Part shown: positions 1-64,000 of the stretch, piece after piece
How the letters are laid out: every line of letters begins with the position of its first letter
Position numbering within the stretch: the stretch's first letter is position 1
Translations under genes and position numbers: made by a program
From: an uncultured archaeon
Lineage (GTDB): Archaea > Altiarchaeota > Altiarchaeia > JAFGQM01
Assembly: GCA_964619365.1 (NCBI GenBank)
Contig: CAZUDQ010000003.1
Span: 35,960-99,959, forward strand
Direction of reading: 5' to 3'
Length of the DNA stretch: 64,000 bases
Notes under the pieces: generated by a model
The model's database searches: none
The model's input: the letters and a program-made list of their open reading frames with translations, nothing else
What the model was told of the DNA's origin: nothing

Positions 1-1
1 G

Positions 2-613
2 TGGGACACCGTAGCTTGCAGCACTCCCCAAAGGAGACTGGTCAATAAGCTTAAATGCGGTCTTTAGGACGCGCACGTCGTCGAGAAGACTTTCGGCATA
101 GGCTCCCGCCCAAAGGCCGACTGAAGAAGGCATCGCGCGCTGAGTGTGGGTTCGCCCCGGAACTGGAATCTTTTCACCCTTTTTTGCAAAACCAAGCAGG
201 GTATCAATAAGCTGGAAAACGGCTTCTGCTACCTCAAATATCTCTTCTTTTGAATAAAGGCGCAGGTCTAAAAGCACCTGGTCGTTTCGTGAGCGGCAGG
301 TGTGGATGCGCTTTCCTGTCCGTCCAAGACGCTTGACAAGACGATTCTCAATTGCCGTGTGAACATCTTCGTCATTACGGGATATCTTGAATTTGCCAGC
401 ATTATGGTCCTTTAAAATCACAAGAAGCTCTTTTTTTAGCTCGGTAAACTCTTTTGGAGAAAGAATACCAATATCTTTAAGCATGTGGGCATGTGCGATG
501 CTGCCTGCAACATCCCATTTTACAAGAGAATCATCCAGGAGATAGTCTCCGCCAACTGTGAATTCCTCGATTCCCTCCTCGAGCTCGTAGCCTTTATCCC
601 AAAGTTTGACCAT
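2..613 (-). CDS. argH: argininosuccinate lyase (5' part; runs off window start)
   Basis: Not in ORF track. Manual translation from ATG 613: MVKLWDKG...WDVAGSIAHAHML...EDVHTAIE...IHTCRSRNDQV, the ArgH N-terminal motifs. Confidence 0.93.
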   Translation of the reverse strand, partial: MVKLWDKGYELEEGIEEFTVGGDYLLDDSLVKWDVAGSIAHAHMLKDIGILSPKEFTELKKELLVILKDHNAGKFKISRNDEDVHTAIENRLVKRLGRTGKRIHTCRSRNDQVLLDLRLYSKEEIFEVAEAVFQLIDTLLGFAKKGEKIPVPGRTHTQRAMPSSVGLWAGAYAESLLDDVRVLKTAFKLIDQSPLGSAASYGVP

Positions 614-695
614 GCGTAATTTTAGATTTGAAGCAAGAAAAGGCTATACTTCTTCACTTCTTTTGTTTATATCTGATTTCTTTCAAATATGAAAA

Positions 696-1601
696 ATGGA
701 TAAGAACTTAATAGAGCTGGACGATTTGTCAAAAAAAGACATAGATTCCATTCTGGAACTGGCCTTAGACATTAAGGCAAACCCTCAGAAATACGAGAAA
801 GTCATGGATCAAAAGACCCTCGCCATGATATTTGAGAAGCCTTCGCTTCGTACGCGCGTTTCCTTCGAAACCGGTATGACAAAAATGGGCGGTCATTCAA
901 TATTTCTTTCAAAAAACGATATTCAGCTTGGTCGTGGCGAGACTATTGAAGATACCGCAAAAGTCACAAGCCGTTACGTTGACATAATAATGGCGCGAAC
1001 CTTTGAACATAAGACCGTCGAAGCCTTGGCAAAAAACGCGACAGTGCCAGTTATTAACGGCCTTACAAATTACAATCATCCCTGCCAGATTTTAACAGAT
1101 CTTTTTACAATAAAAGAGAAGCTAGGGACAATAGAGAATATCAAGCTTGCGTTCCTTGGCGACTGCACAAATAACACTTGCCACTCATGGCTTCTTGTTG
1201 CAAAAGCAATAGGTATGCAGGTTGCCTGCGCATTTCCCGAAGGCTACGCCCCAGGCGAAGACGTCCTTAAGAAGGCAAAAGGCCACTACTCCCTGACAAA
1301 CGACTCAAAAGAAGCAGTAACAGGCGCTGATGTCATATACACTGACACCTGGATGAGTCTTCACATAGCAGAAGAAGAGCGTTTTGCACGCACTGCAGCA
1401 CTCATGCCCTACCAGGTAACTGAATCTTTAATGAAAAATGCAAAGCCTTCTGCAATATTCATGCACTGCCTCCCGGCACACCGTGGAGAGGAGATGACAA
1501 CAGGAGTCATTGACGGGCCGCAAAGCGTTGTTATTGACGAGGCAGAAAACCGCATGTGGACGCAGAATGCAATAATCCTAAAACTTATGGAGAAAGCATA
1601 A
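696..1601 (+). CDS. argF: ornithine carbamoyltransferase
   Basis: FEKPSLRT, HPCQ, FMHCLP, EAENR motifs; divergent from argH. The SMG loop reads SLH. Confidence 0.88.
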   Translation: MDKNLIELDDLSKKDIDSILELALDIKANPQKYEKVMDQKTLAMIFEKPSLRTRVSFETGMTKMGGHSIFLSKNDIQLGRGETIEDTAKVTSRYVDIIMARTFEHKTVEALAKNATVPVINGLTNYNHPCQILTDLFTIKEKLGTIENIKLAFLGDCTNNTCHSWLLVAKAIGMQVACAFPEGYAPGEDVLKKAKGHYSLTNDSKEAVTGADVIYTDTWMSLHIAEEERFARTAALMPYQVTESLMKNAKPSAIFMHCLPAHRGEEMTTGVIDGPQSVVIDEAENRMWTQNAIILKLMEKA

Positions 1602-1607
1602 GTTAGG

Positions 1608-2252
1608 ATGCCCTTGCCACACAAGCCAAAGGCACAAAAAAAGCCAGTCTACCATTTTGTCGATTTTGGATGTGGTTTTGAGAAAAAGAACGCTCCAGAG
1701 CGCCTAATAAATGTCGCTAGAAATCATCCAGATAAACTCGTCGCCGGCTTTGATTCTCAGCTAAGCCATAAGAAGATAAAATCCCTACGGCAGAAATATC
1801 CAAATTTAAGACTTTTTAATACAGTTCTCCCTGAGGGTATGAATAAACTCGAGCCAGGTTCTGTAGGTATTGCAAATATGGAATTTTTCTTGCAGAGCTT
1901 TTCCCGACCCAAAGGCGAAGCTGACAAGTTCCTTTCAATTCTTTCAGAAAAGATGCACCCCCATGGCAGGATATATGTGAGTTGTGTAAATGCCAATAGG
2001 CCCGCTTATGTTGAAGACTTCGAAAAGATAGCATTTAAACTTACTAGTCAAGACAAGTTTGGAAAAGATAATCGAAAGAGATTTTCAAACAGTCAGGGAC
2101 AGAGACTATATCGGGATTTGATGGAAGGGGTGTCTAAGAAAGAACTAAAACGCCGAAATCCTCTTGCGTGGCCCACCTGGATAGATGAACTTCCCAGAGA
2201 TCCAAAAATCTATGCCCCGACACGCCTTTGTTTTAAAGCCAAAAAAGACTAA
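1608..2252 (+). CDS. class I SAM-dependent methyltransferase-like protein, paralog A
   Basis: VDFGCG motif I, acidic GFD after beta2, KMHPHGRIYV; basic Pro-rich N-terminal extension. Confidence 0.6.
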   Translation: MPLPHKPKAQKKPVYHFVDFGCGFEKKNAPERLINVARNHPDKLVAGFDSQLSHKKIKSLRQKYPNLRLFNTVLPEGMNKLEPGSVGIANMEFFLQSFSRPKGEADKFLSILSEKMHPHGRIYVSCVNANRPAYVEDFEKIAFKLTSQDKFGKDNRKRFSNSQGQRLYRDLMEGVSKKELKRRNPLAWPTWIDELPRDPKIYAPTRLCFKAKKD

Positions 2253-2263
2253 TTAAATTCGAA

Positions 2264-2908
2264 ATGCCTAAACGACGTCCCGTAAAATTAAAACATTGGA
2301 AAAGACCACTTTACTCTTTTGTTGATTTTGGATGCGGCCAGTCAGAACGCTTATTAGAACTTAAAAAACGACACCCAGAGAAAGAGATGGTAGGCTTTGA
2401 ATCAAGAATGCCAAAGGGGCAGGTTGAATCTTTTGAAAGCCAACATAAAAATTTAAAGATATTCAACCAACCACTTCCAGAAGGGCTTAATGTTTTAGAA
2501 AATGGTTCGATAGGTGTTGCCAATATGGATTTTTTCCTAAGTCAAGTTTCCAGAACTCCCTGTAGTGCCCAAAATTTCCTCGTCGATTTATCAAAAAAGA
2601 TGCATCCAAGAGGAAAGGTCTTTATTACAGCTACGCGTTATAACCGCCCGTTAGTGCATTCGTATCTTAAAGACGCAGGGTTTGAACCAATAGCCGAAAA
2701 AGAATTAAATGAACATAACCGGAATCTTTTTTCTAGAACCTATTCGACAAAATTTTACCGCGACTTAACTGAAATGTCTAAAAAGAAACTAGCGGCAAGA
2801 TACCCAGAAGTAAATCCAAGTATTATAGAATCTATGAATAAAATAAAGGATTCACCAATAAGATTATCCTTTAGGCTAAAACCCGAAAAACGTGCAGTAA
2901 TTACTTAA
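2264..2908 (+). CDS. class I SAM-dependent methyltransferase-like protein, paralog B
   Basis: VDFGCG, GFE, ANMDFFL, KMHPRGKVFI; colinear with the upstream 214-aa ORF. Confidence 0.6.
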   Translation: MPKRRPVKLKHWKRPLYSFVDFGCGQSERLLELKKRHPEKEMVGFESRMPKGQVESFESQHKNLKIFNQPLPEGLNVLENGSIGVANMDFFLSQVSRTPCSAQNFLVDLSKKMHPRGKVFITATRYNRPLVHSYLKDAGFEPIAEKELNEHNRNLFSRTYSTKFYRDLTEMSKKKLAARYPEVNPSIIESMNKIKDSPIRLSFRLKPEKRAVIT

Positions 2909-3347
2909 ATTCTAAGCCGTTTTGAGCCCTTTCGCAGTATATACACCGTAGTCTTAGCGGGTCTTTGGATTCAACCTTAAATTGCCCGAGAACAGCTTCA
3001 GAATGCGTCACACAGTTTGGATTCGTACACTTTAATATCCCTTTAACGGAATCTGGAATCTCGACATTATATTTTTTCTTGATGCCACAGCCTGCAATAA
3101 CATTTACAGAAGCATGCGGGGAAACAAGGGCAACACGATCCAAGTCGTCCTTATCAAGCTCACTGCCTTCGATTTTTATTATATCTTTTTTACCTTTGCT
3201 CTTTGAATTCACGCGAGAAAGTACCGTTACTGTTGCAGGATAATCATCAAGACCAAGTAGTTTTATTACCTCCCAGGCCTTACCTCCTTCGATATGGTCG
3301 ATTACTGTCCCTTCTTCGATTTTTTGAACTTTTAGTGTCTTATCCAT
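2901..3347 (-). CDS. pyrI: aspartate carbamoyltransferase regulatory chain
   Basis: GTVIDHI, KKDIIKIE, CTNPNC...RCIYCE zinc site. Confidence 0.96.
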   Translation of the reverse strand: MDKTLKVQKIEEGTVIDHIEGGKAWEVIKLLGLDDYPATVTVLSRVNSKSKGKKDIIKIEGSELDKDDLDRVALVSPHASVNVIAGCGIKKKYNVEIPDSVKGILKCTNPNCVTHSEAVLGQFKVESKDPLRLRCIYCERAQNGLEFK

Positions 3348-3356
3348 TTTTTCTCT

Positions 3357-4256
3357 TTATTCAAAAAGCGCCTTCATAATGACTGCCATCCTTGTCGGTA
3401 TACCGTTTTTTGCCTGTTCAAAATATTTTGCCCGCGGGTCGTTATCGACTTCCGGGCGTATCTCATCGATTCTTGGAAGCGGATGCATGAGAATCATGTT
3501 CTCGTTTGCTTTATCCATGAGTCCCCCGTCGACAACATATGCGCCGGCATACTTTTTGTAGTCTTCCTCACTTGGGAATCTTTCTCGCTGTATTCTTGTC
3601 ATGTAAAGCACGTCAAGCTCTTCAATTGCATCATCAAGCTTTACTACTTCCCGTACGTCCATGCCCTTGCCTTTTAAGTATCTTACTGTCCCTCTATCCA
3701 TACTAAGGGCTGGAGGTGAGATATAAGTTATATTTACGTCCCAATTTGAAAGGGCAATAGAAAGAGGCCTTCCAGTTCGCCCGTAACGCAGGTCTCCGCA
3801 GATACCTATTCTAAGGTTATTAAAGTCACCAAGGCTTTTTCGTATGGTGTATAAATCAAGAAGGCTTTGAGTGGGATGGTCGTGGCTTCCGTCCCCAGCA
3901 TTTATTATCGGAACAGGAGACACTTCAGAAGCAAGCTTTGAAGAGCCTTCAAGAGAGTGGCGCATGGCAATGGCATCAACATATCCACCAAACATTCTTA
4001 CAGTATCTAAGAGGCTTTCACCCTTTTTTACTGAAGTCCCTGCAATAGAGGAAAAACCAACAACACTTCCCCCGAGGCGCTCCATAGCGCATTGGAAGGA
4101 AAATTGCGTTCTTGTTGAGGGCTCAAAGAAAAGAGTCCCAAGAATTTTCCCCGTTGCCTGTTTTGTAAAGTCCTTGTCCGAGTCGTATTTTGCGGCGTCG
4201 GCAAGCACGGACTCAATTAGTTCCTTGCTTTCTTCTCTTGTAGACACAAAATCCAT
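3357..4256 (-). CDS. pyrB: aspartate carbamoyltransferase catalytic chain
   Basis: FFEPSTRT, KGESL, HPTQ, RIQRER, HPLPR. Confidence 0.97.
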   Translation of the reverse strand: MDFVSTREESKELIESVLADAAKYDSDKDFTKQATGKILGTLFFEPSTRTQFSFQCAMERLGGSVVGFSSIAGTSVKKGESLLDTVRMFGGYVDAIAMRHSLEGSSKLASEVSPVPIINAGDGSHDHPTQSLLDLYTIRKSLGDFNNLRIGICGDLRYGRTGRPLSIALSNWDVNITYISPPALSMDRGTVRYLKGKGMDVREVVKLDDAIEELDVLYMTRIQRERFPSEEDYKKYAGAYVVDGGLMDKANENMILMHPLPRIDEIRPEVDNDPRAKYFEQAKNGIPTRMAVIMKALFE

Positions 4257-4271
4257 TTTATTATATTATTT

Positions 4272-7200
4272 TTAGTTTTGTTTAAGATAATCGTTTAGGC
4301 TTTTTACTTCGGGCTCAGTTTTCTTTAGCTGGCGCAGGGCGAGCAATGCGGCTTTTGCACCCTCAATTGTTGTAATGTAGGGAATCTCATAGTCAAGTAT
4401 TGCAAAGCGCATTCGTTTGTCGCGCTCACTGCGGTCTCCCCGCATAGGCACGCTGATTACTAGGGCCGGTTCTCTTGACTCTACCATACCACGCACGTTT
4501 TTTACCCGTACGCAGGAAACTCCTGCCTTGTCAAATGCATCAAATGTCCCGTCTTCAGCAAATAGGCTAAAGCCAAGTTTTTCAAGGCCTTTTGCGATTT
4601 CTATTGCATCTGGATATTGAGCAGGGTCGCCCACATTAAAAAGTATTTTTCCTTTCTGGGGAAGTGTATTTCCCGCGCCTGACTGAGCTTTAAAATAAGC
4701 GCATCCAAATGATTTGTCAATTCCCATGGATTCACCCGTGCTTCTCATCTCAGGAGAAAGAACTGGGTCAATTCTAAGCTTATCAAAAGGAAGGACAACC
4801 TCCTTTATTGCAACATGATTTATTTTTGCCGAGTGGTCAAAGGTCTCAAGAATATCCTTTAGTTTCTCACCCATAATTGCTCTTACCGCGACTTTTGCAA
4901 GCTGGACGCCTGTTGCTTTTGAGACAAATGGTATTGTTCTTGAAGAGCGCGGGTTTGCTTCAATCACATAAAGTTCCTCGTCTTTTATAGCATATTGAAT
5001 ATTGATTAAGCCTAAGGTCTTTAGGCCAAGAGCCATCTTCTTTGTACATTCTTCAATTTGACTTATCATATCAGGCGAGATGCCTTGAGCAGGTATCACA
5101 CAAGCTGAATCTCCGGAATGGATTCCTGCCTCTTCAATATGTTCCATGATTCCACCGACATAGACATCCTCACCATCACAGACTGCGTCAACATCAATTT
5201 CAGTTGCACCACTTAGGAACTTATCAACAAGTATCGGGTGCTTTGGCGAGATGCTTGCGGCTTCTCTCATATAGGCCTCCAGCTCATCGTCATTAAAGAC
5301 AACTTCCATAGCGCGCCCGCCCAGTACATAAGACGGACGGACAAGAACGGGATACCCAAGACGCTTTGCAACGACAAGTGCGCCGTCAAAACTCCTCGCA
5401 GTTCCCCAATCCGGCGCCTTTATTTTTAGCTCATCAAGAAGTTTTCCAAAGTTATCGCGGTCTTCGGCAAGGTCTATTGCATCAGCCCCCGTTCCAAGAA
5501 TATGTACTCCCGCTTCAACCAGCCCTTTTGATATGTTTATTGCAGTCTGACCGCCAAACTGCACCATGACGCCTAACAAGTTATCCTGTTCGCGCTCTAT
5601 GATATTTAAGACATCTTCGATTGTCAGCGGTTCAAAATAAAGTTTGTCAGACGTATCAAAGTCTGTTGAAACAGTTTCAGGATTATTGTTTATTATTATT
5701 GCCTCATAACCAAGCTCCCGAAGTGCATAGACCGCATGGACTGTGCAGTAATCGAATTCGACACCCTGTCCAATTCGTATTGGTCCCCCACCAAGGATTA
5801 TGACCTTTTTCCTTCCAGTGTCGCGCCCCTCGCTTTCGTCTTCATAGGTGGAATAGTAATACGGGGTCTTTGCTTCAAACTCAGCAGCGCAGGTGTCAAC
5901 CATTTTGTACGTTGGAAGGACGCCAAGTTTCTTCCTTAGCTTGCGAATATCAGTTTCGCTTAGTTTTCCCTTATCGTGTAAATTTGATATTTGGAAATCA
6001 CTAAAGCCAAGACGCTTTGCTTCTTTTAAAAAAGATGCGCTAAGCTCCTCATTTTCGAGCCGTTTTTCCATCTCAACAATGTTTTTGAGCTTGTAAAGGA
6101 AGAAGAGATCAATCTTATTTATCCTATTTATGTCCTCGGGACACCACCCTTTCCGCAGGGCGTCATAAACATAATAAACCCTCATATCTGTTGCATGCTC
6201 AAGCTCCTCGGCCAGGCGTTCATCATCAGTACAGTACTCCCGCCCGTCGGCACATATCCCCATGCGGTCTTGGTCAAGTGAGCGTATGGCCTTTTGAAGC
6301 GACTCCTCAAAGGTTCTCCCCATACTCATGACTTCTCCAGTACTTTTCATTTCAGTCCCGATGCGACGTTCCATTCCGCGGAATTTGTCAAACGGCCAGC
6401 GTGGGACCTTTGTTACGATATAGTCAAGAGCCGGTTCGAATGAAGCTGGCGTGTTTTTTGTGATCTCATTTCGTATCTCGTCAAGATTAAGGCCACAGGC
6501 AATCTTTGCGGCAACTCGCGCAATTGGGTATCCTGTTGCTTTTGAAGCAAGAGCCGAAGACCTTGAGACCCTGGGGTTTACTTCTATTACCCTGTATTCA
6601 GGTTTTTCCGGGTGAAGTGCAAACTGTACATTGCAACCACCCTCAACACCAAGAGCCGTTATTATCTTAAGTGACGCCGTTCGCAAGAGTTGATATTCTG
6701 TGTTGTTTAAGGTTTGAGTCGGAGCAACGACAATACTTTCTCCTGTATGAATCCCGACAGGGTCGAAATTCTCCATGTTGCAGACTGTTATGCAGTTTCC
6801 TGACCCGTCGCGCATGACCTCGTATTCGATTTCTTTCCACCCACCAATATACTCTTCAATCAGAGCCTCGCTGTTCTTACTGCGATTAAGTGCGCGCTCA
6901 ACGATACGCGCGAATTCAGATTCAGTAAAAGCTATGCCCCCCCCAGTTCCACCTAGTGTGTATGCGGGCCGTATGATTGCGGGAAGGCCACCTATATCAA
7001 AAAGCGCTTCTTGGGCTTCATGGAGACTGAAAACTGAGTGGCTTTTGCAGATGGGTTCATTTATCTCCCTCATGAGCTCGGCAAATTCTTGTCTCCCTTC
7101 ACCCTTTTTTATCGAATCAATAGGCGTTCCAATGACTTTTAGATTGTATTTTTCAAGGATTCCTTTCTTTTCGAGTTCGACGCCCATATTAAGCCCGGTC

Positions 7201-7478
7201 TGACCCCCCATTGTCGGAAGAATCGCATCAGGCTTTTCCTTTATTATTATCTTTTCAATCGATTCGGCGGTTATCGGCTCAAGGTATACCGCGTCTGCAA
7301 TATCGGTATCTGTTTGTATCGTCGCAGGATTGTTGTTGATAAGGATTGTTTTGTACCCTTCCTCGCGGAGTGCAAGGCATGCCTGGCTTCCACTGTAGTC
7401 AAATTCCGCCGCCTGTCCTATCTGGATAGGGCCGCTTCCGATTATCAGGATTTTTTTGACATCAGTTCTTTTTGGCAT
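4272..7478 (-). CDS. carB: carbamoyl-phosphate synthase large chain
   Basis: MPKRTD...GSGPIQIGQAAEFDYSG, duplicated ATP-grasp halves, EVNPRVSRSSALASKATG. Confidence 0.98.
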   Translation of the reverse strand: MPKRTDVKKILIIGSGPIQIGQAAEFDYSGSQACLALREEGYKTILINNNPATIQTDTDIADAVYLEPITAESIEKIIIKEKPDAILPTMGGQTGLNMGVELEKKGILEKYNLKVIGTPIDSIKKGEGRQEFAELMREINEPICKSHSVFSLHEAQEALFDIGGLPAIIRPAYTLGGTGGGIAFTESEFARIVERALNRSKNSEALIEEYIGGWKEIEYEVMRDGSGNCITVCNMENFDPVGIHTGESIVVAPTQTLNNTEYQLLRTASLKIITALGVEGGCNVQFALHPEKPEYRVIEVNPRVSRSSALASKATGYPIARVAAKIACGLNLDEIRNEITKNTPASFEPALDYIVTKVPRWPFDKFRGMERRIGTEMKSTGEVMSMGRTFEESLQKAIRSLDQDRMGICADGREYCTDDERLAEELEHATDMRVYYVYDALRKGWCPEDINRINKIDLFFLYKLKNIVEMEKRLENEELSASFLKEAKRLGFSDFQISNLHDKGKLSETDIRKLRKKLGVLPTYKMVDTCAAEFEAKTPYYYSTYEDESEGRDTGRKKVIILGGGPIRIGQGVEFDYCTVHAVYALRELGYEAIIINNNPETVSTDFDTSDKLYFEPLTIEDVLNIIEREQDNLLGVMVQFGGQTAINISKGLVEAGVHILGTGADAIDLAEDRDNFGKLLDELKIKAPDWGTARSFDGALVVAKRLGYPVLVRPSYVLGGRAMEVVFNDDELEAYMREAASISPKHPILVDKFLSGATEIDVDAVCDGEDVYVGGIMEHIEEAGIHSGDSACVIPAQGISPDMISQIEECTKKMALGLKTLGLINIQYAIKDEELYVIEANPRSSRTIPFVSKATGVQLAKVAVRAIMGEKLKDILETFDHSAKINHVAIKEVVLPFDKLRIDPVLSPEMRSTGESMGIDKSFGCAYFKAQSGAGNTLPQKGKILFNVGDPAQYPDAIEIAKGLEKLGFSLFAEDGTFDAFDKAGVSCVRVKNVRGMVESREPALVISVPMRGDRSERDKRMRFAILDYEIPYITTIEGAKAALLALRQLKKTEPEVKSLNDYLKQN

Positions 7479-7479
7479 C

Positions 7480-8583
7480 TTATCTTTTTTGGAAGTTTGC
7501 CTCCTTCATTATCTGTATGAAATCATCAAATAAGTACTTGCTGTCCCATGGCCCTGCGTGCGCCTCTGGATGATACTGAACTGTGCGTACCGGAAGGCTT
7601 TTGTGGGCGATTCCTTCGACGCTCTGGTCGTTAAGGTTTATGTGGGTGACTTCGACTTCGTCTGTTGGAAGACTGCTTGCTTCTATTGCAAAGCCGTGGT
7701 TCTGGCTTGTAATATACACACGACCCGTTGGAAGCTCTTTAACGGGCTGGTTTCCCCCACGGTGCCCGAATTTAAGCTTGTATGTATCCGCCCCAAAAGC
7801 TCGTCCGACAAGCTGGTTGCCAAAACAGATTCCAAAGACAGGCATCTGCGTGTCGATTAAGGTCTTGATGTTAGCTACAATATCTCCTGCCCGCTCCGGG
7901 TCGCCCGGCCCGTTTGAAATCATTATTCCGTCCGGAGAATAATCAAGAATGTCTTTTGCGCTGGTTTTTGCCGGGACTTGGATTACCTCGCAACCACGGT
8001 CAACCAGGTTCTTTATTATTGAGCCTTTGACTCCGCAGTCAATAAGGGCCATCCTTCCTTTCTTTTCACCCATTGGAGCATGGATTACAGGCTTTTTTAC
8101 AGTGACTTTTTCCACAAGGTCTATTTCTGAAATAGACTTTAGCTCTTTTGCCTTTGCGATAAGTTCGTCCCTGTCAAAATTATCACCTGTCGCAATTATT
8201 GCGTTCATGACACCTGCGTCCCTTATCTTTCTTGTAAGCATGCGCGTATCAACGCCCTGTAGTCCGACGATGCCTTCTTCTTCTATCCAGGACTTAAGGT
8301 CTTTTAGAAACGGGATGTGGCTTGGGTGCTCACAAAGTTCGCGCACGACAAATCCCTCCACTTGTATGTGGTCGGACTCAAATCGCTCAGGGCAGACGCC
8401 GTAGTTTCCAATCAGAGGGTACGTGGGCATTAGAATCTGATATTTGTACGACGGGTCGGTCAAGCACTCCTGATATCCGGCCATCCCAGTGTTAAAGACA
8501 AGCTCTCCGCATGCTTCTCCTTGCGCGCCAAAGCCTTCTCCTTCAAGCAGAGTTCCGTCTCTTAGTACAATTATTCCTTTCAT
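7480..8583 (-). CDS. carA: carbamoyl-phosphate synthase small chain
   Basis: GELVFNTGM, SNGPGDP, GICFG, QNHGF, QYHPEA; start reassigned to ATG 8583 (MKGIIVL). Confidence 0.97.
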   Translation of the reverse strand: MKGIIVLRDGTLLEGEGFGAQGEACGELVFNTGMAGYQECLTDPSYKYQILMPTYPLIGNYGVCPERFESDHIQVEGFVVRELCEHPSHIPFLKDLKSWIEEEGIVGLQGVDTRMLTRKIRDAGVMNAIIATGDNFDRDELIAKAKELKSISEIDLVEKVTVKKPVIHAPMGEKKGRMALIDCGVKGSIIKNLVDRGCEVIQVPAKTSAKDILDYSPDGIMISNGPGDPERAGDIVANIKTLIDTQMPVFGICFGNQLVGRAFGADTYKLKFGHRGGNQPVKELPTGRVYITSQNHGFAIEASSLPTDEVEVTHINLNDQSVEGIAHKSLPVRTVQYHPEAHAGPWDSKYLFDDFIQIMKEANFQKR

Positions 8584-8754
8584 AAAATTTACAGCAAAAA
8601 ACCTTAGAGAATTTAGAGCCACATGCCACAGCAATGCTACTCCAAGAATTTATTTAATTTTAGAGTGCGGTCTATAAAAGGTGCGCCCAAACGTTTTTTA
8701 TGCTAGTAATTTCGAATTAAATTCCCTTTTATTTCAAGGGTTTGTTAGCAACAA

Positions 8755-10044
8755 TTAATTTCTAAAGACAAGTTCTCTACCACAGCTTTCTGTTTGGATA
8801 TCTTCATCAACGGAGTAAGCGCACTTGCCGCGCACAAAAGTCCCTATGATTTTTCCTTGGCCAACCATCCCTTCAAAAGGGGTCCAGCCGCATTTTGAAT
8901 GCAGCTTTTTTGCAGATATCCTGTATTTGTAGCTTGGGTCGATTATGACAAAGTCGGCATCAAAGCCTTCTCTAAGCGAGCCTTTGCCTTCTATCCCAAA
9001 TATTTCAGCAGGCCTTCGCGCACAGGTCTCAATAAGTCCCCTAAGGTCGCTGTGTCCAAGAATCAAAGGAAGCCGCGTTTCGACGCCGGGCACGCCGCCA
9101 GAAGCATTTTTCCAGCCACACGTCTTTTCTTGGATGGTGTGGGGGGCATGGTCGGTTGAAACCATGTCTATTGCGCCGGCTCTAAGGCCCATTAAAAGAG
9201 CGGAATTGTCGCTTTTGCTTCGAAGGGGCGGATACATCTTAAGTTTTGTTCCCTGCGCTTCCTCATCGTCTTTTGAGAGGAAAAGATACTGAGGACAAAC
9301 CTCGCAGCTGACATTTGAATTGAGTTTTTTTGCCCGCATGACTTCATGAAGGGCAGCGTCACTTGTAACGTGGCATATATGCACGCGGTTATCGCACATC
9401 GCCCGTGAGACATCTTTAATACTCATAGCCTCGCATATTGCAGGGCGTGATTCAGTAAATCGTCTAAAGCTAGCACATTCTCCCTCATATTTTTCTAAAA
9501 GCTCTTTTTTCTCACAATGAAATGCACCAAGAAGACCCTTCTTTTTCATGGCTTTAAAGAATTCTGGAAGACGAGTAGTGTCAAACAGGAAGTTCCCAGT
9601 ACTCTTCCCAAGGAAGAACTTGACTCCTGCGATATTTTTTGCGGCAAGAATCTCCTCAAGATTGTCGTTTTCAGCACCCATATAGAGTCCAAAGTCAATG
9701 ATGCTGTTTTCCCTTACGTGCCTCCTTTTTTCCTCAAGGCGCGAAACAGAGTTTATCCCCTCTTTGTTATTTGGCATCTCAAGGACGCTTGTCACACCGC
9801 CTGCGGCAGCAGACAATGATTCGCTTTTCCAGTCGCCTTTATGGCTCTCCCCAAAGTCCCTGAAGTGAACATGAGCGTCAATCAGACCCGGTATTATATG
9901 GGCGCCTTCAGCATCTATTATCTCGTCAGCCTCAAAGCTCTTTTTTGTGATATCTACAATCTTGCCGTTATCGATGACCAAGTTTGCCTCTATTATGCTT
10001 GAGGGGGTGACGATTTTGCCGTTTTGGACTACGAGATCTACCAT
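8755..10044 (-). CDS. pyrC: dihydroorotase
   Basis: DAHVHFRD, EMPN, HICH, PPLR, TDHAPH; next to carAB-pyrBI. Confidence 0.92.
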   Translation of the reverse strand: MVDLVVQNGKIVTPSSIIEANLVIDNGKIVDITKKSFEADEIIDAEGAHIIPGLIDAHVHFRDFGESHKGDWKSESLSAAAGGVTSVLEMPNNKEGINSVSRLEEKRRHVRENSIIDFGLYMGAENDNLEEILAAKNIAGVKFFLGKSTGNFLFDTTRLPEFFKAMKKKGLLGAFHCEKKELLEKYEGECASFRRFTESRPAICEAMSIKDVSRAMCDNRVHICHVTSDAALHEVMRAKKLNSNVSCEVCPQYLFLSKDDEEAQGTKLKMYPPLRSKSDNSALLMGLRAGAIDMVSTDHAPHTIQEKTCGWKNASGGVPGVETRLPLILGHSDLRGLIETCARRPAEIFGIEGKGSLREGFDADFVIIDPSYKYRISAKKLHSKCGWTPFEGMVGQGKIIGTFVRGKCAYSVDEDIQTESCGRELVFRN

Positions 10045-10135
10045 TTTTAATATTTTGCCAAACGGTTAACTAATACTTAATAATAAAAAAGGACTATTTT
10101 CACGCTTTTATCCAACCAGCATTAAATTATAAGAA

Positions 10136-10912
10136 ATGGAGCCGGGAAAAGTAGAGAAATATCTTCTTAAAAAAAGAGCTGAAGACGGTGCATTACTCTT
10201 TACGGTAATTGACCCCATGGACTATTCTGAGCTTGACGGTGCAATCGCCGCAGCAAAAGCCGCTGCAAGTGCGGGCGCCGATTTAATTGTTGTCGGAGGC
10301 TCAACAGGGGTGCAGGGCCAGGCTCTTGACTATACAGTCTCAGGCATCAAAAAAGAAGTTGATATACCCGTGAATCTTTTCCCCGGAAACATCGGGACTG
10401 TAAATGCAAAAGCAGATTCCATATATTTCATGTCTATGCTTAATTCTCGTAACACCTACTGGATATCAGAAGCCCAGATGCTTGGGGCCCCAGTTGTAAA
10501 ACGTCTTGGCATTGAGCCACTTCCAACAGCATATCTTGTTGTTGGTGACGGTGGGACCGTTGCTTGGGTTGGAGACGCAAAGCCAATTCCACTAAACAAG
10601 CCTAAAATCGCTGCAGCCATGGCGCTTTCAGCCCAGATGATGGGCTTTAGATTCGTTCTTACTGATGCAGGCTCAAATCCTCCAGAACCCGTACCGCCTC
10701 AAATGATAGCCGCGGTGCGCGCAGCTCTTGGCAAGGACACTTTTTACATTGCAGCAGGTGGAATTAGAAGTGAATCTCAAGTACGAGCGGCAATAGTAGC
10801 AGGCGCAGACGCCGTTCAGATTGGAACTGCTTTTGAAAACGCAAAAGATGTCGAGAAAATGGCATCAAAACTAGTTGCCGTAGTAAAAAAGGAAGGCAAA
10901 AAGCGCCTTTAA
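10136..10912 (+). CDS. geranylgeranylglyceryl phosphate synthase (archaeal ether-lipid synthesis)
   Basis: IDP, VGGSTG, LFPG, FMSMLNSRN, GGIR pattern of the GGGP synthase family. Confidence 0.9.
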   Translation: MEPGKVEKYLLKKRAEDGALLFTVIDPMDYSELDGAIAAAKAAASAGADLIVVGGSTGVQGQALDYTVSGIKKEVDIPVNLFPGNIGTVNAKADSIYFMSMLNSRNTYWISEAQMLGAPVVKRLGIEPLPTAYLVVGDGGTVAWVGDAKPIPLNKPKIAAAMALSAQMMGFRFVLTDAGSNPPEPVPPQMIAAVRAALGKDTFYIAAGGIRSESQVRAAIVAGADAVQIGTAFENAKDVEKMASKLVAVVKKEGKKRL

Positions 10913-11000
10913 TTTCTCTTTTTAAGTCAATTTAGCCAGTGCTAACTACCAAACAAAAGAAAATCAGAAATAGTATTAAATTTAAGAAAATGCCACACCC

Positions 11001-11306
11001 TTACTCGTCGTGGCGGTGTCTGTGTGCTGGAGACGCCTCAACCGGTGCAACTGGTACTGAACCTTCTTCAATAACAATAACATCCGATATTGCTCTTACA
11101 GACTTAAATGGGATTATAAAATCTCCGTTTGAGTCTTTTGGGAAGCGCACATCTTCAGCAGTTTCTGCATCAGGTTCGACAATGATGCTTTCCATCTCAC
11201 CCGTGGCTTCATCAACGATTATATCGTCAAGCCTGCCTATTTCCTTTCCGGTAGTCGTAATCGACCTCTTACCCCCAAGTTGCCTAGCAACAACAAATCG
11301 TGCCAT
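11001..11306 (-). CDS. PRC-barrel domain protein (CdpB-like)
   Basis: GKxxITTTGKEIGRLDDIIVDEATG...IPFKSVRAISDVIVI; AGGTGG Shine-Dalgarno-like sequence upstream. Confidence 0.85.
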   Translation of the reverse strand: MARFVVARQLGGKRSITTTGKEIGRLDDIIVDEATGEMESIIVEPDAETAEDVRFPKDSNGDFIIPFKSVRAISDVIVIEEGSVPVAPVEASPAHRHRHDE

Positions 11307-11472
11307 TGTTCCACCTAATAATTTTAGTTGCTCATCTTAACGCCGCAAACTATAAAAACACGACGGTTTTTGGGCGTTTTTTAAGTCCTTGCCATCACCA
11401 ACAAACTTAAGCTATTAATAAGTGGCAAAAAATCTAAACCCTTTTTACCAATAATAATCAATATACCAGATT

Positions 11473-12444
11473 ATGTCCGAAGAACTTCTCGAAGAAAAGA
11501 ACGCACCCAGTGGTGGCCCTGAATTACCCGAGGAGCTAAAAAAACTGCTGGTAAAACAGCATTATCATCTTGTCGGGCGTCATTCTGCCGTCAAAGTATG
11601 TGAATGGCTCAGGCGAAGCCTGATGAACAAAGCTGTTTGTTATAAGGAACAGTTCTATGGCATAAATTCCCATAGGTGCCTGCAGATGACTCCAGCAGTT
11701 GGCCATTGTACTGAAAGGTGCGTATTTTGCTGGCGCCCCGTTGAATGGACAATAGGAACCGACTTAACAGACTGGGATGACCCCGATTTCATAGTAGAAG
11801 AGTCCCTTAAAGCTCAAAAGTTACTCCTTTCAGGTTACGGAGGGTTAAAAGACCGCATTGACCCGGTTAAATGGGAAGAGGCACAAAACCCAAATCAGGC
11901 GGCAATATCTCTTTCAGGTGAGCCTACAGCATATCCACAGATAGGCGATTTGATAGAGTCTTACCACAATCATGGCTTTGAAAGCACATTCCTTGTTACA
12001 AATGGGACTTTCCCTGAGCGCCTAAGGGCGATGACGCGCGAACCCACAAATCTTTACCTTTCAGTAGAGTCACCGACTCAAGACCTGTTTAAGTTGCTTA
12101 ATCGCCCGGTAACTTCTGATGCATGGGAACAATTCAACAAAACAATAGACATATTCCCGCTCTTTAAATGCAGAAAGGTATTTAGAATAACTCTTGTTCG
12201 TGGATGGAATGACGATGAAAAGTTTATCCCAGGCTTTGCAAAGCTCGTAAACAAGGCGGAGCCCGATTTCATAGAAGTGAAGTCTTACATGTGTGTCGGC
12301 CATTCACGAAAGCGCCTTACACTTGACAATATGTTAACTCAGGAAGAAATCGAGGTTTTTTCAAAGAAGCTAGGGATCGAAGCAAATTATACGCTTACTG
12401 ACTCGTGTCCTCAGAGTCGCGTAGCCCTCCTAAAGAGGAACTAA
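11473..12444 (+). CDS. taw1: 4-demethylwyosine synthase (radical SAM, Taw1/TYW1)
   Basis: HSAVKVCEW, CYKEQFYGINSHRCLQMTP, CxxxCxxC (CTERCVFCWR), AISLSGEPT. Confidence 0.96.
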   Translation: MSEELLEEKNAPSGGPELPEELKKLLVKQHYHLVGRHSAVKVCEWLRRSLMNKAVCYKEQFYGINSHRCLQMTPAVGHCTERCVFCWRPVEWTIGTDLTDWDDPDFIVEESLKAQKLLLSGYGGLKDRIDPVKWEEAQNPNQAAISLSGEPTAYPQIGDLIESYHNHGFESTFLVTNGTFPERLRAMTREPTNLYLSVESPTQDLFKLLNRPVTSDAWEQFNKTIDIFPLFKCRKVFRITLVRGWNDDEKFIPGFAKLVNKAEPDFIEVKSYMCVGHSRKRLTLDNMLTQEEIEVFSKKLGIEANYTLTDSCPQSRVALLKRN

Positions 12445-12985
12445 AAGATTTCTTCTCTTTCTTGTCGTTATGGTTAGAAGTCATACGAATATAGAATCCA
12501 AGACCGACAAGCATTGCTCCAACAGCAATCCCCATTATTGCCATGTCAAATATGATTCCGCTTGAGTCGGGAATCGCTTTTATCTGAGCCATTGTGACAA
12601 AAATCTCAGCGGCGATTGCAAATATTATTACAGGCAAAAAGCGAGTTAAGAAATCACGTGCCCTTTCTTGGACGTTTTTGAATTTTCTTTCAGCAATTTC
12701 CTCCTCAAGAATAGATTTTATTAGGTCAAGCACAGCAATTCCGATAACTACCATACCCATACCCGAAATCATAAGTGCAGAGGCGTCTTCTCCGAGTATA
12801 GTCTCAGTATAACCGGTAAGCACCATCCAACCCTCAACAAGATCCTTTATTCCCAGGACAACAAGGGAAAGACAGATAACAAAGAGTATTATTGCAACTA
12901 TCGTGAGTGTACTGTGAAGCGCCTGATCAAATATATCAATATGTTTTTTTACTGGGGGACATGTACTGGGTTTTTGTCTTGCCAT
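12395..12985 (-). CDS. 4-TM membrane protein (PsiE-like)
   Basis: Four hydrophobic segments with IAVLDLIKSILEEE and LTRF; family call tentative. Confidence 0.6.
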   Translation of the reverse strand: MARQKPSTCPPVKKHIDIFDQALHSTLTIVAIILFVICLSLVVLGIKDLVEGWMVLTGYTETILGEDASALMISGMGMVVIGIAVLDLIKSILEEEIAERKFKNVQERARDFLTRFLPVIIFAIAAEIFVTMAQIKAIPDSSGIIFDMAIMGIAVGAMLVGLGFYIRMTSNHNDKKEKKSFSSSLGGLRDSEDTSQ

Positions 12986-13081
12986 TGTTATATCGACTTT
13001 TATTTTGGGCCGCCTAAATTAATGGTAAGTTAATAAAAATATGAAACAGCCCAGTTTCTAAATAAAAACTTATAATAAAAT

Positions 13082-13804
13082 ATGAAAAGAATTAGTTATT
13101 TTGTCCTTGTATCAGGCATTCTCCTGCTTATAGCACCATTGGCAGAGTCTCAGATAGACCTAACAGAGTATGACTCTGCCGTACTACAGATTGATGAGCT
13201 GACAAGTGAGGCCAATCGCGCGCGCGCAAACTACCAAAATGACCTCATGATTGAGCTTCTCAGACAAAAAAGGGCACTAGAAGAAGAGCTCAATACCCCC
13301 AAAATGTCTTATCTGGCCACATATTCAGAATTGATTATTCCGCTAGATGAGGCCGAGTACCTAATAGGGGAATTTTCATCAGTATTTTCAAAGGATTTTA
13401 GCGCTGGTGATATAAAATCGATAAAAGACAGACTAACGGCATCTGAAGCATTTTTTTCCTCTGGAAACTATTCAGGGGCAAAAGAAGCACTGCCCGCTTT
13501 ATCAGAAATCATAATCTTACCAAGTTCTCTTGCAGAAGAAGCAGGCGCAACTGCTCGCGAGGATACATTATCAAAAGGCGATAGTCGCATCCTCCTTGAC
13601 GCCGCAGATCTTTTTGATGAAGCATCAGAAGAGTATTTACTTGGCAAAAATTCCTTTCCCAAGGCAAGAGAACTTACAAACTCCGGAATAAGTCTTGTAC
13701 TGCGTTCAAAAGAAGTTCCCGAGCAGTTACCTTATTACATACTCTTTGTGGCAATACCTGTAATAGTCGCTGGCATTCTACTATTCTACGGGCTAAAAAA
13801 ATAA
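13082..13804 (+). CDS. secreted, C-terminally anchored helical protein
   Basis: N-terminal signal peptide; C-terminal TM helix ending in KK. Confidence 0.7.
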   Translation: MKRISYFVLVSGILLLIAPLAESQIDLTEYDSAVLQIDELTSEANRARANYQNDLMIELLRQKRALEEELNTPKMSYLATYSELIIPLDEAEYLIGEFSSVFSKDFSAGDIKSIKDRLTASEAFFSSGNYSGAKEALPALSEIIILPSSLAEEAGATAREDTLSKGDSRILLDAADLFDEASEEYLLGKNSFPKARELTNSGISLVLRSKEVPEQLPYYILFVAIPVIVAGILLFYGLKK

Positions 13805-13810
13805 GACGTC

Positions 13811-14107
13811 TTATTCCTTTGTCTCGCGCATACCCTTGACGATATTAAGGAGGCTTGTGAACCTTTTATCATCGTTTCCTTTGGATACTTCGAGCTCTTT
13901 TATTTGCTCTTTTTCTGAAAGGACAACGCGTTTTATAACATTAATCTCCCGTATCACAAGATTCATCTTCTGTTTAAGAAGATCTATTTCAGAATCAAGA
14001 GTCCGTATCTGCTCAAGCGCATTAGTAACCATTTCGGCCTCTTCAGTCTTTCTATTTTTCCCGGAACCCGTCGATTTGGATTTTTTAGTCCTTTCTTCTC
14101 TGCTCAT
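13811..14107 (-). CDS. small coiled-coil protein
   Basis: Heptad pattern; fills the gap and is divergent from polB. Confidence 0.65.
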   Translation of the reverse strand: MSREERTKKSKSTGSGKNRKTEEAEMVTNALEQIRTLDSEIDLLKQKMNLVIREINVIKRVVLSEKEQIKELEVSKGNDDKRFTSLLNIVKGMRETKE

Positions 14108-14154
14108 AAAATACCTCTATTTGATTTTAATGCCATAACCAATAAAAACTTAGG

Positions 14155-16503
14155 GTGACGGGTTTTGTGGACGATAACATTCTTCTTGATGTAAGTTATG
14201 AGCGTGAGGGTAGCGCTCCAGTACTTAAATTATACTATCCCGGCCAAGACGGCAGGGACAAGGATATTAAAGAGATAAAGGATTTTTTTCCTTATTTTTA
14301 CGCCGTGCCACGAAATGACGCCTCTGCACTAAAAAGAGGCATCGAATCTGAAATAAGCTCACTTCGTGATGCCGAAGAAGTAGTTCTTGAGGACTCTAGC
14401 CAAAAGCTTAGAGTAATCAAAGTAACCCTTAATAATCCTGGAGAGGTTCCCGACGCGCGCGAAAAAATAAGACGCTTGCAGGAATGTCTTGAGACCCGCG
14501 AAGACGATATTCGTTTCACACAAAGATATGTCATAAATTCAGGTATTGTTCCAATGAAGGGGGCAACAAATACTAAGCTTAAGATTGCCGCATTTGATAT
14601 TGAAACTGTAAAGATTGATTCAGACGGACCTATGGAAAACACTAACATGCGCCCGATAATAATTAGCTATGCAGACTCACTTGGCGCAAGACATGTATGG
14701 CAGTTTGGCAACGAGTCAAGTCATAAGTTTGCCAAGACCTGCTCAACAGAAGAAGAGATAATAGAACTCTTTATTTCAACAGTAAAAAAGCAAGGAATTG
14801 ACATAATAGTAACCTATAACGGCGACAATTTCGATTTTCCGGTGATAAAAGACCGTTGCAAATTCCTTGGCACGAAATTTAATCTTGGCCCGAAAGACGA
14901 AGAGGTCAGGCTTGAGCGGCGTGGGATGAATCTTGCCGCAAGGATTCCGGGGCGCCCCCACATTGACCTTTATCCAATATGCAGAAAACTATTTTCACTA
15001 CCCAGGTACACCCTTGAAGATGTCCACGAAGCGCTGTTTGGCGAAGTGAAGCTCGACATAGAAATCGAAAACCTGGCTAGCTGGTGGAAAGAAGGAAAAA
15101 ATATAGATAAAATCATTGAGTACTCCATTTCAGATGTCGATTCCTGCCTTGCAATAGCAAAAGAGGTTCTCCCAACAGAATACGAGCTTACCCAGATTGT
15201 AAAACAGCCGATATTTGAAGTCTCGCGCATGGGAAGTGGAAACGCAATAGAATGGCTCCTTATGTCAATTGCCCATGAAAAAGGCATTTTAGTCCCAAAC
15301 AAGCCAAGCGACAGAGATTATCAGATTAGACGGGGGGAAGGTTATGAGGGTGCATACGTAGTAGAGCCGATAAAAGGACTGCATGATAACATATTCGTAT
15401 TCGATTTTCGCTCGCTATACCCCTCAATCATAATAGCCCATAACATCGACCCTTCAACTCATGACCAGAAAGCAGATGATGCTCTTTGTTCTATCTCACC
15501 AACGGGAGCCAAGTTCAAAAAGACGCCAAAAGGACTCATACCAGGGCTTCTTAACGAGATACTTTCAAGCAGGACAAAAATCAAGCGCCAGCTAAAAAAG
15601 GCAAAAGAAGAAAAGGAATCGGCAACTACAATAAAAGTCCTTGACGCGCGCCAGCAGGCCCTTAAGATACTTGCAAATTCAGCTTATGGCTACATGGGGT
15701 TTTCGCGGGCGCGCTGGTATGACAACGATTGCGCCGGAAGTACGGCTGCCTGGGGGCGTGAATACATAAAAGACACGATAAAAAAGGCTGAAGGACTGGG
15801 ATACAAGGTCGTTTATGGGGATACAGACAGCCTGATGCTAACGGTTCCCGGAAAAATAACAAAAGCTAAAGGAAAAGACATTGCAAAAGATTTCTTAAAG
15901 GAGATAAATTCAAAGCTCCCAGAAGCCATGGAACTTGAGTTTGAAGGTTTCTTCCCGCGTGGGGTGTTTATCACTAAAAAGCGCTACGCCCTAATCTCAG
16001 CAGAAGGAAAACTGACAATAAAGGGTCTTGAGACACGCCGTCGTGACTGGGCACAAATAGCAAAGGATACTCAAGTCCAGGTACTTGACGCAATACTCCG
16101 TGAGAGAAACCCAGAAAAGGCCGCAGAACTTGTCAAAAAAGTCATATTAGACTTAAAGGAAGGAAACGTCCCGCTTTCAGAACTCTTAATACATACTCAA
16201 CTCACAAAGCCGATTGGGGAATACGAAAACAAAGGACCGCATGTGATGGCTGCCACCAAGGCGCAAAAAAAAGGAATGAGAATAAAACCGGGCGACGTCC
16301 TCCAGTACATAATAACAAAGAAAGGCAACTCAATAAGCGATAAGGCATGTCTTATCGGCTTTTGCAAGGAGAATGATTACGACCCCGAATATTACATAAA
16401 CAATCAGGTTCTTCCGGCAGTCATGCGCGTACTTGAAGCATTGGGGTACAACGAAGACGAGCTAAAGGGTCTTGGAAAACAGACGACTCTTGGACATTTC
16501 TAA
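14155..16503 (+). CDS. polB: family B DNA polymerase (archaeal, intein-free)
   Basis: Exonuclease motifs FDIET and YNGDNFD; polymerase motifs DFRSLYPS, KILANSAYGY, YGDTDS; C-terminal PIP box QTTLGHF. Confidence 0.97.
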   Translation: MTGFVDDNILLDVSYEREGSAPVLKLYYPGQDGRDKDIKEIKDFFPYFYAVPRNDASALKRGIESEISSLRDAEEVVLEDSSQKLRVIKVTLNNPGEVPDAREKIRRLQECLETREDDIRFTQRYVINSGIVPMKGATNTKLKIAAFDIETVKIDSDGPMENTNMRPIIISYADSLGARHVWQFGNESSHKFAKTCSTEEEIIELFISTVKKQGIDIIVTYNGDNFDFPVIKDRCKFLGTKFNLGPKDEEVRLERRGMNLAARIPGRPHIDLYPICRKLFSLPRYTLEDVHEALFGEVKLDIEIENLASWWKEGKNIDKIIEYSISDVDSCLAIAKEVLPTEYELTQIVKQPIFEVSRMGSGNAIEWLLMSIAHEKGILVPNKPSDRDYQIRRGEGYEGAYVVEPIKGLHDNIFVFDFRSLYPSIIIAHNIDPSTHDQKADDALCSISPTGAKFKKTPKGLIPGLLNEILSSRTKIKRQLKKAKEEKESATTIKVLDARQQALKILANSAYGYMGFSRARWYDNDCAGSTAAWGREYIKDTIKKAEGLGYKVVYGDTDSLMLTVPGKITKAKGKDIAKDFLKEINSKLPEAMELEFEGFFPRGVFITKKRYALISAEGKLTIKGLETRRRDWAQIAKDTQVQVLDAILRERNPEKAAELVKKVILDLKEGNVPLSELLIHTQLTKPIGEYENKGPHVMAATKAQKKGMRIKPGDVLQYIITKKGNSISDKACLIGFCKENDYDPEYYINNQVLPAVMRVLEALGYNEDELKGLGKQTTLGHF

Positions 16504-16537
16504 AGCAAACAAACCTTACTTAAAGAGCGATTTTTTT

Positions 16538-16612
16538 AATCAGAGCTCATAAGGTTCATCATGGACAAGTCCTATAAAGAACTTAGCTCAGGGGTTGTTC
16601 GCTTCATCATTA
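16538..16612 (-). ncRNA. box C/D 2'-O-methylation guide sRNA
   Basis: Minus strand: C AUGAUGA (16610-16604), 12-nt guide AGCGAACAACCC, D' CUGA (16591-16588), 25-nt hairpin spacer, C' AUGAUGA (16562-16556), 12-nt guide ACCUUAUGAGCU, D CUGA (16543-16540). Confidence 0.92.
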
Positions 16613-16673
16613 CTAATTTTATAATGTGGAGACATTAATATCAAATAGACTATGTTGTAGAATAAAAAAAGAA

Positions 16674-17807
16674 ATGGCATCGCGCATTGACGAAAAACAT
16701 CTTGTAAAGACACTTCAGGAATTAATAAAGATACCTTCGGTTACCTGCAACGAAGGCGAGATTGCAAACTATGTGTTTGAAACCATGACAAATCTCGGTC
16801 ATGTTGCTTACGTGGACGAGGAAGTAGATAACGTCTATGTTGAAATGGGTGTGGGAAATGAAGGCAAGACTCTAATGCTTAATTCTCATCTTGACACAGT
16901 CCCCCCAATGGGCTACTTAAAAGACCCTTTTCGCGCTGAGAAAAAAGGAAATAAAGTAATTGGACTTGGCGCGTCAGACTGCAAGGCAGGGGTTGCAGGA
17001 ATGATTGAGATTGCACACAGAATCGACCCAAAAAAGATTAATGGAAAACTGCTTTTGGCATTTACCGTCGCAGAAGAAGACGTTCTTAAAGGAACACGCC
17101 TTCCCAAAGGAAGCATGTACGCTGCAGAAAAAATTAAAGCAGACGGATGTGTAATAATGGAGCCAACACTTTACAAAGGTGTTCCAAAGATTTCAGCGGG
17201 ATGCCGTGGGCGCATGATTCTTGAACTTACAGTCCACGGTAAAAGTACACATTCTTCACGTCCCGAGACTGGCAAAAACGCAGTCGAAGAAGCAGTACAC
17301 TTAGTAAACAGGCTAAAAGACCATGATTTATACATGGGCAATTATTTTGGAAAAGAGCTTCCAGAGACCCTTTCAATCGTAAAGATAAACAGCGACTCGC
17401 CGGCAACAAACATAATCCCCCGGCTTTGTGAAATGACAGTCGATTACAGGACGCTTCCCGGCCGCGATGATGTCAAAAAGAAGATAAAAGCTGCAATAAA
17501 AGAATCAGGGGTTGAAGCTGATGTGAAAATGCCCTATTTTTTCCCAGGATATTTCTTAGGGGAAAATTGCGAGTTTACAGACCAGTTTAAAACCCTTATT
17601 GATTCCCAGTTCAAATGTGATACAGAACGCATGGTAGCACTTGGAAGGGCTGACACTGAGTATTTTTACAGGCACGGCATTCCCGCTCTAGAGTTTGGTC
17701 CGGGTGAGAATCACCAATGCCACAAGCCTGAAGAGTATGCGCTCATACCAGGAATGGTCTCTGCGACAAAAGCGGTAATGAAATTCTCTGAAAAGTTCCT
17801 TTCTTAA
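16674..17807 (+). CDS. M20 family metallo-hydrolase (ArgE/DapE/LysK-like)
   Basis: NSHLDTV, GASDCK, EE, EPT, GKSTHSS and C-terminal His; start reassigned to ATG 16674. Confidence 0.88.
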   Translation: MASRIDEKHLVKTLQELIKIPSVTCNEGEIANYVFETMTNLGHVAYVDEEVDNVYVEMGVGNEGKTLMLNSHLDTVPPMGYLKDPFRAEKKGNKVIGLGASDCKAGVAGMIEIAHRIDPKKINGKLLLAFTVAEEDVLKGTRLPKGSMYAAEKIKADGCVIMEPTLYKGVPKISAGCRGRMILELTVHGKSTHSSRPETGKNAVEEAVHLVNRLKDHDLYMGNYFGKELPETLSIVKINSDSPATNIIPRLCEMTVDYRTLPGRDDVKKKIKAAIKESGVEADVKMPYFFPGYFLGENCEFTDQFKTLIDSQFKCDTERMVALGRADTEYFYRHGIPALEFGPGENHQCHKPEEYALIPGMVSATKAVMKFSEKFLS

Positions 17808-17814
17808 GAAACGA

Positions 17815-17909
17815 ATAGTTATCCCCCGGAGATAACTTTATCCTGTGATAACTATATGTCTTAATCCCTTAGAATTATCTATCTCCAAAATACGCGTTCG
17901 CCTAGATAA
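17815..17909. promoter_or_regulatory. cluster of TTATC/GATAA inverted repeats upstream of pilin operon
   Basis: ATAGTTATC (17815-23) is the reverse complement of GATAACTAT (17847-55). Also GATAAC at 17831, TTATC at 17838, and TTATCTA...TAGATAA (17875-17909). Confidence 0.45.
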
Positions 17910-17919
17910 ACATAAGAAA

Positions 17920-18150
17920 ATGAGGATACTCAAATCTAGGAAAGGACAGACAGACTCTGTTTTTAAGCTGGCACTTGTCGTGATAATAATCGCGGCTGTG
18001 CTTGCAGTGGTTTCATATATGATGGGCTCGGCATGGACCGGGGCTGAAGAGCTTGCAACAGGAGCTGCAACAGCATCAGAGAGTGTTTCTGAAGCAACAG
18101 ATTGCATGATAACTGGCAATTGCGACGAGGGCGGATTATCAGGAAGCTAA
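17920..18150 (+). CDS. type IV pilin-like protein (class III signal peptide)
   Basis: MRILKSRKG|QTDSVFKLALVVIIIAAVLAVV; start reassigned to ATG 17920. Confidence 0.85.
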   Translation: MRILKSRKGQTDSVFKLALVVIIIAAVLAVVSYMMGSAWTGAEELATGAATASESVSEATDCMITGNCDEGGLSGS

Positions 18151-18153
18151 AAA

Positions 18154-18327
18154 GTGCACTCCATTGTCTTTACTCTGGCTCTTGTCACAATAGTTTCCTT
18201 TCTTGTAATCTGCGCCCTTATGGTGATTTTTGCAGACACCCAAGAAATTGCGTTTGGTGCAATAAACGATTCTGAAGAGGCAAGAACTTACGCACTCCAA
18301 AAAGCAGCAGATATAATACAAAAATGA
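18154..18327 (+). CDS. 57-aa leaderless pilin-like membrane protein (not in ORF track)
   Basis: GTG start 3 nt after the upstream stop; TGA overlaps the next ATG (ATGA). MHSIVFTLALVTIVSFLVICALMVIFADTQEIAFGAINDSEEARTYALQKAADIIQK. Confidence 0.75.
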   Translation: MHSIVFTLALVTIVSFLVICALMVIFADTQEIAFGAINDSEEARTYALQKAADIIQK

Positions 18328-18524
18328 TACCAAAGGGAAGAAAAGGGGTAGCAGACGAAGTCTTTAAAATAGCTCTTGCAATAATAATTGTTGCAGCGGT
18401 TCTTGGGATTGTCGCAACCGTTCTTTCAGAGATAAAAGAGGACAGTGTCTCTGCGATAAACGCAACAGGCTCGGCCTTTAGAAACTTCACCGCGCGGATA
18501 GTCAATAAAACCGCAAGCTTCTAA
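18324..18524 (+). CDS. type IV pilin-like protein (class III signal peptide)
   Basis: MIPKGRKG|VADEVFKIALAIIIVAAVLGIV; paralog of the 17920 pilin. Confidence 0.85.
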   Translation: MIPKGRKGVADEVFKIALAIIIVAAVLGIVATVLSEIKEDSVSAINATGSAFRNFTARIVNKTASF

Positions 18525-18527
18525 AGA

Positions 18528-18782
18528 ATGGATTTGCCGTTTAAGATTGCAGCTGCGATTATTTTAGGGATGGGAGTCCTGTGCGCACTAATGCTTTTTA
18601 GCTCGCATATTATTTCAGCTGGAACAACACTTGAGGATACTGAAAAAACACTTTTTTCAGATTCACAGGACGATGCAACAAAGCTTCTTTTGGACGGGGA
18701 AAAAGAAACGGACAAAGGCTATGTTATACTAGATGGTGGAATGCTTCCAGATGGTGGTGGACAACTAAACAGGCTTTTTTAG
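18528..18782 (+). CDS. leaderless pilin-like membrane protein
   Basis: MDLPFKIAAAIILGMGVLCALML; shares V(I/L)CALM with the 18154 ORF. Confidence 0.7.
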   Translation: MDLPFKIAAAIILGMGVLCALMLFSSHIISAGTTLEDTEKTLFSDSQDDATKLLLDGEKETDKGYVILDGGMLPDGGGQLNRLF

Positions 18783-18783
18783 C

Positions 18784-19233
18784 ATGCAGATTAACCGACG
18801 AGGGAGCTCGGTTCTTGAAGCCCCCTTTATGATTCTTGCAAGCGTTCTTGTCATCGTCTTTTGCCTTTGGATAGGAATTAATTCGATGGAAAAATTTGTC
18901 AAGGGTTCAGAGGAGCAGGCGGCAGCACAGGCTGCAAGTGACCTTTATGAGGCCGCAAGGATAATCTCACTAGGGTATGACAAGAATTCAATGCGATATT
19001 TTTTGTCTGTTCCTGATTGTTGCAGGATAAAGGTGGACGGAGAACTGAGTGCAATTTTTGTCAACGAATCTGACGGGGAAAGAATAATTACAGGGCCAAT
19101 GGCAATATCTGGAGTACGAATAGAATCGGCATGCGGTCCAATTGAATCTGGAGAACACAACCTACTACTAGAATACTGGGAAGATGGGCAAAAAGTTATT
19201 ATTTCAAAGGAAGGGGCAGTCTGCAGCGATTGA
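18784..19233 (+). CDS. minor pilin-like protein (class III signal peptide)
   Basis: MQINRRG|SSVLEAPFMILASVLVIVFCLW followed by a beta-rich domain. Confidence 0.8.
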   Translation: MQINRRGSSVLEAPFMILASVLVIVFCLWIGINSMEKFVKGSEEQAAAQAASDLYEAARIISLGYDKNSMRYFLSVPDCCRIKVDGELSAIFVNESDGERIITGPMAISGVRIESACGPIESGEHNLLLEYWEDGQKVIISKEGAVCSD

Positions 19234-20959
19234 CCTGATGGTATTCTTGTTGCTTTCATCTCTTGCCATTTCTTACCTCTCCTTACAATCGGCACAATTA
19301 TCATCAAGATCCCAACGCAGGATGGAAACTGAAAGCTTAAACGAAATGGCTGAAATAAGCCTTTCGGCGCTTCTTTCCTCTAAGGCAGATATTGAGATTA
19401 GCGTCCTGCAGAAAAAAGCGGCAAGTAGGATAAACTCCCCCGTTACAAATGATGCAAGAAAGATACTTGATTACTTAAAACTGGCTGAGGAGGCCATCTC
19501 AGAAATAGAAAGCAGTAATGATATCTCGGACAATCCCCATATAGCATACATCCGACATAAGTTTTCAGAGATAGATTCGTATTTAGGGCTTGCCCAGGAC
19601 TCACTGATTGGATTTAGCGCTTCCCAGATAGACTCAGCCCTTAGTGATTCTCTTGCGCCTTGCCAAGCCCTTGGCGAGCTTTCCTCAATTTTCTCCTCAT
19701 TTGTCGGGTTTGATTTTAGTTGCGATACCATAACCTCTGAAATACTAAGTTATCTTGGAGAGGAACTCTCAAGTGTCGCTATGGATTCAAATGACCTTGT
19801 TTCGTTTATAGATGAAGCAGAAAGCCTATTGGACGTGGAGATTAAGGAAAAAGCAAGAGAACTACGCTGCAAACTTTCAGACATTAGGCAAGCCATTGAG
19901 TCCGTATTTGGCTATATCGAAGTGGGAGTCAACCCCGATGTGTCGCCTCTCGAACTTTTCCCGGTTAAGCTCAACGCAGAAAGTTACACCATAAGGCAAG
20001 TCACAGAAGACGCGCTAACGAGTGGAGATTTCTTTGCAAAAACAGACTGGGAAAGGACTGCAATCGCGTCAGTCGCTTTAACATATTTTAGGGGAAAAAA
20101 CCTAACAACAGGCCTATTCGAAAAAGGCTTTTTGGAGGAAAACATACATTCCCAGCCCAGTGGAGATTTGATTGGCGAGTACATTGAAATCACTCCAGAA
20201 CATTCTCTTCAAAAAGAGGACAATATGACTCTTAGCGGGGTCTACACAGAGGACAAAAGTATTTCCCTAAAAGCAAAGATAACTGGTGCAGGTTATCTTG
20301 GACTGCAAGCGGCATTTTTTGGAAAGGAACTTGGTTCTGGCAGGCAAAAGACCGTATATTTTGAAGGAGGGGAATACATACTAAACAGCACAGCATACAT
20401 CACAAACGCGCACGAAAGGACATATAATGGAAGCGCGGTTAAAGGTGTTACAAGAGAATCTCCCATAAGCGTTTCTGAAGAAGTTTTTAGTCATAAGGAC
20501 ATACTCACTCCGGAAATAAATTTTGAAGGAAACTTAATCAAAACAACAATAACGCGACCCTTTTCCTCAGTCTTTTGGCTTGAACTGGGAAACGCCACAT
20601 TTGAGCCGCAAAACTATGCGTTCCAAATAGAGCATATTATTGAAACAAAAAGCGGCGAGTATATAATAAACAGTTCTGTAGCCGACGGCGAGTATGACCC
20701 GAATGCCGAAAAGTCAGCAGTTTTAGGCGCCCTTGCAATAGACAAAACAAGCATCTTTCCCGAGCTGAAGAGTTCTATTGAATCAGAGATAAAGCGCATA
20801 ATACCAAATTATAGTTATTCTTTTAATCTCTCTTGCCCCTGCAAGGAGGGAATTTATTTTGGCAGTGGAAGCCCGCAAGGAAGATATGGTATTGCAAGAA
20901 GGCATTTTTGGATTGATGACTGCGAGTGTGATGTGACACTTATTCTCTGGAGGGACTAG
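19184..20959 (+). CDS. large minor pilin-like protein with helical insertion
   Basis: QRKG|QSAAIDLMVFLLLSSLAI; ends in the beta strand VTLILWRD, similar to the C-terminus of the 21388 protein. Confidence 0.8.
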   Translation: MGKKLLFQRKGQSAAIDLMVFLLLSSLAISYLSLQSAQLSSRSQRRMETESLNEMAEISLSALLSSKADIEISVLQKKAASRINSPVTNDARKILDYLKLAEEAISEIESSNDISDNPHIAYIRHKFSEIDSYLGLAQDSLIGFSASQIDSALSDSLAPCQALGELSSIFSSFVGFDFSCDTITSEILSYLGEELSSVAMDSNDLVSFIDEAESLLDVEIKEKARELRCKLSDIRQAIESVFGYIEVGVNPDVSPLELFPVKLNAESYTIRQVTEDALTSGDFFAKTDWERTAIASVALTYFRGKNLTTGLFEKGFLEENIHSQPSGDLIGEYIEITPEHSLQKEDNMTLSGVYTEDKSISLKAKITGAGYLGLQAAFFGKELGSGRQKTVYFEGGEYILNSTAYITNAHERTYNGSAVKGVTRESPISVSEEVFSHKDILTPEINFEGNLIKTTITRPFSSVFWLELGNATFEPQNYAFQIEHIIETKSGEYIINSSVADGEYDPNAEKSAVLGALAIDKTSIFPELKSSIESEIKRIIPNYSYSFNLSCPCKEGIYFGSGSPQGRYGIARRHFWIDDCECDVTLILWRD

Positions 20960-20960
20960 A

Positions 20961-21425
20961 TTGAAATTCAGATACTTAAACAAAAAAGGATGGCTCGTCT
21001 GGTCCTGGTCAAAAGCAGGCATGCTAATCATATTTTTTGCCTGTATGGTAATGCTTCTTTGTGCGTTTTCCCTATTGTCAACAGCTTTTCTTGCAGATTC
21101 AGCTCAAAAGCTCTCCTCAGACATTGTTAATTCCTTGCTTATGGTTTCCTCTTCAGAAGACGGCAGCTATCTTGAGATAAATCTTCCTCCTTCGGTACAA
21201 GGCGAACCTTATCATATGACGGCAAACAAGACTGAATCCGGTCTTGTTGCAATAATAGTTTCTGTACAGACTCAAAAAGGCAAGATGATTGGAATCAGCG
21301 TCTTGCCAACCCCATATCACAATGCTTCCTTAGGCATTTTGCATCAATCAGATTCAAAGGAACACAAATTATGTGCCAATATACACAATGATACAACATA
21401 TCTTTATCCCAAGGGATGTTTTTAA
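20961..21425 (+). CDS. minor pilin-like protein (class III signal peptide)
   Basis: NKKG|WLVWSWSKAGMLIIFFACMVMLL; INLPPSVQGEPY motif. Confidence 0.78.
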   Translation: MKFRYLNKKGWLVWSWSKAGMLIIFFACMVMLLCAFSLLSTAFLADSAQKLSSDIVNSLLMVSSSEDGSYLEINLPPSVQGEPYHMTANKTESGLVAIIVSVQTQKGKMIGISVLPTPYHNASLGILHQSDSKEHKLCANIHNDTTYLYPKGCF

Positions 21426-21873
21426 TTCGAAAAAAGGGCAGCTTGGGCCACAGGCTCTTGAGGATTTGCCGATAAGCGCCATAGGCTTGATATGTGTGAT
21501 TATCCTTGTCATGCTCCTTCTAAAAGTAGGCCTTGGTGCGATAATCCCTTCAGATATAAGCGAAGCGTCTTCTTTTGGGCAAAGAGCACTTTTCCTTCTT
21601 GTAAAATCCTTTTCAAGCAGTGAATCAAAAGGAATTTCATCATGGGCGATAGATGCGGCAAAAGTCTCCGAAATGAATCACAAAAACTATCCACTCAAAG
21701 GCGTTCTCGCATCCCCCCAATACGGCTTTTTTGCGCAAGTTAAATCCTGTTGCGGTGAATGGAAGTTTGGAGGCAGTAAGGAGCCCGCATTATCATTTCA
21801 TGCGCCTGTTTCAGTCCTGTGCGAAGACAAACTCTGCGACGGCGATATAATATTAAGGATCTGGAAAAAATGA
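21388..21873 (+). CDS. minor pilin-like protein (class III signal peptide)
   Basis: SKKG|QLGPQALEDLPISAIGLICVIILVMLL; ends IILRIWKK; start position uncertain. Confidence 0.75.
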   Translation: MIQHIFIPRDVFNSKKGQLGPQALEDLPISAIGLICVIILVMLLLKVGLGAIIPSDISEASSFGQRALFLLVKSFSSSESKGISSWAIDAAKVSEMNHKNYPLKGVLASPQYGFFAQVKSCCGEWKFGGSKEPALSFHAPVSVLCEDKLCDGDIILRIWKK

Positions 21874-24467
21874 AAAAGAAAGGATATATCCCAGCATTTA
21901 GCATAATCGGCGTTGTGTTTTGCGTCATTGCAATCTCAGTATCGTTATTATGGGAACTTGGTTCTGCAGGAGACTTTGGAATCCACGCCCAGGATATCGC
22001 CTGGCTAAGGATGAATTCGGCAATAGAAAGTTTTGAAGAGGAGATACGAGACGATCTTTCGCGTACACTGGGTTTATGTGCAACAAAGGCCGGGCAGATA
22101 CCAGAAGGAACTACAATAAACCCTTATCTTGAGATGGAGGAAAGGGTGGGCTGGGAAAAAATCCTTGAGAATATATCCCTGTGCACTAAGGAAAATACCT
22201 TATCCCATATAAGGGATATTGCTCATGAAAAAGGCGATGACTGGGCCCTTTTCACTTTTGATTCGAACATCACCCTTGCAATTGATTCTACCCAAAAAAT
22301 TGAGTTCTTGCCAGATCTTGAGGGCCCCTGGATGTCTGGAAAAATAAAAATCCCGGAAATTACAATAACTGCAAAGGAAGGCTGGAGCGCACGATTTACA
22401 AATAGGACGATAAATGCCAGGATATCAGGTCGTTTACATGACATGTACCTTCGTGCAAGAGACTTTCATTCCAAGTATCCAGACCGGCTTAGCTGGACCT
22501 TAAGCGGAGCGCTCTACCTGCGTGCATACCTTTCAGCTTACATAACAGGAGGAACCGGACCATACCTTTATGAGGGCGATTTTCAAACAGACCCGGTCGC
22601 AACAATACTTTTTGGAAAAATTGAGGAAATAGAAGAGTTAATAAAAGACCCACTGGATTCAATAACAGGGATTGGGGCGATACCCGCTGCGACATGGCTT
22701 TCGGAGTGGGAGTTTTTAAGCGAGCCTTCCTTTTTGCCGCCGGGAGTCGATATGGACATTTCAGATTATGACCAGGCAAAAACGGCGATTATGGGAACTG
22801 AGAACCCGGAAGAAGTCTTTGAAGAAACATGCGAAGGAGATTCTTCGGGAAATTGTTTATCCTCTACAGACCTAGACACTTTAGAGGAAGAAGCACTTGC
22901 CACGGCAAAAGAAATGGAGCGTTATGAAAAAGTTAGAGATTTGTCAGATGACTGGCTTTCGAGCTATTCAACAACAAGGTATCATAAATGTGACAATAAA
23001 GACACCTGTGAAGATGACTTAGAGGATTGCAATGAAGATTGCTGCGAGATGTATGAAGATTGCGAAGACGACTTAGATGATTGCAATGATGATGTTGATG
23101 AATGTGAGGACGACTGTGACGACTTAAGAGAGGATTGCAAGGACCTCAAAAAGGAGTGCAATCAATATAAAAAGGATTGTAAGGCCTGCAAAAAGGAATA
23201 CTGTAAACCAGATTATGAATACTGCAAAGACCAATATGGCGGATACCCTGATGACAAAAAAGGCGCATGCTACTATAGCGCCCTTGATACGCTTTTTGGC
23301 AGCAGTGATGAAGACATCTGCGATGATTTTAGGGATGATTCAAAAGAGGTACTTAGCGCGATAACTTCAGCCCTGGAAAACGGGCAGTCACAGACATGCA
23401 AGTATAAGATAAAAGAAGGGAGCGACGAAGCAGGAGGCAACAAAATTTTTAATTCAAATGAATATGGTCTCGGGTTTAATGATGTCGACACCTATTGTTC
23501 CTCAGCGATAACTTCAGTCACGGAACTTGCCTCAATTGTTAAAAATATTCTCACAGAAGAAAAACTAGGTTCAGATTCATGTTCAAAAGATAATTCAGGC
23601 GAGTGCATTTCAAATGATAACTGTGGAGACGCAGGAAATTGTAATGTTCGTTGTAATTTTGTTTCTTGCTCGCGAGGAAATGACATTTATCAATGTGTGG
23701 GCGATTATCAATCAGGAAATAGAGTCGTCACATGCAGTAAGGGAAGAGATGTTTTTGATACCTGTAGATGTAGATGCCGTCCGACAATAAAAATTGTGGA
23801 AGAGACGCAAAAACCAGTGCAAAAAGTATATGAATTTGCAAAAAAGACGTATGACGCTTTAGAATTGCATTATGAAGCAACAAATGACCAAATAGAGGTT
23901 CTTTCCAATATTAAAAAGTTTACATCAGCAGTAGAGTCTCTTGATAAAAATAAAGATTCTTTTGACATCTATTCAAAAATAACTCCGATTTATGTTAAGT
24001 ATGATTCTGGGGACGGTGCGCATTGTTATGTTAATCCGACCTATATGGCACGGGAGGGGGGTGTATGTGCGGACTATCTTGAATCCGCAGGGCTTTATAG
24101 CGCCCAAATTGCCGCCGCAGCCCTAATAACTGTATTTAGCGGCGGGGCCGGAACGCCACTTCTTGACTACGCAAAAGACTTCTTTCCAGTGATATTTGAG
24201 ACAAGTGCCAAATTTAGCATAACAGAAAGCATAACAGACGACAACTCACGAAATATACTTGTCAATATCGCAGAAGGTGGTGGCGAGCTTTACACATACG
24301 CTCCGCTCGAATTCGAGATATACAAAGAACATGAGTTTAAGGTAGAGTCGCTTACTCTGGGGCGAATAATCTTATATCTTTACCTTCCCATAACACAAGG
24401 TGGAATCGGACGAGCAATAGAACGGATGGGTGCAAAAAACGAAGGCGAGAGTTGTCCTACAGAGTAA
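21870..24467 (+). CDS. giant (865 aa) pilin-like surface protein with Cys-heptad stalk and hydrophobic hairpin
   Basis: MKKKG|YIPAFSIIGVVFCVIAI from ATG 21870 (ATGA overlap); Cys-rich acidic repeat; late AAAALITVFSGGAGTP segment. Confidence 0.8.
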   Translation: MKKKGYIPAFSIIGVVFCVIAISVSLLWELGSAGDFGIHAQDIAWLRMNSAIESFEEEIRDDLSRTLGLCATKAGQIPEGTTINPYLEMEERVGWEKILENISLCTKENTLSHIRDIAHEKGDDWALFTFDSNITLAIDSTQKIEFLPDLEGPWMSGKIKIPEITITAKEGWSARFTNRTINARISGRLHDMYLRARDFHSKYPDRLSWTLSGALYLRAYLSAYITGGTGPYLYEGDFQTDPVATILFGKIEEIEELIKDPLDSITGIGAIPAATWLSEWEFLSEPSFLPPGVDMDISDYDQAKTAIMGTENPEEVFEETCEGDSSGNCLSSTDLDTLEEEALATAKEMERYEKVRDLSDDWLSSYSTTRYHKCDNKDTCEDDLEDCNEDCCEMYEDCEDDLDDCNDDVDECEDDCDDLREDCKDLKKECNQYKKDCKACKKEYCKPDYEYCKDQYGGYPDDKKGACYYSALDTLFGSSDEDICDDFRDDSKEVLSAITSALENGQSQTCKYKIKEGSDEAGGNKIFNSNEYGLGFNDVDTYCSSAITSVTELASIVKNILTEEKLGSDSCSKDNSGECISNDNCGDAGNCNVRCNFVSCSRGNDIYQCVGDYQSGNRVVTCSKGRDVFDTCRCRCRPTIKIVEETQKPVQKVYEFAKKTYDALELHYEATNDQIEVLSNIKKFTSAVESLDKNKDSFDIYSKITPIYVKYDSGDGAHCYVNPTYMAREGGVCADYLESAGLYSAQIAAAALITVFSGGAGTPLLDYAKDFFPVIFETSAKFSITESITDDNSRNILVNIAEGGGELYTYAPLEFEIYKEHEFKVESLTLGRIILYLYLPITQGGIGRAIERMGAKNEGESCPTE

Positions 24468-24469
24468 CA

Positions 24470-27400
24470 CTACTCCTTATTGTTGGTGTTGCATCCCTCG
24501 TTTGTTGAGACCCACTCAGTCGTCTCCTCAGCGTACTTATCCCCCGCAAGCCACATAGAGCCAACAGCTGCCGCGGGCGCTGCAAGACGGGCTGTCCAAC
24601 TCAGGATTTTATTTCCAGAGTTTCCTGCAAACATTCCAGTTTTAAGGTAGTTTCCCACTCTACTGGAAATTGATGTGCTACCCTTTGGAACATAAGTGTA
24701 ACTCTTGCCGTCGTTTATAGATTTTAAATTTGTGACTTCGGCGGTTTTTCCATCACTATAAGTCACTTTAAATGTTTCGCCTTTCTCAAGCGGTACCTCC
24801 ATTGGAGTGGACTCATAAATAGTATCACCCATAGCATATATGCTGTCTGAAGTAACTTTTTCATAGTAATTACCATCACCAAGAGCCATATATTTATCAG
24901 GTATTGCTTTTCCAGACCCAATAAGATCAACCTGAACATCACTACTTACTTCTTTCCAAACATCTCCCTGATGCACTGTTACTTTAGCTCCACCTACTTC
25001 CTTAACTGGGACGGTTATATCAGTAGTCTTTGTACCTGCAGGCACATTTACTGACTCACCATCAACCGTAGTCACACCTTTTACAGTACTTGTAGCGACT
25101 TTTGAAACAGGTTGGGCAAATGTGCTTCCAAGGGCCCCTCCGATGTACATCCCAGTACCAAATCCTGAAAAGAAGTTCTTTGTATCTGCGTCACCTATGA
25201 ACATGCTTGTGACCGAAGTTCCAAGTGAAAGGGTTTGAGTAAGAGAACCAAAACCAGTTGCACCACCCAACAACCCGAGTGCCGCTCCAGTTCCTGCTCC
25301 AACCCAGAATGAACCCGAACCAAACATACTAAGCGAGTCGCCTTCCTCTTCTTCCATGCAGCTCACATCGCCGCAATGGCAGTCGTTGTCATAGCCGTCA
25401 TCACAAGTCTTTGGGTTGCTACGCGGGTCTTCACTTTCTGTTGGAACGCCTTCAGTTTGTATATTGTACCATGCCCACTGGTTTACACCAGAATAAGCGC
25501 ACAGATAGACGGTTCCGTCACACTGTGCCGTCTGGCATTCATGATCCTTGTTGCAGGCGACGTCATCCTCAGTTACCCATTTATAACCATTATTTGATGT
25601 CGTTGTATTTGCAGATGAACCGCTGTTCCACTCAAGTTTCCTGCATATTTTATAATTACCGTCGTCAACTCCTGCTGTCGTCCCGCCATCTGCGTCCCAG
25701 ACCATGTAACATGGCGTATTGGCGTTGCAGGTACAAAGGTCGCCTGAACCTTCTCCTGTGCGGTCTACAAGGCCGTCACAGTTATTATCCCAGCCATCAT
25801 TGCAGATTTCAACGGTGTTTCTATATTCAGCTGGAAGGTCGCTGTCACAATTAAGGCACATCCCATAATACTTATCTTCCTCACCTGAACTGTAATAGAC
25901 TATGCAGGCTAGGTCTTCATCAGTTATTCTGCCATCGGAATTAACGTCAGCACAGTCAAGCTTATAACCAGTAATTTGCTTTTTGCTAATAAGCATCATA
26001 AGGATTTCATCAACTTCATCAATCTTGAGGTCCCCGTTAATATCGCCCTTTATCCCACGGCAGGCATCAAGACTGTAAATCTCTAAACAGTAAGACGGAA
26101 TTACCTGACCTGATGCAAGAAGCGTATCCGGATTAGAAAGCTCCATTCCTAAAAACATCTGCGCACAGTAACTGTCATCAGTATTTATTACACCGTTTTG
26201 GTCAAAGTCTGTTGCCGCGTAGACTTCAACAGGTAAGTATATCCCACGCTCCTCAACTTTTATCAATTTGTTTAGAAGAGCAATATCGTCATCGCCTATT
26301 TTTTTATCGCCATCAAGGTCGCCTGCAAGTGGCGATTCTAAATAAAGGTCAAAGCATGCCCCGCCACTCATGTCACCCGGCCATTTTCCTGAAACTACAT
26401 TTGTAAGGCAAATTAAATCATCTTCGTCAACATCAGAATCAAGGTCGTAGTCTGCACACTTGGCGTATTCTGCACGCGCGGCCTGAGTCAACGGAAGAAT
26501 CAGATTCTCAAGTATTGCAATATCATCGGTATCAAGTTGTTCATTCCCGTTAAGATCGCCCACACGGTCTTCACAAATTATTGTCCCTTCGATTATCCCG
26601 CCTTTTGCAGATTCAAAACAGTTTATGAGCATTGTTTCACTGACCTGCAGGATATTTGATTTGTAATCTGAAACGCATTTTCGTACTTCCTCCATGCCGT
26701 CACACGTCGTTTCATTTGTTGCAAGAGGGCATGTTCTTGACTTTGCGCGGGAGATATCCGCGACATAAATCTTCTCATAGGTCACAATATCCTGTCCATC
26801 TGCAAAAATGCTAACCTTGTATATTCCCTCACCGTTTGGCGCCTTAAAACTCGCGTCGTACCCGAGTTCGCCCAAATCCCAGGTCAGTTTTTTAAGACTG
26901 CCATAGACATTCGCATAAAGCATCTCAAGTCCAGGTATCTCTTGTCCTTCAAATTCAGGGTATGCAAAAATCTCAAAATACTCATCAGCCAAAAGAACAG
27001 GCTTGTCGACGTCTGTTCTCATAAGAAGATTTTCACTGGCAGAATCAGATTCAAAATAAGTCACGAAATCACCACCATATACTGTCCCATCCTTTTCCAT
27101 GATTACCTTTACTAGGGCGCGGTATTCTCCTTTGAAAGGAACATTTAACTCAACTTTCCAGGTTTCTGATAAATTGTCAAAACTAAGATTCTTTGGTTCT
27201 GATGTTATGAGTGCGTCACCGTCAAGGTAGTATACCTGAACGGATTTTGTCAGAATGTTAAAATCTTTTGAGTCTTTTACATCAATATCATATTCAAGCC
27301 TGATTGGTTGGGTCTTCTTTATGGGTAAGATAGGCTCGACACTAAGATTTTCTGAAGTGTAAGCACTGGTGTTTACACTATACGCAAGGGGAAACGTGCC

Positions 27401-27556
27401 GGTGTATCCATCATACTGTGCCTGTATTATTATAGTGTAGGCCCCCTCTCCTTCTGGACCGTAACCAACAGCAGTCCAGCGGGCAAGTGAAAACGGTATC
27501 TGTGCAAACAAAAAAACGACTATAAATACTAGTGCTAGAGTTTTGGCATATTCCAT
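24470..27556 (-). CDS. secreted dockerin-repeat protein with variable Gly-rich C-terminal payload, paralog 1
   Basis: Signal peptide, beta-rich (Ig-like) domains, three dockerin-like pairs (e.g. GDINGDLKIDEVD...ADVNSDGRITDED), EICNDGWDNNCDGLVD, Gly-zipper helices. Confidence 0.85.
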   Translation of the reverse strand: MEYAKTLALVFIVVFLFAQIPFSLARWTAVGYGPEGEGAYTIIIQAQYDGYTGTFPLAYSVNTSAYTSENLSVEPILPIKKTQPIRLEYDIDVKDSKDFNILTKSVQVYYLDGDALITSEPKNLSFDNLSETWKVELNVPFKGEYRALVKVIMEKDGTVYGGDFVTYFESDSASENLLMRTDVDKPVLLADEYFEIFAYPEFEGQEIPGLEMLYANVYGSLKKLTWDLGELGYDASFKAPNGEGIYKVSIFADGQDIVTYEKIYVADISRAKSRTCPLATNETTCDGMEEVRKCVSDYKSNILQVSETMLINCFESAKGGIIEGTIICEDRVGDLNGNEQLDTDDIAILENLILPLTQAARAEYAKCADYDLDSDVDEDDLICLTNVVSGKWPGDMSGGACFDLYLESPLAGDLDGDKKIGDDDIALLNKLIKVEERGIYLPVEVYAATDFDQNGVINTDDSYCAQMFLGMELSNPDTLLASGQVIPSYCLEIYSLDACRGIKGDINGDLKIDEVDEILMMLISKKQITGYKLDCADVNSDGRITDEDLACIVYYSSGEEDKYYGMCLNCDSDLPAEYRNTVEICNDGWDNNCDGLVDRTGEGSGDLCTCNANTPCYMVWDADGGTTAGVDDGNYKICRKLEWNSGSSANTTTSNNGYKWVTEDDVACNKDHECQTAQCDGTVYLCAYSGVNQWAWYNIQTEGVPTESEDPRSNPKTCDDGYDNDCHCGDVSCMEEEEGDSLSMFGSGSFWVGAGTGAALGLLGGATGFGSLTQTLSLGTSVTSMFIGDADTKNFFSGFGTGMYIGGALGSTFAQPVSKVATSTVKGVTTVDGESVNVPAGTKTTDITVPVKEVGGAKVTVHQGDVWKEVSSDVQVDLIGSGKAIPDKYMALGDGNYYEKVTSDSIYAMGDTIYESTPMEVPLEKGETFKVTYSDGKTAEVTNLKSINDGKSYTYVPKGSTSISSRVGNYLKTGMFAGNSGNKILSWTARLAAPAAAVGSMWLAGDKYAEETTEWVSTNEGCNTNNKE

Positions 27557-27598
27557 TTTTAAATTTAATAGATAATTATTGCAGGAACGCTTAAAAAG

Positions 27599-30500
27599 TT
27601 AGCAACTAGTATCCCTTGATACCCATTCTGCTGTACTTTTTGCGTAGTATGTCGCAGCTTTTGATGAGGTAAATGCGCTAAACGCAGGTATAAATGCGCG
27701 ACCAAATATAAGTTTTCCTGCAGTAAAGGCAAAACTTGTCTGGTCCATGCCCCCCCAAGGACTTATCGTATTTAGCATACCCTTACCAAAGTCAAGCATA
27801 CCTTGTCCTACACCTTTGGCCGCCCCAGTCCAAGTAGCACCTTCGCCAAGGCTAGTGAAACCTTTACCAATGCTGGATGCACCAGCCTTAATGCCATCCC
27901 AGCCAGATTGAGCAAGATCCCCCATATCACCCCATAGTGTGGATTCCTCAGACATACTAAAATACTCAAAATTCATGTCAGGCATTTGGAAACTACTATC
28001 AGCAAAACCAAATGATTCACTCAGTCCACTAAACCCTGGGAAGGAAGTAGTACTACTCGCCCCACTTTCACCTCCAATACCAATGTAGTTAAGCGCGCTA
28101 GAGTAGGTATCCATACTTGTTAAAGAATCAAAACCCTTACCTATCCCGCTTATCGTGCTCATAACACCATCTTTAACCGAGAGTGCAGCATCCTTAACTG
28201 CGCTTGCAGCACTCGAAATACCCTCTGTGACAGAGCTTATCGCTTGTGAGCCCAGTTGAGTGGTTCCTGCAACAAGACCCTTTTCCATAAGTGTGTCAAA
28301 AGAATTGATAAGAATATCCTTCACACCAGCCCCATTAAGCAGGCCGCCTACGCCGCATCCCATTGATATCCCACCCATAGCAGCGGATAGTTCAGCTGGC
28401 CCCCCTGCAAAGGTGTTGATAAGTGAGACAAGGCTTGCAGCAAGTGAAATTAAAAGTGTTGCCCATCCAGGTAGGAATATACTTGCTATTAAAAATAATG
28501 CAAAAAAGAGCCAGAAAAGCCAGCTATCAAAAATACTTCCTTGTTCCTCAACAGCGCATTTCATATCTCCGCATATGCAGTCGTTGTCATAGCCGTCATC
28601 ACAAAGTTTTGGCTCGGCTTTGGAATCATCAGTCTCTGTTGGCAAGTCCCCAGGATTCTCATACCAAAGCCATCCGCCACCATCAAATGCACAGTAAAAT
28701 CTTGAATCGGCGCATTGAGCATATTCACATTCTTTGTCTTCATTACAAACAAGGGTTTTTGGACTTACCCACTCGAATTGGTCCTCTTCCTTGTCTATAG
28801 CACTTTCATTTACCCTCCAAGATTCCTTTCTACATACAAGGACATTTGCATCGTTTATGCCCGCTATGGTACCACCGTCTTCATCCCAGACCATAGCGCA
28901 CGGCGTGTTTGAAGTGCATGAGCAGAAATCCCCCCCCGTTCCTGTGGTCCCGGTTCTGTCAATCAGGCCGTCACAGTCGTTGTCCCATCCATCATTGCAG
29001 ATTTCCATGATATCAAGGTACTCGCGCGGGGTGTATTCATCACATTTCAGGCAGGCGTAATATTGTTCCATATCGCCTGCAAGATAAGAACTTACACAGA
29101 ATATGTCTTCAGAGGACATCTGATTGTCCTTATTGACATCAGAACAGTTCATGTCATATCCTGTTATCTTACCCTCGACAATAAGAGTTATTAAAATCTC
29201 ATCAATTTCATCAATTTTATAGTCGCCGTTAATATCACCCTTAACACTGTTGCAAGAGTCAAGATGATAGATTTCCAGACAGCTTGTGGGTATTGTAACA
29301 ACATTACCAATAAGGTTATTCGTGTTGTTTACTTCCACTCCTTCAAACTTCTTTGCACAGATTGCGTCATATGAATCAATCCGTCCGCTTTGGTCAAAGT
29401 CTGCCGCACTAAGAATTCGCTCGTGCATTAAGATGCCACCCGTATCTGCGTCAACTAGTTTTCGCATAAGGATAAGATCAACCTCGGTTATCTTCCTGTT
29501 GCCATCAAGGTCGCCTGCAAGGGGCGAGTCAAGCACCATGTCAAAACAAACCCCGCCATTTAGGTCGCCCCACCATTTACCCGCAATGACGTTTGTCATA
29601 CAGGTCAAATCTGCTTCGTCAACATCAGAATCGCGGTCGTAATCAGCACATGACAAGTAGTCTCTTCTTGAAGGCTGTGGCAATGGAAGTATTATAGTCT
29701 GGAGTATTGCAGCATCACTCACAGTTAGTTTGCCGTCACCATTTAAATCTCCTTTATTCCATCCACATATCACTGCGCTGACAACAGTATCTCCCCTTAC
29801 CGATTTAAAACAAGAGATAAGGTCTGTTTCAGTATAATTGACACCCATCCCAGCTTTTGAATCAAAAACACAACGCCGTACATCGCGCATGTCCTCGCAA
29901 CTGGAATTTCTCACTAAAGGACAAGTTGGTGCTTTTGCCTGGGAAGTATCTACAATATATATTGTTTCTGACGAGGAAAAATCTTGTCCCTTTCCATAGA
30001 AATTGAATGCATATGCACCTTCTAAGGTGGGTGCTGAGAAATCAGAAGAATAAACCCCGTCCTTTTCATTCCAAACAAGGGCGCGGTCGTTTCCATTGAT
30101 ATTGGCCCTAAAGATAATGAATTCCTTCAGGACATTTCCGCCAAAAATTGGCAGAAGGGTTGTTGAGAACGCTTCTGTTGGCGTTAGTACTTTAGGACTT
30201 ATAGTATATTGCAATAATAAATCAGTCGAGGCGCTTTCGGATTCAAGATAACTTGCAAAATCCCCCAAATACGTCATATCGCCTTTTTGTGCAGTTACAG
30301 AAAGAAGCACTTTATAGTCACCCTTTAAAGGGGGCATCACAGTTACTTCCCAAAAGCCTGTTTCCGGGTTCTTGGAAAGTATGTTACTTGCATTTGCAAC
30401 AAGGGTTGTGCCATCGACAAAATAGAGTGACATGTTGTTTTCAAGCATGTCAAAGTCAGTGGAATTATCAATATGGATGATATACCCTAGGTTTATAGGA

Positions 30501-30751
30501 GATTTTTTGGAGGGAGTATACGCGGGACTTACACTTAATCCCTCACTTGTCGTTGTTTTCCCTCTGACGCGCAGGTCTATTGGGTATGCGCCCTCAAAAC
30601 CATCATAAATAGCCTTTATGAGAATTGTATAAAGACCTGCATCATCCGGGCTTTGCGCTACAGAGAGCCATTCGCCAAGACCAAAAGGAATCTGGGCTAG
30701 GATAAAGAGCAGTATTATTACTCCAACCTTGGGTCCGTCAAAATAGCGCAT
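27599..30751 (-). CDS. secreted dockerin-repeat protein with variable membrane-active C-terminal payload, paralog 2
   Basis: Colinear with paralog 1 up to CDDGYDNDCxCGDxxC, then hydrophobic helices and amphipathic repeats; ends YAKSTAEWVSRDTSC. Confidence 0.85.
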   Translation of the reverse strand: MRYFDGPKVGVIILLFILAQIPFGLGEWLSVAQSPDDAGLYTILIKAIYDGFEGAYPIDLRVRGKTTTSEGLSVSPAYTPSKKSPINLGYIIHIDNSTDFDMLENNMSLYFVDGTTLVANASNILSKNPETGFWEVTVMPPLKGDYKVLLSVTAQKGDMTYLGDFASYLESESASTDLLLQYTISPKVLTPTEAFSTTLLPIFGGNVLKEFIIFRANINGNDRALVWNEKDGVYSSDFSAPTLEGAYAFNFYGKGQDFSSSETIYIVDTSQAKAPTCPLVRNSSCEDMRDVRRCVFDSKAGMGVNYTETDLISCFKSVRGDTVVSAVICGWNKGDLNGDGKLTVSDAAILQTIILPLPQPSRRDYLSCADYDRDSDVDEADLTCMTNVIAGKWWGDLNGGVCFDMVLDSPLAGDLDGNRKITEVDLILMRKLVDADTGGILMHERILSAADFDQSGRIDSYDAICAKKFEGVEVNNTNNLIGNVVTIPTSCLEIYHLDSCNSVKGDINGDYKIDEIDEILITLIVEGKITGYDMNCSDVNKDNQMSSEDIFCVSSYLAGDMEQYYACLKCDEYTPREYLDIMEICNDGWDNDCDGLIDRTGTTGTGGDFCSCTSNTPCAMVWDEDGGTIAGINDANVLVCRKESWRVNESAIDKEEDQFEWVSPKTLVCNEDKECEYAQCADSRFYCAFDGGGWLWYENPGDLPTETDDSKAEPKLCDDGYDNDCICGDMKCAVEEQGSIFDSWLFWLFFALFLIASIFLPGWATLLISLAASLVSLINTFAGGPAELSAAMGGISMGCGVGGLLNGAGVKDILINSFDTLMEKGLVAGTTQLGSQAISSVTEGISSAASAVKDAALSVKDGVMSTISGIGKGFDSLTSMDTYSSALNYIGIGGESGASSTTSFPGFSGLSESFGFADSSFQMPDMNFEYFSMSEESTLWGDMGDLAQSGWDGIKAGASSIGKGFTSLGEGATWTGAAKGVGQGMLDFGKGMLNTISPWGGMDQTSFAFTAGKLIFGRAFIPAFSAFTSSKAATYYAKSTAEWVSRDTSC

Positions 30752-30796
30752 TTTCTTAATGAATCTTAACCTATATTATAATTAATTTAAAGGATA

Positions 30797-31120
30797 TTAT
30801 CTTATATAATCTGTTGATTCAGATTTTTTTGCCACAGTCACTGTTTTCTTTTTCATTTCCTTATCCATCTTCGTCAGAGATTCACTAAGCGCCTTTAAGA
30901 GACCTTTGGCAGTTATTGGTGAAAGAACAACCTTTTCTACAGGCTTTTGAGTAGTCATATCAATAAAGACAATTTGTAAATGGCCTTCTTTCATGATTTT
31001 GCCTTTATCATCCTTGCCACTTTTTATCGTATGTGCGACCACAATCTCATCGGAATATATCGGACGGACCGTGCTTGTCGCAAGGTTTTGCTGAATGTTT
31101 CTTATAGTGTTGTTTTCCAT
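30797..31120 (-). CDS. DUF3467-like small protein
   Basis: PIYSD...FID...VVLSPITAKGLLKAL pattern; family call from memory of the motif. Confidence 0.6.
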   Translation of the reverse strand: MENNTIRNIQQNLATSTVRPIYSDEIVVAHTIKSGKDDKGKIMKEGHLQIVFIDMTTQKPVEKVVLSPITAKGLLKALSESLTKMDKEMKKKTVTVAKKSESTDYIR

Positions 31121-31165
31121 ACAGTTTTAAAGCGTACATAAATTTAAAGTGATAGGGAATACGCT

Positions 31166-32428
31166 TTAAAGACCGAGGTAAAAAAGAAGGGTCGGAAGAA
31201 TCAGGCAGCCCATACAATGTGTTCTTGAGACGCCAGTTAGTTGTGGTATGAGGCCTACTGCAGTAGAAACAAGCACAATAAGTATTCCCAGAGGGCCCGC
31301 CCCCCAAAAGACCATGCTAAAAACAAACACAAGTCCAAAAAAGGAGAGTTTCTTAAGGTCAAGCTCATTTGAAATCTTACAAAAGAATAGTCCAAGGCGT
31401 ATGTGGGCAAGATATGCGAGGAATCCTGCGGCGAGCATACTCCCGCAAAGCAAGAAGAGAAGGTCTAAGGAGAGTACTCCAACCAAATTTTCGATAATAA
31501 CACTAGTTCCGCTTCTTGGATTGCCGATTAAGTAAAGCGAAAAGATTGAAAACATGGCATCTGCAGTATTTAACGAGCCGACAATAGTCATGAATTTTCT
31601 CATGGCAGTTTCATCACCATCTTCTCCAAGACCGCTTTGTTTCTTTTTTCCTGAAATGAGATCTCCAAACTCCTGGAACATTATCCCTATCTGTGAGGGG
31701 GACATCGCAGGAAGTATCCCGACAAGAAGCCCGCCGACAGCGCCCAAATATGAATTTCTCCAAAGGCTCTTTTCAGACAATGTTACATCAACTGTGACGT
31801 CTTGGGTTGCCTTTGCAGTTTTTGCAAAGATTCCAGTCAGTAGTGCTGAGACACCAAACATACCTGAAAAAAGAGGCAGGAAAACCTGGGAACTTGAAAG
31901 TGACAAAAGGTCAAAACACGTATAACCAAGGTAACCAGATACGCTAAACACAATAATCGCCCAAAGAATCTTTTCAAACTTCCTTTCCCGCATTATCATG
32001 AAGATTATGACAAAGACAAGAAGGGGAACAACGGCTTCCTTTACAAGGCCCTTTGCGGCGGGCACGACTAAAAAAGCGATAGGAAGAAGACTCAATGAAG
32101 CTATTGTGCCATAAAGGCTTGCAAGACCTGTTATCCGTATTGCCTCCATTGCGCGCCCCGACAAAAAGAGTTTGTGTGCCGGAAGCATGGAAAGAACAGT
32201 ATCCTCATCAGGAACGCCGAGAAATATCGAAGGTATAAAATCTATAAAAGTTTGTGTTGTTGCCATGGAGACTAAAAAGACTGAAAAAGGCACAAGCGGG
32301 AAATTAAGGATTCCTGCAAGAGAGAGCATCATCACCCCCACATTATTAACATGAAGTCCCGGGAGCAAGCCACAGGCTATCCCTGCCGCTATACCCGCAA
32401 AGAAAAAGGCGATTAGTTCAGTAAGCAA
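31166..32428 (-). CDS. archaeal TctA-family (tripartite tricarboxylate transporter) permease
   Basis: GLLPGLHVN, FIPSIFLGVP, LPAH, GNPRSG, RTHCMG. Confidence 0.88.
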   Translation of the reverse strand: MLTELIAFFFAGIAAGIACGLLPGLHVNNVGVMMLSLAGILNFPLVPFSVFLVSMATTQTFIDFIPSIFLGVPDEDTVLSMLPAHKLFLSGRAMEAIRITGLASLYGTIASLSLLPIAFLVVPAAKGLVKEAVVPLLVFVIIFMIMRERKFEKILWAIIVFSVSGYLGYTCFDLLSLSSSQVFLPLFSGMFGVSALLTGIFAKTAKATQDVTVDVTLSEKSLWRNSYLGAVGGLLVGILPAMSPSQIGIMFQEFGDLISGKKKQSGLGEDGDETAMRKFMTIVGSLNTADAMFSIFSLYLIGNPRSGTSVIIENLVGVLSLDLLFLLCGSMLAAGFLAYLAHIRLGLFFCKISNELDLKKLSFFGLVFVFSMVFWGAGPLGILIVLVSTAVGLIPQLTGVSRTHCMGCLILPTLLFYLGL

Positions 32429-32550
32429 TTTTTGCTAGTAGGCAAGGAAAAGAAGAAGCAAGACTCTTAGGGAGATTATAAGCGATAATTTATAATAAAA
32501 TATTAATAAAAAAGAAACAAGCGCCAAAATGGCGCTCAACTAAAAAGTGA

Positions 32551-32832
32551 CTATTGCCACCTAATTCCTGATTTCTCAACTCTTGGCTTTTTTACCTTTG
32601 CAGGTAGCCAATCAGGCGCATTTGCAGGAGCGTCGATTTTTTTAACCTCGCCCTTATAGACATGGATTTTTGCTTTCCCGTCTTTCTTTTTTGCGCCACG
32701 TTCACGAAGCTCTATATTCTTGTTGCCGTCGCTTGCAGCTTTGAGGGCCGCTTGGTGCGGATTCCTACCGGTGTATATATGTTCGGTGTCCTTCCCGCCC
32801 GTCCTAAGGACAAAATATCTTTTGCCGTCCAT
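32551..32832 (-). CDS. non-histone chromosomal protein MC1
   Basis: KRYFVLR...YTGRNPHQAALKAA...LRERG...HVYKG...PDWLP...KPRVEK; start at ATG 32832. Confidence 0.88.
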   Translation of the reverse strand: MDGKRYFVLRTGGKDTEHIYTGRNPHQAALKAASDGNKNIELRERGAKKKDGKAKIHVYKGEVKKIDAPANAPDWLPAKVKKPRVEKSGIRWQ

Positions 32833-32987
32833 TTTTAAGGAGCATAAATTTTTTCCACCCATGATGCACGCAAATGCATCAATATTTTTAATCCTTTTTC
32901 GTTAAAAAGGGCACATCCCCCCATTTTTTGCATTTTTAAGCGTTTTTTTGAAAAGAAAAGGGTTTACTAGTTCTATTAAATAAGCAA

Positions 32988-34298
32988 ATGAGTCTTAGGA
33001 AGATAAATCGTGAGAGGGATAAAAAGCATAAGTTCTCGATAGGGTCAAAGAGCCATTTTTCAAAACTAAAAAAAGGTTCACACAATCAAGCTCCCGCTCC
33101 AGAAAGTAACGAATCTGATGGTTACATCCACCCAAAAAAGGTCTATGTAGAAGGCGAAGGTCTTAGCCAAAACCTCAAGATGATTCTTGTTATAGCTATA
33201 ATCGCTGTTGCCGTTGTTGGCATAGAGCTAATACTCTGGGCAGGGGATCAGGATGCTGGTCCAAATACCCAAAGCAATTTAAATTCCACAGATAACAGTT
33301 CATCGAATGATACCCCTCTTGTCAATCTTACGTTATTAGAATCGGAGGATGACTATGTAGCGCCAAAAGCAGACTTATTAGCAAGTTCAATCGAGCTTTC
33401 CCCAGAGGAGCTCAGCGAAGGTGAAGTCGTTTCCATAACAGCAGAGTTTGAGAATAACGGAGAACTTGATGCGGAGAATGTAAGCTTAAACATATACGCC
33501 GGAGGAACCGAGATATATTCTGAAATAGTGACTATTCGCAGTGGGGAAAAGACCGAAATAGAAACTTCCTGGATTTCAGAAGGTGAAGGCTCAAAGACGA
33601 TAAAAGCCGAGGCCGACCCTGGAGACAATATTGATGAATCAGATGAGGGGAACAATGAAAAATCAGATTCCATTTCAATAGAAAAAAGCATATTCCTGGA
33701 CAGTTCAGATGAGTTTACATACCGTGGAAGGATTCTTGAGCTTGGTGATATATACGCGATAAAAAAGCTCATCTCAAACGATAATGATGCTTACTGTGGT
33801 GAGGACATGAATATTTTCTCGCTTTCAAAAAAGGACTCTCATCACTATTACCTTGATGTCCACACAAGCATTTATCGCAAGACAAATTATGCTGGCAACG
33901 AGGCTTTACTCCTTGCCGACGGCTCATGCAATTGGAACGGAGGGAGCAACATAATTTCTGGTACCGCAGGACATGTATTCAACGGTCCGCTTATGGGGCT
34001 TGGTCTAGGGTTTGAAGGCAGCAAACTTGTTGTAAAAGACCAAAACGGAAAAGAGGCAAGTGTCAGTTCAGGAGATAGCGCAGTAAAGTCTATAACACCA
34101 ATTGGCATAAAAATCGCGGATTGGCCCGAAGACGAACTTAATCTTTATACGACAAGCAAGGCAAATGGCCTTTTCCCGGAAGAATTCTATATTATAGAAG
34201 GCGGAAGGCGCATATATCTTTACCCCCTTGCATGGAATCCCGCGACAAAAGAGGCAAAAGTTGCTGTTGGCTACCAGTTTGAGATAACAACAGGGTAA
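32988..34298 (+). CDS. membrane-anchored CARDB-domain surface protein
   Basis: Basic N-terminus and one TM, then DLLASSI...ITAEFENNG...ADPGDNIDESDEGNN (CARDB). Confidence 0.8.
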   Translation: MSLRKINRERDKKHKFSIGSKSHFSKLKKGSHNQAPAPESNESDGYIHPKKVYVEGEGLSQNLKMILVIAIIAVAVVGIELILWAGDQDAGPNTQSNLNSTDNSSSNDTPLVNLTLLESEDDYVAPKADLLASSIELSPEELSEGEVVSITAEFENNGELDAENVSLNIYAGGTEIYSEIVTIRSGEKTEIETSWISEGEGSKTIKAEADPGDNIDESDEGNNEKSDSISIEKSIFLDSSDEFTYRGRILELGDIYAIKKLISNDNDAYCGEDMNIFSLSKKDSHHYYLDVHTSIYRKTNYAGNEALLLADGSCNWNGGSNIISGTAGHVFNGPLMGLGLGFEGSKLVVKDQNGKEASVSSGDSAVKSITPIGIKIADWPEDELNLYTTSKANGLFPEEFYIIEGGRRIYLYPLAWNPATKEAKVAVGYQFEITTG

Positions 34299-34299
34299 G

Positions 34300-34331
34300 A
34301 ACTCAATTCAATTATCTTGCTCAGTTGAGTT
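34300..34331. terminator. possible hairpin between convergent genes
   Basis: AACTCAA...TTGAGTT inverted repeat between the CARDB gene and ahcY stop codons. Confidence 0.3.
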
Positions 34332-34339
34332 GGTCAGTC

Positions 34340-35590
34340 TTATGTCCCTTCCTTCCAGGATGAAAGATAGGAGATTTGCTCTTTTGAGAGTTTGTCAATA
34401 TCAACCCCAAGTGTCTTAAGCTTAAGCTTTGCGATACCATTGTCCAATCCTAAAGGAATCTCATAAACCTTAGCATCCAGTTTATCTTTATTTTTAACCA
34501 GATATTCTGCGCCAAGAGCCTGATTTGCAAAACTTAAGTCCATGACTTCAGCGGGATGCCCTTGTCCAGCCACAAGATTAACAAGGCGCCCGTCAGCAAG
34601 AAGACAAACTTTGCGCCCACCCTCAAGTGTGTATTCCCTAACATTGGGACGAATATCACAGTATTTGTTTTCTTCCAGGAATTTTTTATCAATCTCGTTG
34701 TCAAAGTGCCCTGAATTTGCCAGCATTGCACCATCCTTCATGGATTTGATATGGCTTTTTGTTATCACATCGCAATTTCCGGTAGCAGTTACGAATATGT
34801 CACCAATCTTTGCAGCATCTCTCATCGGCATCACCCTAAAACCATCCATTATGGCCTCAACTGCCTTTGTTGGGTCAATCTCTGTAACAACAACAGAGGA
34901 GCCCATCCCCTTTGCGCGCATTGCAATACCACGCCCACACCAACCATAGCCTGCAACAACAAAGACTTTTCCGGCAAGAAGGAGGTTTGTTGCGCTAAAA
35001 AGCCCGTCGAGTGTTGATTGACCCGTGCCGTAGCGATTGTCAAATAAATATTTTGTTTGTGAGTCATTCACATTCATCACAGGGTAGTTTAAAACGCCTT
35101 CTTTTTCCATAGCAATGAGACGTTTTATCCCAGTTGTAGTCTCTTCACAACCCCCGATTATAGTCTCTAACAAGTCCTTTCGCGTTGTATGAACAAGTTT
35201 TATCAGGTCGCATCCGTCATCAATTGTTATGTGGGGCCTAATATCAAGAACCAGATTTAAGTTTTCATAATATTCGGCGTCAGTCTCACCTCTCCAGCAA
35301 AATACATCAATGTCTTTTTCCTCTGCAAGTGCTGCGGCCGCATCGTCCTGTGTTGTTAGCGGATTGCATCCGGTGATTGCGACTTTTGCTCCACCATCGC
35401 GAAGTGTTTTTGCAAGAACGCAGGTCTTTGGCTCGACGTGAAGAGCCATTGCAATACGCACCCCTTCAAGCGGTTTTTCCTTAAGGAATCTTTCTCTAAT
35501 CGTCCCGAGAACCGGCATGTGTGTCTCTGCCCATTCTATTTTCTTTTTTCCGACCCCCCCAAGAGAAGCGTCTTTTACTCTGCATTCCAT
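34340..35590 (-). CDS. ahcY: S-adenosylhomocysteine hydrolase
   Basis: GCNPLTTQD, EETTTG, FDNRYGTGQS, GYGWCGRG, GHPAEVMDLSF. Confidence 0.97.
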   Translation of the reverse strand: MECRVKDASLGGVGKKKIEWAETHMPVLGTIRERFLKEKPLEGVRIAMALHVEPKTCVLAKTLRDGGAKVAITGCNPLTTQDDAAAALAEEKDIDVFCWRGETDAEYYENLNLVLDIRPHITIDDGCDLIKLVHTTRKDLLETIIGGCEETTTGIKRLIAMEKEGVLNYPVMNVNDSQTKYLFDNRYGTGQSTLDGLFSATNLLLAGKVFVVAGYGWCGRGIAMRAKGMGSSVVVTEIDPTKAVEAIMDGFRVMPMRDAAKIGDIFVTATGNCDVITKSHIKSMKDGAMLANSGHFDNEIDKKFLEENKYCDIRPNVREYTLEGGRKVCLLADGRLVNLVAGQGHPAEVMDLSFANQALGAEYLVKNKDKLDAKVYEIPLGLDNGIAKLKLKTLGVDIDKLSKEQISYLSSWKEGT

Positions 35591-35591
35591 T

Positions 35592-36851
35592 TCAAATGAA
35601 TTTATCGATTATTTTGTCTTCTCCAGAAACCACGCAGTCTTGCATTATAATCTCTCCGTTTATTATTGATGTCTTGACATCATTTCCTTCTGCAGAATAA
35701 ACAATATTGCTGATAAGATTATCCTTTGTGCACGGTAAAAGATGCGCGTTTTCAAGCGGTAGTATTATGATGTCTGCAAGTTTTCCTATTGATAGTTCAC
35801 CGGCATCGATTCCAAGTGCTTTTGCACCCTGTCTTGTTGCCAAATCAAGCGCTTTTTGCGCTGGTATCAAGCGTGCGTCCCATTTGGCATTTGCGTGGAG
35901 AAGTGCGACAAGTTTCATCTCTTTAAAGAGGTCTAAGTTGTTATTTGAGGCAGCTCCATCTGTTCCAAGGGACACATTTGCTCCGCGCTCGAGAAGTTCA
36001 GGGATTGGCGCAAGACCGCCTGAGGATAACTTAAGGTTTGAAGTGGGGTTATGGGACACGTGAACTCCGCCCTTAGCAAGCTTGTCCATTTCAGGTTTTG
36101 TCAGCCAGCAACAGTGCGCCGCAAGAAGCCTGTCTGAAAGCAGCTTGCGCTTCTCAAATAATTCAACAGGCCTAAGTCCTGTTTTCTCCCCGCATTCGTA
36201 AACTTCTCGTCTCGTTTCTGAAAGATGTGAGTGGATGATAGTATCTTCTTTTTCTGCAAGCTCTTTTGCGCGGGCGCATGTACTTTCAGAGCAGGCATAG
36301 ACTCCCTGAAGCCCCACAGATGGCGTTATAAGTTCGTTTCCCCCTTTCCAGTCCCTTATGAATTTGGCGCAGTTGTCAATCGGGTCGCCTTTTTGGGTTG
36401 TGATTTCTTTATCAAGACATGCCCAGGAGAGGTTTGCTCTTATCCCAAGACTGCATGCAGATTTTGCTATGGCATCCTCCCAGTAATAAAGGTCGGCAAA
36501 ACAAGTCGTTCCGAATTTTATCGATTCTAGGCAACCAAGAAGGGCGCCATCCTCAACATCTTTTTTAGATTGATGTGAGTCAATTTCAAAAGTCTTTTCC
36601 AGGAACTCTTCGAGTAGTATATCATCTGCAGCACCGCGCAGGCGTGCCATTGCAATATGTGTGTGGGTGTTGATGAGGCCTGGCATGACAACTGAGCGCG
36701 AACAGTCTATTGTCTCAGAAGGCTCTCCCTTTAGATTCTTGCCGATGTCTGCAATCCTGCCTTTAGATATCTTCACATCGATATCTTCAAGGATTCTGCG
36801 GTTTGCATCCTGAGTCACCAAGAACCTGCAATTCTTAAGTAGTAGCGCCAT
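35592..36851 (-). CDS. mtaD: 5'-deoxyadenosine/MTA/SAH deaminase (amidohydrolase)
   Basis: NTHTH, HSHLSET, AAHC, HNPTSNLKL, GTDGAASNNNLD; adjacent to ahcY. Confidence 0.82.
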   Translation of the reverse strand: MALLLKNCRFLVTQDANRRILEDIDVKISKGRIADIGKNLKGEPSETIDCSRSVVMPGLINTHTHIAMARLRGAADDILLEEFLEKTFEIDSHQSKKDVEDGALLGCLESIKFGTTCFADLYYWEDAIAKSACSLGIRANLSWACLDKEITTQKGDPIDNCAKFIRDWKGGNELITPSVGLQGVYACSESTCARAKELAEKEDTIIHSHLSETRREVYECGEKTGLRPVELFEKRKLLSDRLLAAHCCWLTKPEMDKLAKGGVHVSHNPTSNLKLSSGGLAPIPELLERGANVSLGTDGAASNNNLDLFKEMKLVALLHANAKWDARLIPAQKALDLATRQGAKALGIDAGELSIGKLADIIILPLENAHLLPCTKDNLISNIVYSAEGNDVKTSIINGEIIMQDCVVSGEDKIIDKFI

Positions 36852-36899
36852 TGCTTACTTTGCTGACCTCCAAACTTAAATTATACTCTTTATAACTTT

Positions 36900-39437
36900 T
36901 TAGACCTTTCCTTTAGCGTGATGGCGACCCTTGCCATGTTTTCGAAGGATGGTTTTTGATTTCTTCTCTTTTTTCTTCCCGCCAGGCTTCTTTAATATTT
37001 GTCGTATCCTTCTTGTGCAAATATCAATAACAAAAAGAATGAGTGCACCAAGAAGTACATAGACTTCAAGCCCGTTTTGAACGGCTTGCCTTGATGTGGA
37101 TTCTTCGATAGTAAAATCGGATATGTCTGCTAAAAGTGATGAAAGCTCGGAGGGGAAATAAGTTCTTCCGCCTGAGGTTAAGGATATCCCGTCAAGTATT
37201 CCAAAGTCAGGTCCGAATGCCCCGTATTCTACTGGATAGTTTGTTGCGATAAGACAGGACGTGTTGCCTGCAACTACTGGAACAAAGCCTGTTTCCTGTG
37301 GCGAGTAATCAAAGAAGTAGGCGGTTTCAGAGGCGCGGGAAAGTTCCCTGATGTTTCCTGCCAGGTAAACTGCAGGTTTGTTGGAACTAGATATTATGGT
37401 AACAGTCGAGCTTTCATCGACACGCGCTTCAGGGCAGTTTAAGCTTAAATCGCCATTTCTGGCAATGTCACCGACTGCCCAGCTAAGTGCTGAAAGAACA
37501 AGTCCAGAGTCCTCCTTGGAATAAAGGGATGGTGCCCAGTCTATACCTGAATCAACAGTAAGTGCAACACTTCGTCCAAGGCCAAATCTCCAAACAGTAA
37601 GGATTGGATCAAGTTGCGGCGTTGCAAGAATTAGCTTTGCCTCCGATTTCTTTGATACATAGTTTAAGTTAGATGCTGTGGCATTTCCACCTGTTTTGCC
37701 TTCTGTTATGAAGTGGTTTGAATCAATTACCATTATGGGCAAGCCTTCTGACTCTTCCTGTTCGCTTTCTTCCATTGCGCCAAGGACCAGTTTTACCTTG
37801 CTTGTGTCCTGCGGACCAAAGTACACGCCGTCGCCCGCACTTGATATTCCCTTCATAAACGAAGTGTCTGTATCAAAGCCGACACCTATGGCATGTACGC
37901 TTCCACCGTCTTTTTTGATGTCAGACGCGTCTTCAAAAGCGCTTACCGGATAGTTTGTTATACCGTCTGATATCAGGATTACGTGTTTTGCGCCAGTCGC
38001 ACCCGAAAGTATTCTTTTTGCTTCCTCTAAGCCTTCTGTGACATATGTCCCGCCCCCAAATTGCAAGCTTTTGATTTTGCCTACAAGCATATCGGGGTCA
38101 TCAACAGGCAAAAGCGGATAGAGCAAGTACGAGCGCGAATTAAATACCACAAATGCAATATTTGCTCTGCCGGACAAATCTTCTATCATCTGAATCGCAA
38201 GAGCTTTTTCCACGTCAATTTTCGTGTTTCCTGAAGTGGACCCACCAGTAGACCCGGATATATCAAGGACAATCACCACGTTTAGGACTTCTTTTGTACC
38301 CCGCTCTTCTTCTGAAGAACGAACTGGGAGAATGCCCTCAAATTCGCTTTCATAATATTCTCCATTCTCAAAGGATTCGGAGCCGCCTACTGTAAAAAGA
38401 CCCCCCCCATTGCGCAGGAAATCCCTGAGGCGTGAAACATCGCCAAGCTTCCGTAGGGGGATGTCATCAAGGATTATTGCATCATACTGAGAAATTTTTG
38501 AAGGCAGGACACTAACAATCTCAATATCAAAAGAATCCATCAAAACTTGCTCCAAAGGCGTATTGGAATCATTAGTCACCATAAGTACACTAGGTCGTCT
38601 TGTTACAATAACTGCCTTATTGAACTGGTTGTTCTCAGAAAACGTGTCCCCTGTCAATGGCGATATCCTGGCGATTATCTTATGGGGTCCCTGACTTGCA
38701 AACTGTGTTTCAAAGGGTATACCCATAATAGGAATCGTTTGCTCGATTTCCTTATTTACAAGAATCTTTTCATCGGCCTGCACGATAAGCGTGTATTTCT
38801 CAGGCACACTTAAACTGGATATCTCAACAGACCCTGAATAAATGGCACCAATCGGACCTGCGTCTGCCCCAAGAATATTAGAAATCCATACCTCTTTACT
38901 ATTGACTTCAGGAGCAAGGGCGTATATCTGTGCTCCCGTATCCGATGCAAAAGAGGCAACACTTAAGGGATTTTTGCCGGAATTGCTGTTGCCGTCGCTT
39001 TCGACTATAACTGCAGTCCCCTTTGTCGGCGAACTGACTATTGCAGAATATATCGCGTCCCCAAGTGCGGTTTTTTCTCGCTCGCTCATCTCGATTATCT
39101 CTGATTTTGCAAGTCCTCCAACCATAGAATTCAAACTTTTTTGGATGTCTCCTGCCAAAGGTTCGCCACCAACATCCATACTCGCACTCTTATCAGATAT
39201 CACCACAATCGAGACGGCTTCAGATTCTATGCTTTCTTCCGAGATGTAATAGGGCATCCCAAGAGCTATAAAGATTACAAAAATGACGACACATCGCAAT
39301 AAGAACTGCAGGCGCCCCACCCCTGCGCGCAGTAAACCCCTGTTTACAACGGCGAAGAGAGCTACTGCAAGGATACCCAGCCAAAGCACCCATGCCTGAC
39401 CAAATCCTATTTGCGCACCAAGTAGTTCAATAGTCAT
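36900..39437 (-). CDS. membrane vWA-domain / glutamine-amidotransferase-like protein
   Basis: MIDAS motifs DKSASM and DISGST, ISDG, WRFGLGRS; TMs at both ends. Confidence 0.85.
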   Translation of the reverse strand: MTIELLGAQIGFGQAWVLWLGILAVALFAVVNRGLLRAGVGRLQFLLRCVVIFVIFIALGMPYYISEESIESEAVSIVVISDKSASMDVGGEPLAGDIQKSLNSMVGGLAKSEIIEMSEREKTALGDAIYSAIVSSPTKGTAVIVESDGNSNSGKNPLSVASFASDTGAQIYALAPEVNSKEVWISNILGADAGPIGAIYSGSVEISSLSVPEKYTLIVQADEKILVNKEIEQTIPIMGIPFETQFASQGPHKIIARISPLTGDTFSENNQFNKAVIVTRRPSVLMVTNDSNTPLEQVLMDSFDIEIVSVLPSKISQYDAIILDDIPLRKLGDVSRLRDFLRNGGGLFTVGGSESFENGEYYESEFEGILPVRSSEEERGTKEVLNVVIVLDISGSTGGSTSGNTKIDVEKALAIQMIEDLSGRANIAFVVFNSRSYLLYPLLPVDDPDMLVGKIKSLQFGGGTYVTEGLEEAKRILSGATGAKHVILISDGITNYPVSAFEDASDIKKDGGSVHAIGVGFDTDTSFMKGISSAGDGVYFGPQDTSKVKLVLGAMEESEQEESEGLPIMVIDSNHFITEGKTGGNATASNLNYVSKKSEAKLILATPQLDPILTVWRFGLGRSVALTVDSGIDWAPSLYSKEDSGLVLSALSWAVGDIARNGDLSLNCPEARVDESSTVTIISSSNKPAVYLAGNIRELSRASETAYFFDYSPQETGFVPVVAGNTSCLIATNYPVEYGAFGPDFGILDGISLTSGGRTYFPSELSSLLADISDFTIEESTSRQAVQNGLEVYVLLGALILFVIDICTRRIRQILKKPGGKKKEKKSKTILRKHGKGRHHAKGKV

Positions 39438-39439
39438 TT

Positions 39440-41368
39440 TTAGATATCTCCCCTATCTTTTACAATGAACCATTCCCAAGTTACGAGCAATAGAGCGATA
39501 ATTGCAAATATCCAAAACAGGTTCCAGGTGGATTCAATCTCTTTTTCATCCCCCACTAGCCCCTCATCAACAATTACTGATGAACTTACAAGAGAACTTG
39601 CAGATATATCTGATTCTTCAAAGTCAAGAAGGCTTGCCGAAATTGCCTTTTCACCAAGTTTATAAAATCCGATTTCATCTAAAAGAACAGAACCTGTAGT
39701 CAAGACTTTTCCGGAAGGGTATCTTACATTGATTGTCGAATTTTTAATCGAGAAAAAAGTCCCTGTTTTATAATCTCTTGAACTTTCTTCAGCGTCACCT
39801 TCCTTTAGCCATAAAAGAAGATTGCTCCAAAATACAGGGAATGACGGTTTCATGTAAAAATCACTCCACTCTGGGTCAGGGGACAATCCAACATATACGC
39901 TTTTGCCTTCCCCCATACTTTTTATGGCAATTATTGGATTATTCTCCGCACTTGCTATTATTGCTGCCCTTCCATCACTTGCGGCTTCAATACTTTTTTT
40001 GATTACAATCTCAGGAAAATCTACATCAGTCGTTATCCTGTGTTTTACAGAAAGACTTACCTTAGACTGAGAATCTTTAACAGAAAGCGGCACTATGGGC
40101 AATCTTTCAGCAAACATCTCCATACTTGTCTCTGGCAGATATGGCGAAGCCAAGACAACAAGATTACCACCTTTCTCAACAAAGTCCCCAAGTTCGGCAA
40201 AGGTTCCTCCAAGGATGTTTTGGGGTCTTGCCGACTGGAAAATCACAATATCATACGAATTGTATTGCTGTGGATATATGGGAGGGTTTGTCTCCTCTAC
40301 TTCTACCCCGTGTATTGCATCTAAGGCATATCGCACATGCTCGTTATCATCCTTTTCTTTTATTAAAAGAACTTTTATTTCAGAGATTTCAGGAATTGAC
40401 GCAAAAGCGATATCGTCATCTGAAAGATCCCCCCCAGGGTCTATCTTGACAGAAAGCTCATGTGCCGAGGACGAGCAAGGCACAACAAAAGAGAAGGATT
40501 CTGTAGCATTAGGTTCTATATCGCGGCTGCTTAAGCCATAAGGTGTCTCACCCAAAAAAGGACTCGCAGAAACAGTCTCTTTATTCTTCCCAAAGTTCAT
40601 GACAATTATGTCGATGTAACACCCATCATCATTTCTTCCGGCCTGGCTTGACACTATACCGATATTGTTTTCCCCATTATTTATTGTGCGCATTATCACA
40701 TCAGTACCTTTTGATTCTGCGGCTTTCTTTGCCGCTTCTGGTCCCTCTCCCTGTTGGGGTCCGAAATCAGAGAAGACATATATCTGTCTTTTAGCTCCAG
40801 AGTCCTCGATTATATCAGAGGCAAGCGAAATTGCAGTTCCAACGGCACTTGGCGTTGATTTTGGATTTATAGAGTCTATTGCGCTAAGTGCGGCCTCAGG
40901 CGAGGCTTGCCTTGCAAGGACAATTGGCATATTCTCAGCCACAATAATCGTTGCCCTGTCCCCCGGTAAAAGCGAGCTGACAGTATTCATGGCTTCTGAT
41001 TTGGCCTTATCAAAGCGACGCGTCCCTCCTCCAACAGAGTTCATAGAGGAAGACGAGTCAACAATAACAACAATTTCCTTTTGCGCCGTTGAAATCTCGT
41101 CACGCAGAATGAAGGGCGCGACAGCGGCTATACAGATAACGATAATTGCAAGTATCTGAAGAACCAAAAGAGGGTCGCGTATTATCTTTTTAAAGAAAGA
41201 ATTGAACCTTCTTTTCTGCTCCATTTGTGATATGAACATGACAGAAGGTATCCTAAGCTCCTTTGGTTGCGGTCGTAATAGATAAAGAAGAACGACAGGT
41301 ATTATCACAACAAGTCCCCAAAATGCCCAGGGAAAAAGGAGTCCCAAATCAGTAAAAAGCGCAGTCAT
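39440..41368 (-). CDS. BatA/vWA domain membrane protein
   Basis: IIPVVLLYLLRP...IPSVMF...LLVLQ (BatA), DSSSSM MIDAS, C-terminal TM with EW. Confidence 0.87.
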   Translation of the reverse strand: MTALFTDLGLLFPWAFWGLVVIIPVVLLYLLRPQPKELRIPSVMFISQMEQKRRFNSFFKKIIRDPLLVLQILAIIVICIAAVAPFILRDEISTAQKEIVVIVDSSSSMNSVGGGTRRFDKAKSEAMNTVSSLLPGDRATIIVAENMPIVLARQASPEAALSAIDSINPKSTPSAVGTAISLASDIIEDSGAKRQIYVFSDFGPQQGEGPEAAKKAAESKGTDVIMRTINNGENNIGIVSSQAGRNDDGCYIDIIVMNFGKNKETVSASPFLGETPYGLSSRDIEPNATESFSFVVPCSSSAHELSVKIDPGGDLSDDDIAFASIPEISEIKVLLIKEKDDNEHVRYALDAIHGVEVEETNPPIYPQQYNSYDIVIFQSARPQNILGGTFAELGDFVEKGGNLVVLASPYLPETSMEMFAERLPIVPLSVKDSQSKVSLSVKHRITTDVDFPEIVIKKSIEAASDGRAAIIASAENNPIIAIKSMGEGKSVYVGLSPDPEWSDFYMKPSFPVFWSNLLLWLKEGDAEESSRDYKTGTFFSIKNSTINVRYPSGKVLTTGSVLLDEIGFYKLGEKAISASLLDFEESDISASSLVSSSVIVDEGLVGDEKEIESTWNLFWIFAIIALLLVTWEWFIVKDRGDI

Positions 41369-42246
41369 CGTCCACCCCTCCTTGTCTTGTTGCCAATTTC
41401 AAAGAATACTTCAAAAACAGGCATGTCTGTTGTGACTGAGAAAAAATCTGCTCCTGCAGATTCTGTTATAGCGCGCACTTTCTCAATATGGGCCATGTAT
41501 CTGAACTCATATTTATTCCGTATTTTTGGCGAGAAATAAAGTTTTTTCTTTTCTCCAGATTCAAGATCTTCAAGACGTATGTCTCCTGCGAGTTCCATAT
41601 GTTTTTCCATAGGGTCTGCCACATGGATAACAATAAAATTCCTGGATTTTTTAGCAAGATGGAATATTCCATCTCGGATGCCTTCTATGGGTTCTAAGAA
41701 GTCTGAGATAAGAACCGTTAGGGATCTTGTCGTTATGAGTTTTGTGTACTGGTTAGATGCGGTGCGCAAGTTTGTTATCCCTCCTGTCTTTTCAGCGTTT
41801 AAAAGAGATATTGCTTTGTGTAACTGTCGTTTTCCTCTACCATCATGAAGTGTTGTTTTTATGCAGTCTGAGAATATCCCCATCCCAAATTTCTCATTCT
41901 CTTTTGTAACAAGATAACAAAAGCCGATTGCAAGTTTTGAGGCGTAAGTGAATTTCGTTTCCTTTCCTGACGCAAAATCCATGCTTTCACTTGAATCAAG
42001 AAGCAGGTGGGTTGTGAGGCTCTTGTCCTCTTCAAATCGCTTGATAAAGAGTTTTTCAGTACGCCCATAGACGTTCCAGTCAACAAATCTCAAGTCATCG
42101 CCAGGAAAGTATTCCCTGTGGTCTATTGGTTCAAGACCGCGACCCTGGCGGATAGACTTGCGCTCCCCGGCATAGCTGCTTATGACTTTCTTTTTTGCAA
42201 GAATATCTAAAGTTTTTAGTTCCTTTATGAACTCAAGGTCTATCAT
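41365..42246 (-). CDS. DUF58 domain protein
   Basis: GxGLE..DHREYFPGDDLRFVDWN, LDSSESM, ISDFL. Confidence 0.92.
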   Translation of the reverse strand: MIDLEFIKELKTLDILAKKKVISSYAGERKSIRQGRGLEPIDHREYFPGDDLRFVDWNVYGRTEKLFIKRFEEDKSLTTHLLLDSSESMDFASGKETKFTYASKLAIGFCYLVTKENEKFGMGIFSDCIKTTLHDGRGKRQLHKAISLLNAEKTGGITNLRTASNQYTKLITTRSLTVLISDFLEPIEGIRDGIFHLAKKSRNFIVIHVADPMEKHMELAGDIRLEDLESGEKKKLYFSPKIRNKYEFRYMAHIEKVRAITESAGADFFSVTTDMPVFEVFFEIGNKTRRGGR

Positions 42247-42316
42247 CTTTTAAGGCGGACTTTTTTTCTTTTTAACCCTTATTTCAAGCCCATGGCAAGA
42301 AAGTTCCAGTAAAAGC

Positions 42317-43291
42317 TTATTTTGCTTCCTTAAGTATCATCCGCGTGACATCATCAGTCGATATGCCCTGTCTTTCCGACTCGAAGTTAAGTATCAGGCG
42401 GTGACGCAGTACAGGTAGTGCCATAGCCTCGACATCTGCCTTTGAAGCAAAATTGTTTCCGTAAAGAAGGGCTCTTGCGCGTGCGGCCTTGACAATACCT
42501 ATTGCAGCGCGCGGCGAAGCACCATAATCAAGGTACTTATTTGCAGTCTCGTTACCCTCCCCAGGTCTTGTCGCGGCAACAAAAGAAACTACATACTTTA
42601 GCAATTCTTCTGAAATGGGAACCATAGTTGCAAGCTTTCCAAGCTCAATAAGCGTTTCAGAACTTATAACCTTTTTTATCTCCGGGGCTTCCCCGGCCGT
42701 GTATATCCTGACAATCTTTTCTTCCTCAAAAGGCTTTGGATAATCAACTAGTATCTTAAAGAGAAACCTGTCAAGCTGAGCTTCTGGGAGAGGATAGGTC
42801 CCTTCCATTTCTATCGGGTTTTGTGTTGCAAGGACAAAAAAAGGCGGTTTTAAAGTGAATGTGTTTGAGCCTGACGTAACCTGTTTTTCTTGCATGGCCT
42901 CCAGAAGAGCCGCCTGAGTTTTAGGCGTTGCCCTGTTTATCTCATCTGCAAGGACAATATTTGAGAATATCGGCCCCTGACGGAATCTAAACTCCTTTTT
43001 ACCAGTCTTTGCGTCCTCTTCAATAAGATATGTTCCCGTTATGTCCGAGGGCATGAGGTCAGGAGTACATTGTATTCTTGAAAAGTCAAGGTCAAGAGCC
43101 TCAGAAATTGCCCGGATTGTCATTGTTTTTCCAAGACCTGGTGCCCCTTCTAAAAGTGCATGGCTGCCTGTGACAATTGAAATCATTACATTTTCGACAA
43201 GCGCTTCCTGCCCGACAATGGCTTTAGCGATTTCAGCTTTGAACTTTTCAAATATCCTCTTTGCCTGTTTGTATGTGTCTTCTCCTGCCAT
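42317..43291 (-). CDS. moxR: MoxR-family AAA+ ATPase
   Basis: GAPGLGKT, RIQCTPDLMPSD, LADEINR, ATQNPIEMEGTYPLPEAQLDRF; start at ATG 43291. Confidence 0.95.
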   Translation of the reverse strand: MAGEDTYKQAKRIFEKFKAEIAKAIVGQEALVENVMISIVTGSHALLEGAPGLGKTMTIRAISEALDLDFSRIQCTPDLMPSDITGTYLIEEDAKTGKKEFRFRQGPIFSNIVLADEINRATPKTQAALLEAMQEKQVTSGSNTFTLKPPFFVLATQNPIEMEGTYPLPEAQLDRFLFKILVDYPKPFEEEKIVRIYTAGEAPEIKKVISSETLIELGKLATMVPISEELLKYVVSFVAATRPGEGNETANKYLDYGASPRAAIGIVKAARARALLYGNNFASKADVEAMALPVLRHRLILNFESERQGISTDDVTRMILKEAK

Positions 43292-43328
43292 TGTTAAGAT
43301 AAGTGTTTTAATAATATAAATTGATTCT

Positions 43329-44165
43329 CTAGTCGGCACTTAATAGCTCGAAATAATCTCTTACGACTTCTTCCATTTCAACAGGAATATTTTCTTCATA
43401 TGAAGATACTGCCGACGAGCCAATCTCTCCCGTTGCAATCTGCCTGAGTTTCATCTCCGACATTGTATTATCGCTTGAGCCCAAACCCTCACCATATTCT
43501 GTGTGCAACTCAATCTCACGACCATCCTCTGTTAATATTGCCACTGATTCCTCACCAAAGATGTCATCAATTTCTCCTTTGCCAATTTGCATCTCCTGGT
43601 CCATAGGGCTTTCCTCTCCTTCTCCCTCGTCGCCTCCACCACCTCCGCCAGAGCCGTCCCCTTCGCCCTGGTTGCCTCCAGAACCAAAAAGTCCGCCAGC
43701 TCCTGAGAAACCAAATATCCCCAAAGCGCGCTCGGCAAAGATTAATGTTATTAGTAAAAACAGGATTATCACGCATGCCATGACAAGTTTTTGCGTCTTT
43801 TTTAAGTCAAGGAAAGCATCACTTCGCGAAACAGAGAGTTCAAACGTCACATCACGTTCAAGGTCCCGGGCAATGACGTTTTTTGGGTCCCTGTTATCTA
43901 TTGCTGCACTGAGTTTTTCAGAAAGGTTGGGGTTTGCTTCTTCTATGCGACGTATCACGGCCCGCTTTGGGGAAACAAACAAGTATATCACAAATGCGAT
44001 TATTGCGGGAACCGTAGCAAAATAAAGCGATATTCCGAAAAGGACAAAAATCAGGGCAAAGACAAAAAAACAGCTTATGAGAACAAGGCAGGCCTCAAAT
44101 ATCACAACGTATTTTAACCTGCTTAAGGTCCTTTTTAGATTCTCGTCGAAATTTAACCCTTCCAT
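43329..44165 (-). CDS. membrane protein of MoxR operon with Gly/acidic linker
   Basis: Three TMs, IEEANPNLSEKL..A.D, ends VVRDYF. Confidence 0.75.
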   Translation of the reverse strand: MEGLNFDENLKRTLSRLKYVVIFEACLVLISCFFVFALIFVLFGISLYFATVPAIIAFVIYLFVSPKRAVIRRIEEANPNLSEKLSAAIDNRDPKNVIARDLERDVTFELSVSRSDAFLDLKKTQKLVMACVIILFLLITLIFAERALGIFGFSGAGGLFGSGGNQGEGDGSGGGGGGDEGEGEESPMDQEMQIGKGEIDDIFGEESVAILTEDGREIELHTEYGEGLGSSDNTMSEMKLRQIATGEIGSSAVSSYEENIPVEMEEVVRDYFELLSAD

Positions 44166-44177
44166 GTTTTACTTATT

Positions 44178-44831
44178 TCAAGTGGAACAGCTGCAGTTAC
44201 TATCCGCGTCAACACAGTCAACAAGGCTATCATATTCTGATTGCAAATCGCTAAGGTCATCCTGCAGTTCCCCGATTCGTGTTTCTAAGGCGTTATTTAT
44301 GTCATCTAAATCCGATATCTGTTCATTTGCTGCCTTTAAGGATGCCACCTTCCTGTTGTATTCTGAAATGTATTGTTGTAACTGTAAAAGCGCCGTTGAA
44401 AGATCCGCCTCGGCATTATTAAGTTCAGAGTTACACATGCTAAGATCTGTTTTTGCACCAGTTAGTTCTCCCTCCAGAGTATCTTTTTCCCCCGATAAAT
44501 CAGAATACAGCTCATTAAGCGAGTAACGGGAGGACTCGGTTATATTAAGCTCTTCAGAAAGTTCACTCAAACGCATGATTGCAGAATCAAGAGTCGATTG
44601 GCAGTTTTGAGCCTGGCTTTCAGCACTGCTTTTTGCTTGTTGCGACTCGAGACTTTCGTTTAAGGTCTCCCCGTGGAGCCATTCAAAATACACAACAGCA
44701 ACAGCACCGCAGATAAGAAGGGCGACTATGATTATAAGAAGGCCGATGTTGACGCTTTTCTCATCATTCCCTTTTGGGTGATGAAGTTTCCTTAATTCCT
44801 TTTCCAACTCGACTTTGTCTGATTTTTCCAT
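44178..44831 (-). CDS. membrane-anchored coiled-coil protein
   Basis: Single TM, long heptad repeat and a Cys-containing tail. Confidence 0.75.
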   Translation of the reverse strand: MEKSDKVELEKELRKLHHPKGNDEKSVNIGLLIIIVALLICGAVAVVYFEWLHGETLNESLESQQAKSSAESQAQNCQSTLDSAIMRLSELSEELNITESSRYSLNELYSDLSGEKDTLEGELTGAKTDLSMCNSELNNAEADLSTALLQLQQYISEYNRKVASLKAANEQISDLDDINNALETRIGELQDDLSDLQSEYDSLVDCVDADSNCSCST

Positions 44832-44877
44832 TAGGCTTGCCTAATTTTAACAGTCGTGCGAATAAATATACTTAAAA

Positions 44878-45483
44878 ATGGAAGTCTACGAGGGCGTCAA
44901 GTTCACAACGGATTGTTTGGGGGCGGATTTTGACCTAGAAGAAGAGAGAATAGAACTCTTATCCGAACTACACCGACTCAGCGAATGTAAACTTCTTTCT
45001 GCAAACAATGGGAATGTTAGTGTGAGAGTTCCCACTGGACATTCACTGGGTGGCAGTCTTGATATGATTATAACTCCGTCAGGACTCGACATGGAAAATA
45101 TCTCAAAAGATGACATGGTTCTTGTCATAGACATTGATGAAGGCAGGAAAGTAGTTCACTACAAGGGCAGGGAAAAACCATCATCCGAGGCCATAATGCA
45201 CTGGATGATATACGGCAGATTCCCAGAAGTAAACGCAATAATCCATTTTCATGATGAGAAACTCTTAAAGTTTCAAGAAGAGCTTGTCACAACAAAAAAA
45301 TATTTTCCGTACGGGACAGTAGAACTCGCACGAGAAGTCATATGTACACTACATGAAAGCGATTTTATCATACTTCGCGACCACGGCGCACTTGTCGCAG
45401 GCCCAAGCCTTAAGGCATGCCACGAGATGATAACAAAAGTAAAAGAGGATTTAAGGATTTCTTGTAATCTGGGATTAGATTAA
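44878..45483 (+). CDS. class II aldolase/adducin family protein
   Basis: GNVSVR, ITPSG, PSSEAIMH, HFH, DHG. Confidence 0.88.
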   Translation: MEVYEGVKFTTDCLGADFDLEEERIELLSELHRLSECKLLSANNGNVSVRVPTGHSLGGSLDMIITPSGLDMENISKDDMVLVIDIDEGRKVVHYKGREKPSSEAIMHWMIYGRFPEVNAIIHFHDEKLLKFQEELVTTKKYFPYGTVELAREVICTLHESDFIILRDHGALVAGPSLKACHEMITKVKEDLRISCNLGLD

Positions 45484-45500
45484 TTATAGGATAATAAAAT

Positions 45501-45539
45501 TAGTAGGCCTGACGGGTTGGGGTGAACCCGCCAAACCCC
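45501..45539 (-). ncRNA. candidate small structured RNA (tRNA-minihelix-like hairpin)
   Basis: GGGUUUG-GCGGG-UUCACCCCAA-CCCGU-CAGGCCU-ACUA forms 12 bp with 4 G-U pairs, on the minus strand only; TTATAAAA at 45567-45560 upstream. Confidence 0.45.
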
Positions 45540-45576
45540 TTAGCACTTTTTTGTAATGCTTTTATAACGAATTTAA

Positions 45577-45957
45577 TTATTTTGTTTCCCAAAGGCCATG
45601 TACGCTGCAATACTCGCGCACCGTTTTTATCTTGCCTACACAACAGAACTCAGCCGCAGGGTCATCACCGGGAGCAAGCTCCTTTCGGCATATTTTCCCG
45701 TCTAAGTCAATTAGCTCGATAAACTGTATGTAATGCTCCTTTTCCATGGGGTGTGGAACCTCGCCAATCTCGACTCGGATGCCCGAGTCTTTCGTTTTTA
45801 CAACAGGGACGTGCTTTTCCTTGCCATCATCCTTTGTCTTTGCCCGAAGGTCAGTCATATTCTGCCCGCAACAGACAAGAACGCCCACACCTTCCTCTAA
45901 GACCTCAACGATATTGCCGCAAATCTCACATTTGTAGATATTTCCTTTTGTCGCCAT
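45577..45957 (-). CDS. dfx: desulfoferrodoxin (superoxide reductase)
   Basis: YKCEICGN...VCCG, EKHVP, HPM..EHYI, YCSVHGLW; start at ATG 45957. Confidence 0.95.
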   Translation of the reverse strand: MATKGNIYKCEICGNIVEVLEEGVGVLVCCGQNMTDLRAKTKDDGKEKHVPVVKTKDSGIRVEIGEVPHPMEKEHYIQFIELIDLDGKICRKELAPGDDPAAEFCCVGKIKTVREYCSVHGLWETK

Positions 45958-45958
45958 T

Positions 45959-46543
45959 TTAGTATGTTTCACACTCAAGTTCAAAGTACTCTTTTGGGTG
46001 GTCACAACTTGGGCACCTGTCCGGTGCTTCTTCACCTTTGTGCACATACCCGCATTTCATGCACATCCAGATTTTCTCAGTGTTTTTCTTCCAGGCAGTT
46101 CCACCTTCAAGCACATTAAGAAGTTTCTTATATCGCTCTTCGTGGTGAGACTCTGCAACAGCGATTGCGAAAAGACGCACTGAAACTGCGTCAAGCCCCT
46201 CTTCTTTTGCCACTTTTGCAAAGTCTGGATACATTGAAGTATACTCATAGTTTTCACCTGCGATTGCAGCCTTCAGATTATCCTTTGTTGTTCCGATTGT
46301 CGTTGGAACCGAGGCCTCAATCATTATGTCTTCAAACTTCTTTCCGCATTTTTCCTGAAGCTCAGTTATCATGCGCATAAGCCACTTTGCGTGCTCGCGC
46401 TCGTTTTCTGCTGTAAGAGTGAAGAGTTCTCCCATTTGGTGGTAGCCTTCTTTATTTGCAATCTTTGCATATATAGTGTACCGGTTTCTTGCCTGGCTCT
46501 CGCCGACAAAAGCCTTTGCCAAGTTCTCTATAGTCTTTTCCAT
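45959..46543 (-). CDS. rbr: rubrerythrin
   Basis: AFVGESQARNRY, ENEREHA, GENYE..MYP, ESHHE, C-terminal CxxCG...CPxC. Confidence 0.96.
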   Translation of the reverse strand: MEKTIENLAKAFVGESQARNRYTIYAKIANKEGYHQMGELFTLTAENEREHAKWLMRMITELQEKCGKKFEDIMIEASVPTTIGTTKDNLKAAIAGENYEYTSMYPDFAKVAKEEGLDAVSVRLFAIAVAESHHEERYKKLLNVLEGGTAWKKNTEKIWMCMKCGYVHKGEEAPDRCPSCDHPKEYFELECETY

Positions 46544-46550
46544 TTTGAAT

Positions 46551-47747
46551 TTACATTATCTTGTTGTGTATATGTTTTAGTGCGATTTTCTCTGCCAAAA
46601 AGTCCAGTTCCTTAAAAGATTCTTTATCTGGCGCGCCTTTTACTATAACTGGATCTATTAATTCTGTTCCGGGGTGAGAGAACAGAGGCTGCATCTGCGC
46701 AAGTACGCGCTGCCCCCAGCCATAGGAGCATATTACAGACAGGAATTTAGCCTTTGGTCTAAGTGCGCCAAGTAGCATTGTAGCATAAGCTGCTTTTGGA
46801 TGGGGTCCTGTAAGGACAGCGGGCGTTCCAATAACAATTGTTGCACAATCAACACATTCTGATGCCAAATCCCCGATATCGCCATTTTCAAGATTAAATA
46901 GCTTTGTTTCTACTCCTTCTTTTTCTAAAGCTCCCTGAAGATATTCTGCCATTTTTTCTGTTGAGCCGTGCATGGAAATATATGCAATAACCGCTTTATT
47001 CGCAACATCATCACTTGTCCAGTCACGATACTTTCCGATTATCCATTCTGGGCCGCAGGAGCCTTCACCTTTGGCATAAACTGGACCGTGGGACGGCGCG
47101 ATTATCCTGATGCCCAGTTTTGATACGGTTTCAACATGCTTTCGCACAAGAGGTCTAAACGGCATCATAATCTCAGCATAGTAACGCTTTGCCTCAATTT
47201 CAAGTTCCTTCTCACACTCCGCCTGTGCCTTTCCTGTGACATGCGCTCCGAAAAGGTCGCATGAGAAAAGTATTCTGTCTTCAACAAGCCATGTTTGCAT
47301 AGTTTCTGGCCAGTGCACCCAGGGAGTTATTAAAAATTCAAGAGTCTTGCCACCCAGGTCTAGGGTGCGCCTGTTTTCAATAGTATCAATCCGTGAAAGT
47401 GGGATAAAAAGAAGCTCGTTTAGAAGCTCTGCGCATTTCTCGTTTGTGACAACGCGAGCATTTGGATACTTTTCAAGCACCTTTGGCAGGAGTCCTGAGT
47501 GGTCCTGTTCTGCGTGGTTGACAATTATATAATCAGGCTCTTTTGGAAGCTCTTTTAAGTTTTCCAGATATTCGTTCTCTGTTGAAGGGTCGGCAGTATC
47601 AATCAACGCACATTTTTTTGTCCCCCGCACAAAATAAGAATTATAAGTCGTTCCCTTTGGCGTGGGGATAAGTGCGTCAAAAAGCCGCCTTTTTGGGTCT
47701 TCAGTCCCAACTGCAAAAACACCATCAACTAATTTTCCAAATGTCAT
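46551..47747 (-). CDS. fprA: flavodiiron protein (A-type flavoprotein)
   Basis: GTTYNSY, NHAEQDH, VHWP, SCDLFG, PSHG, flavodoxin SMHGST. Confidence 0.95.
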   Translation of the reverse strand: MTFGKLVDGVFAVGTEDPKRRLFDALIPTPKGTTYNSYFVRGTKKCALIDTADPSTENEYLENLKELPKEPDYIIVNHAEQDHSGLLPKVLEKYPNARVVTNEKCAELLNELLFIPLSRIDTIENRRTLDLGGKTLEFLITPWVHWPETMQTWLVEDRILFSCDLFGAHVTGKAQAECEKELEIEAKRYYAEIMMPFRPLVRKHVETVSKLGIRIIAPSHGPVYAKGEGSCGPEWIIGKYRDWTSDDVANKAVIAYISMHGSTEKMAEYLQGALEKEGVETKLFNLENGDIGDLASECVDCATIVIGTPAVLTGPHPKAAYATMLLGALRPKAKFLSVICSYGWGQRVLAQMQPLFSHPGTELIDPVIVKGAPDKESFKELDFLAEKIALKHIHNKIM

Positions 47748-47853
47748 TATAGATTATTATCTCCAAAACTTAGTAACATCATTCTATATAAACAAGGCTT
47801 TATATTAACAAAAGTTCTAATACATATGTTTTTAGGTTATTATATATAAAGAT

Positions 47854-48276
47854 ATGGTTCGATTTTCAAACTTAGAGCTGATAAAACTTTTAGAGGGCAA
47901 TGGAAGGGCAAGTTATTCTGATCTTGCAAGAAAGCTCGGCGTTTCAGACACTGCGGTAAAGAAGCGAATGCGCTCTCTTGAGAACTCAGGCCTTATCCGA
48001 GGTTACATGGTTGATGCCGACCCGCGTAAACTAGGTTTTGCGATTCATGCCTTAACTGGTGTTGATACAGAACCCCAAGAATACTTAAGAGTAATACGGG
48101 AACTTAAAGACTGGCCTGAGAACCGCAGGATATATTCGTCATCAGGCGACCATATGATAATGTGCGATGGCTGGTTTGTCAATAACAAAGAGATTGATGA
48201 TTATATCCAGCGTATCGAAGCAACAGACGGGGTAACAAAGGTCTGCCCGGCAATAATCCTTGAAAGGATAAAGTAG
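47854..48276 (+). CDS. Lrp/AsnC transcriptional regulator (LrpA-like)
   Basis: HTH GRASYSDLARKLGVSDTAVKKR, SSGDHM, CPAIILE; divergent from fprA. Confidence 0.93.
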   Translation: MVRFSNLELIKLLEGNGRASYSDLARKLGVSDTAVKKRMRSLENSGLIRGYMVDADPRKLGFAIHALTGVDTEPQEYLRVIRELKDWPENRRIYSSSGDHMIMCDGWFVNNKEIDDYIQRIEATDGVTKVCPAIILERIK

Positions 48277-48279
48277 TTT

Positions 48280-48837
48280 TTACTCAAATCTCATTGCAGC
48301 CTTTAATGCGACATAAGCACAAATCCCCCCGATTGCCGCTGTAAAAAGTTGAATTGCCCCCATACTAACAAGGAATACCTGTGGCAAAAGTCCGATTCCA
48401 ACAAGAACTGCTGAAGTTCCAAAAAGGAAAAGTGTCTTTAAGGATACCGAAGCACCAAGAGTTATCCAGTACTTTTTTTCTTCCCCTTTCTTCAAGGAGG
48501 CAAATTTTCTCATACCAAATACAAGTATGGCATTGCCAAGCCAAATCGCAGGGACCATCATGAGTAAGTATGGTGTCAAAGGTCCAAAGACAACACCTCT
48601 TGATATTGCGCCAAGTGATGGGGCAAGAAGCAGCGGAAGGATGAGTTCTGTGCGCTTTAGTTTTAGTGCCGAGACGACAAGAGTCGCGTTGACTATACTT
48701 CCTAAGACTATTTGCGGCCCTCCAAGGAGAAACGGAACAAGATATCCTACGGTAAAAAGACAAAAGAAGGTTGAGGTCTCATTAAGACTTGAAAATATGT
48801 GCAGATAAGTATTTTGTAATTTATTGCTTGATTCCAT
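48280..48837 (-). CDS. multi-TM protein resembling an ECF transporter S component
   Basis: 185 aa with about 6 hydrophobic segments; Q..LGSIVNA, PS, GN, LK..FL, QLFTA.IGG. Confidence 0.6.
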   Translation of the reverse strand: MESSNKLQNTYLHIFSSLNETSTFFCLFTVGYLVPFLLGGPQIVLGSIVNATLVVSALKLKRTELILPLLLAPSLGAISRGVVFGPLTPYLLMMVPAIWLGNAILVFGMRKFASLKKGEEKKYWITLGASVSLKTLFLFGTSAVLVGIGLLPQVFLVSMGAIQLFTAAIGGICAYVALKAAMRFE

Positions 48838-48853
48838 TTTATTTATTTTAATC

Positions 48854-49930
48854 TTAGGGGAACAGGGATTTAAAGTCGTTTACGTGCAGGATGCTCTTTG
48901 CTTTTTTCTGATAAGGTTTTCCAAGATAATCTTTGTATAGCTGTTGGATAAGATGGTTCTCATGCGCAGAGCGTACTACTGATGCGTCATCATAATGCTT
49001 AAGTGCCCTGATTCTTGCAGATATCGCTTCATTCTGTCCGGCATTTGGCATTCCTGGCCCTCCGACACAGCCACCGTTGCAAAACATCATCTCGACCATA
49101 TGGTAGTCGCGGTTCTCTCCAGCCTTGAAATCATCACAGAACTTTTTTACTCCCATTGCGCCTTCAACCATGGCGACTTTTATCATTGTTTTGCCACAAA
49201 GGATTTCCTTTTCACGGATTCCCTGGCCGATAATCTTTTCCTCATAAAGGTGCTCTTCATTGTCGCACGTGCCACCATAAAGTGCGGCATAAGTCCTTAA
49301 AGTTGCTTCAGTTACGCCACCTGTTGATGCGTATATTGTTCCGGCCGAAGATGTCATGCCAAACGGTGCATCATAAAAGCCGTTTTTAAGAGATTTAAAG
49401 TCTATGCCTTCTTCTTTAATCCACCTTGCAAGCTCCATTGTTGTAATGACGCCGTCAGTATTTCCATTCTTTCCTTCGTTCTTTTTTGCAAAGCAGGGCA
49501 TTATGGCACTTACAGACACATTACCCCAATTCCGCTCGTAAGTAAGATACTCTTTTGCAATGGAGGATACCATTTCCATCGGGGATTTACATGTTGAAAG
49601 GAATGGAACTATTTCAGGGTGCATGCGCACACATGTCATAACCCATGAGGGGCAGCAAGAAGTAAACATCGGGAGGAGCTCGGGGGCATGTTCTATCCTG
49701 TAATTGAGTTCAGCTGTCTCCTCCATTATTCGAAGTTCAGCCCCAAAATCAGTTTCAAAGACTCGCTTAAACCCTAAGTGGTGAAGTGCCGCAACAAGCT
49801 TTCCTTCAAGAAGCTCGCCTGGGGGCATACCAAAGGCTTCGCCTATTGCAGTGCGTATGGACGGCGCCGTCTGTACACATGCGAAGAAATTACTTTCAAT
49901 GGCATCCTTTATCGTCTCAATGTCGCCCAT
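48854..49930 (-). CDS. hydA: minimal [FeFe]-hydrogenase (H-cluster domain plus fused small-subunit tail)
   Basis: L1 FTSCCPSW, L2 MPCFAKKNE, L3 EMMFCNGGCVGGPG; tail SAHEN..IQQLY..YLG.P...ILH; no N-terminal ferredoxin motifs. Alternative TTG start at 49951. Confidence 0.92.
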   Translation of the reverse strand: MGDIETIKDAIESNFFACVQTAPSIRTAIGEAFGMPPGELLEGKLVAALHHLGFKRVFETDFGAELRIMEETAELNYRIEHAPELLPMFTSCCPSWVMTCVRMHPEIVPFLSTCKSPMEMVSSIAKEYLTYERNWGNVSVSAIMPCFAKKNEGKNGNTDGVITTMELARWIKEEGIDFKSLKNGFYDAPFGMTSSAGTIYASTGGVTEATLRTYAALYGGTCDNEEHLYEEKIIGQGIREKEILCGKTMIKVAMVEGAMGVKKFCDDFKAGENRDYHMVEMMFCNGGCVGGPGMPNAGQNEAISARIRALKHYDDASVVRSAHENHLIQQLYKDYLGKPYQKKAKSILHVNDFKSLFP

Positions 49931-50002
49931 TTTAAATTGCTGATTAATCAAGTAAGTAGGAGTGCTTGTAATTTGGCATTCCTCAAATAAAAGGACGTGG
50001 TA

Positions 50003-50623
50003 ATGGGAAAAGAAAACATAAGTAAAACAGTCTTAAACGCAAGAGATGACGTGTCTAAAATAATTGATTCAAGACTAAATGAATTCCAAGACAACTATAG
50101 TTCCGATAAAAAAATAATTTCAGAACTCTTCTTTTGTATTTGCACGGCAAACAATAGCGCCGAGCGGGGACTTGCCGCCCAGGAAAAAATAGATTTTGAA
50201 AACCTGCCAGAAGATGAGCTTCGCGGGAAAATGAAAGAAATCGTATGCAGGTTCTATAACAACAAGACAGACTACACTCTTTTCATGCGCGAGAATAAAC
50301 CAAAGATACTTAAAGCCCTAAGGAAAGCAGATTCCGGCCCCTCTGCAAGAACCTGGATAACAAAAAACATCAAGGGACTTGGCATGAAAGAAGCTAGCCA
50401 CTTCTTAAGGAACATAGGATTCTCGGATCTTGCAATAATAGATTTCCACATAGTAGATCTCCTTGTGCGGGAGAATCTCATAAAACGCCCAAAGTCAATA
50501 ACGCAAAAAGAATATCTTAACACCGAGCAGGTTTTATCCGATCTCGCATGGGAGCTTAAAATGGGGCTTGATGAACTAGATCTTTATCTTTGGTATATTG
50601 AAACGGGAAAAGTCCTAAAATAA
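50003..50623 (+). CDS. ogg: 8-oxoguanine N-glycosylase/DNA lyase
   Basis: ELFFCICTAN, RFYN, KGLGMKEASHFLRNIG, AIIDFH, LDLYLWY.ETGKVLK. Confidence 0.95.
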   Translation: MGKENISKTVLNARDDVSKIIDSRLNEFQDNYSSDKKIISELFFCICTANNSAERGLAAQEKIDFENLPEDELRGKMKEIVCRFYNNKTDYTLFMRENKPKILKALRKADSGPSARTWITKNIKGLGMKEASHFLRNIGFSDLAIIDFHIVDLLVRENLIKRPKSITQKEYLNTEQVLSDLAWELKMGLDELDLYLWYIETGKVLK

Positions 50624-50666
50624 TCCTCCTAATATTATAATAACAAACGTCAAGTTTTCTTAAAAA

Positions 50667-51167
50667 ATGGAAATAGAGATTCGTGATGCCACAGAAGCAG
50701 ACCTTCCCAAACTTAATTCGATTGTAAACAATCCGGAAGTCTGTCGTTTTCTTGATGTGGAATTTCCAGTAGAGTTCAGTGCCACCCAAGGCCTATACCA
50801 CGCGGTTCTTGAAAACAAGGAAAACTCCTGGTTCTGGCGCGTTGCAAGCATTGATGGGGAACTAGTGGGCTCTCTTACAATAATGCCAAAAGCAAAAGGC
50901 ACAAAACGTGCGCATGTTGCTGATCTTGGGATTATGGTTGCAAAGGATTTTTGGGGAAAAGGAGTCGGAAAAGCATTGATGCTTGATGCAGAGGAGAAGA
51001 TGAAAACAGCAGGTATTGTGCGAATCCAGCTCGAAGCATCGGAAAAAAACAAGCGCGCGCTTGCACTTTATGAATCTGCAGGGTACAATAAAGAAGGGCA
51101 GCTTAAGTCAGCCACAATGACAGACGGCAAACTATGTGATAGCATCGTCATGGGAAAGATATTATAA
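50667..51167 (+). CDS. GNAT family N-acetyltransferase
   Basis: FWGKGVGKALM, NKRALALYESAGY. Confidence 0.92.
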   Translation: MEIEIRDATEADLPKLNSIVNNPEVCRFLDVEFPVEFSATQGLYHAVLENKENSWFWRVASIDGELVGSLTIMPKAKGTKRAHVADLGIMVAKDFWGKGVGKALMLDAEEKMKTAGIVRIQLEASEKNKRALALYESAGYNKEGQLKSATMTDGKLCDSIVMGKIL

Positions 51168-51234
51168 ATTTTTAAACTATACTTTTGCTCAAAGCTTTAA
51201 TTCGACGAGCAATTAAATTAGAAAAGAAACTCAA

Positions 51235-52698
51235 ATGGCTCGTTGCGACAAATGTGGAACTGAAGTCCCAAATGGAATTGCCCTGTGTCCTAACTGCGGG
51301 CATTTCTTGGCCAGCAAAGATTCTGAAGAGCCAAAGCAAGAAAAAAACATAGACTTGCAAGCCGACATTGGCAAATCCGATATAAAAGAAGAGCAAATCC
51401 CAGGCAACGAAGAAAATCCGGATAGTGAAGAAGTTCCAGACAAAGAAGAAGTTCCTGACAAAGAAGAAGTCCCAAAAGAGCCTGAAGATATTGAAGAAGT
51501 CCCGAAAGACCCTGAAATAAAAGAAGAGGAAGCTAAAACCGATGAAAAGGACGTCTCAAGGGAAGAGATGCTTTCAAAAATAGCAACAAGTTCCCATCTA
51601 GAAAAAGACAAAAAGGACAAAGACACAGTAAAAGTGTCTGGCAGTAAAAAGAAACTAATATTTGGTGCCCTTGGAGCAGTCATTGCCATAATGATAATAT
51701 TTGCAATTTTACAATCGGGCATGCTTGAGGGGGGCGCCCCTGAAAGTGGATGCGTTCCGGCATGGCAATGCACCCCCATTAGTAATTGCACAAATGGCTT
51801 TTTTGACCAGAGTTGCGTGGATTTAAACTCATGCGGCGTGATGGACACCATGCCCGCACTTACGATGCCCTGTGGCGATAATAATACTGAAAATAATACG
51901 TCCCTGAATGCTTCAAGCTCCGCTAATAACACGACGGAGACTGGACTCTCACTAAATGAGCTTCTTGCTCCAAGACTTCTTGCACAAAATGTCTTTAGGA
52001 CGCCCCAAGACATGTTCTGGGAAGACGAACTTAAGACTGAGGATTATACCATAATACGCTATTATTATACGTCCGACTGCGACAGCTGTTTTTACCCTGT
52101 GAATATAGAGAACAATCTAAGGGACATAGCAGGTGAGGCCAATGGCCTTGTAGTCCTTGAAGTAATAAATGCAGAAGAATATCCAAGTGATGCGAAGAAG
52201 CATGCCACATTTGTCGGCAGGCTTTATGTGCCATCAATTGTCATAGAGTCGGCTTCCGGAAAAGAGGGCATATATTCAGAATATCTTTCCAATAGCCTTG
52301 ATTCTGGCATAAAAGAAGCGACCATAAATTCGATTTGTAAGCTCACCCCAATGTGCGACTCCACAAATGATACATTAGTATTCAGTAGAGACTGGCTACT
52401 CTCATGGAACAACAAGAAAGAACAGGAGAGAATAGCAGCAGAAAGAAATCCTGATGAAGATTCGGTTAATGTCACAATAACAACAATAGACGGTAATTTT
52501 TACTTAGAGGACTGTCAGATACAACTACCTCTTGAGAACATAAATGCGATAAGTAATCTTTGTTCTTGTGTCAGGTATTGTAATGGCAATAAGGGGCTTG
52601 AGACATACCGTTATTCAAACGAGACAAATTCCTGTATATGTAGGGCAGAGGGTGCAAGCGATGAGACAATGGAACTGCTTTTTGGAAACAGTAACTAA
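51235..52698 (+). CDS. zinc-ribbon / acidic linker / TM / Cys-rich and thioredoxin-like exported protein
   Basis: CDKCG...CPNCG; EEVP repeats; one TM; CVPAWQC...CVDLNSCG; YYTSDCDSC...VPSIVI. Confidence 0.75.
   Translation: MARCDKCGTEVPNGIALCPNCGHFLASKDSEEPKQEKNIDLQADIGKSDIKEEQIPGNEENPDSEEVPDKEEVPDKEEVPKEPEDIEEVPKDPEIKEEEAKTDEKDVSREEMLSKIATSSHLEKDKKDKDTVKVSGSKKKLIFGALGAVIAIMIIFAILQSGMLEGGAPESGCVPAWQCTPISNCTNGFFDQSCVDLNSCGVMDTMPALTMPCGDNNTENNTSLNASSSANNTTETGLSLNELLAPRLLAQNVFRTPQDMFWEDELKTEDYTIIRYYYTSDCDSCFYPVNIENNLRDIAGEANGLVVLEVINAEEYPSDAKKHATFVGRLYVPSIVIESASGKEGIYSEYLSNSLDSGIKEATINSICKLTPMCDSTNDTLVFSRDWLLSWNNKKEQERIAAERNPDEDSVNVTITTIDGNFYLEDCQIQLPLENINAISNLCSCVRYCNGNKGLETYRYSNETNSCICRAEGASDETMELLFGNSN
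51427..51516 (+). repeat. in-frame tandem repeat encoding EEVP(D/K)
   Basis: gaagaagttccagacaaa gaagaagttcctgacaaa gaagaagtcccaaaagag ... gaagaagtcccgaaagac. Confidence 0.8.
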
Positions 52699-52761
52699 GC
52701 AAAAGAGTTCACAGACAGCAAATCCCCTCTAACAATTGCTCTTAACAATTAAGTCTTTAAG

Positions 52762-53775
52762 ATGAAAATAAACGGCAAAAATTACCGCAGTTCATGGATG
52801 GAAGATACTCGGGTTGCAATCATCGACCAAAGAAAACTACCGCATAAGTTTGAAATATTTTCCAGTAAAGATTATATAGAAACAGCCTATGCCATAAAAG
52901 ATATGATTGTAAGGGGTGCCCCGGCAATAGGTGCTGTTGCATGTTATGGCATGGCACAAGGCGCAATGTCTGGCGAACTGGAAAAAGCAGAGGAGGTTCT
53001 TTCAAAATCAAGGCCGACAGCTTACGATCTTTTTGATGCAATAAAATACTTTAAAGAAAACTGGGAAGAAGGAAAAGACCCAGTAGCAGTTGCCAACGCG
53101 TATGCTGACATCTCAGCAGAACGCTGCAAGAAGATTGGCGAGCATGGGGCACCCCTGATAAAAGACGGAGCCCGTATTCTTACTCATTGCAACGCAGGCG
53201 CCTTAGCCTGTGTTGACTATGGCACGGCAACATCCCCGATATATGAATCTGTCAGACAAGGCAAAGAGGTTTTTGTCTGGGTTGACGAGACTCGTCCACG
53301 TTGTCAGGGCGCGCGCCTTACAGCCTTTGAAATGGTCTCGGCAGGAATCCCACATGCCCTTATTGCAGACAACGCATCAGGCCATTACATGAGAAAAGGC
53401 GAAGTTGATATCTGTATTGTCGGAACAGACCGGGTTGCCCTAAACGGAGACATTGCAAATAAGATTGGCACTTATGAAAAAGCAGTCCTTGCAAAAGAAA
53501 ACGGAATTCCATTCTATATAGCAGCGCCCTTTTCTACAATAGATTTTTCATGCCCGGATGGCGATTCCATACCAATTGAGGAGCGCGGACCTGAAGAAGT
53601 AGAATCCATGTTTGGTCTTTGTGAGGATGGCAAGCTGGGAAAAGTCAGGATAGCCCCACAAGGGGTGTCAGTAAGAAACCCTGCATTTGACGTCACACCC
53701 GCAAAATACATAACAGGAATAATAACAGAAAAAGGCATCTTTAAGCCTGAGGAAATAAGAACACTAAAGGACTAA
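52762..53775 (+). CDS. mtnA: methylthioribose-1-phosphate isomerase
   Basis: DQRKLP, VRGAPAIG, RPTA, THCNAGALA, DETRP, NKIGT, NPAFDVTP. Confidence 0.95.
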   Translation: MKINGKNYRSSWMEDTRVAIIDQRKLPHKFEIFSSKDYIETAYAIKDMIVRGAPAIGAVACYGMAQGAMSGELEKAEEVLSKSRPTAYDLFDAIKYFKENWEEGKDPVAVANAYADISAERCKKIGEHGAPLIKDGARILTHCNAGALACVDYGTATSPIYESVRQGKEVFVWVDETRPRCQGARLTAFEMVSAGIPHALIADNASGHYMRKGEVDICIVGTDRVALNGDIANKIGTYEKAVLAKENGIPFYIAAPFSTIDFSCPDGDSIPIEERGPEEVESMFGLCEDGKLGKVRIAPQGVSVRNPAFDVTPAKYITGIITEKGIFKPEEIRTLKD

Positions 53776-53785
53776 TTATAAGAAA

Positions 53786-54583
53786 ATGGCAAAGATAGGG
53801 ATAATTGGAGGGTCTGGATTCTACTCACTTTTTGAAGATGCAAAAGAGCTCAAACTCTCGACTAAATGGGGAGACCCGTCCTCACCGATAACAACAGGTG
53901 AAATAGAGGGAAAAGAAGTGTCATTCCTCCCGCGCCATGGAAAAACACATGGGTTTGCCCCTCACATGCTTCCATATAGGGCGAATATAGATGCGCTCTC
54001 TCAATCAGGAGTCAGGCGCATAATCTCTCCTTGTGCATGCGGTTCCCTGCAAGCCGATGTTGCGCCCGGTGATTTTGTCATAGCAGACCAGATAATAGAC
54101 CGTACAAAAAACCGCCCGGACACTTTTTATGATGAGGGCAAAACAGTTCATGTCTCTCTTGCCGACCCTTATTGTCCTGAGATGAGGAAAATCGCGATTG
54201 AATCATGCGAAGCATGTGGTATAAATTACCACCCAAAGGGAACGGTTGTTGTCATAAACGGCCCGCGCTTTTCGACTAGAGCCGAGTCCCGTTGGTTTTC
54301 AGGAAATGGCTGGGAAGTAATAAACATGACTCAGTATCCAGAGGCCGCACTTGCCCGCGAGCGCGACATATGTTTTCTTAATATCTCGTTGATTACAGAT
54401 TATGACGCAGGTCTTGAAGGCAATCCTGAGATAAAACCAGTAACTGCATCTGATGTTGGAAAGATATTTGCAGAGAACAACGAGAAGCTAAAGACCCTTC
54501 TTGCCGAGATTGTAAAAAACTTGCCAGAAGAACAAAGCGACGCATGCATCTGTTCTAAAGCAACAGAACAGGCCGGCATGTGA
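53786..54583 (+). CDS. mtnP: 5'-methylthioadenosine phosphorylase
   Basis: GIIGGSG, PRHG, YRANI, GPRFSTRAES, NMTQYPE, TDYD. Confidence 0.95.
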   Translation: MAKIGIIGGSGFYSLFEDAKELKLSTKWGDPSSPITTGEIEGKEVSFLPRHGKTHGFAPHMLPYRANIDALSQSGVRRIISPCACGSLQADVAPGDFVIADQIIDRTKNRPDTFYDEGKTVHVSLADPYCPEMRKIAIESCEACGINYHPKGTVVVINGPRFSTRAESRWFSGNGWEVINMTQYPEAALARERDICFLNISLITDYDAGLEGNPEIKPVTASDVGKIFAENNEKLKTLLAEIVKNLPEEQSDACICSKATEQAGM

Positions 54584-54611
54584 GTTGAGAATGTATTGCG
54601 CTTATCACCGA

Positions 54612-55136
54612 TCACTCGTCGACTTCTATTTCAAGAAGGCATTTTACATCATAGCCCTTTAGAGGTTTTCTTCCCTCAAGACCCAAAAGCTCTATTAAAA
54701 ATAGTGCGCAAACGACTTCTCCTCCAAGGGACTCAACAAGCTCTACTGCCGATTTTGCAGTTCCACCTGTTGCAAGAAGGTCATCGACAAGCGCGACTCT
54801 TGCGCCTTTGGGAATAGCGTCTTCATGAATGCAAAGTATATCCTCCCCGTACTCTTTTGTCAGCTTTGCGGTTTTTACCTTATAGGGCAATTTACCGGGT
54901 TTTCTCAAGGGAACAAAACCAACACCGAGTTCGATTGCAAGGGGCGCTCCAAAAATAAAGCCGCGCGCCTCCATAGAAACGATATAATCAACGTTTAATG
55001 GAGCGAGAATGTCTTTCATCTGTGATATTGCTTCTTTAAACGCTTTTGCGTCTCCGACAAGGGGCATGATATCCTTAAACTGGATTCCGGGTTTTGGAAA
55101 ATCCGGCACGTTTCGTATATACTCATAAAGATCCAT
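54612..55136 (-). CDS. apt: adenine phosphoribosyltransferase
   Basis: PDFPKPGIQFKDI, EARGF, RKPGKLP, VDDLLATGGT. Confidence 0.96.
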   Translation of the reverse strand: MDLYEYIRNVPDFPKPGIQFKDIMPLVGDAKAFKEAISQMKDILAPLNVDYIVSMEARGFIFGAPLAIELGVGFVPLRKPGKLPYKVKTAKLTKEYGEDILCIHEDAIPKGARVALVDDLLATGGTAKSAVELVESLGGEVVCALFLIELLGLEGRKPLKGYDVKCLLEIEVDE

Positions 55137-55195
55137 ATTTTTCTCTTTTTGTTTTTTTGCGAGTTTTTGGTAACTTAAACGAATTTTGTTAAAAA

Positions 55196-55951
55196 ATGCT
55201 TACACTAATAGGGCTTGGCCTAAATGACGAAGGCGATGTTTCCTTAAAAGGGATAAAAACAGCAAAAGAAGCTGACGCGCTTTACGCTGAACTTTATACC
55301 CTTCCCTGGAATGGAGACATAAAAAAGCTTGAGTCTGAGATTGGAAAAAAAATAGAAATTTTGCCACGAAGCGCTCTGGAAGAGAACTCCAGAAAAATAA
55401 TTGAGGAGGCAAAAGAAAAAGATGTCGCTCTTTTTGTGGGGGGAGACCCTCTTGCCGCAACGACGCACAGCGCACTCATAGAAGAAGCAAGAGCCAAAGG
55501 AATCTCGACAAATATAATACACGCTTCATCAATATTCTCAGCCATCGCAGAGTGTGGGCTACAGCTCTATAAATTCGGGAAAGTCGCAACCGTTGCTTAC
55601 CCGCAGAAGAACTTCTTCCCCAAAACACCTTATCATGTATTGGGCGAAAATCTTGATTCAGGTCTTCATACAATGCTTCTTCTTGATGTTAAGTCTGAAG
55701 AGAATAGGTTCATGAGCGTTGCCGAAGCAATTGATGTTATGCTCCAGATAGAGAATGAAGAGAAAAAAGGCATCTTTACTCCAGAAACAATGATTGTTGG
55801 CGCGGCACGCTTAGGCGGCGATTCAGTTATAAAATGGGGCAAAACAGCAAAGCTCTTGGAGTTTGATTTCGGCGGAGCTCCGCATGTTATTGTTGTTCCA
55901 GGGAAATTGCACTTTGGCGAAGAAGAGTTTTTAACTCAGCTTGCAATATGA
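55196..55951 (+). CDS. dph5: diphthine synthase
   Basis: LIGLGL, ELYT, GDPLAATTH, GLQLYKFG, GLHTMLLLD. Confidence 0.96.
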   Translation: MLTLIGLGLNDEGDVSLKGIKTAKEADALYAELYTLPWNGDIKKLESEIGKKIEILPRSALEENSRKIIEEAKEKDVALFVGGDPLAATTHSALIEEARAKGISTNIIHASSIFSAIAECGLQLYKFGKVATVAYPQKNFFPKTPYHVLGENLDSGLHTMLLLDVKSEENRFMSVAEAIDVMLQIENEEKKGIFTPETMIVGAARLGGDSVIKWGKTAKLLEFDFGGAPHVIVVPGKLHFGEEEFLTQLAI

Positions 55952-55980
55952 TAACTAACCCATTAGCTTAAAATCAAGGT

Positions 55981-56304
55981 TTATAACCAATCTAAGTATT
56001 TTCTTTTTTCCAGCCACTCAACTTGAGGCTTAGAATAAGTCTTGATAAGGTCGCCCCTCACAGCAGTTTGGACTTCCCAGGGTTCAATAAGGACAATATC
56101 ACCCTCACGAGTCCACATCCTGCGTCTTACTCGTCCGGGTATCCTGCAAATTCTGATTGCGCCGTCTGCACAGCGGCATTTTGAACGACGATTCCCAAGT
56201 CGTTCTTCGATTAGACCTAATATCTGCCCCTCTTTTGGGACCTGAACCCTTACTGGTTGATCTGATTGGCCAGATTTACTGCTATTTTTTTTATTCTGAG
56301 ACAT
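55981..56304 (-). CDS. eif1a: translation initiation factor aIF-1A
   Basis: LG...C.DG..RICRIPGR.RRRMW.REGDIVLIEPW. Confidence 0.95.
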   Translation of the reverse strand: MSQNKKNSSKSGQSDQPVRVQVPKEGQILGLIEERLGNRRSKCRCADGAIRICRIPGRVRRRMWTREGDIVLIEPWEVQTAVRGDLIKTYSKPQVEWLEKRKYLDWL

Positions 56305-56352
56305 ATCGCCTAAATTGCGTATTGCAGCTTAAAAAGAACTAGAAAAGGCGTT

Positions 56353-57027
56353 TTACTCTATTCTGATAAGATAATAAAATCTGTGTTTTGCTTTGCCGCG
56401 TTGGTGGTCAAAGCCTGCTTGCCTATGACTTCTTTTTACTTCAGCCCCGCTCTTTCCGTAGGCTTTAACAATCTTTTCTGCAGACTTTTTTGAGCCAAGG
56501 TATATGTCAAAGCCGCCTGCAACTGATTTTATTTCAGCAACAAAAGCGAAGCGGTCCTTATGGTTCTTTTCAATCCTTTCTTTTATCTCCTTTACCTCTT
56601 TTTCTGAGACATTACCACGAAGCTGAATTACTGCCTCAAAATATCCCCCCGCAATCCTGCTGCAGTTTGGACAAGGTGTGTTTCTCACACGTAAAAAAGA
56701 CTCTTTTTCAAGGCAACCCTTTCCTATTTTAACAGAGACCTTAACTTGCATGCCCCCCTGTTCAGGCCTTGGTTCAAGATCTATTATAGTTTTATAATCG
56801 GCATCAAGTTTTGGAGCGTTTGTCTCAATGACGTCATCAACAGCGAATTTTGCAAGCTTTTCCTCACTGCATTTTTGCCATTTTCCCTTAAAGTTTCCAG
56901 TCTCACAGTTATAACAATACTCTCCGCTACATTTAGCAGGTACCTTTAAAACTAAGTTCTTCTTTATGAAACACTCCGAACAGAACATTCCTACTTCGGA
57001 TTCCTTTCCACATAACGGACAGACCAT
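56353..57027 (-). CDS. NMD3 family protein
   Basis: CPLCG..CSEC..CYNC..CPNCSRIAGGYFEAVIQLRG. Confidence 0.92.
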   Translation of the reverse strand: MVCPLCGKESEVGMFCSECFIKKNLVLKVPAKCSGEYCYNCETGNFKGKWQKCSEEKLAKFAVDDVIETNAPKLDADYKTIIDLEPRPEQGGMQVKVSVKIGKGCLEKESFLRVRNTPCPNCSRIAGGYFEAVIQLRGNVSEKEVKEIKERIEKNHKDRFAFVAEIKSVAGGFDIYLGSKKSAEKIVKAYGKSGAEVKRSHRQAGFDHQRGKAKHRFYYLIRIE

Positions 57028-57077
57028 TTTCTAGAAGGCTATTTGGAACAATTAGACTGATAAACAAAAGATAAGTC

Positions 57078-57647
57078 TCATTCAGCGATAGCAGACCTTA
57101 GACCCAGCCAAAGGGCGCCTACTATTACAACGAATATGCCCCCAAGGGCTACTGAGTCACTTCCAGCCATTATGCCGCCTGGGATAAGGAGTATTCCTGC
57201 GATTATTGCAAAAAATGCGCTTCTTTTAGAGTAATCTCCAGCCTTTTGAGCTGAAAATACTATCAAAGCCCCGCCAAGGATAAGTAGCAGAACTCCAAAT
57301 TCCATAACTGTGACTGGGGCTTGCGTTGTTGAAAGACCTGCAACTGAAACAAAGAGCACTCCAAGTATCATGACAAGAAGCCCACAGAAGAAATAAGCTT
57401 GACGCAAGAATAGTTCTTTTAGAGTATGCTCCTCTGTTATCACCCCAAAGAAAAAAACAATACATGCAATCCAAACAATCGCTATACCATAGACCGCAGT
57501 TGAAAAATCATAAGTTGCAAGAGTATATGCCGATGCAAAGACAAGGACGCCTATTGCTATCCCAAGAATCCCAACAGAGGTTATTATCGCTTTTGAAACT
57601 GTACTGTCAATGGGTTCGACAGACTTTTTTCCTTTACTCTTTGCCAT
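57078..57647 (-). CDS. 6-TM membrane protein of unknown function
   Basis: Six hydrophobic segments; co-oriented with its neighbours. Confidence 0.7.
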   Translation of the reverse strand: MAKSKGKKSVEPIDSTVSKAIITSVGILGIAIGVLVFASAYTLATYDFSTAVYGIAIVWIACIVFFFGVITEEHTLKELFLRQAYFFCGLLVMILGVLFVSVAGLSTTQAPVTVMEFGVLLLILGGALIVFSAQKAGDYSKRSAFFAIIAGILLIPGGIMAGSDSVALGGIFVVIVGALWLGLRSAIAE

Positions 57648-57707
57648 CGCTTAAATAACAGCGCTTACAATAAAAATGAGGGGCGCGTTCAAAATAAGTT
57701 GCCAGGA

Positions 57708-58007
57708 TTAATCAATAGAATATACCTGTAAGTGTGCAACACCATTTATCCTGACGACATTTTCTTTTGCGGCAGGAAAACACTTGCAATAAGCGCTTAC
57801 TGCAAGGTCCCCTAAGAGATTTGCGTTTTCACAAGATTCAAGCATTACTACAAGCTCATCCTTTGTGACATGGTTCTCAGAGTAAAAAGACTCCTTTGCC
57901 TTAATATGCCGTTTTTCATCGGAGAATTCTTTTCCAAGGAGTTTTTTATCACAGGCGGCAATCACTTTCCCGTTAGGCGAATCATGAACCTTTGTTGCTA
58001 TCTCCAT
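57708..58007 (-). CDS. DUF424 family protein
   Basis: AACDKKLLGKEF...FY...ANLLG...INGVAHLQ. Confidence 0.9.
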   Translation of the reverse strand: MEIATKVHDSPNGKVIAACDKKLLGKEFSDEKRHIKAKESFYSENHVTKDELVVMLESCENANLLGDLAVSAYCKCFPAAKENVVRINGVAHLQVYSID

Positions 58008-58025
58008 TATATCTATACTTAGACA

Positions 58026-58439
58026 TTAAATAGACTTTATCGGGCGCCATGCACCACAAGCCTCGCATTTAAGGATTTTTACGCCCTCTAAGGTATCAAA
58101 GTGCGTGTCAGGTTTCTTGCACTGTTCGCAAAGTACGTACTCTGTTGCAAACTTCTTTACAGAGTCGCCGATTTTCTTTCCATAAAGCTTCTTGTTGAGT
58201 ATCAGGCGGTCTCCTGAAAGAAGAGCATAGGCTCCAAGATCCTTAGTCAGGAACTTTTGAAGCTGGTTTTCATCGCGGTTTAAGTCTTTTGCGACCTGAG
58301 AGAAATTTTTGAGTATAGTTTTATTCCCTTCAAAAAACACATCTACCTGCGGAAGCTCGAAACGAGCTGAGGTCGTTATTTTCTCCGGAAGCTTTGAGTA
58401 TGCCCTGTCTAAAAGTGAGTCGTAATTGTAAAAGTCCAT
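58026..58439 (-). CDS. eif2b: translation initiation factor aIF-2 beta subunit
   Basis: YDSLLDRAY..LP, GNKTILKNF, YVLCEQCKKPDT...CEACGA. Confidence 0.96.
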   Translation of the reverse strand: MDFYNYDSLLDRAYSKLPEKITTSARFELPQVDVFFEGNKTILKNFSQVAKDLNRDENQLQKFLTKDLGAYALLSGDRLILNKKLYGKKIGDSVKKFATEYVLCEQCKKPDTHFDTLEGVKILKCEACGAWRPIKSI

Positions 58440-58526
58440 TTGTTTCCATATTTGATGCGACCCGCATAAAAAGGCTTTTCTCCCATAGTGCTTTTTTAGG
58501 TGAAATGGCGTAACTTATATCATAAA

Positions 58527-61064
58527 ATGAAAAAAGCGGGCATCCTGTTGTTCTTAATAGCATTTCTTTTAATCGCTAACACAAGTTCAGTTTATGCGGC
58601 CCATTATGATTTTTCTGATGCGTTCGGTCAGTTTTTTGACGGTTGGCGACGTGCAGGATATTTTAACATGAGGTCTTCTTTTTGGCATGCTATGTGGAAA
58701 GGCAATAGTTTTTCTGAAGCCGCAGATTATGTCGGCGAAAAAGAGATATGCCCCCTTGATTTCCCGACAAGATGCTATAATGAAGATGATGAGGCAGTTC
58801 TCCATAAATACGTATGGGAGCCTTCCTGCAGAGGGTATGATGAGGATTGTTGCAAAGAAACAATAGTAAAATGCAGGGATCTTTTATCAAAGGAAGCAAC
58901 CGGTTATAAGCTTGATTGGAAGGAGCTAGAAGACCTGAAGCTTTGCCGCGACTATGACTGCGTGCCAAAAGGAACCTGCTCAACTGATACCGATTGTAAA
59001 AACCAGATATATTGTCCAATGGTACAAAACGGGCCGGAGACGGTATCCTGTGACGAGGAATTCAAGATTTGTTATTGTGCGGGTGTTTGTGGTGATGGAT
59101 ACTGTGATTTCTCGGAAGCCATGAAAGGCTCCTGCCCAAAGGATTGTCCTGAAGGTATAGATTCAGACAATGATGGCGTCTCTGATGTGACTGAGTTCAT
59201 AACGGGGACAGGTAACGTAAGTGATACCGATAAAGACGGACTTTCAGACTGGCAGGAAGTACAGATAGGAACGGATCCAAATGACCCGGACACAGACGAT
59301 GGGGGCGTATGTGACGGCCCGAAAGCAGTTTCCGGGAAATGCAGTAAAGGACCTGATCCGTGCCCTTTGGATTCAGAGAACAATTGTTATGAGGGGCTTG
59401 CACCCGGAGACTCGCCAGTATACTCTGACACCGACCGCGATGGCATACCAAATTCGATTGATCATTGCCCTGTTGACCCAAGTGACGCATGTTATCCCGG
59501 AAACGACCCGGATATTGACACCGACCGTGATGGCCTCCCCGATAAATGGTCACTAGAGCTTGGTATTGGCCTAGGGACAGATGATGCAGATAACGACGGT
59601 TTAACAAACGCCCTAGAACTGGAGTTAGGTATAGATCCACTAAATCCGGACTCAGACAGTGACGGACTCCCCGATGGATGGGAGATATTAAATGGCGTTG
59701 ATGACCCGTATGCAGACCCAGACAATGACGGGATAATAAACCTTTATGAGTATTATGCCTCACTTGATCCTTTCAACCCGGATTCAGACAATGATGGCAC
59801 TCCCGACGGGGAAGAAGGACTTATACCCCAAGACGAAGACAGAATAGAATTAAGGATAGAAGAGATTTATCCCTCTGAAATAGAGGAAGGTGCGTGGACA
59901 TTTAATTACGGAGATACGGTACAACAAATAATTGTCGATGCAAGATATTCAAATGGCGCTTCTCTTCTGCAACCTTTTGTCGTAGGAAATCTTAATGTTA
60001 AAGGCGGTGCAGAGACAATACCCATATTTTTTAATTCAACAATAGAAAACAAATTTGTTGCGAGCCCAAATTATGACATACTTAAGAAAAACGACGAGGG
60101 CGGATATTTGAGTCTTGATGTCTTTGCAATGGACGTCTTAGGGAAAAATGCGTCGTATTCTACAAGAATCTACATAGCAAATATCGACAAAAAACTCCTG
60201 GATATAACTGTACGAAGTCCCGAAGGGACTTATGCATACGGGCAAAATGTGCCTTTTGAAGTAGTTCCAAATGTAAACGGAGTACGCGACCTTGAAATGG
60301 AGGTTTTTGTGGAGGGCGCAGGCGACGAATTCTCGCTTTTCCAGCAAGGTGATTCATTTGTAGGTGAATATCCATTAGGACTAGATTCCCCAGACCCACT
60401 TCCATTCTTCTTCATAGTTCGCGCAACAGGCGAAAGCCTAGGCTCAAATTCTGTTGACGCCTTAAAACGTATTGAGATACGGGTAAAACCCTTGCTAAAC
60501 GCAGAGTATCTTGGTGACGAATCGGGCTCTGGCATTCTTGCGTTTTCTGTAAGCTACCCAGACGGTTCGGAGCTTCCGGACAAAAACCTTGAATTCGAAA
60601 TGGGTGACTTTAATGATACCGTAGCCAAATCCAAAGACGGCTTATACGAGATTGTATATGAAGCGCCCGGAGGAGAACAGCTTGCACACTTTATTGACGC
60701 ATTTGGAAACATAGGAAAAGCCAAAATGTCCTTGCCCCAAACACAGGAGGTCATAGTTGACACCGGGGGGATAGTGTGGACAGTTCTACTTGTCGTCATA
60801 ATCTTTTTTGCCGCCTTTTTCGCATATAATTATTTCACAGGTAAAACATTCTTTTTTGAAATCAAAAAAGACGAGAAAAAAGACCGCACAAAGCGCAAAA
60901 AAGAGCTTGTGGAGTTAATTGACGATATAAAGAAAAGATACTATAAGAACCAGATTTCAAAGGAATCTGCACAGAACAAAATCGCCGATTACGAAGGTCA
61001 GCTTATGATAATTGAAAAAGAGCTTCAGGAAGACTCAAATGATCATAAAAGACGCCATAAGTAA
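58527..61064 (+). CDS. large membrane-anchored surface protein with Cys-rich region and Ca-binding DxDxDG repeats
   Basis: Signal peptide from ATG 58527; CGDGYC..SCPKDC; many DxDxDGxxDxxE (TSP3-like) repeats; beta domains; C-terminal TM and basic helical tail. Confidence 0.85.
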   Translation: MKKAGILLFLIAFLLIANTSSVYAAHYDFSDAFGQFFDGWRRAGYFNMRSSFWHAMWKGNSFSEAADYVGEKEICPLDFPTRCYNEDDEAVLHKYVWEPSCRGYDEDCCKETIVKCRDLLSKEATGYKLDWKELEDLKLCRDYDCVPKGTCSTDTDCKNQIYCPMVQNGPETVSCDEEFKICYCAGVCGDGYCDFSEAMKGSCPKDCPEGIDSDNDGVSDVTEFITGTGNVSDTDKDGLSDWQEVQIGTDPNDPDTDDGGVCDGPKAVSGKCSKGPDPCPLDSENNCYEGLAPGDSPVYSDTDRDGIPNSIDHCPVDPSDACYPGNDPDIDTDRDGLPDKWSLELGIGLGTDDADNDGLTNALELELGIDPLNPDSDSDGLPDGWEILNGVDDPYADPDNDGIINLYEYYASLDPFNPDSDNDGTPDGEEGLIPQDEDRIELRIEEIYPSEIEEGAWTFNYGDTVQQIIVDARYSNGASLLQPFVVGNLNVKGGAETIPIFFNSTIENKFVASPNYDILKKNDEGGYLSLDVFAMDVLGKNASYSTRIYIANIDKKLLDITVRSPEGTYAYGQNVPFEVVPNVNGVRDLEMEVFVEGAGDEFSLFQQGDSFVGEYPLGLDSPDPLPFFFIVRATGESLGSNSVDALKRIEIRVKPLLNAEYLGDESGSGILAFSVSYPDGSELPDKNLEFEMGDFNDTVAKSKDGLYEIVYEAPGGEQLAHFIDAFGNIGKAKMSLPQTQEVIVDTGGIVWTVLLVVIIFFAAFFAYNYFTGKTFFFEIKKDEKKDRTKRKKELVELIDDIKKRYYKNQISKESAQNKIADYEGQLMIIEKELQEDSNDHKRRHK

Positions 61065-61209
61065 GAGACGCAAGATGTGGGAATTTTTAGAAGACGAGAT
61101 TCCAAAAAAATGGCTCTTATCCTTTATAATAATTTTTGGAAAGCCCGCCTCGGCGCCTGCGCCCATTTCGCGCAAGGGAATAGATGACATAATAATGCGA
61201 ACCATGTGA
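61039..61209 (+). pseudogene. internally deleted nitroreductase-like ORF (56 aa)
   Basis: N-terminus IKDAISKRRKMWEFLEDEIP joined directly to C-terminus IIIFGKPA..PAP.SRKGIDDII. Confidence 0.55.
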
Positions 61210-61280
61210 TGCGTATTACCCAAAGTAATAATCTCACATCGTCCTTTTATTATAGAACTAACAATCAGAGCCTTTAAATA

Positions 61281-61430
61281 ATGGATGTTGTGGCAGGCTG
61301 TCCAAAGGGCATAAAAAACGGTCCTTGTGGCGGTTACAAAAACGGACGCTGTGAAGTGCAAAAACAAAAGAAGTGTATATTTATAGCAGTCTGGGAAAAG
61401 TGCCCTGACGCAATAAAAGAAGAAAAATGA
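61281..61430 (+). CDS. metV: MetV-like (MTHFR C-terminal-domain) Cys protein, 49 aa (not in ORF track)
   Basis: MDVVAGCPKGIKNGPCGGYKNGRCEVQKQKKCIFIAVWEKCPDAIKEEK; TGA overlaps the metF ATG. Confidence 0.85.
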   Translation: MDVVAGCPKGIKNGPCGGYKNGRCEVQKQKKCIFIAVWEKCPDAIKEEK

Positions 61431-62239
61431 CATTTGTAGAAAAGCTTGGTCGCGAATTTGTAATAACTGGCGAAGTAGAGCCAGATTATCAGCATCCCGA
61501 AGCATTTTTAGAGAAGGCAAAAAAATACAAGCTTTACACAAATACCCTTAATGTCATTGATTCACCAGTTGGGCTTTTTCAACCATCCAGCCTTGCAGTA
61601 TCCGCAATACTTGCAAAGGAAGGTTATGACCCCGTATTTCAAACTACTTGCCGCGACAAAAACAAAGTTGCGATAATAAATGAGCTTTTAGGGGCAAAAC
61701 TTCTTGGGATAGAAAACGTCCTTGCAATAACTGGCGACTATCCCCAGCATGGTGGAAAACCAGTCTACGAGTTTGATTCCACCTCACTATTGCGCCTGAT
61801 AAAACAAGAGATGCCAAAGGAATTTAAGGGCTTTAAGATGAATGTAGGGGCAGGATACAACCCTCTTTGCGAACCAAACGAACCAGAGTTAATCAAGCTT
61901 GAAAAGAAGCTTAAGTACGCTGATTTCATTCAGACTCAACTTGTTTTTGAGCCCTCCCAGCTTGAGCACGAGATACTTCAAAAACACAAAAAGAAAATAA
62001 TTGTAGGCATATTTCCACTCGCCCCAGGACTTGCAGAGTATTTTGACAAGGAGATTCCGGGGGTTGTCGTGCCAAAGAATGTAAAAGAGGCAATAAAGTC
62101 GCTTAATGACGGAATAGACCTTGCACGTGAGCTTGTTGGTTACGTTAAAGATGCCGGTTTTGCAGGCGTGCACTTAATGACATTTGGAAAAGCTGAGGAC
62201 AGAATAGGCGAGATACTTTCTGATGTTGTGCCAAAATAA
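61427..62239 (+). CDS. metF: methylenetetrahydrofolate reductase
   Basis: ITGEVEP, DSP, TCRDKN, LAITGD, FIQTQLVF, GVHLM. Confidence 0.92.
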   Translation: MTFVEKLGREFVITGEVEPDYQHPEAFLEKAKKYKLYTNTLNVIDSPVGLFQPSSLAVSAILAKEGYDPVFQTTCRDKNKVAIINELLGAKLLGIENVLAITGDYPQHGGKPVYEFDSTSLLRLIKQEMPKEFKGFKMNVGAGYNPLCEPNEPELIKLEKKLKYADFIQTQLVFEPSQLEHEILQKHKKKIIVGIFPLAPGLAEYFDKEIPGVVVPKNVKEAIKSLNDGIDLARELVGYVKDAGFAGVHLMTFGKAEDRIGEILSDVVPK

Positions 62240-62241
62240 AA

Positions 62242-63108
62242 TTATTTCTTTGCTAGTTCTCTTGCAAGCTCAAAAGCCTCCATATAACTGTAGAAGCCAT
62301 GCGTTTCAAGAGCGCGAGCAAGAAGATTCCTTTCAGTCTTGTTCTTAAGGTCGCCTATTGCAAGTGGCCCCACGAGTTTTGTTGAGCCAACAGTAATGGG
62401 CTTAGTTCCAAATCCGACTCCTTCAATGCCAAAAGGTTCAACAGCGTTAGTGTCGGCTGCAATAATCGGAGATATAGCGCTTAATTGTTCTTTTGAAAGA
62501 AGATTAACTCCCATGGCACCTGTCGAAAGTATCACGTCGGCACGTTTGCACGCATCAGCGCGCTCCATCGCCATCGAGCCGATACATGCTTTTGCACCAG
62601 ACTCTCTAGAGATTTCCTTTGCACGGTCCATAGTCCTTGAAGTAAGCACAGTCTGCGCTCCAAGCGACTTAAAAATCCTAAGTGCGATTCGTCCAATAGG
62701 CCCGGTTCCGGCCAAAACCACGACTTTTTTGCCTTTAAGTGAGCCCTGCCCCCCAGCAAGAGATTCTATCCTTGCAACGGCTGCCGCAGCTGTTGTGCAT
62801 GCGCCTTGTGGATCCCAGACTAAAGAGACTTCAAAAGGTGGAAACATATCCTCCTTTGACATTTCAAATATCTTTAAGGATTCGTCTAAATCCCCCCCGA
62901 TAAGGATTACTGTGTTTTTTAGCCCGGCAGGACTTCTAGCAAAAACAGCGTTTTCAGTTATGAGCCCGCAGTCGTTTTCACTAACGCCAGAATATGGAAA
63001 GACAAAATCATAGCCTGCATCAACTGCGATAAGAATATCAAAGGGATTCGCGTGCTTCTCTGTGTCAAGATATATGAGAACCTTTTTTGGCTCCGTTGTG
63101 CTAGGCAT
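62242..63108 (-). CDS. mtd: NAD(P)-dependent methylene-H4MPT/H4F dehydrogenase (MtdA/MtdB family)
   Basis: PFD..AVDAG.D...PY, F.RSP, IGG, FPPF.VS..DPQGACTTAAA.V, AGTGPIG; start probably ATG 63108. Confidence 0.88.
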   Translation of the reverse strand: MPSTTEPKKVLIYLDTEKHANPFDILIAVDAGYDFVFPYSGVSENDCGLITENAVFARSPAGLKNTVILIGGDLDESLKIFEMSKEDMFPPFEVSLVWDPQGACTTAAAAVARIESLAGGQGSLKGKKVVVLAGTGPIGRIALRIFKSLGAQTVLTSRTMDRAKEISRESGAKACIGSMAMERADACKRADVILSTGAMGVNLLSKEQLSAISPIIAADTNAVEPFGIEGVGFGTKPITVGSTKLVGPLAIGDLKNKTERNLLARALETHGFYSYMEAFELARELAKK

Positions 63109-63194
63109 TTTAAGGGGAATAATATTAACAAACAATTTTGAAAGTGAATGAATATAAGACGATGATTATTAAGCTTTAAGCCCATAACTAAATT

Positions 63195-64000
63195 ATGGTC
63201 AAGACGGTTCCTGCTAAACGAAGACAATATCTTGATGAGATTGGTTCTTATTCCCCCGGACTTTTAGAACAGGTTCAAAGGAAAAAACTTTCGACCCGCG
63301 AGTTAAACAAGATAGTTACGTTCTTTCGTGCTGGTAAAGAGGCCAGTTGTACTCCAGACTACCTCGCTCCGACAATAACAGACAATTTGGACAAATTCCT
63401 AAAATTTCCCGATATCATAACTGAAGCGGCAAGAAAAAATTACAATGCACGTTTCATTGCGTACGAGATAGGGAAGCATCCGGAAGCTTTTAAAAGAAAT
63501 TTCGTGCCCCTTTTAAAGAAAACTGAACAAGCAGGATACGACCCACACAAACTTCTTTGGGAGTTGATACAACATTCTTCATCCTCTACATTGTCCCCAA
63601 AAGCTCAACGACCGGTCTCATCGGCTCTAAACAAGATGTTAGACGCTAAGATGGACCCAAGTTCCCTTGCCAAAGACCTGTCACGGAGATCGCCAAGTTT
63701 TCTCTCAACAACACTTCCCCACACATCATCTCTCCTTGTTTCAACAAAAAAAGCCAATCATGTTCTTACTTCTCATCTTATAGATACAATGGAAGAACAT
63801 CCGGCCGCTTTCAAAAAACAACACTACATTAAACTCTTAACCGAAGTCGCAAAAACCGAAGAGCCATGGAATCTCGCTTGCGCAACGGCTGGGAAAATAG
63901 AAAGCTTCCCAAAAAGCAAACTGAGGCTAATACATCCAACCCTTATGTCAATAGCAAAAAACGGCCAGGATCCAAGGCATCTTATTCGGGGCGCCGGGAG
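63195..64000 (+). CDS. helical-repeat hypothetical protein (runs off window end)
   Basis: Open from ATG 63195 to the window end (MVKTVPAKRRQYL...); repeats GYDPHKLL / KMDPSSLA / GQDPRHLI and HPEAFK / HPAAFK. Confidence 0.7.
   Translation, partial: MVKTVPAKRRQYLDEIGSYSPGLLEQVQRKKLSTRELNKIVTFFRAGKEASCTPDYLAPTITDNLDKFLKFPDIITEAARKNYNARFIAYEIGKHPEAFKRNFVPLLKKTEQAGYDPHKLLWELIQHSSSSTLSPKAQRPVSSALNKMLDAKMDPSSLAKDLSRRSPSFLSTTLPHTSSLLVSTKKANHVLTSHLIDTMEEHPAAFKKQHYIKLLTEVAKTEEPWNLACATAGKIESFPKSKLRLIHPTLMSIAKNGQDPRHLIRGAG

Follow-up and report, generated by a model that had tools for sequence, protein, structure and literature searches.

A dual-guide box C/D sRNA of an uncultured archaeon, predicted to direct 2'-O-methylation of 23S rRNA U2552 and of C34 in unspliced elongator tRNA-Met

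Introduction

In haloarchaea, Cm34 of elongator pre-tRNA-Met is attributed to a box C/D RNA named sR-tMet (PMC4033218, citing Joardar et al. 2011, RNA Biol 8:782). The sRNA that concerns us here, from the minus strand of an archaeal contig, resembles it: both carry a C34 guide that matches the anticodon loop and the beginning of the intron, and in both C34 lies at the N+5 position. The haloarchaeal box C/D RNA is reportedly about 75 nt long and takes the intron-containing precursor as its substrate; in the Haloferax form the C'/D' motif is said to be atypical and the 3' end extended. Compared by description, the two differ in that the second guide here has a clear rRNA target, U2552 of 23S rRNA (E. 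coli numbering throughout for this nucleotide), and in that a hairpin closes the C'/D' motif here, which is canonical.

Species of Pyrococcus—three of them, according to PMC7994747—have an sRNA directed against position 34 of tRNA-Met, and sR25 of P. abyssi is described as the predicted guide for the equivalent of U2552 (PMC2584109). These are the same two target sites as those of our sRNA, but in Pyrococcus the guides belong to separate sRNAs with short spacers and with C'/D' motifs of the K-loop kind, the usual form in that genus by the account in PMC9670817, whereas here a single RNA bears both and has a hairpin spacer of 25 nt; this comparison, too, is by description. U2552 was a predicted guided site in five of the seven species surveyed in PMC4644070. 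For Haloferax, PMC2584109 reports that no U2552 guide was found and that a homologue of RlmE is present. RlmE, also called RrmJ or FtsJ, is the stand-alone enzyme that makes the same modification on the same nucleotide in bacteria and in Haloferax, in contrast to the RNA-guided route proposed here.

Eukaryotes offer parallels of function: human SNORD97 and SCARNA97 are reported to form C/D RNPs for the methylation of elongator tRNA-Met at C34 (PMC6601510), and yeast snR52 the C/D RNP for the U2552 equivalent of 25S rRNA (PMC2584109). These snoRNAs address the same target nucleotides, and we claim no homology. Since guided Cm34 and guided U2552 have both been reported in other archaea, the two functions and the mechanism that we propose are already known. 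What is particular here is that one RNA carries a guide for a pre-tRNA together with a guide for rRNA. Three further features set this case apart: a spacer hairpin that is expanded and evolutionarily fluid, a very small apparent C/D repertoire, and covariation between guide and intron throughout the phylum.

Anatomy and position of the sRNA

The sRNA is read on the minus strand from position 16610 to position 16540 of the window, by which we mean the whole stretch of 64,000 nucleotides that was analysed. It is a 71-nt box C/D sRNA with two guides, and from 5' to 3' it consists of a C box, a 12-nt guide, a D' box, a 25-nt hairpin spacer, a C' box, a second 12-nt guide and a D box. Its parts and surroundings, with the basis for each, are these:

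16540..16610, minus strand: box C/D sRNA core (C box to D box), 71 nt; sequence, unique strict match, orthologues
16604..16610, minus strand: C box AUGAUGA; sequence, with R/GUGAUGA in 7 of 7 family orthologues
16592..16603, minus strand: D' guide AGCGAACAACCC, 12 nt; positions 2-11 pair with the 23S A-loop
16588..16591, minus strand: D' box CUGA; sequence and family alignment
16563..16587, minus strand: D'-C' spacer, 25 nt, with hairpin; fold compared with shuffles
16585-16578 and 16573-16566, minus strand: arms of the spacer hairpin, with the loop at 16577-16574
16556..16562, minus strand: C' box AUGAUGA; sequence and family alignment
16544..16555, minus strand: D guide ACCUUAUGAGCU, 12 nt; positions 2-11 pair with elongator pre-tRNA-Met
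16540..16543, minus strand: D box CUGA; sequence
16634..16642, minus strand: AT-rich, TATA-like element, a candidate promoter; upstream alignment of 7 family orthologues
14155-16503, plus strand: family B DNA polymerase gene (polB); flanking open reading frame
16626 or 16674 to 17807, plus strand: M20 peptidase gene; flanking open reading frame

An earlier note on this DNA had placed the element at 16538-16612 between polB and the M20 gene, leaving its strand unstated. The span was right—it is the element plus 2 nt on each side—and the flanking frames put it in the intergenic region that the note had named, antisense to both neighbours. The four perfect boxes and the two 12-nt guides that it described can be read off the minus strand as it said. 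The terminal C (RUGAUGA) and D (CUGA) boxes, the internal D' and C' boxes, and guides of exactly 12 nt are what one expects of an archaeal C/D sRNA. The TATA-like element lies some 25-33 nt upstream of the C box, and by our reading of the alignment AT-rich boxes occur at about the same distance in six of the seven family orthologues, which suggests that the sRNA may possess a promoter of its own.

A strict pattern for such a dual-guide RNA has a single match in the genome (1.2 Mb in 17 contigs), the sRNA itself, and none in each of 10 shuffled genomes. When the pattern is relaxed it finds the window sRNA and one further sRNA, discussed below, and nothing in five shuffles. Scanned against Rfam at gathering thresholds, the window gives no match. 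The best match in a permissive scan is to RF01133 (sR3), over the full length of the model, at 24.6 bits (E = 1.5e-4); its score falls short of the gathering score of 41 and is driven by the boxes. The other permissive matches are to generic C/D families only, all below threshold. Membership in sR3 was considered and rejected: the match is sub-threshold, the guides are others, and an insertion of 22 nt relative to the model lies at the spacer.

Guide targets

Complementarity was sought in a set of 7257 nt made up of one 23S gene, one 16S gene and 34 tRNA genes (found with ARAGORN). The genes that matter are:

C8:18871-21744: archaeal 23S rRNA
C1 c207733-207865: elongator tRNA-Met(CAU), whose intron, canonically placed, is 58 nt long
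C1 c76255-76333: initiator tRNA-Met

The D' guide finds its best site at LSU 2543-2554, where the gene reads AGGUUGUUCGCC (C8:21413-21424). Guide positions 2-11 form 10 contiguous Watson–Crick pairs there, with LSU 2544-2553, and the next-best site in the rRNA and tRNA set is a run of eight only. When the 23S sequence is aligned with that of E. coli, the nucleotide at N+5, LSU 2547, falls on U2552. The D guide, likewise through its positions 2-11, forms 10 contiguous Watson–Crick pairs with elongator pre-tRNA-Met and puts C34 at N+5. The exon/intron junction of that gene reads CGCUCAUAAGGA, with AGG (or GG) in the intron, so that the duplex runs into the start of the intron for its last two or three pairs. 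Spliced elongator tRNA-Met offers the guide eight contiguous pairs only, and initiator tRNA-Met eight Watson–Crick pairs and one G:U, with C34 again at N+5. In the 23S, the best that the D guide can do is a run of nine with two G:U pairs, at LSU 1139.

Both targets are thus present in this genome's own 23S and tRNA-CAU genes, and both assignments of the earlier note—U2552 by the N+5 rule for the D' guide, and C34 of a CAU tRNA with AGGU possibly intronic for the D guide—hold, the last with the slight change that AGG or GG is the intronic part. Its quoted 11-nt complements did not survive, being one base too long at each guide. Each duplex spans exactly guide positions 2-11, with positions 1 and 12 mismatched. 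This is the geometry described for archaeal C/D RNP structures, in whose active state the duplex does not exceed 10 bp (PMC9670817). Among 20000 random 12-mers, 301 (1.5%) have a 10-bp match somewhere in the target set, and here both guides have one. An antisense stretch of about 10 bp that places N+5 on a plausible methylation site is characteristic of archaeal C/D sRNAs, and each guide has one. The two nucleotides are classical methylation sites.

Relatives, and the spacer hairpin

Orthologues were sought by BLAST and by patterns over 40 relatives. Six of the seven other genomes of the family (G001, G002, G003, G004, G006 and G007) have the dual-guide sRNA; it was not found in the remaining one, G005, which is 64% complete. 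Five of the six orthologues adjoin the start of the M20 gene and four adjoin the end of polB; in G004 the sRNA lies about 0.8 kb from the end of polB. That relatives keep the boxes and guides, another mark of an archaeal C/D sRNA, holds here too. Across the family there is almost no variation in the boxes or in either guide, while the sequence and the length of the spacer are wholly different from one member to the next.

Beyond the family, the two guides part company. The tRNA-Met guide, together with the C' and D boxes that flank it, occurs with at most one mismatch in 35 of 41 relatives (the reversed pattern, used as a control, in none). Exact matches were found in 46 of the 61 genomes that make up the class, and a search at the level of the phylum returned the same 61. 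The D' guide that accompanies it differs in every genome outside the family but one, G038, whose tRNA-Met sRNA also bears a D' guide of the U2552 type. The core of the U2552 guide, CGAACAACC, is present between box remnants in 29 of 41 relatives, and its reversed control in none.

The spacer folds into a hairpin of eight pairs, U:G pairs included (UAAGUUCU/AGGACUUG), closed by a UUAU loop; the earlier note had the 25-nt length and the hairpin right, and its count of seven pairs one too low. At -6.7 kcal/mol, compared with -1.8 for shuffles (z = -3.9), the fold is more stable than that of shuffles, and a hairpin occupies the same place in seven of seven family members, with z from -3.9 to -6.4, in sequences that are unrelated to one another and in spacers of 19, 19, 25, 37, 43, 57 and 65 nt. 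These hairpins begin no more than 2 nt from D' and finish 1-3 nt before C'. Because the hairpin supplies a Watson–Crick stem, the internal C'/D' motif looks, from its sequence, like a K-turn rather than a K-loop. By contrast with the spacer, the sRNA as a whole does not fold significantly better than shuffles (MFE -13.2 kcal/mol, z = -1.16), as is usual for C/D sRNAs. The terminal stem that flanks the C and D boxes is weak, with at most about four pairs by our reading of the sequence, one of them G:U, and a 4-nt loop.

Covariation between guide and intron

Twenty-three genomes have both the tRNA-Met guide and a tRNA-Met gene in which its target can be read, and in 20 of them pairing is complete over guide positions 2-11. 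Two positions of the target vary. Target position 11 lies in the intron, and its pair with guide position 11 is C:G in eight cases, G:C in six and U:A in five; at tRNA position 31, the pair with the guide is G:C in 15 cases and A:U in six. Over these two positions together, 40 of 46 combinations are Watson–Crick. When guides were randomly reassigned to genomes 10000 times, the same count averaged 20.6 and never exceeded 32, with the reservation that all of these are counts over related genomes rather than independent events, and that the reassignment ignores phylogeny. The count includes intron-less G030, and also G004, for which a spurious, non-tRNA motif was taken as the target, and this takes up to 2 off the observed score. 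Six genomes that have the tRNA and no guide match, and 12 that have the guide and no tRNA motif, were left out of the pairing.

The three genomes without full pairing are G008, whose guide is a one-mismatch match with CGGA for a D box, G034, and G030. Exact intron-less elongator tRNA-Met genes occur in two of the 61 genomes, G017 and G030; matches with one mismatch, which include initiator tRNAs, were excluded from this test. G017 has no guide match, and the guide of G030 pairs over 8 bp only. That loss of the intron goes with a missing guide in the one and a degenerate guide in the other is suggestive, and, since there are only two such genomes, anecdotal.

A second sRNA and the C/D repertoire

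Besides the window sRNA, two loci of the genome carry guides:

G000:C7:58969-59054: sRNA-B, a second box C/D sRNA, found with the relaxed pattern
C10:10770-10943: tRNA-Trp gene with a 99-nt intron

sRNA-B resembles the window sRNA in its D' guide, which is almost identical and also targets U2552, and in an expanded spacer, of 40 nt, that folds into a hairpin. It differs in its C box, AUGAGGA, and in its D guide, which forms 10 bp with 23S and puts N+5 on a C, LSU 2553, that aligns with E. coli C2558. In other families the orthologues of sRNA-B are compact, with a spacer of 3-4 nt and a terminal stem of 5 bp, and in most families the sRNA that bears the U2552 guide has a D guide complementary to the sequence directly 3' of the A-loop. 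U2552 is covered twice in this genome, and in G001 and G002 as well; because sRNA-B covers it too, the U2552 guide of the window sRNA may be redundant.

Within the intron of the tRNA-Trp gene, a degenerate C box and a CUGA box accompany a guide whose target spans the exon/intron junction, with pairing over 9 bp (seven Watson–Crick and two G:U) with C34 at N+5. A guide lodged within the tRNA-Trp intron is an arrangement described for Haloferax and Pyrococcus (PMC4033218; PMC11408192). A genome-wide scan for a box, 12 nt and a box, with at least nine pairs to rRNA or tRNA, returned only the four guides of the two stand-alone sRNAs; the same scan gave 0-3 in shuffled genomes. Two such sRNAs and the tRNA-Trp intron, if they are the whole of the repertoire as appears from these searches, suggest a C/D methylome that is close to minimal. 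The C/D machinery seems to be kept for about five sites: U2552 (twice), C2558, C34 of tRNA-Met and C34 of tRNA-Trp.

Core proteins, and the matter of RlmE

Fibrillarin, Nop5 and L7Ae, the core proteins named in the earlier note, are all encoded, in open frames that score above cut-off at 245.3, 194.8 and 94.5 bits, respectively. An orthologue of RlmE, which that note had also brought up, was not found with the PF01728 and TIGR00438 profiles in this assembly, rated 85% complete. The PF01728 (FtsJ) matches, of about 24 and 18 bits, are both to frames that Pfam identifies as generic class I methyltransferases, and the TIGR00438 (rrmJ) score is 29.7 bits against a cut-off of 300. In the relatives, 21 of 41 genomes have FtsJ matches at E <= 1e-5. 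These are all partial and of 25-37 bits, with the exception of a 71-bit match to a 96-aa frame in G020, and we read them, on their scores and extent, as generic methyltransferases. In this lineage Um2552 is probably RNA-guided, by two redundant guides, and not made by RlmE.

Mechanism and alternatives

The window sRNA is very probably a canonical archaeal box C/D guide sRNA, expressed from the minus strand, whose D' guide addresses U2552 and whose D guide addresses C34 of unspliced tRNA-Met. On the side of this reading stand the anatomy, the two targets in the genome, the core protein genes, the conservation, and the covariation of guide and intron; transcription, assembly of the RNP and both methylations we infer. 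From what is established about C/D RNPs, L7Ae would bind the terminal C/D and the internal C'/D' kink motifs, and a Nop5 dimer with two fibrillarins would complete the particle. Positions 2-11 of each 12-nt guide would then form a 10-bp duplex with the substrate, and the 2'-O-methyl group would go to the nucleotide opposite guide position 5. The D' guide would in this way give rise to Um2552 in the 23S A-loop. The D guide would give rise to Cm34 in elongator tRNA-Met before splicing; it is because two or three of its 10 pairs use intron nucleotides that we have it act on the unspliced precursor.

Might the D guide act after splicing instead, on elongator tRNA-Met, on initiator tRNA-Met or on both? 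The eight contiguous pairs that the mature elongator keeps, the eight Watson–Crick pairs and one G:U that the initiator offers with C34 at N+5, and the persistence in intron-less G030 of a guide with intact boxes and eight pairs would all sit comfortably with this. Covariation of guide and intron across the phylum would be unexpected, however, were the intron no part of the substrate; 10 bp are reached on the precursor only; and G017, which has no intron, has no guide match either. Action on spliced tRNA strikes us as quite improbable. Somewhat in the same spirit, the RNP might be real and only one of its guides catalytic, with the other—that for U2552, for example—being chiefly an RNA chaperone or a tether, or else redundant. 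sRNA-B duplicates the U2552 guide and adds one for nearby C2558, the D' guide changes outside the family in all genomes but G038, and in the tRNA-targeting sRNAs of Pyrobaculum the second guide is reported usually to lack a target (PMC7994747). Against this, the D' guide is nearly letter-for-letter the same in seven of seven family members and sits in the correct N+5 register on U2552, and we think it unlikely that only one of the two is used for catalysis.

The remaining alternatives have much less in their favor. The boxes are short, and folding of the entire RNA is not significant, so one could imagine a chance cluster of box motifs, without function, in an AT-rich spacer. This is very hard to reconcile with the absence of matches in 10 shuffled genomes, with two guides that each reach 10 bp at classical sites when 1.5% of random 12-mers find such a match at all, and with orthologues throughout the phylum that covary with their target; we give it very little weight. 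The earlier note had also offered 23S near position 1924 as another target of the D guide. That idea arose from a partial resemblance of motifs, and we found nothing to favor it: an exhaustive scan of 23S and 16S turned up no run of seven or more pairs that includes N+5 there, the site lacks complementarity, and we rejected this target as next to impossible.

What the sRNA may mean

Taken for what it is, the window sRNA is an ordinary kind of gene, well supported by comparative evidence from sequence, and its discovery leaves the known mechanism of C/D RNPs unchanged. It adds a well-supported C/D guide RNA, one that no Rfam family detects at threshold, to an uncultivated archaeal lineage with small genomes, known from salt-lake metagenomes. 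The covariation amounts to comparative evidence, independent of the experiments in Haloferax, that Cm34 is made before splicing, and it offers one concrete reason for the persistence of the intron in tRNA-Met.

One can be bolder, and read the observations jointly. The intron of tRNA-Met might be retained as a docking site, two or three nucleotides long, for the C/D RNP, as part of a near-minimal methylome that has replaced RlmE. We offer this tentatively, as something rather less probable than otherwise. What favors it is that guide and intron have co-evolved through three types of Watson–Crick pair, and that the only two intron-less tRNA-Met genes go with a guide that is missing (G017) or degenerate (G030). 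The family, for its part, may have fused the tRNA-Met guide with a second copy of the U2552 guide, in an RNA whose K-turn hairpin expands freely, from 19 to 65 nt. If all this is true, then the ribosomal A-site and the AUG-reading tRNA would be coupled in their maturation through a single RNP. A methylome so small could also help in asking which 2'-O-methylations are indispensable.

A few observations on the host and its DNA complete the picture. The locus is contained in sequencing runs whose labels read salt lake metagenome or simply metagenome, and DNA contigs from four runs are identical to the window, with no variation. A search with polB gave only distant named relatives, from a Micrarchaeota MAG (36%), an uncultured archaeon (31%), an Aenigmatarchaeota MAG (30%) and a bacterial MAG (24%). 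The proteome is moderately acidic, with (D+E)/(K+R) of 1.24 and a median pI of 5.84 over 588 open reading frames of 250 aa or more.

Guide repertoire of the genome

Only four guide units—defined as a box, 12 nt and a second box, with at least nine pairs to rRNA or tRNA, so that sRNAs with degenerate boxes escape the scan—are found in the whole of the archaeon's genome (G000), and all four lie within two sRNAs: the main sRNA, between polB and the M20 gene, and another that lies outside the window.

G000:C7:58969-59054, + strand (locus L044): second box C/D sRNA, recognized by pattern match and guide pairing

The stand-alone C/D repertoire appears, from sequence, to comprise just two RNAs, in an assembly that is 85% complete. 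By complementarity, the D' guide of the second sRNA, like that of the main one, targets U2552 of 23S rRNA; its D guide forms 10 bp, with the equivalent of C2558 at N+5 (the target nucleotide opposite guide position 5). Its C box is AUGAGGA, and its spacer is a 40-nt hairpin. The orthologues of this RNA in other families are compact, with a spacer of 3–4 nt and a terminal stem of 5 bp.

U2552 is the site modified by RlmE/FtsJ, a protein-only methyltransferase, no convincing orthologue of which was found in G000 or the 40 relatives sampled. The matches are all partial and score 25–37 bits, bar one in the relative G020 that reaches 71 bits in a frame of 96 aa. The U2552 guide, in contrast, is present in 29 of these 41 genomes.

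A guide within the tRNA-Trp intron

The long intron of one tRNA gene holds a guide and boxes of its own.

G000:C10:10770-10943, + strand (locus L045): tRNA-Trp(CCA) gene with a 99-nt intron

The C box of this intron is degenerate and is accompanied by a CUGA box; the guide, 12 nt long, spans the exon/intron junction in 9 bp—seven Watson-Crick and two G:U—and places C34 at N+5. Neither a convincing second guide nor a convincing D box was seen in the intron, which, judged by these elements, is a predicted intron-encoded C/D guide, as is likewise found in Haloferax and Pyrococcus.

The tRNA-Met guide and its upstream region in relatives

Among 61 genomes, exact matches to an intron-less elongator tRNA-Met gene occur only in G017 and G030.

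G017:C102:1129-1202: intron-less elongator tRNA-Met, exact match
G030:C1:~42777-42850: intron-less elongator tRNA-Met, exact match

The search for the tRNA-Met guide—the D guide of the main sRNA and its orthologues—gave no match in G017; in G030 this guide is degenerate, at 8 bp, yet its boxes are intact. In a third relative the guide unit is present twice, in copies 108 nt apart (G037:C63:3505-3634, locus L088), which suggests tandem duplication of the sRNA.

Upstream of the C box, too, the family orthologues have a feature in common.

16614-16625 of the window, - strand: A-rich stretch conserved in the family, at roughly -15 to -4 relative to the C box

Equivalents occur in L009, L010, L011, L013, L014 and L104, and the orthologues carry, besides this stretch, a separate TATA-like box farther upstream. 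The A-rich stretch may belong to a leader or an initiator region, or it may act as a signal for processing.

Lineage and other tRNA genes

Genome searches at class and at phylum scope returned the identical 61 genomes, in nine families, so that within the genome set searched the lineage forms a small phylum of one class. ARAGORN reports introns in two further tRNA genes of G000: one of 68 nt in tRNA-Gln(CUG) (G000:C4:c30811-30958), oddly placed, with the anticodon position given as 104, and one of 42 nt in tRNA-Tyr (G000:C2:c104347-104464).

Follow-up and report, generated by a model that had tools for sequence, protein, structure and literature searches.

In bacterial type IV pili and type II secretion systems, four or five non-major pilins and a very large co-encoded subunit are inferred to prime assembly and to sit at the tip. 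This priming and tip arrangement of minor pilins is also treated in part of PMC13705601. Among archaea, the ATPase/TadC modules of euryarchaeal clade 2 serve pilins that are encoded elsewhere (PMC4858521, section 11), and systems classed as "System 2" combine long ATPases and a single platform gene with large adhesin-like proteins and with pilins of which some have the SPIII motif and others lack it (PMC13705601, section 12). Other archaeal type IV pilus loci, as far as section 14 of PMC4858521 describes them, repeatedly encode large secreted proteins that are rich in Cys and anchored at the C-terminus.

Here, we analyzed a 64,000-nt stretch of DNA (the window) on contig C3 of a metagenome-assembled genome (1.2 Mb, 85% complete) from an uncultured salt-lake Altiarchaeota archaeon, designated G000 here. 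It was compared with its relatives in a set of 41 genomes including G000; family f1 comprises seven genomes plus G000, 33 genomes are non-f1, and family f4 has 15. We read the locus as two distinct modules lying tail to tail, a pilin set on the plus strand and a dockerin/TctA unit on the minus strand (Table 1), and consider this two-module reading, taken in full, moderately probable. What was observed directly is the gene anatomy, homology, distribution, and synteny of the modules and where the filament machinery is encoded. Elsewhere in the window are ordinary biosynthetic genes (CarAB, ATCase/OTCase, GGGP synthase, and AdoHcy hydrolase).

Table 1. Genes of the two modules, by position in the window (arrows mark the predicted leader cut)
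Gene	Position	Strand	Length (aa)	Description
p1	17920..18150	+	76	Small pilin, leader MRILKSRKG↓Q; major-pilin candidate
p2	18154..18327	+	57	Leaderless small pilin paralog, GTG start
p3	18324..18524	+	66	Small pilin, leader MIPKGRKG↓V
p4	18528..18782	+	84	Small pilin paralog without leader
p5	18784..19233	+	149	Minor pilin-like, leader MQINRRG↓S
p6	19184..20959	+	591	Large pilin-like, leader ...QRKG↓Q; adhesin candidate
p7	20961..21425	+	154	Minor pilin-like, TTG start, leader ...NKKG↓W
p8	21388..21873	+	~161	Minor pilin-like, counted from ATG 21388 (ORF opens GTG 21373), leader ...NSKKG↓Q
p9	21870..24467	+	865	Giant pilin-like, leader MKKKG↓Y
d1	24470..27556	-	1028	Predicted secreted dockerin / Cys-rich surface protein, Gly-rich C-terminal tail
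d2	27599..30751	-	1050	d1 paralog; three Dockerin_1 stretches, MopE-like Cys-rich match, TM 750-768
107-aa gene	30797..31120	-	107	Weak DUF3467 match, below cutoff; co-directional with d2
TctA	31166..32428	-		TctA-family transporter gene (E 6e-52); heads the co-directional unit

The nine open reading frames of the pilin set (17920-24467) are tightly packed, with intergenic gaps from p1 through p9 of +3, -4, +3, +1, -50, +1, -53, and -4 nt. In seven of the nine products, a class III leader ([KR][KR]G) precedes a hydrophobic helix whose Kyte-Doolittle mean over 19 residues is 2.05-3.08; the cleavage contexts are, in gene order, RKG↓Q, RKG↓V, RRG↓S, RKG↓Q, KKG↓W, KKG↓Q, and KKG↓Y. Translation of p2 and p4 opens straight into the hydrophobic helix. 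Coordinates, gaps, and leader scan all agree with an earlier note on this DNA, which described a tight nine-gene operon with seven class III leaders and two leaderless genes. A strict six-frame scan of the whole genome gave 32 class III N-termini in 1.21 Mb, of which 7 fall within these 6.5 kb, a clustering that exceeds chance. Further class III gene clusters of this genome lie on C4, C5, C7, and C10. The products of p1-p4 align as paralogs with a common N-terminal [VF][FL]K[LI]A helix, and p1, p3, and p5-p9 are colinear across contigs of six relatives. At a threshold of E 0.1, no pilin model of Pfam or NCBIfam matched any of p1-p9, and their pilin status is therefore based on motifs and on context in relatives. 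Searches of the operon with Pfam and NCBIfam found no substrate-binding-protein domain or ABC transporter. Leads to DUF7286 and DUF7287, with protein-atlas scores of 0.83 and 0.81 (bar 0.9), were not confirmed by HMM: PF23957 matched 0 of 61 genomes of the class, and PF23958 gave nothing at the locus.

Homologs of p1 and p3 are present in contigs of five relatives at 62-68% and 44-52% identity, respectively. The start of p2 is four residues ahead of the conserved VF(K/T)LA helix; BLASTP of p2 at 1e-3 against the relatives' contigs gave no match, and colinear leaderless ORFs at its place in G004 and G005 align with it along the whole length. The p4 leader is absent only in G000, where the frame is closed two codons 5' of the ATG; the homologs in G004, G005, and G006 have N(R/K)(R/K)(G/A) leaders. 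Homologs of p5 are found on five f1 contigs. By visual inspection, p6 has a helix-rich N-terminal half and a beta-rich C-terminal half; it had no match in Pfam, NCBIfam, or PDB sequence searches. In p9, structure modeling gives residues 35-185 as a head of helix plus sheet; the protein also has an insert that is acidic and rich in Cys, and a C-terminal domain that holds a conserved AAAAL...SGGA helix and for which Foldseek returned no match in PDB or BFVD.

The earlier note saw a hydrophobic segment in each of four large products, those of the two dockerin paralogs being described as Gly-zipper or TM payloads. Such segments are indeed present in p9 (747-765, mean 1.65) and d2 (mean 2.21), but p6 has no internal stretch reaching a 19-residue hydropathy mean of 1.2, and a classical TM segment is lacking in d1, where the corresponding region is Gly-rich, with a mean below 1.2. 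The supposed Cys-closed hydrophobic loop of p6 turned out to be polar in its orthologs, and its second Cys pair is missing in 3/3 of those aligned. The p9 segment is near-invariant and is modeled as a helix within a confidently folded domain.

Module 2 (24470-32428) consists of the TctA gene, the 107-aa gene, and the two dockerin protein genes. The latter had been noted as ~1040-aa dockerin paralogs, which they are: d1 and d2 are 38% identical along their full length, and both match Dockerin_1 above Pfam's cutoff (5.8e-10 over two stretches in d1, 2.2e-18 in d2). Judging by their sequences, d1 and d2 belong to a family-specific multigene group of Cys-rich proteins, predicted to be secreted and surface-located, whose dockerin-type repeats are of the calcium-binding kind; four more members are found at other loci of G000. 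The d-type tails have in common a W.FW-TM element, SGF..G..VG, and a terminal Y.E...EW.....C, with a spacer of ~0-230 aa between. The "payloads" of d1 and d2 are, as predicted from this alignment, a conserved C-terminal membrane anchor split by a variable low-complexity spacer, and with an anchor of their own the proteins would therefore be tethered to the producer cell. The 107-aa gene is part of the TctA-107aa-dockerin unit and not of the pilin operon; this gene order is repeated in G004, G006, and G003, with 66% identity for the 107-aa protein in G004 and G006 and an equal-length ORF at the equivalent place in G003.

The two modules meet at the convergent stops of p9 (24467) and d1 (24470), which leaves the 2-nt gap originally reported, and contigs from two runs bridge this junction (X1 record 4 and X3 record 21; X1 may be the source sample). 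A d-type paralog adjoins p9 in six of the seven informative f1 genomes, spanning three genera and with overlapping stops in G001, and the d-type C-terminal tail was found only in copies adjoining the pilin operon; some functional tie is therefore possible. It could be that d1 and d2 are S-layer-like envelope proteins working with the filament, either as a collar or anchor at the envelope crossing or as an attachment matrix, and that the convergence is a real functional neighborhood. This is unlikely in our judgment, although both the adjacency and the confined tail speak for it, as do the predicted S-layer-like proteins with a C-terminal TM and conserved cysteines in several archaeal type IV pilus loci covered by sections 11, 12, and 14 of PMC4858521. 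The modules lie apart in G003, where an AdoHcy hydrolase gene (66% identity to the window's copy) is convergent on p9, and TctA, the 107-aa gene, and the paralog are kept together on a contig separate from the pilin operon. Furthermore, a d2 query matched 8 of the 41 genomes, all f1 (7/7 and G000), and 0/33 non-f1 genomes, including f4 genomes with pilin genes, whereas a p9 query matched 11/41, including 3/15 of f4. Finally, d1 and d2 run in the direction of TctA and the 107-aa gene, toward the pilin genes, and so are not co-transcribed with the latter. The proposed functional coupling of pilins and dockerin paralogs finds no support. In our two-module reading, d1 and d2 lie beside the pilin operon because this gene order was inherited within one family.

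The absence of an ATPase, TadC, or prepilin peptidase from the window, remarked on before, extends to the whole of contig C3, which has no match to T2SSE, TadC-like, or Peptidase_A24 families. Candidates were located elsewhere in the genome. The best TadC match of G000 (E 1.4e-67), on C8, adjoins a long ATPase (E 4e-110, 38% identity); against Pfam T2SSF, this TadC scores 20.2 bits, under the cutoff of 25.2. A second long ATPase, on C1, groups with another ortholog set (support 98/100). In the ATPase tree, the C8 protein is a long branch with deviant composition, and G000_C8/G004_C17 is not resolved as sister of the G010_C13/G012_C36 pair (node 80/87). The C8 pair is most likely the partner of the pilin operon, an assignment made partly by elimination. 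Peptidase_A24 has a single match in the genome, on C2. In G010, of a sister family, a T2SSE ATPase gene (E 1e-22) and a T2SSF platform gene (2.3e-9) are followed by homologs of p7 (E 1e-8 and 2e-6, immediately following TadC), p8 (a 149-aa gene whose N-terminus resembles that of p8 by eye, MKTKKGQIGPFSLD...), p6 (weak, E 3e-8), and p9. In G012, an orthologous ATPase/TadC pair is divergent from p1/p3/p5-like genes (p5, E 4e-14). This context bears out the description of the genes as a pilin-like set. With ATPase/TadC on C8, the peptidase on C2, and sister-family pilins behind ATPase/TadC, the operon is therefore a set of pilins that depends on machinery encoded elsewhere, and the missing machinery in the window is ordinary.

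From this anatomy we infer how the modules may work, in terms of cleavage, assembly, subunit roles, and surface location. Module 1 would supply the pilins for an archaeal type IV filament system in the style of euryarchaeal "clade 2 / System 2." The N-terminal helix would bring the prepilins into the membrane, the sole detected A24 peptidase (G000:C2:71063-71935) would cut off the basic leader after Gly, and a long-type ATPase and adjacent TadC acting in trans, most likely G000:C8:13067-15391 and 11319-13082, would polymerize the subunits. The small p1-p4 (57-84 aa) are likely filament subunits; p2, and p4 in G000, may be made without a leader as mimics of a processed pilin. The medium-sized p5, p7, and p8 and the large p6 and p9 probably act in the priming of assembly and as adhesins at the tip. 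A minor-pilin tip complex, as also proposed before, is plausible, and one bearing two large subunits is a fair analogy.

Alternatively, the nine genes could form a short pseudopilus or bindosome-like assembly for secretion or protein display instead of a long adhesive filament, which we regard as quite improbable. Five of the nine products do not have the size of filament pilins, the other class III clusters could provide ordinary pili, and a part of PMC13705601 proposes that type IV filament machineries are functionalized by class III signal peptide binding proteins. However, the searches above found neither a substrate-binding-protein domain nor an ABC transporter in the operon, and a set of four small paralogous pilins fits filament subunits better.

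The earlier note's own model, in which a minor-pilin tip docks d1 and d2 through their dockerins and thereby presents exchangeable C-termini that insert into membranes and serve to contact or penetrate another cell, is very improbable: the dockerin modules are genuine, the C-terminal regions do differ in length and composition among paralogs and orthologs, and the genes are adjacent, but cohesin (PF00963) had no match down to E 0.1 in the 85%-complete genome, nor any in p1-p9, the hydrophobic elements of d1 and d2 are homologous across paralogs and would anchor them in the producer's own membrane, only the spacer varies, the p6 loop lacks both hydrophobicity and conservation, the p9 segment lies inside a fold, and a window with ordinary biosynthetic genes gives no sign of a host or of penetration.

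Several known systems resemble parts of this locus. The hami of Candidatus Altiarchaeum hamiconexum, of the same phylum, also involve a large secreted appendage protein with a Sec-type N-terminus, as described in part of PMC4460559. However, the S_Layer_N, NosD, and FKBP_C domains reported for the hamus protein in part of PMC4975002 were not found in d1, d2, or p1-p9 by domain search, and the d2 query had no match in the 33 non-f1 genomes searched. Like cellulosomal proteins, d1 and d2 carry type I dockerin repeats above Pfam's cutoff; unlike in the cellulosome, cohesin was not found in G000, and the window has no genes for glycoside hydrolases or scaffoldins. Crenarchaeal S-layer-like proteins of type IV pilus loci (arCOG05471 and others), compared by their description in section 14 of PMC4858521, are likewise large and secreted, with conserved cysteines and a C-terminal anchor, and lie beside pilin genes; d1 and d2 differ in their dockerin repeats, MopE-like motifs, and multi-element anchor with a variable spacer. 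The bacterial type IV pilus and type II secretion minor pilins with the PilY1 tip adhesin share with module 1 a non-major pilin set and a very large co-encoded subunit, but no homology was detected, p6 and p9 have class III N-termini of their own, and the C-terminal domain of p9 lacks a Foldseek counterpart. Substrates of Epd/EppA have Gln at +1, as do three of the seven leaders of the operon. The Epd pili of Methanococcus maripaludis (System 1) are further alike in having a multi-gene pilin cluster, minor pilins, and an adhesin-like component, as given in section 11 of PMC13705601; the Epd cluster has its own dedicated peptidase and machinery, whereas the machinery of G000 is in trans, with one A24 peptidase found. 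With respect to euryarchaeal clade 2 and "System 2" (the PilB3- and PilB4-type loci of Haloferax volcanii; Makarova et al. 2016, PMC4858521; Sivabalasarma & Albers 2026, PMC13705601), p1-p9 differ in having no sequence match to Pfam or NCBIfam pilin families. By analogy, the locus may nevertheless be likened to these systems in its long ATPase with an extended N-terminal region, its single platform gene, its pilins with and without the SPIII motif, its large adhesin-like proteins, and a pilin set that lies away from ATPase/TadC.

Nine forward-strand open reading frames (p1 to p9) fill the pilin-like operon, with spacings of +3, -4, +3, +1, -50, +1, -53 and -4 nt. Seven of the nine products carry a short, basic class III leader ([KR][KR]G) and a strongly hydrophobic helix (19-residue hydropathy means of 2.05-3.08), which is the arrangement that marks a pilin: a basic leader ending in [KR]G, then an N-terminal hydrophobic helix of ~20 residues. 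The other two, p2 and p4, have no leader and begin with the helix itself. The tightly packed operon with seven class III and two leaderless genes, as described in an earlier note on this DNA, is thus borne out by the ORFs, the gaps and the leader scan. A strict six-frame scan of the source genome (G000) found 32 class III N-termini, of which 7 lie in the 6.5 kb of the operon; therefore, the cluster is not due to chance. Most of the others are grouped at further pilin loci on contigs C4, C5, C7 and C10. None of the nine products matched a Pfam or NCBIfam family, pilin and archaellin models included, at E 0.1 or better, so their pilin-like nature is judged from anatomy and context. See the table for the coordinates of all features.

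Coordinates of the operon, its neighbors and related features (positions without a contig prefix are window positions)
Feature	Position	Strand	Description
Carbamoyltransferase paralog	696-1601	+	aspartate/ornithine type
Carbamoyltransferase paralog	3357-4256	-	aspartate/ornithine type
p1 to p9	17920-24467	+	pilin-like operon
p2	18154-18327	+	leaderless
p4	18528-18782	+	leaderless
p9 insert	22980-23280	+	residues ~370-470, extremely acidic and Cys-rich
d1	24470-27556	-	dockerin paralog, 1028 aa
Single-base difference	25888		A>G, in one low-depth contig
d2	27599-30751	-	dockerin paralog, 1050 aa
CARDB-domain protein	32988-34298	+	436 aa, between TctA and AdoHcy hydrolase
BatA / VWA / DUF7408 pair	36900-41368	-	845 and 642 aa
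Peptidase_A24 gene, G000	C2:71063-71935		46.4 bits
Class III cluster, G000	C1:228352-234157
Class III cluster, G000	C4:79949-83007
Class III cluster, G000	C5:31994-35766
Class III cluster, G000	C7:73107-78431
Class III cluster, G000	C10:34423-39385		N-termini of KGQ(T/L)ALEY type
Small Cys-rich ORFs and bPH_2 protein, G004:C7	L032 15937-18896		ORFs 147-166 aa, protein 803 aa, ahead of operon
Small Cys-rich ORFs, G006:C29	L034 2905-3853		147-166 aa, ahead of operon
Two PIN-domain genes, G006:C29	L034 10663-11734		E 9e-19 and 3e-13
Duplicated pilin modules, L035	G010:C13:50000-69900		behind ATPase/TadC

At least five further class III gene clusters are present in the source genome. Several adjoin T2SSE ATPases or a TadC gene, and a 937-aa class III protein among them is divergent from the second long ATPase.

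The four small products p1 to p4 are paralogous, and each has the common N-terminal [VF][FL]K[LI]A helix followed by a short tail. Although p2 had no BLASTP match at 1e-3, colinear leaderless ORFs in two relatives (G004 and G005) align with it from end to end, and p2 is therefore a conserved gene. The p4 homologs of G004, G005 and G006 keep a class III leader, and p4 of the source genome has lost its own. Both leaderless proteins start 3-4 residues ahead of the conserved helix, at the predicted start of processed p1 and p3. A leaderless pilin of this kind would offer a simple test case of whether archaeal pilin assembly needs leader processing. The remaining genes, p1, p3 and p5 to p9, are colinear in contigs of six relatives. 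The upstream flank of the operon varies by genus, with PolB and an M20 peptidase in the source genome and a bPH_2 protein with small Cys-rich ORFs in G004 and G006. The Cys-rich ORFs belong to genus g4, and the bPH_2 protein, of 803 aa with four such domains, lies ahead of the operon in G004; neither is found upstream of the operon in the source genome.

The assembly of the source genome comprises 1.21 Mb in 17 contigs and is 85% complete. The eight matches listed for the window among sequencing runs are all DNA contigs from salt-lake or other metagenomes, with no RNA run among them, and the contigs covering it show a single base difference. Upstream, the locus is flanked by housekeeping genes (CarAB, two carbamoyltransferases, amidohydrolases, GGGP synthase, a wyosine radical-SAM enzyme, PolB and the M20 peptidase), and downstream by TctA, a CARDB protein, AdoHcy hydrolase and BatA/VWA genes. 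The two carbamoyltransferase paralogs flank a pair of 214-aa ORFs beside carAB that have no Pfam match, and the BatA/VWA/DUF7408 pair is another predicted membrane or surface assembly. GC content is even across the window (0.41-0.46), and this, together with the housekeeping flanks, argues against an origin of the locus as a mobile element or island.

The two giant pilin-like proteins of the operon, p6 and p9, have no relatives outside the class. Only nine proteins of near length to p9 were found among 5.8 billion clusters, and its profile gave 47 matches, many of them fragments, among 1.84 billion representatives; every homolog contig with a title is altiarchaeal. Neither the p9 nor the p6 profile found anything under E 0.28 among PDB sequences. 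Assignments to DUF7286 (p9, protein-atlas score 0.83) and DUF7287 (p6, 0.81) fell under the 0.9 bar and were not confirmed by HMM searches. The full-length model of p9 is poor (mean pLDDT 54, 11-row alignment) but shows an N-terminal helix, and residues 35-185 (pLDDT 60-84) are modeled as more helices plus a sheet of five strands. A model of the C-terminal 306 residues from a 35-row alignment reached pLDDT 79, with long hairpins and a 50-residue helix. Its fold has no match either in the PDB, where the best E was 1.1 and TM did not exceed 0.13, or in BFVD, with a best E of 0.007 at TM 0.09, and low-ranked pore-former rows in this search were at chance level and were discounted. The conserved segment of p9 (Y.AQIAAA.LA...GG...Y...FFP in the 35-row consensus) forms a helix where the model is most confident (pLDDT 87-91). 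Because it is near-invariant and confidently packed, a structural core helix would fit this segment better than an insertion peptide. The acidic, Cys-rich insert of p9, with its runs of C, D and E, is far longer in the source genome than in eight aligned homologs of the f1 type and is missing in one of two homologs from sister family f4.

By eye, the alignment of p6 reads as a Ser- and Glu-rich, helical N-terminal half and a conserved, beta-rich C-terminal half; its protein-atlas model has a pLDDT of 0.41. Hydrophobic segments far from the N-terminal anchor had been proposed for all the large products, p6 among them, where a Cys-closed loop was suggested. We found no internal hydrophobic segment in p6, and the terminal Cys pair is absent in all three aligned orthologs, in which the loop is polar. 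The proposal also fails for d1, which has only a Gly-rich, weakly hydrophobic region at the place where d2 does have a TM segment.

The convergent paralogs d1 and d2 are 38% identical over their full length. Both match Dockerin_1 (PF00404), a duplicated calcium-binding loop-helix repeat, above its cutoff of 22.9 bits, at 39.6 and 66.6 bits respectively, and so qualify as dockerin type I; weaker MopE-like Cys-rich and EF-hand matches are present in both. A d2 profile found dockerin-type chains only among PDB sequences, and the first 735 residues of d2 have just 16 matching proteins in 5.8 billion clusters, none of them named. Four more members of the family are encoded in the source genome, three of 1584-1616 aa with an N-terminal TM segment and a different C-terminal domain and one of 780 aa, none of them at this locus and each 7-28 kb away from its nearest class III match. 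The tail of the d-type proteins follows the last C.DG.DNDC motif and consists of an acidic linker, W.FW plus hydrophobic helices, an SGF..G..VG motif, a spacer of ~0-230 residues that varies in length and composition, and a final hydrophobic helix with a terminal Y.E...EW.....C. Since the tails share these fixed elements, the interchangeable membrane-inserting payloads of the earlier note amount to a single, conserved anchor module into which a variable stretch is inserted.

Several identities considered for d1 and d2 found no support. A polymorphic toxin or contact-dependent effector does not agree with tails that keep common anchor motifs and vary in a low-complexity spacer; Pfam and NCBIfam searches found no toxin domain, and no immunity-type small gene follows either paralog, as only 2 nt separate d1 from p9 and 42 nt lie between d2 and d1. 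Docking of a cohesin-dockerin type calls for a cognate cohesin, and PF00963 had no match at E 0.1 or better in the 85% complete source genome, so the docking role first suggested for the dockerins is not backed by a partner. The original proposal is right about a pilin set that probably includes tip subunits; the docking, the interchangeable payloads and the host as a target are unsupported. Altiarchaeota are known for hami. The hamus protein is reported to contain S_Layer_N, NosD and FKBP_C domains in PMC4975002, and all three are absent from the Pfam matches of d1, d2 and p1 to p9, so a relationship was rejected.

We then considered whether the operon and the dockerin genes are linked. The stop of p9 lies 2 nt from that of d1, as had been noted, and the junction is bridged by contigs from two runs, one of which may be the source sample. 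A d-type gene is convergent on p9 in six of the eight genomes of family f1 (G000, G001, G002, G004, G005 and G006). The stop codons overlap in G001, and the gap is 134 nt in G004 and 1.36 kb in G006; the contig ends of G002 and G005 show the tail of the paralog at distances of 0.7 and 0.2 kb. Two PIN-domain genes sit exactly between the p9 homolog and the paralog in G006. The contig of G007 stops 40 bp past p9 and is uninformative. G003 differs: an AdoHcy hydrolase gene, 66% identical to the copy in the window, is convergent on p9, and the paralog follows a 107-aa ORF and a TctA-like ORF on a separate contig. In G000, G004, G006 and G003, TctA, the 107-aa gene and the paralog run in one direction and are separated by short gaps. 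Assembly breaks in the relatives often fall at the edge of dockerin-family genes or slightly within them (G007:C11, G005:C7, G002:C107 and G003:C52), which fits a repeated multigene family and limits the synteny counts. The synteny expected of the two halves therefore holds in most of the family, with G003 as the exception. Their co-occurrence is complete within f1 and breaks down outside it: the d2 query matched 8 of 41 genomes, namely the source genome and all seven f1 relatives, with none among 33 genomes of five other families, whereas p9 matched 11 of the 41, including 3 of 15 from f4.

The simplest reading, which we favor with moderate confidence, is that the locus consists of two modules, the pilin operon and the TctA-107-aa-d2-d1 group, with a junction inherited within the family. 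A functional tie between the operon and the d-type proteins may nevertheless exist. The d-type tail is confined to copies beside the pilin operon, and other archaeal type IV pilus loci described in PMC4858521 repeatedly include S-layer-like, Cys-rich proteins with a C-terminal anchor. At its furthest, and in our judgment improbably, such a tie would make the type IV filament and the dockerin envelope proteins one apparatus of a hami-less family. A d-type protein would bind p6 or p9 through a cohesin-independent dockerin contact and would then either anchor the base of the filament in the envelope or be carried on the filament, while the conserved leaderless p2 would enter the fiber without peptidase processing. 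Under the favored two-module reading, a tail-to-tail gene junction should not be taken as a functional link.

We found no description of altiarchaeal type IV filament genes in the literature searched, although supplementary census tables may list such loci. The accessible part of PMC9938205, on Altiarchaeota, pili and hami, mentions no altiarchaeal pilin locus; 'altiarchae' occurs only in the reference list of PMC4858521, and neither it nor 'dockerin' occurs in PMC13705601 (0 occurrences each). Among the matches listed for archaeal type IV pili and the class III signal peptide, 'dockerin' was absent. New to this locus are its altiarchaeal lineage, its unrecognizable pilin families, a leaderless pilin that is conserved and neighbors that contain dockerins. 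Loci that in general combine pilin genes with large, anchored, Cys-rich secreted proteins have been noted in earlier literature.

Finally, we looked for the assembly machinery. As originally reported, the window has no assembly ATPase, TadC or prepilin peptidase, and T2SSE, TadC-like and A24 matches are absent from all of contig C3. A linked type IV filament ATPase and TadC/ArlJ-type platform, absent in the window, is present for homologs in two genomes of f4. In G010, a 734-aa T2SSE ATPase and a 625-aa T2SSF platform are followed in one operon by homologs of p7, p8, p6 and p9. These p7-, p8-, p6- and p9-like modules are tandemly duplicated in G010, with 250-269-aa secreted proteins without a Pfam match interleaved. 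In G012, the orthologous pair (ATPase 83% identical to that of G010) is divergent from p1-, p3- and p5-like genes. The search for the machinery elsewhere in the source genome, which the earlier note had called for, gave candidates. Among seven T2SSE matches are two long proteins, of 774 and 798 aa, that are homologous to the G010 operon ATPase over their full length. The top-scoring TadC homolog (E 1.4e-67) adjoins the ATPase on C8, a pair with no pilin genes beside it, and the arrangement recurs on contig C17 of G004. A single Peptidase_A24 gene was detected, on C2. In a 12-sequence ATPase tree, the C1 ATPase joins a different ortholog set (98/100 support), so that by elimination the C8/C17 pair is the probable counterpart of the ATPase linked to the operon; the node that would group the two has 80/87 support, with a long branch and deviant composition. 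For one family, the locus supplies a pilin set that is concrete and conserved, together with a candidate motor and, if a filament is made, a candidate attachment organelle of salt-lake Altiarchaeota.

PMC4858521 describes, for euryarchaeal clade 2, ATPase/TadC modules that serve pilin sets encoded elsewhere, and PMC13705601 describes a 'System 2' with long ATPases, one platform gene, SPIII and non-SPIII pilins and large adhesin-like proteins. Here, the ATPases are 732-817 aa long with the T2SSE domain from residue 375-442, a single TadC is adjacent, the leaderless p2 and p4 stand beside class III pilins, and p6 and p9 are large. By these sequence features, the locus appears to fit archaeal type IV filament System 2 and may belong to ATPase clade 2. 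Euryarchaeal System 2 and the locus described here are alike in the long ATPase, the single platform gene, the mixture of SPIII and non-SPIII pilins, and the large proteins.

Follow-up and report, generated by a model that had tools for sequence, protein, structure and literature searches.

Paralogous, probably adhesin- or stalk-like surface proteins of an altiarchaeal lineage, with a conserved Cys junction, helical anchor and C-terminus around a variable middle

In a salt-lake archaeon, the neighbouring minus-strand ORFs P0001 and P0002 encode large proteins that share a Cys-rich scaffold, a junction motif, three Gly-rich helices, a fourth helix and a C-terminal motif, and diverge completely in the stretch between the third and fourth helices. 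Both lie in the window (the whole 64,000-nucleotide stretch analysed) and are laid out as an earlier sequence-only reading described them, according to the ORF list and translations. The architecture is conserved among homologues, a lone Cys at the junction co-varies with one near the C-terminus, and the features of a toxin system are absent from the pair. Our best explanation, which taken as a whole we consider evenly poised between right and wrong, sees in P0001 and P0002 a pair of old paralogues from a lineage-specific family of cell-surface proteins that are anchored in the membrane and are probably adhesin- or stalk-like. The features are collected in Table 1.

Table 1. Features of the P0001/P0002 gene pair and the adjoining convergent cluster (positions in the window)
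Feature	Position	Strand	Basis
P0001 (paralogue 1), whole gene, 1028 aa	24470..27556	-	ORF and translation; Dockerin_1 39.6 bits, cut-off 22.9
Probable Sec signal peptide of P0001, residues 1-25 (…AQIPFSLA, then RW)	27482..27556	-	Hydrophobic 19-mer scoring 2.5; AQ[IV]PF..[AG].W stretch kept in homologues; putative cleavage site
P0001 residues ~331-552, dockerin/EF-hand-like Ca-binding repeats	25901..26566	-	Pfam Dockerin_1, 3 stretches; 46-66% identity windows
P0001 residues 718-733, junction motif CDDGYDNDCHCGDVSC; extra unpaired Cys is C728	25358..25405	-	Translation, alignment, Cys columns
P0001 residues 741-814, SMFxSxSFW and H1-H3	25115..25336	-	AF2 helices 748-767, 770-784, 790-814, pLDDT ~80-88; invariant columns; hydropathy
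P0001 residues 815-982, variable middle, beta-rich, orphan	24611..25114	-	AF2 mostly below pLDDT 50, some strands 50-76; unlike P0002; without homologues
P0001 residues 983-1007, H4, Ala/Gly-rich	24536..24610	-	AF2 helix 983-1011, pLDDT 55-68; aligns with H2-H3 to helical bundles
P0001 residues 1008-1022, C-terminal motif YAEETTEWVSTNEGC	24491..24535	-	W1015 and C1022 invariant in subfamily
P0002 (paralogue 2), whole gene, 1050 aa	27599..30751	-	ORF and translation; Dockerin_1 66.6 bits
Probable Sec signal peptide of P0002, residues 1-26 (…AQIPFGLG, then EW)	30674..30751	-	Hydrophobicity and homologue conservation; putative cleavage site
P0002 residues 717-732, junction motif CDDGYDNDCICGDMKC; extra Cys is C727	28556..28603	-	Translation, Cys columns
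P0002 residues 738-807, SIFDSWLFW and H1-H3	28331..28540	-	AF2 helices 744-759, 762-781, 786-807, pLDDT 88-94; best 17-mer hydropathy 2.53
P0002 residues 808-1003, variable middle, Gly/Ser-rich, orphan	27743..28330	-	AF2 helical, low confidence; unlike P0001
P0002 residues 1004-1035, H4 region	27647..27742	-	AF2 helices 1004-1016, 1020-1034, pLDDT below 50
P0002 residues 1036-1050, C-terminal motif YAKSTAEWVSRDTSC	27602..27646	-	Translation, alignment, Cys columns
Convergent five-ORF cluster; pilin-type N-termini (KKG/RKGQ) in several products, the last an 882-aa Cys-rich protein	18784..24467	+	ORF list

Conserved scaffold, junction and helices

P0002 lies upstream of P0001 across a gap of 42 nt, and the two proteins are identical at 402 of 1066 positions (38%; BLASTP, E = 0). 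Measured over 50-column windows, the global alignment shows 26–66% identity up to about residue 746, 16–24% across ~793–995 and 28% in the last window. The scaffold is colinear up to the CxCGDxxC motif, as had been claimed. The motifs quoted for this boundary, CDDGYDNDC[H/I]CGDxxC and S[M/I]FxSxxFW, are found in both proteins, and the upstream copy of the former reads CNDGWDN[N/D]CDG.

The mature protein would begin with a secreted ectodomain of ~710 aa, built from beta-rich N-terminal domains, calcium-binding repeats of the dockerin/EF-hand type and two acidic Cys motifs resembling MopE, with 28 conserved cysteines engaged in disulfides. Secretion and anchoring are deduced from the N-terminal hydrophobic signal together with a strongly hydrophobic segment directly past the junction, which scores 1.9–2.75 in most members. 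The repeats, which form the best-conserved part of the P0001 scaffold, match PF00404 (Dockerin type I) above its curated cut-off over three stretches in each paralogue. At least three tandem EF-hand-like repeats above cut-off, in both paralogues and in 9 of the 13 members of the CxC-junction subfamily, are reminiscent of dockerin/cellulosome-type proteins, but P0001 and P0002 have no enzyme module and carry the repeats midway along a membrane-anchored Cys-rich stalk; cohesin (PF00963) has no match in the host genome, which is 85% complete.

The motif C-x-D-G-x-D-N-[DN]-C-D-G-x-x-D occurs twice per protein and resembles the MopE-type motif (PF11617, Cu-binding_MopE). This family gives a match at E <= 1 in 11/13 subfamily members (best 8e-7), with P0001 (18.0 bits) and P0002 (20.6 bits) themselves below the cut-off of 27, and NF033662 (acidic double-disulfide repeat, NCBIfam) matches P0004 weakly. 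One published account aligns Cys-rich cores similar to MopE-type/NF033662 motifs with teneurins (PMC3278476). What sets the present proteins apart is that the second copy is rebuilt as CxCGDxxC, with a lone Cys that co-evolves with a C-terminal Cys. In the family alignment the same 28 Cys columns are present in every full-length member, and ectodomain cysteines beyond these arrive as a pair (columns 1234 and 1313, in 10 rows).

Past the junction, AF2 predicts three helices (H1–H3) in both paralogues at pLDDT about 80–94, in agreement with the sequence-only reading, and the third-helix sequences that it aligned, SGFGTGMYIGGAL and GGISMGCGVGGLL, are present as quoted. The fourth helix (H4) that it placed ahead of the end motif appears as a late helix in both models, at low pLDDT, and the C-termini re-converge on Y-A-x-x-T-x-E-W-V-x5-C. 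The extra Cys, F..FW, GxxxGxxxG in H3, the terminal W and the terminal C are invariant in all 13 CxC-junction homologues, a pattern of junction, anchor and end that goes beyond chance. H2, H3 and H4 of the P0001 model align jointly to three- and four-helix bundles (~80 residues spanning 207–457, rmsd 2.6–3.8 Å), and short strands form at 735–737, just past the junction, and at 1014–1016 (E-W-V); the C-terminal part is modelled at pLDDT 55–68 in P0001 and below 50 in P0002.

The Gly-rich helices of P0001 had been read as a sign of insertion into a target membrane. Their best 17-mer hydropathy (1.27) is the lowest of the 13 members, with the others at 1.45–2.75, making P0001 the extreme of its family and not the rule, which argues for an ordinary anchor in the cell's own membrane. 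H3 (0.85–1.64) and H4 (0.31–2.31) are both weakly hydrophobic across the 13 members, and H4 of P0003, at 0.31, is unconvincing as a span. No archaeosortase-type sorting signal (PGF-CTERM and the like) was found in P0001–P0004 among NCBIfam matches at E <= 0.1; past the helix, a polar or acidic W-x(5-8)-C motif closes the proteins where such a signal would have a basic end. Short Gly/Ala/Ser-rich helices with GxxxGxxxG are typical of glycine-zipper small membrane proteins (GlsB/YeaQ/YmgE-like and the Gly-zipper Pfam families). Here the helices would instead anchor a 700-aa ectodomain, and although all 13 members carry GxxxGxxxG in H3, none has a Pfam glycine-zipper match at E <= 1.

The variable middle

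As the sequence-only reading held, the middles of the two paralogues are unrelated: their best BLASTP match spans 12 aa (E = 5), some 170–200 aa being fully diverged. In the AF2 models the P0001 middle is rich in beta structure and that of P0002 is helical, with pLDDT under 50 over most of either. The 13 middles range from 35 to 202 aa, some being only 35–40 aa, and are of low complexity, either G/S/T/A/P-rich or A/E/K-rich. Among same-genus orthologues they differ by insertions and deletions between conserved flanks. A search of 5.8 billion clustered proteins turned up no relative of the middles at the lengths covered, and tblastn of both paralogues' middles against the whole genome recovers only their own genes (next best E = 0.26). 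In the closure-less relatives P0005, P0010, P0073 and L016a, H1–H3 are followed by comparable low-complexity, G/A/T/P-rich sequence that ends the protein as a plain tail. The middle looks like a fast-evolving spacer and not a swappable toxin.

The proposal that these proteins resemble polymorphic toxins, with an internal, disulfide-looped payload moved across or into a target membrane by the Gly-rich helices, now appears extremely unlikely. It is correct in that a constant scaffold is joined to a variable stretch, and in the more distant relatives P0034 and P0063 the same junction motif is followed at once by a Hint/pretoxin-HINT-like domain (PT-HINT in P0034, 33.7 bits, cut-off 27.7); the A/E/K-rich middle of P0004 also hits a type III translocon model, though far below threshold (18 bits versus 540, E = 8e-4). 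Pfam detects no HINT domain in P0001 or P0002, however, no toxin, pore-former or glycine-zipper family is matched in any of the 13 members, and no toxin family was matched in Pfam or NCBIfam for P0001–P0004 and the 13 members, in which the variable part is internal and the C-terminus conserved. The weakness of the paralogue 1 helices is a family extreme, some middles are as short as 35–40 aa, and the middles are orphan, low-complexity segments that change by indels, with no relatives at the lengths searched and neither a second copy nor a spare cassette in the genome. The absence of an immunity gene was rightly noted. Only 42 nt separate the paralogues, and the P0001 stop lies 3 nt from where the convergent 882-aa gene finishes, leaving no space between or beside them; the only ORFs of at least 80 aa listed in the gene-pair stretch fall wholly within the two genes, on the opposite strand. 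Polymorphic toxin systems (Zhang et al. 2012, PMC3482391) likewise have a constant N-terminal part, a variable part past a fixed junction and tandem paralogues, but in P0001 and P0002 the variable part is internal and of low complexity without a toxin fold, the C-terminus is conserved instead of variable, and there is neither a downstream immunity gene nor a spare cassette.

Cys covariation and membrane topology

A lone extra ectodomain Cys, at one of two positions, is accompanied by a distal tail Cys in 15/16 sequences, whereas a distal tail Cys is missing from all 13 sequences that lack the lone Cys. All 13 rows that have a Cys 0–10 residues from the C-terminus, 6–9 positions past an invariant W, carry the lone Cys in the CxC column; in P0009 and P0013 the lone Cys lies in another column (Y-C, ~15 aa upstream), again with a distal W…C. 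The exception is the fragment P0073, which has the lone Cys and no tail Cys. Since the 13 CxC rows may share a single origin and a tree from the 167 shared columns has little resolution (12/23 inner branches open), the covariation represents about two origins. Loci L008 and L010 have a further lone Cys in the H2–H3 loop, which would spoil strict Cys parity if that loop lies outside. The claim that the terminal Cys is tied back to the scaffold gains real support from the covariation, which fits a tail-to-scaffold disulfide; the bond itself we infer. Such a disulfide would place the C-terminus outside the cell, and hence require an even number of membrane spans.

An odd number of spans, with a cytoplasmic tail whose Cys acts inside or binds metal and no intramolecular clamp, is quite unlikely. 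The CxC Cys would then have a role of its own, such as MopE-like metal binding, with co-occurrence reflecting shared ancestry. In its favour, the covariation comes mostly from one subfamily, and the tree offers no means of demonstrating independent origins. Several members have a weak H4, AF2 confidence at the C-terminus is low, and P0073 breaks the pairing. Against this, P0009 and P0013 repeat the pairing with the extra Cys in another column, while P0010, their nearest relative in the tree, has neither Cys, and other extra ectodomain cysteines are always paired, so a lone one is unusual for the family.

The covariation would fit equally well if the tail Cys bonded to the CxC Cys of a neighbouring molecule, of the same protein or the tandem paralogue, giving covalent dimers or a surface lattice, an arrangement that we judge very unlikely. 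Glycine-zipper helices drive helix–helix association, which suits the invariant GxxxGxxxG of H3, and the genes are often tandem pairs or triplets (the window; L007, L009, L016). In L008 and L010, however, just one CxC gene is seen at the locus, which speaks against any obligatory need for a heteromer by ruling it out there.

In the preferred model, a compact bundle of small-residue helices, H1–H3, would hold the ectodomain in the cell's own membrane. The chain past H3 would form a low-complexity, fast-evolving loop, placed in the cytoplasm with moderate confidence, and recross the membrane through H4, setting the last ~15 residues against the membrane-proximal Cys motif, where the terminal Cys would form a bond with the single unpaired Cys in CxCGDxxC. 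This would tie the ectodomain to its anchor twice, by the chain into H1 and by the disulfide into H4, as a mechanical lock for a force-bearing surface protein. The four-span topology, cytoplasmic loop and mechanical role are inferred, and the entire anchor model stands, in our estimation, an even chance of being correct. Charge counts over 13 sequences (K+R/D+E) are 18/38 in the pre-H1 linker, 8/23 in the H2–H3 loop, 23/22 after H3 and 17/8 before H4, a bias that fits an inside location of the loop after H3.

The distribution of N-x-S/T sequons points the other way. None occurs in the middles, where 6.0 are expected from composition (4/5000 shuffles give none), while 46 are counted in the ectodomains, where 42.8 are expected; such a deficit is not what a neutral cytoplasmic loop would show, and therefore speaks against one. 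It would be sensible if the middle met the glycosylation enzyme and glycans were selected against, as in a hairpin in which only H1 and H2 cross the membrane, with H3, middle, H4 and tail outside, the Cys clamp closing the loop at the foot of the stalk and the external loop varying under pressure to diversify, exerted for instance by viruses or partner cells. This unlikely but sizeable alternative is compatible with the Cys covariation, as the C-terminus is also outside, and agrees with the weak hydrophobicity of H3 and H4 (just 0.31 in P0003) and with variation of the middles even among same-genus orthologues. The depletion is not tied to the loop, however, because the post-H3 tails of 11 relatives (nine closure-less, with P0009 and P0013) also have no sequons against ~3.8 expected, on a partial count. 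AF2 moreover packs H3 with H1/H2 (pLDDT 80–94) and stacks H4 on H2/H3 in an up-down arrangement, so that middle and ectodomain come to lie on opposite sides, and the charge bias again matches an inside loop. The middles are of low complexity and mostly predicted to be disordered, and a membrane-proximal spot beneath a 700-aa ectodomain would be a poor recognition site.

We attach a low probability to the disulfide-closed tail being a module in its own right, presenting a hypervariable loop between the glycine-zipper helix and the clamped C-terminus at the cell surface. If so, each paralogue or species would show a different loop, for recognition of partner cells, viruses or self/non-self or for contact with a neighbouring membrane, and the clamped loop would be a new archaeal way to present a variable peptide.

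Distribution and neighbourhood

The family occurs in 8 of the 61 genomes of the phylum, all from one taxonomic family, and was not found in the other 53 at E <= 1e-30; named relatives are Altiarchaeota. Like S-layer stalks and anchors (tetrabrachion, SlaB-type) and the Altiarchaeum hamus, its members are large, glycosylatable, beta-rich archaeal surface proteins. They differ from the former in a multi-helix Gly-zipper bundle anchor in place of a single C-terminal span. The hamus protein is described as a soluble, anchorless 97-kDa beta-sandwich protein whose sole predicted helix is the signal peptide (PMC4460559), in contrast to the present family, which the phylum's other taxonomic families lack.

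The five-ORF convergent cluster matched no Pfam family. It is syntenic with CxC genes in three related genomes, where an 841–866 aa homologue of its 882-aa protein is convergent to the CxC gene (L007, L008 and L010), a bond that is so far positional.

The paralogues and their family

P0001 and P0002, the tandem paralogues under study, are separated by 42 nt and align end to end by BLASTP, with 402 of 1066 positions identical (38%). Identity per 50-column window runs at 26–66% as far as about residue 746, is 16–24% from about 793 to 995, and stands at 28% at the extreme end. The middles alone, meaning the variable stretches between the third (H3) and fourth (H4) hydrophobic helices, give a best match of only 12 residues (E = 5). 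The sequence-only reading had described tandem paralogues with a constant scaffold, unrelated middles and re-converging ends; this is confirmed by the alignment and the windowed identity, and all of the motifs it quoted were found in the two proteins.

Both proteins have a hydrophobic signal at the N-terminus and three stretches each matching Dockerin_1 (39.6 and 66.6 bits; cut-off 22.9), with a MopE-type motif below threshold; no cohesin was detectable in their 85%-complete genome. The ectodomain ends in a membrane-proximal Cys motif, the junction, which reads CxCGDxxC in what is here called the CxC subfamily. Across 29 aligned family sequences, 28 Cys columns are common to every full-length member and further ectodomain cysteines come paired (columns 1234 and 1313, in 10 rows), a pattern that would be expected of a fully disulfide-bonded ectodomain.

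A profile built from six members and searched against 1.84 billion representative proteins retrieved 454 at E ≤ 0.001, of which 64 reached E ≤ 1e-30; the named relatives go by 'Candidatus Altiarchaeota archaeon' or 'uncultured archaeon'. Of 61 genomes from the phylum, 8 contain matches at E ≤ 1e-30, all of them from the window's own taxonomic family (its own genome and 7/7 others); none of the 53 genomes outside it does. A metagenome scan yielded at least 8 confirmed family stretches in at least 6 loci, among 603 pattern matches listed; short-form CxC-family genes were seen, among the matches listed, only at one locus (L016). Three further paralogues in the same genome (L003–L005) have an N-terminal membrane helix and share the dockerin/Cys scaffold. 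After the shared Cys junction (CxDGWDNDCxGGDxxC) they carry a different, unassigned and helix-free C-terminal domain of ~385 aa, and they also have a CGDGxCxxxExxxxCPxDC motif and Ig-like repeats. The family of P0001 and P0002 is a real, unusual and lineage-specific group of archaeal surface proteins, and takes its place among membrane-anchored, dockerin-bearing surface proteins. Identity with the altiarchaeal hamus was considered and dropped, given the family's absence from all 53 of those outside genomes; PGF-CTERM-type sorting was also dropped, as no tail (junction to C-terminus) has an NCBIfam match, nor does any match a Pfam family.

Cysteine covariation and the helical anchor

The earlier reading also held that the tail is clamped back to the scaffold, through a disulfide from its terminal Cys. 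The candidate bond would join C1022 to the extra junction Cys C728 in P0001, and C1050 to C727 in P0002. This structural intuition is the valuable part of that reading, and is supported by Cys covariation. The CxCGDxxC motif brings one extra unpaired Cys to 13 sequences (P0001, P0002, P0003, P0004, P0007, P0015, P0017, P0069, and ORFs in loci L007, L008, L009, L010 and L016), all 13 of which have a C-terminal [YF]-x6-W-x(5-8)-C, its Cys 0–10 residues from the C-terminus. The pairing is seen again at a second ectodomain position in P0009 and P0013, which lack CxC and have a lone extra Cys ~15 residues upstream (…Y-C…) together with a distal tail W…C; in a fragment, P0073, the lone extra Cys stands without a tail Cys. 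In total, 16 rows have the lone extra Cys and 15 of these also have a distal tail Cys, whereas among the 13 rows lacking it none has any Cys in the distal half of the tail. The rows are related, and the tree (shared 167 columns), with 12 of its 23 inner branches open, lacks the resolution to count origins of the Cys pair; our estimate is about two origins rather than fifteen.

A disulfide linking ectodomain and tail would place the C-terminus outside the cell and therefore imply an even number of spans; if the bond is true, the membrane topology would be fixed. Locus L009 (3076–9195), on a Candidatus Altiarchaeota archaeon contig, has in tandem a CxC form, a form lacking the closure and the beginning of a third family gene, so that both expansion and a mixture of anchor types are seen there. 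Of the 14 CxC tails listed, 6 have pairs of the type CPPC, CPVC or CEGC at anchor helix turns (at the H1–H2 turn in P0003, P0007, P0017 and the L007 ORFs; in the H2–H3 loop in P0004). P0001 and P0002 have no such pairs, for which a redox function or metal binding is a candidate role.

AlphaFold2 models of residue 560 to the end, run with 29 aligned sequences, have a confident Cys-rich domain followed, past the junction, by three helices in both paralogues: 748–767, 770–784 and 790–814 in P0001 (pLDDT ~80–88), and 744–759, 762–781 and 786–807 in P0002 (pLDDT 88–94). All 13 CxC members have an invariant F..FW ahead of H1 and GxxxGxxxG within H3. Over the best 17 residues of the H1/H2 region, hydropathy reaches 1.45–2.75 in twelve of them and 1.27 in P0001, whose Gly-rich helices thus mark the extreme within a family that otherwise has an ordinary hydrophobic anchor; H3 spans 0.85–1.64 and H4 0.31–2.31. 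In the P0001 model a short strand (735–737) directly follows the junction, and a fourth helix (983–1011, pLDDT 55–68) precedes another at E-W-V 1014–1016; the C-terminal part of P0002 has pLDDT < 50. Model residues 207–457 of P0001 align to three- and four-helix bundles over ~80 residues at an rmsd of 2.6–3.8 Å (VIA-align), these matches being generic (Z ≤ 8.1, short of the level that is meaningful for helical bundles), informative on model geometry alone and not on homology. On this geometry, H4 is predicted to pack with H2 and H3. The P0001 tail model had no match at E ≤ 0.001 in the PDB by Foldseek, and neither this search nor VIA-align did more than touch the Cys-rich ectodomain part; as a query to the ESM Atlas the P0001 tail gave no usable match.

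To our knowledge, little is known of how large surface proteins are attached to the membrane in small-genome, uncultivated archaea. The family offers a concrete design, namely a Ca- and disulfide-stabilised stalk on a glycine-zipper helix bundle, with the final bundle helix proposed to be linked covalently to the stalk. Should this bond prove real, we are aware of no second case among archaeal surface proteins of a polytopic anchor closed onto its ectodomain, and a narrow literature search found no description of the theme; a true bond would also give a handle on cell–cell or cell–surface attachment in a salt-lake lineage.

The variable middle

An up-down bundle in the model, a mild charge bias and the parallel with tails that come after odd numbers of helices favour a middle looped inside the cell; K+R against D+E is 18/38 in the pre-H1 linker, 8/23 in the H2–H3 loop, 23/22 behind H3 and 17/8 ahead of H4. 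The weak hydrophobicity of H3 and H4 speaks instead for a two-span anchor with the variable loop outside, an arrangement we consider improbable. A depletion of N-x-S/T sequons also counts against an inside loop, or is at least unexplained by it: the 13 CxC middles contain none, where their composition predicts 6.0 (a count of 0 arose in 4 of 5000 shuffles), compared with 46 observed against 42.8 expected in the ectodomains and 2435 against 1774 in the genome's long ORFs. The post-H3 tails of 11 relatives (nine non-closure forms, P0009 and P0013) likewise have 0 against ~3.8 expected, in a partial count. As the depletion goes beyond what composition would give and extends to non-closure relatives, the absence of sequons does not support the cytoplasmic loop, which is still tentatively the favoured placement.

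Middles range from 35 to 202 aa across the 13 members and are either G/S/T/A/P-rich or A/E/K-rich, with mutual similarity, and that weak, among the A/E/K-rich ones only (E = 0.002 and 0.017). Between L008 and L010, same-genus orthologues with 72.5% identical ectodomains and conserved tail flanks, the middles are set apart by a 64-residue low-complexity insertion; P0003/L007b, the same-genus positional counterpart of P0001, has a middle of 39 residues against 170. Searches among near-length proteins found no relative of either middle (P0002 being queried with 800–1050), and a search among shorter proteins found none for P0001 812–990. Similar low-complexity sequence forms a plain C-terminal tail behind H1–H3 in the non-closure relatives. 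The middle can be read as a fast-evolving spacer and does not look like a cassette; such a spacer may have turned into a loop in the CxC subfamily once H4 and the return motif had been gained.

The proposal of a swappable, toxin-like payload aimed at a target membrane found no support when the defining features of polymorphic toxins were tested. Family profile searches detected no C-terminal toxin domain in P0001 or P0002, neither has a pre-toxin domain, there is no room beside them for an immunity gene, and the genome holds no spare cassette or other relative of either middle. Two distant relatives, P0034 (1290–1443) and P0063 (272–420), have a Hint/PT-HINT-like domain inserted immediately past the shared Cys junction. 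In P0034 it precedes the ~385-aa C-terminal domain, an arrangement hinting that some long-form relatives release this domain by autoproteolysis. Neither these domains nor a far sub-threshold match of the P0004 middle to a type III translocon model has any bearing on P0001 or P0002. The case cautions that a constant scaffold with a variable stretch need not be a toxin system.

Genomic setting

The host genome is archaeal (1.2 Mb, 85% complete), and archaeal housekeeping genes adjoin in the window, for a family B DNA polymerase, a wyosine radical-SAM enzyme and AdoHcy hydrolase. Salt-lake metagenomes contain the window DNA, with no RNA run among the sequencing runs listed as containing the sequence. 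Four salt-lake DNA runs carry the same sequence as identical fragments, free of joints and of alternative middles, and are therefore uninformative on population variants.

Features in the window and paralogues elsewhere in the same genome
Feature	Position	Strand	Description
P0002	27599–30751	-	ORF, 1050 aa
Middle of P0002	27743–28330		sequon-free
P0001	24470–27556	-	ORF, 1028 aa
Middle of P0001	24611–25114		sequon-free
Convergent cluster	18784–24467	+	five ORFs, several with pilin-type N-termini (…RKGQ/KKGQ/KKG, then hydrophobic helix)
CARDB protein	32988–34298	+	436 aa
VWA gene pair	36900–41368	-	two adjoining genes
L003	C1:110021–112126		paralogue, open frame ~1620 aa
L004	C1:54926–56872		paralogue, open frame ~1620 aa
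L005	C4:49031–50842		paralogue, open frame ~1620 aa

Gene order around the CxC genes is conserved in the window and the related genomes of L007, L008 and L010, where they are flanked by a TctA-type transporter gene and a convergent pilin-signal-like cluster ending in a Cys-rich protein of 841–882 aa. None of the five ORFs of the window's cluster contains a Pfam family; the final one (882 aa), which has an extremely acidic Cys-rich stretch (CDNKDTCEDDLEDCNEDCC…), has a homologue convergent to the CxC gene in each of L007, L008 and L010.

Elsewhere in the window, the protein with a CARDB domain has an N-terminal membrane helix and is probably a surface protein. The VWA-domain proteins have BatA N-terminal and DUF7408 domains, and their gene pair is Bat/aerotolerance-like.
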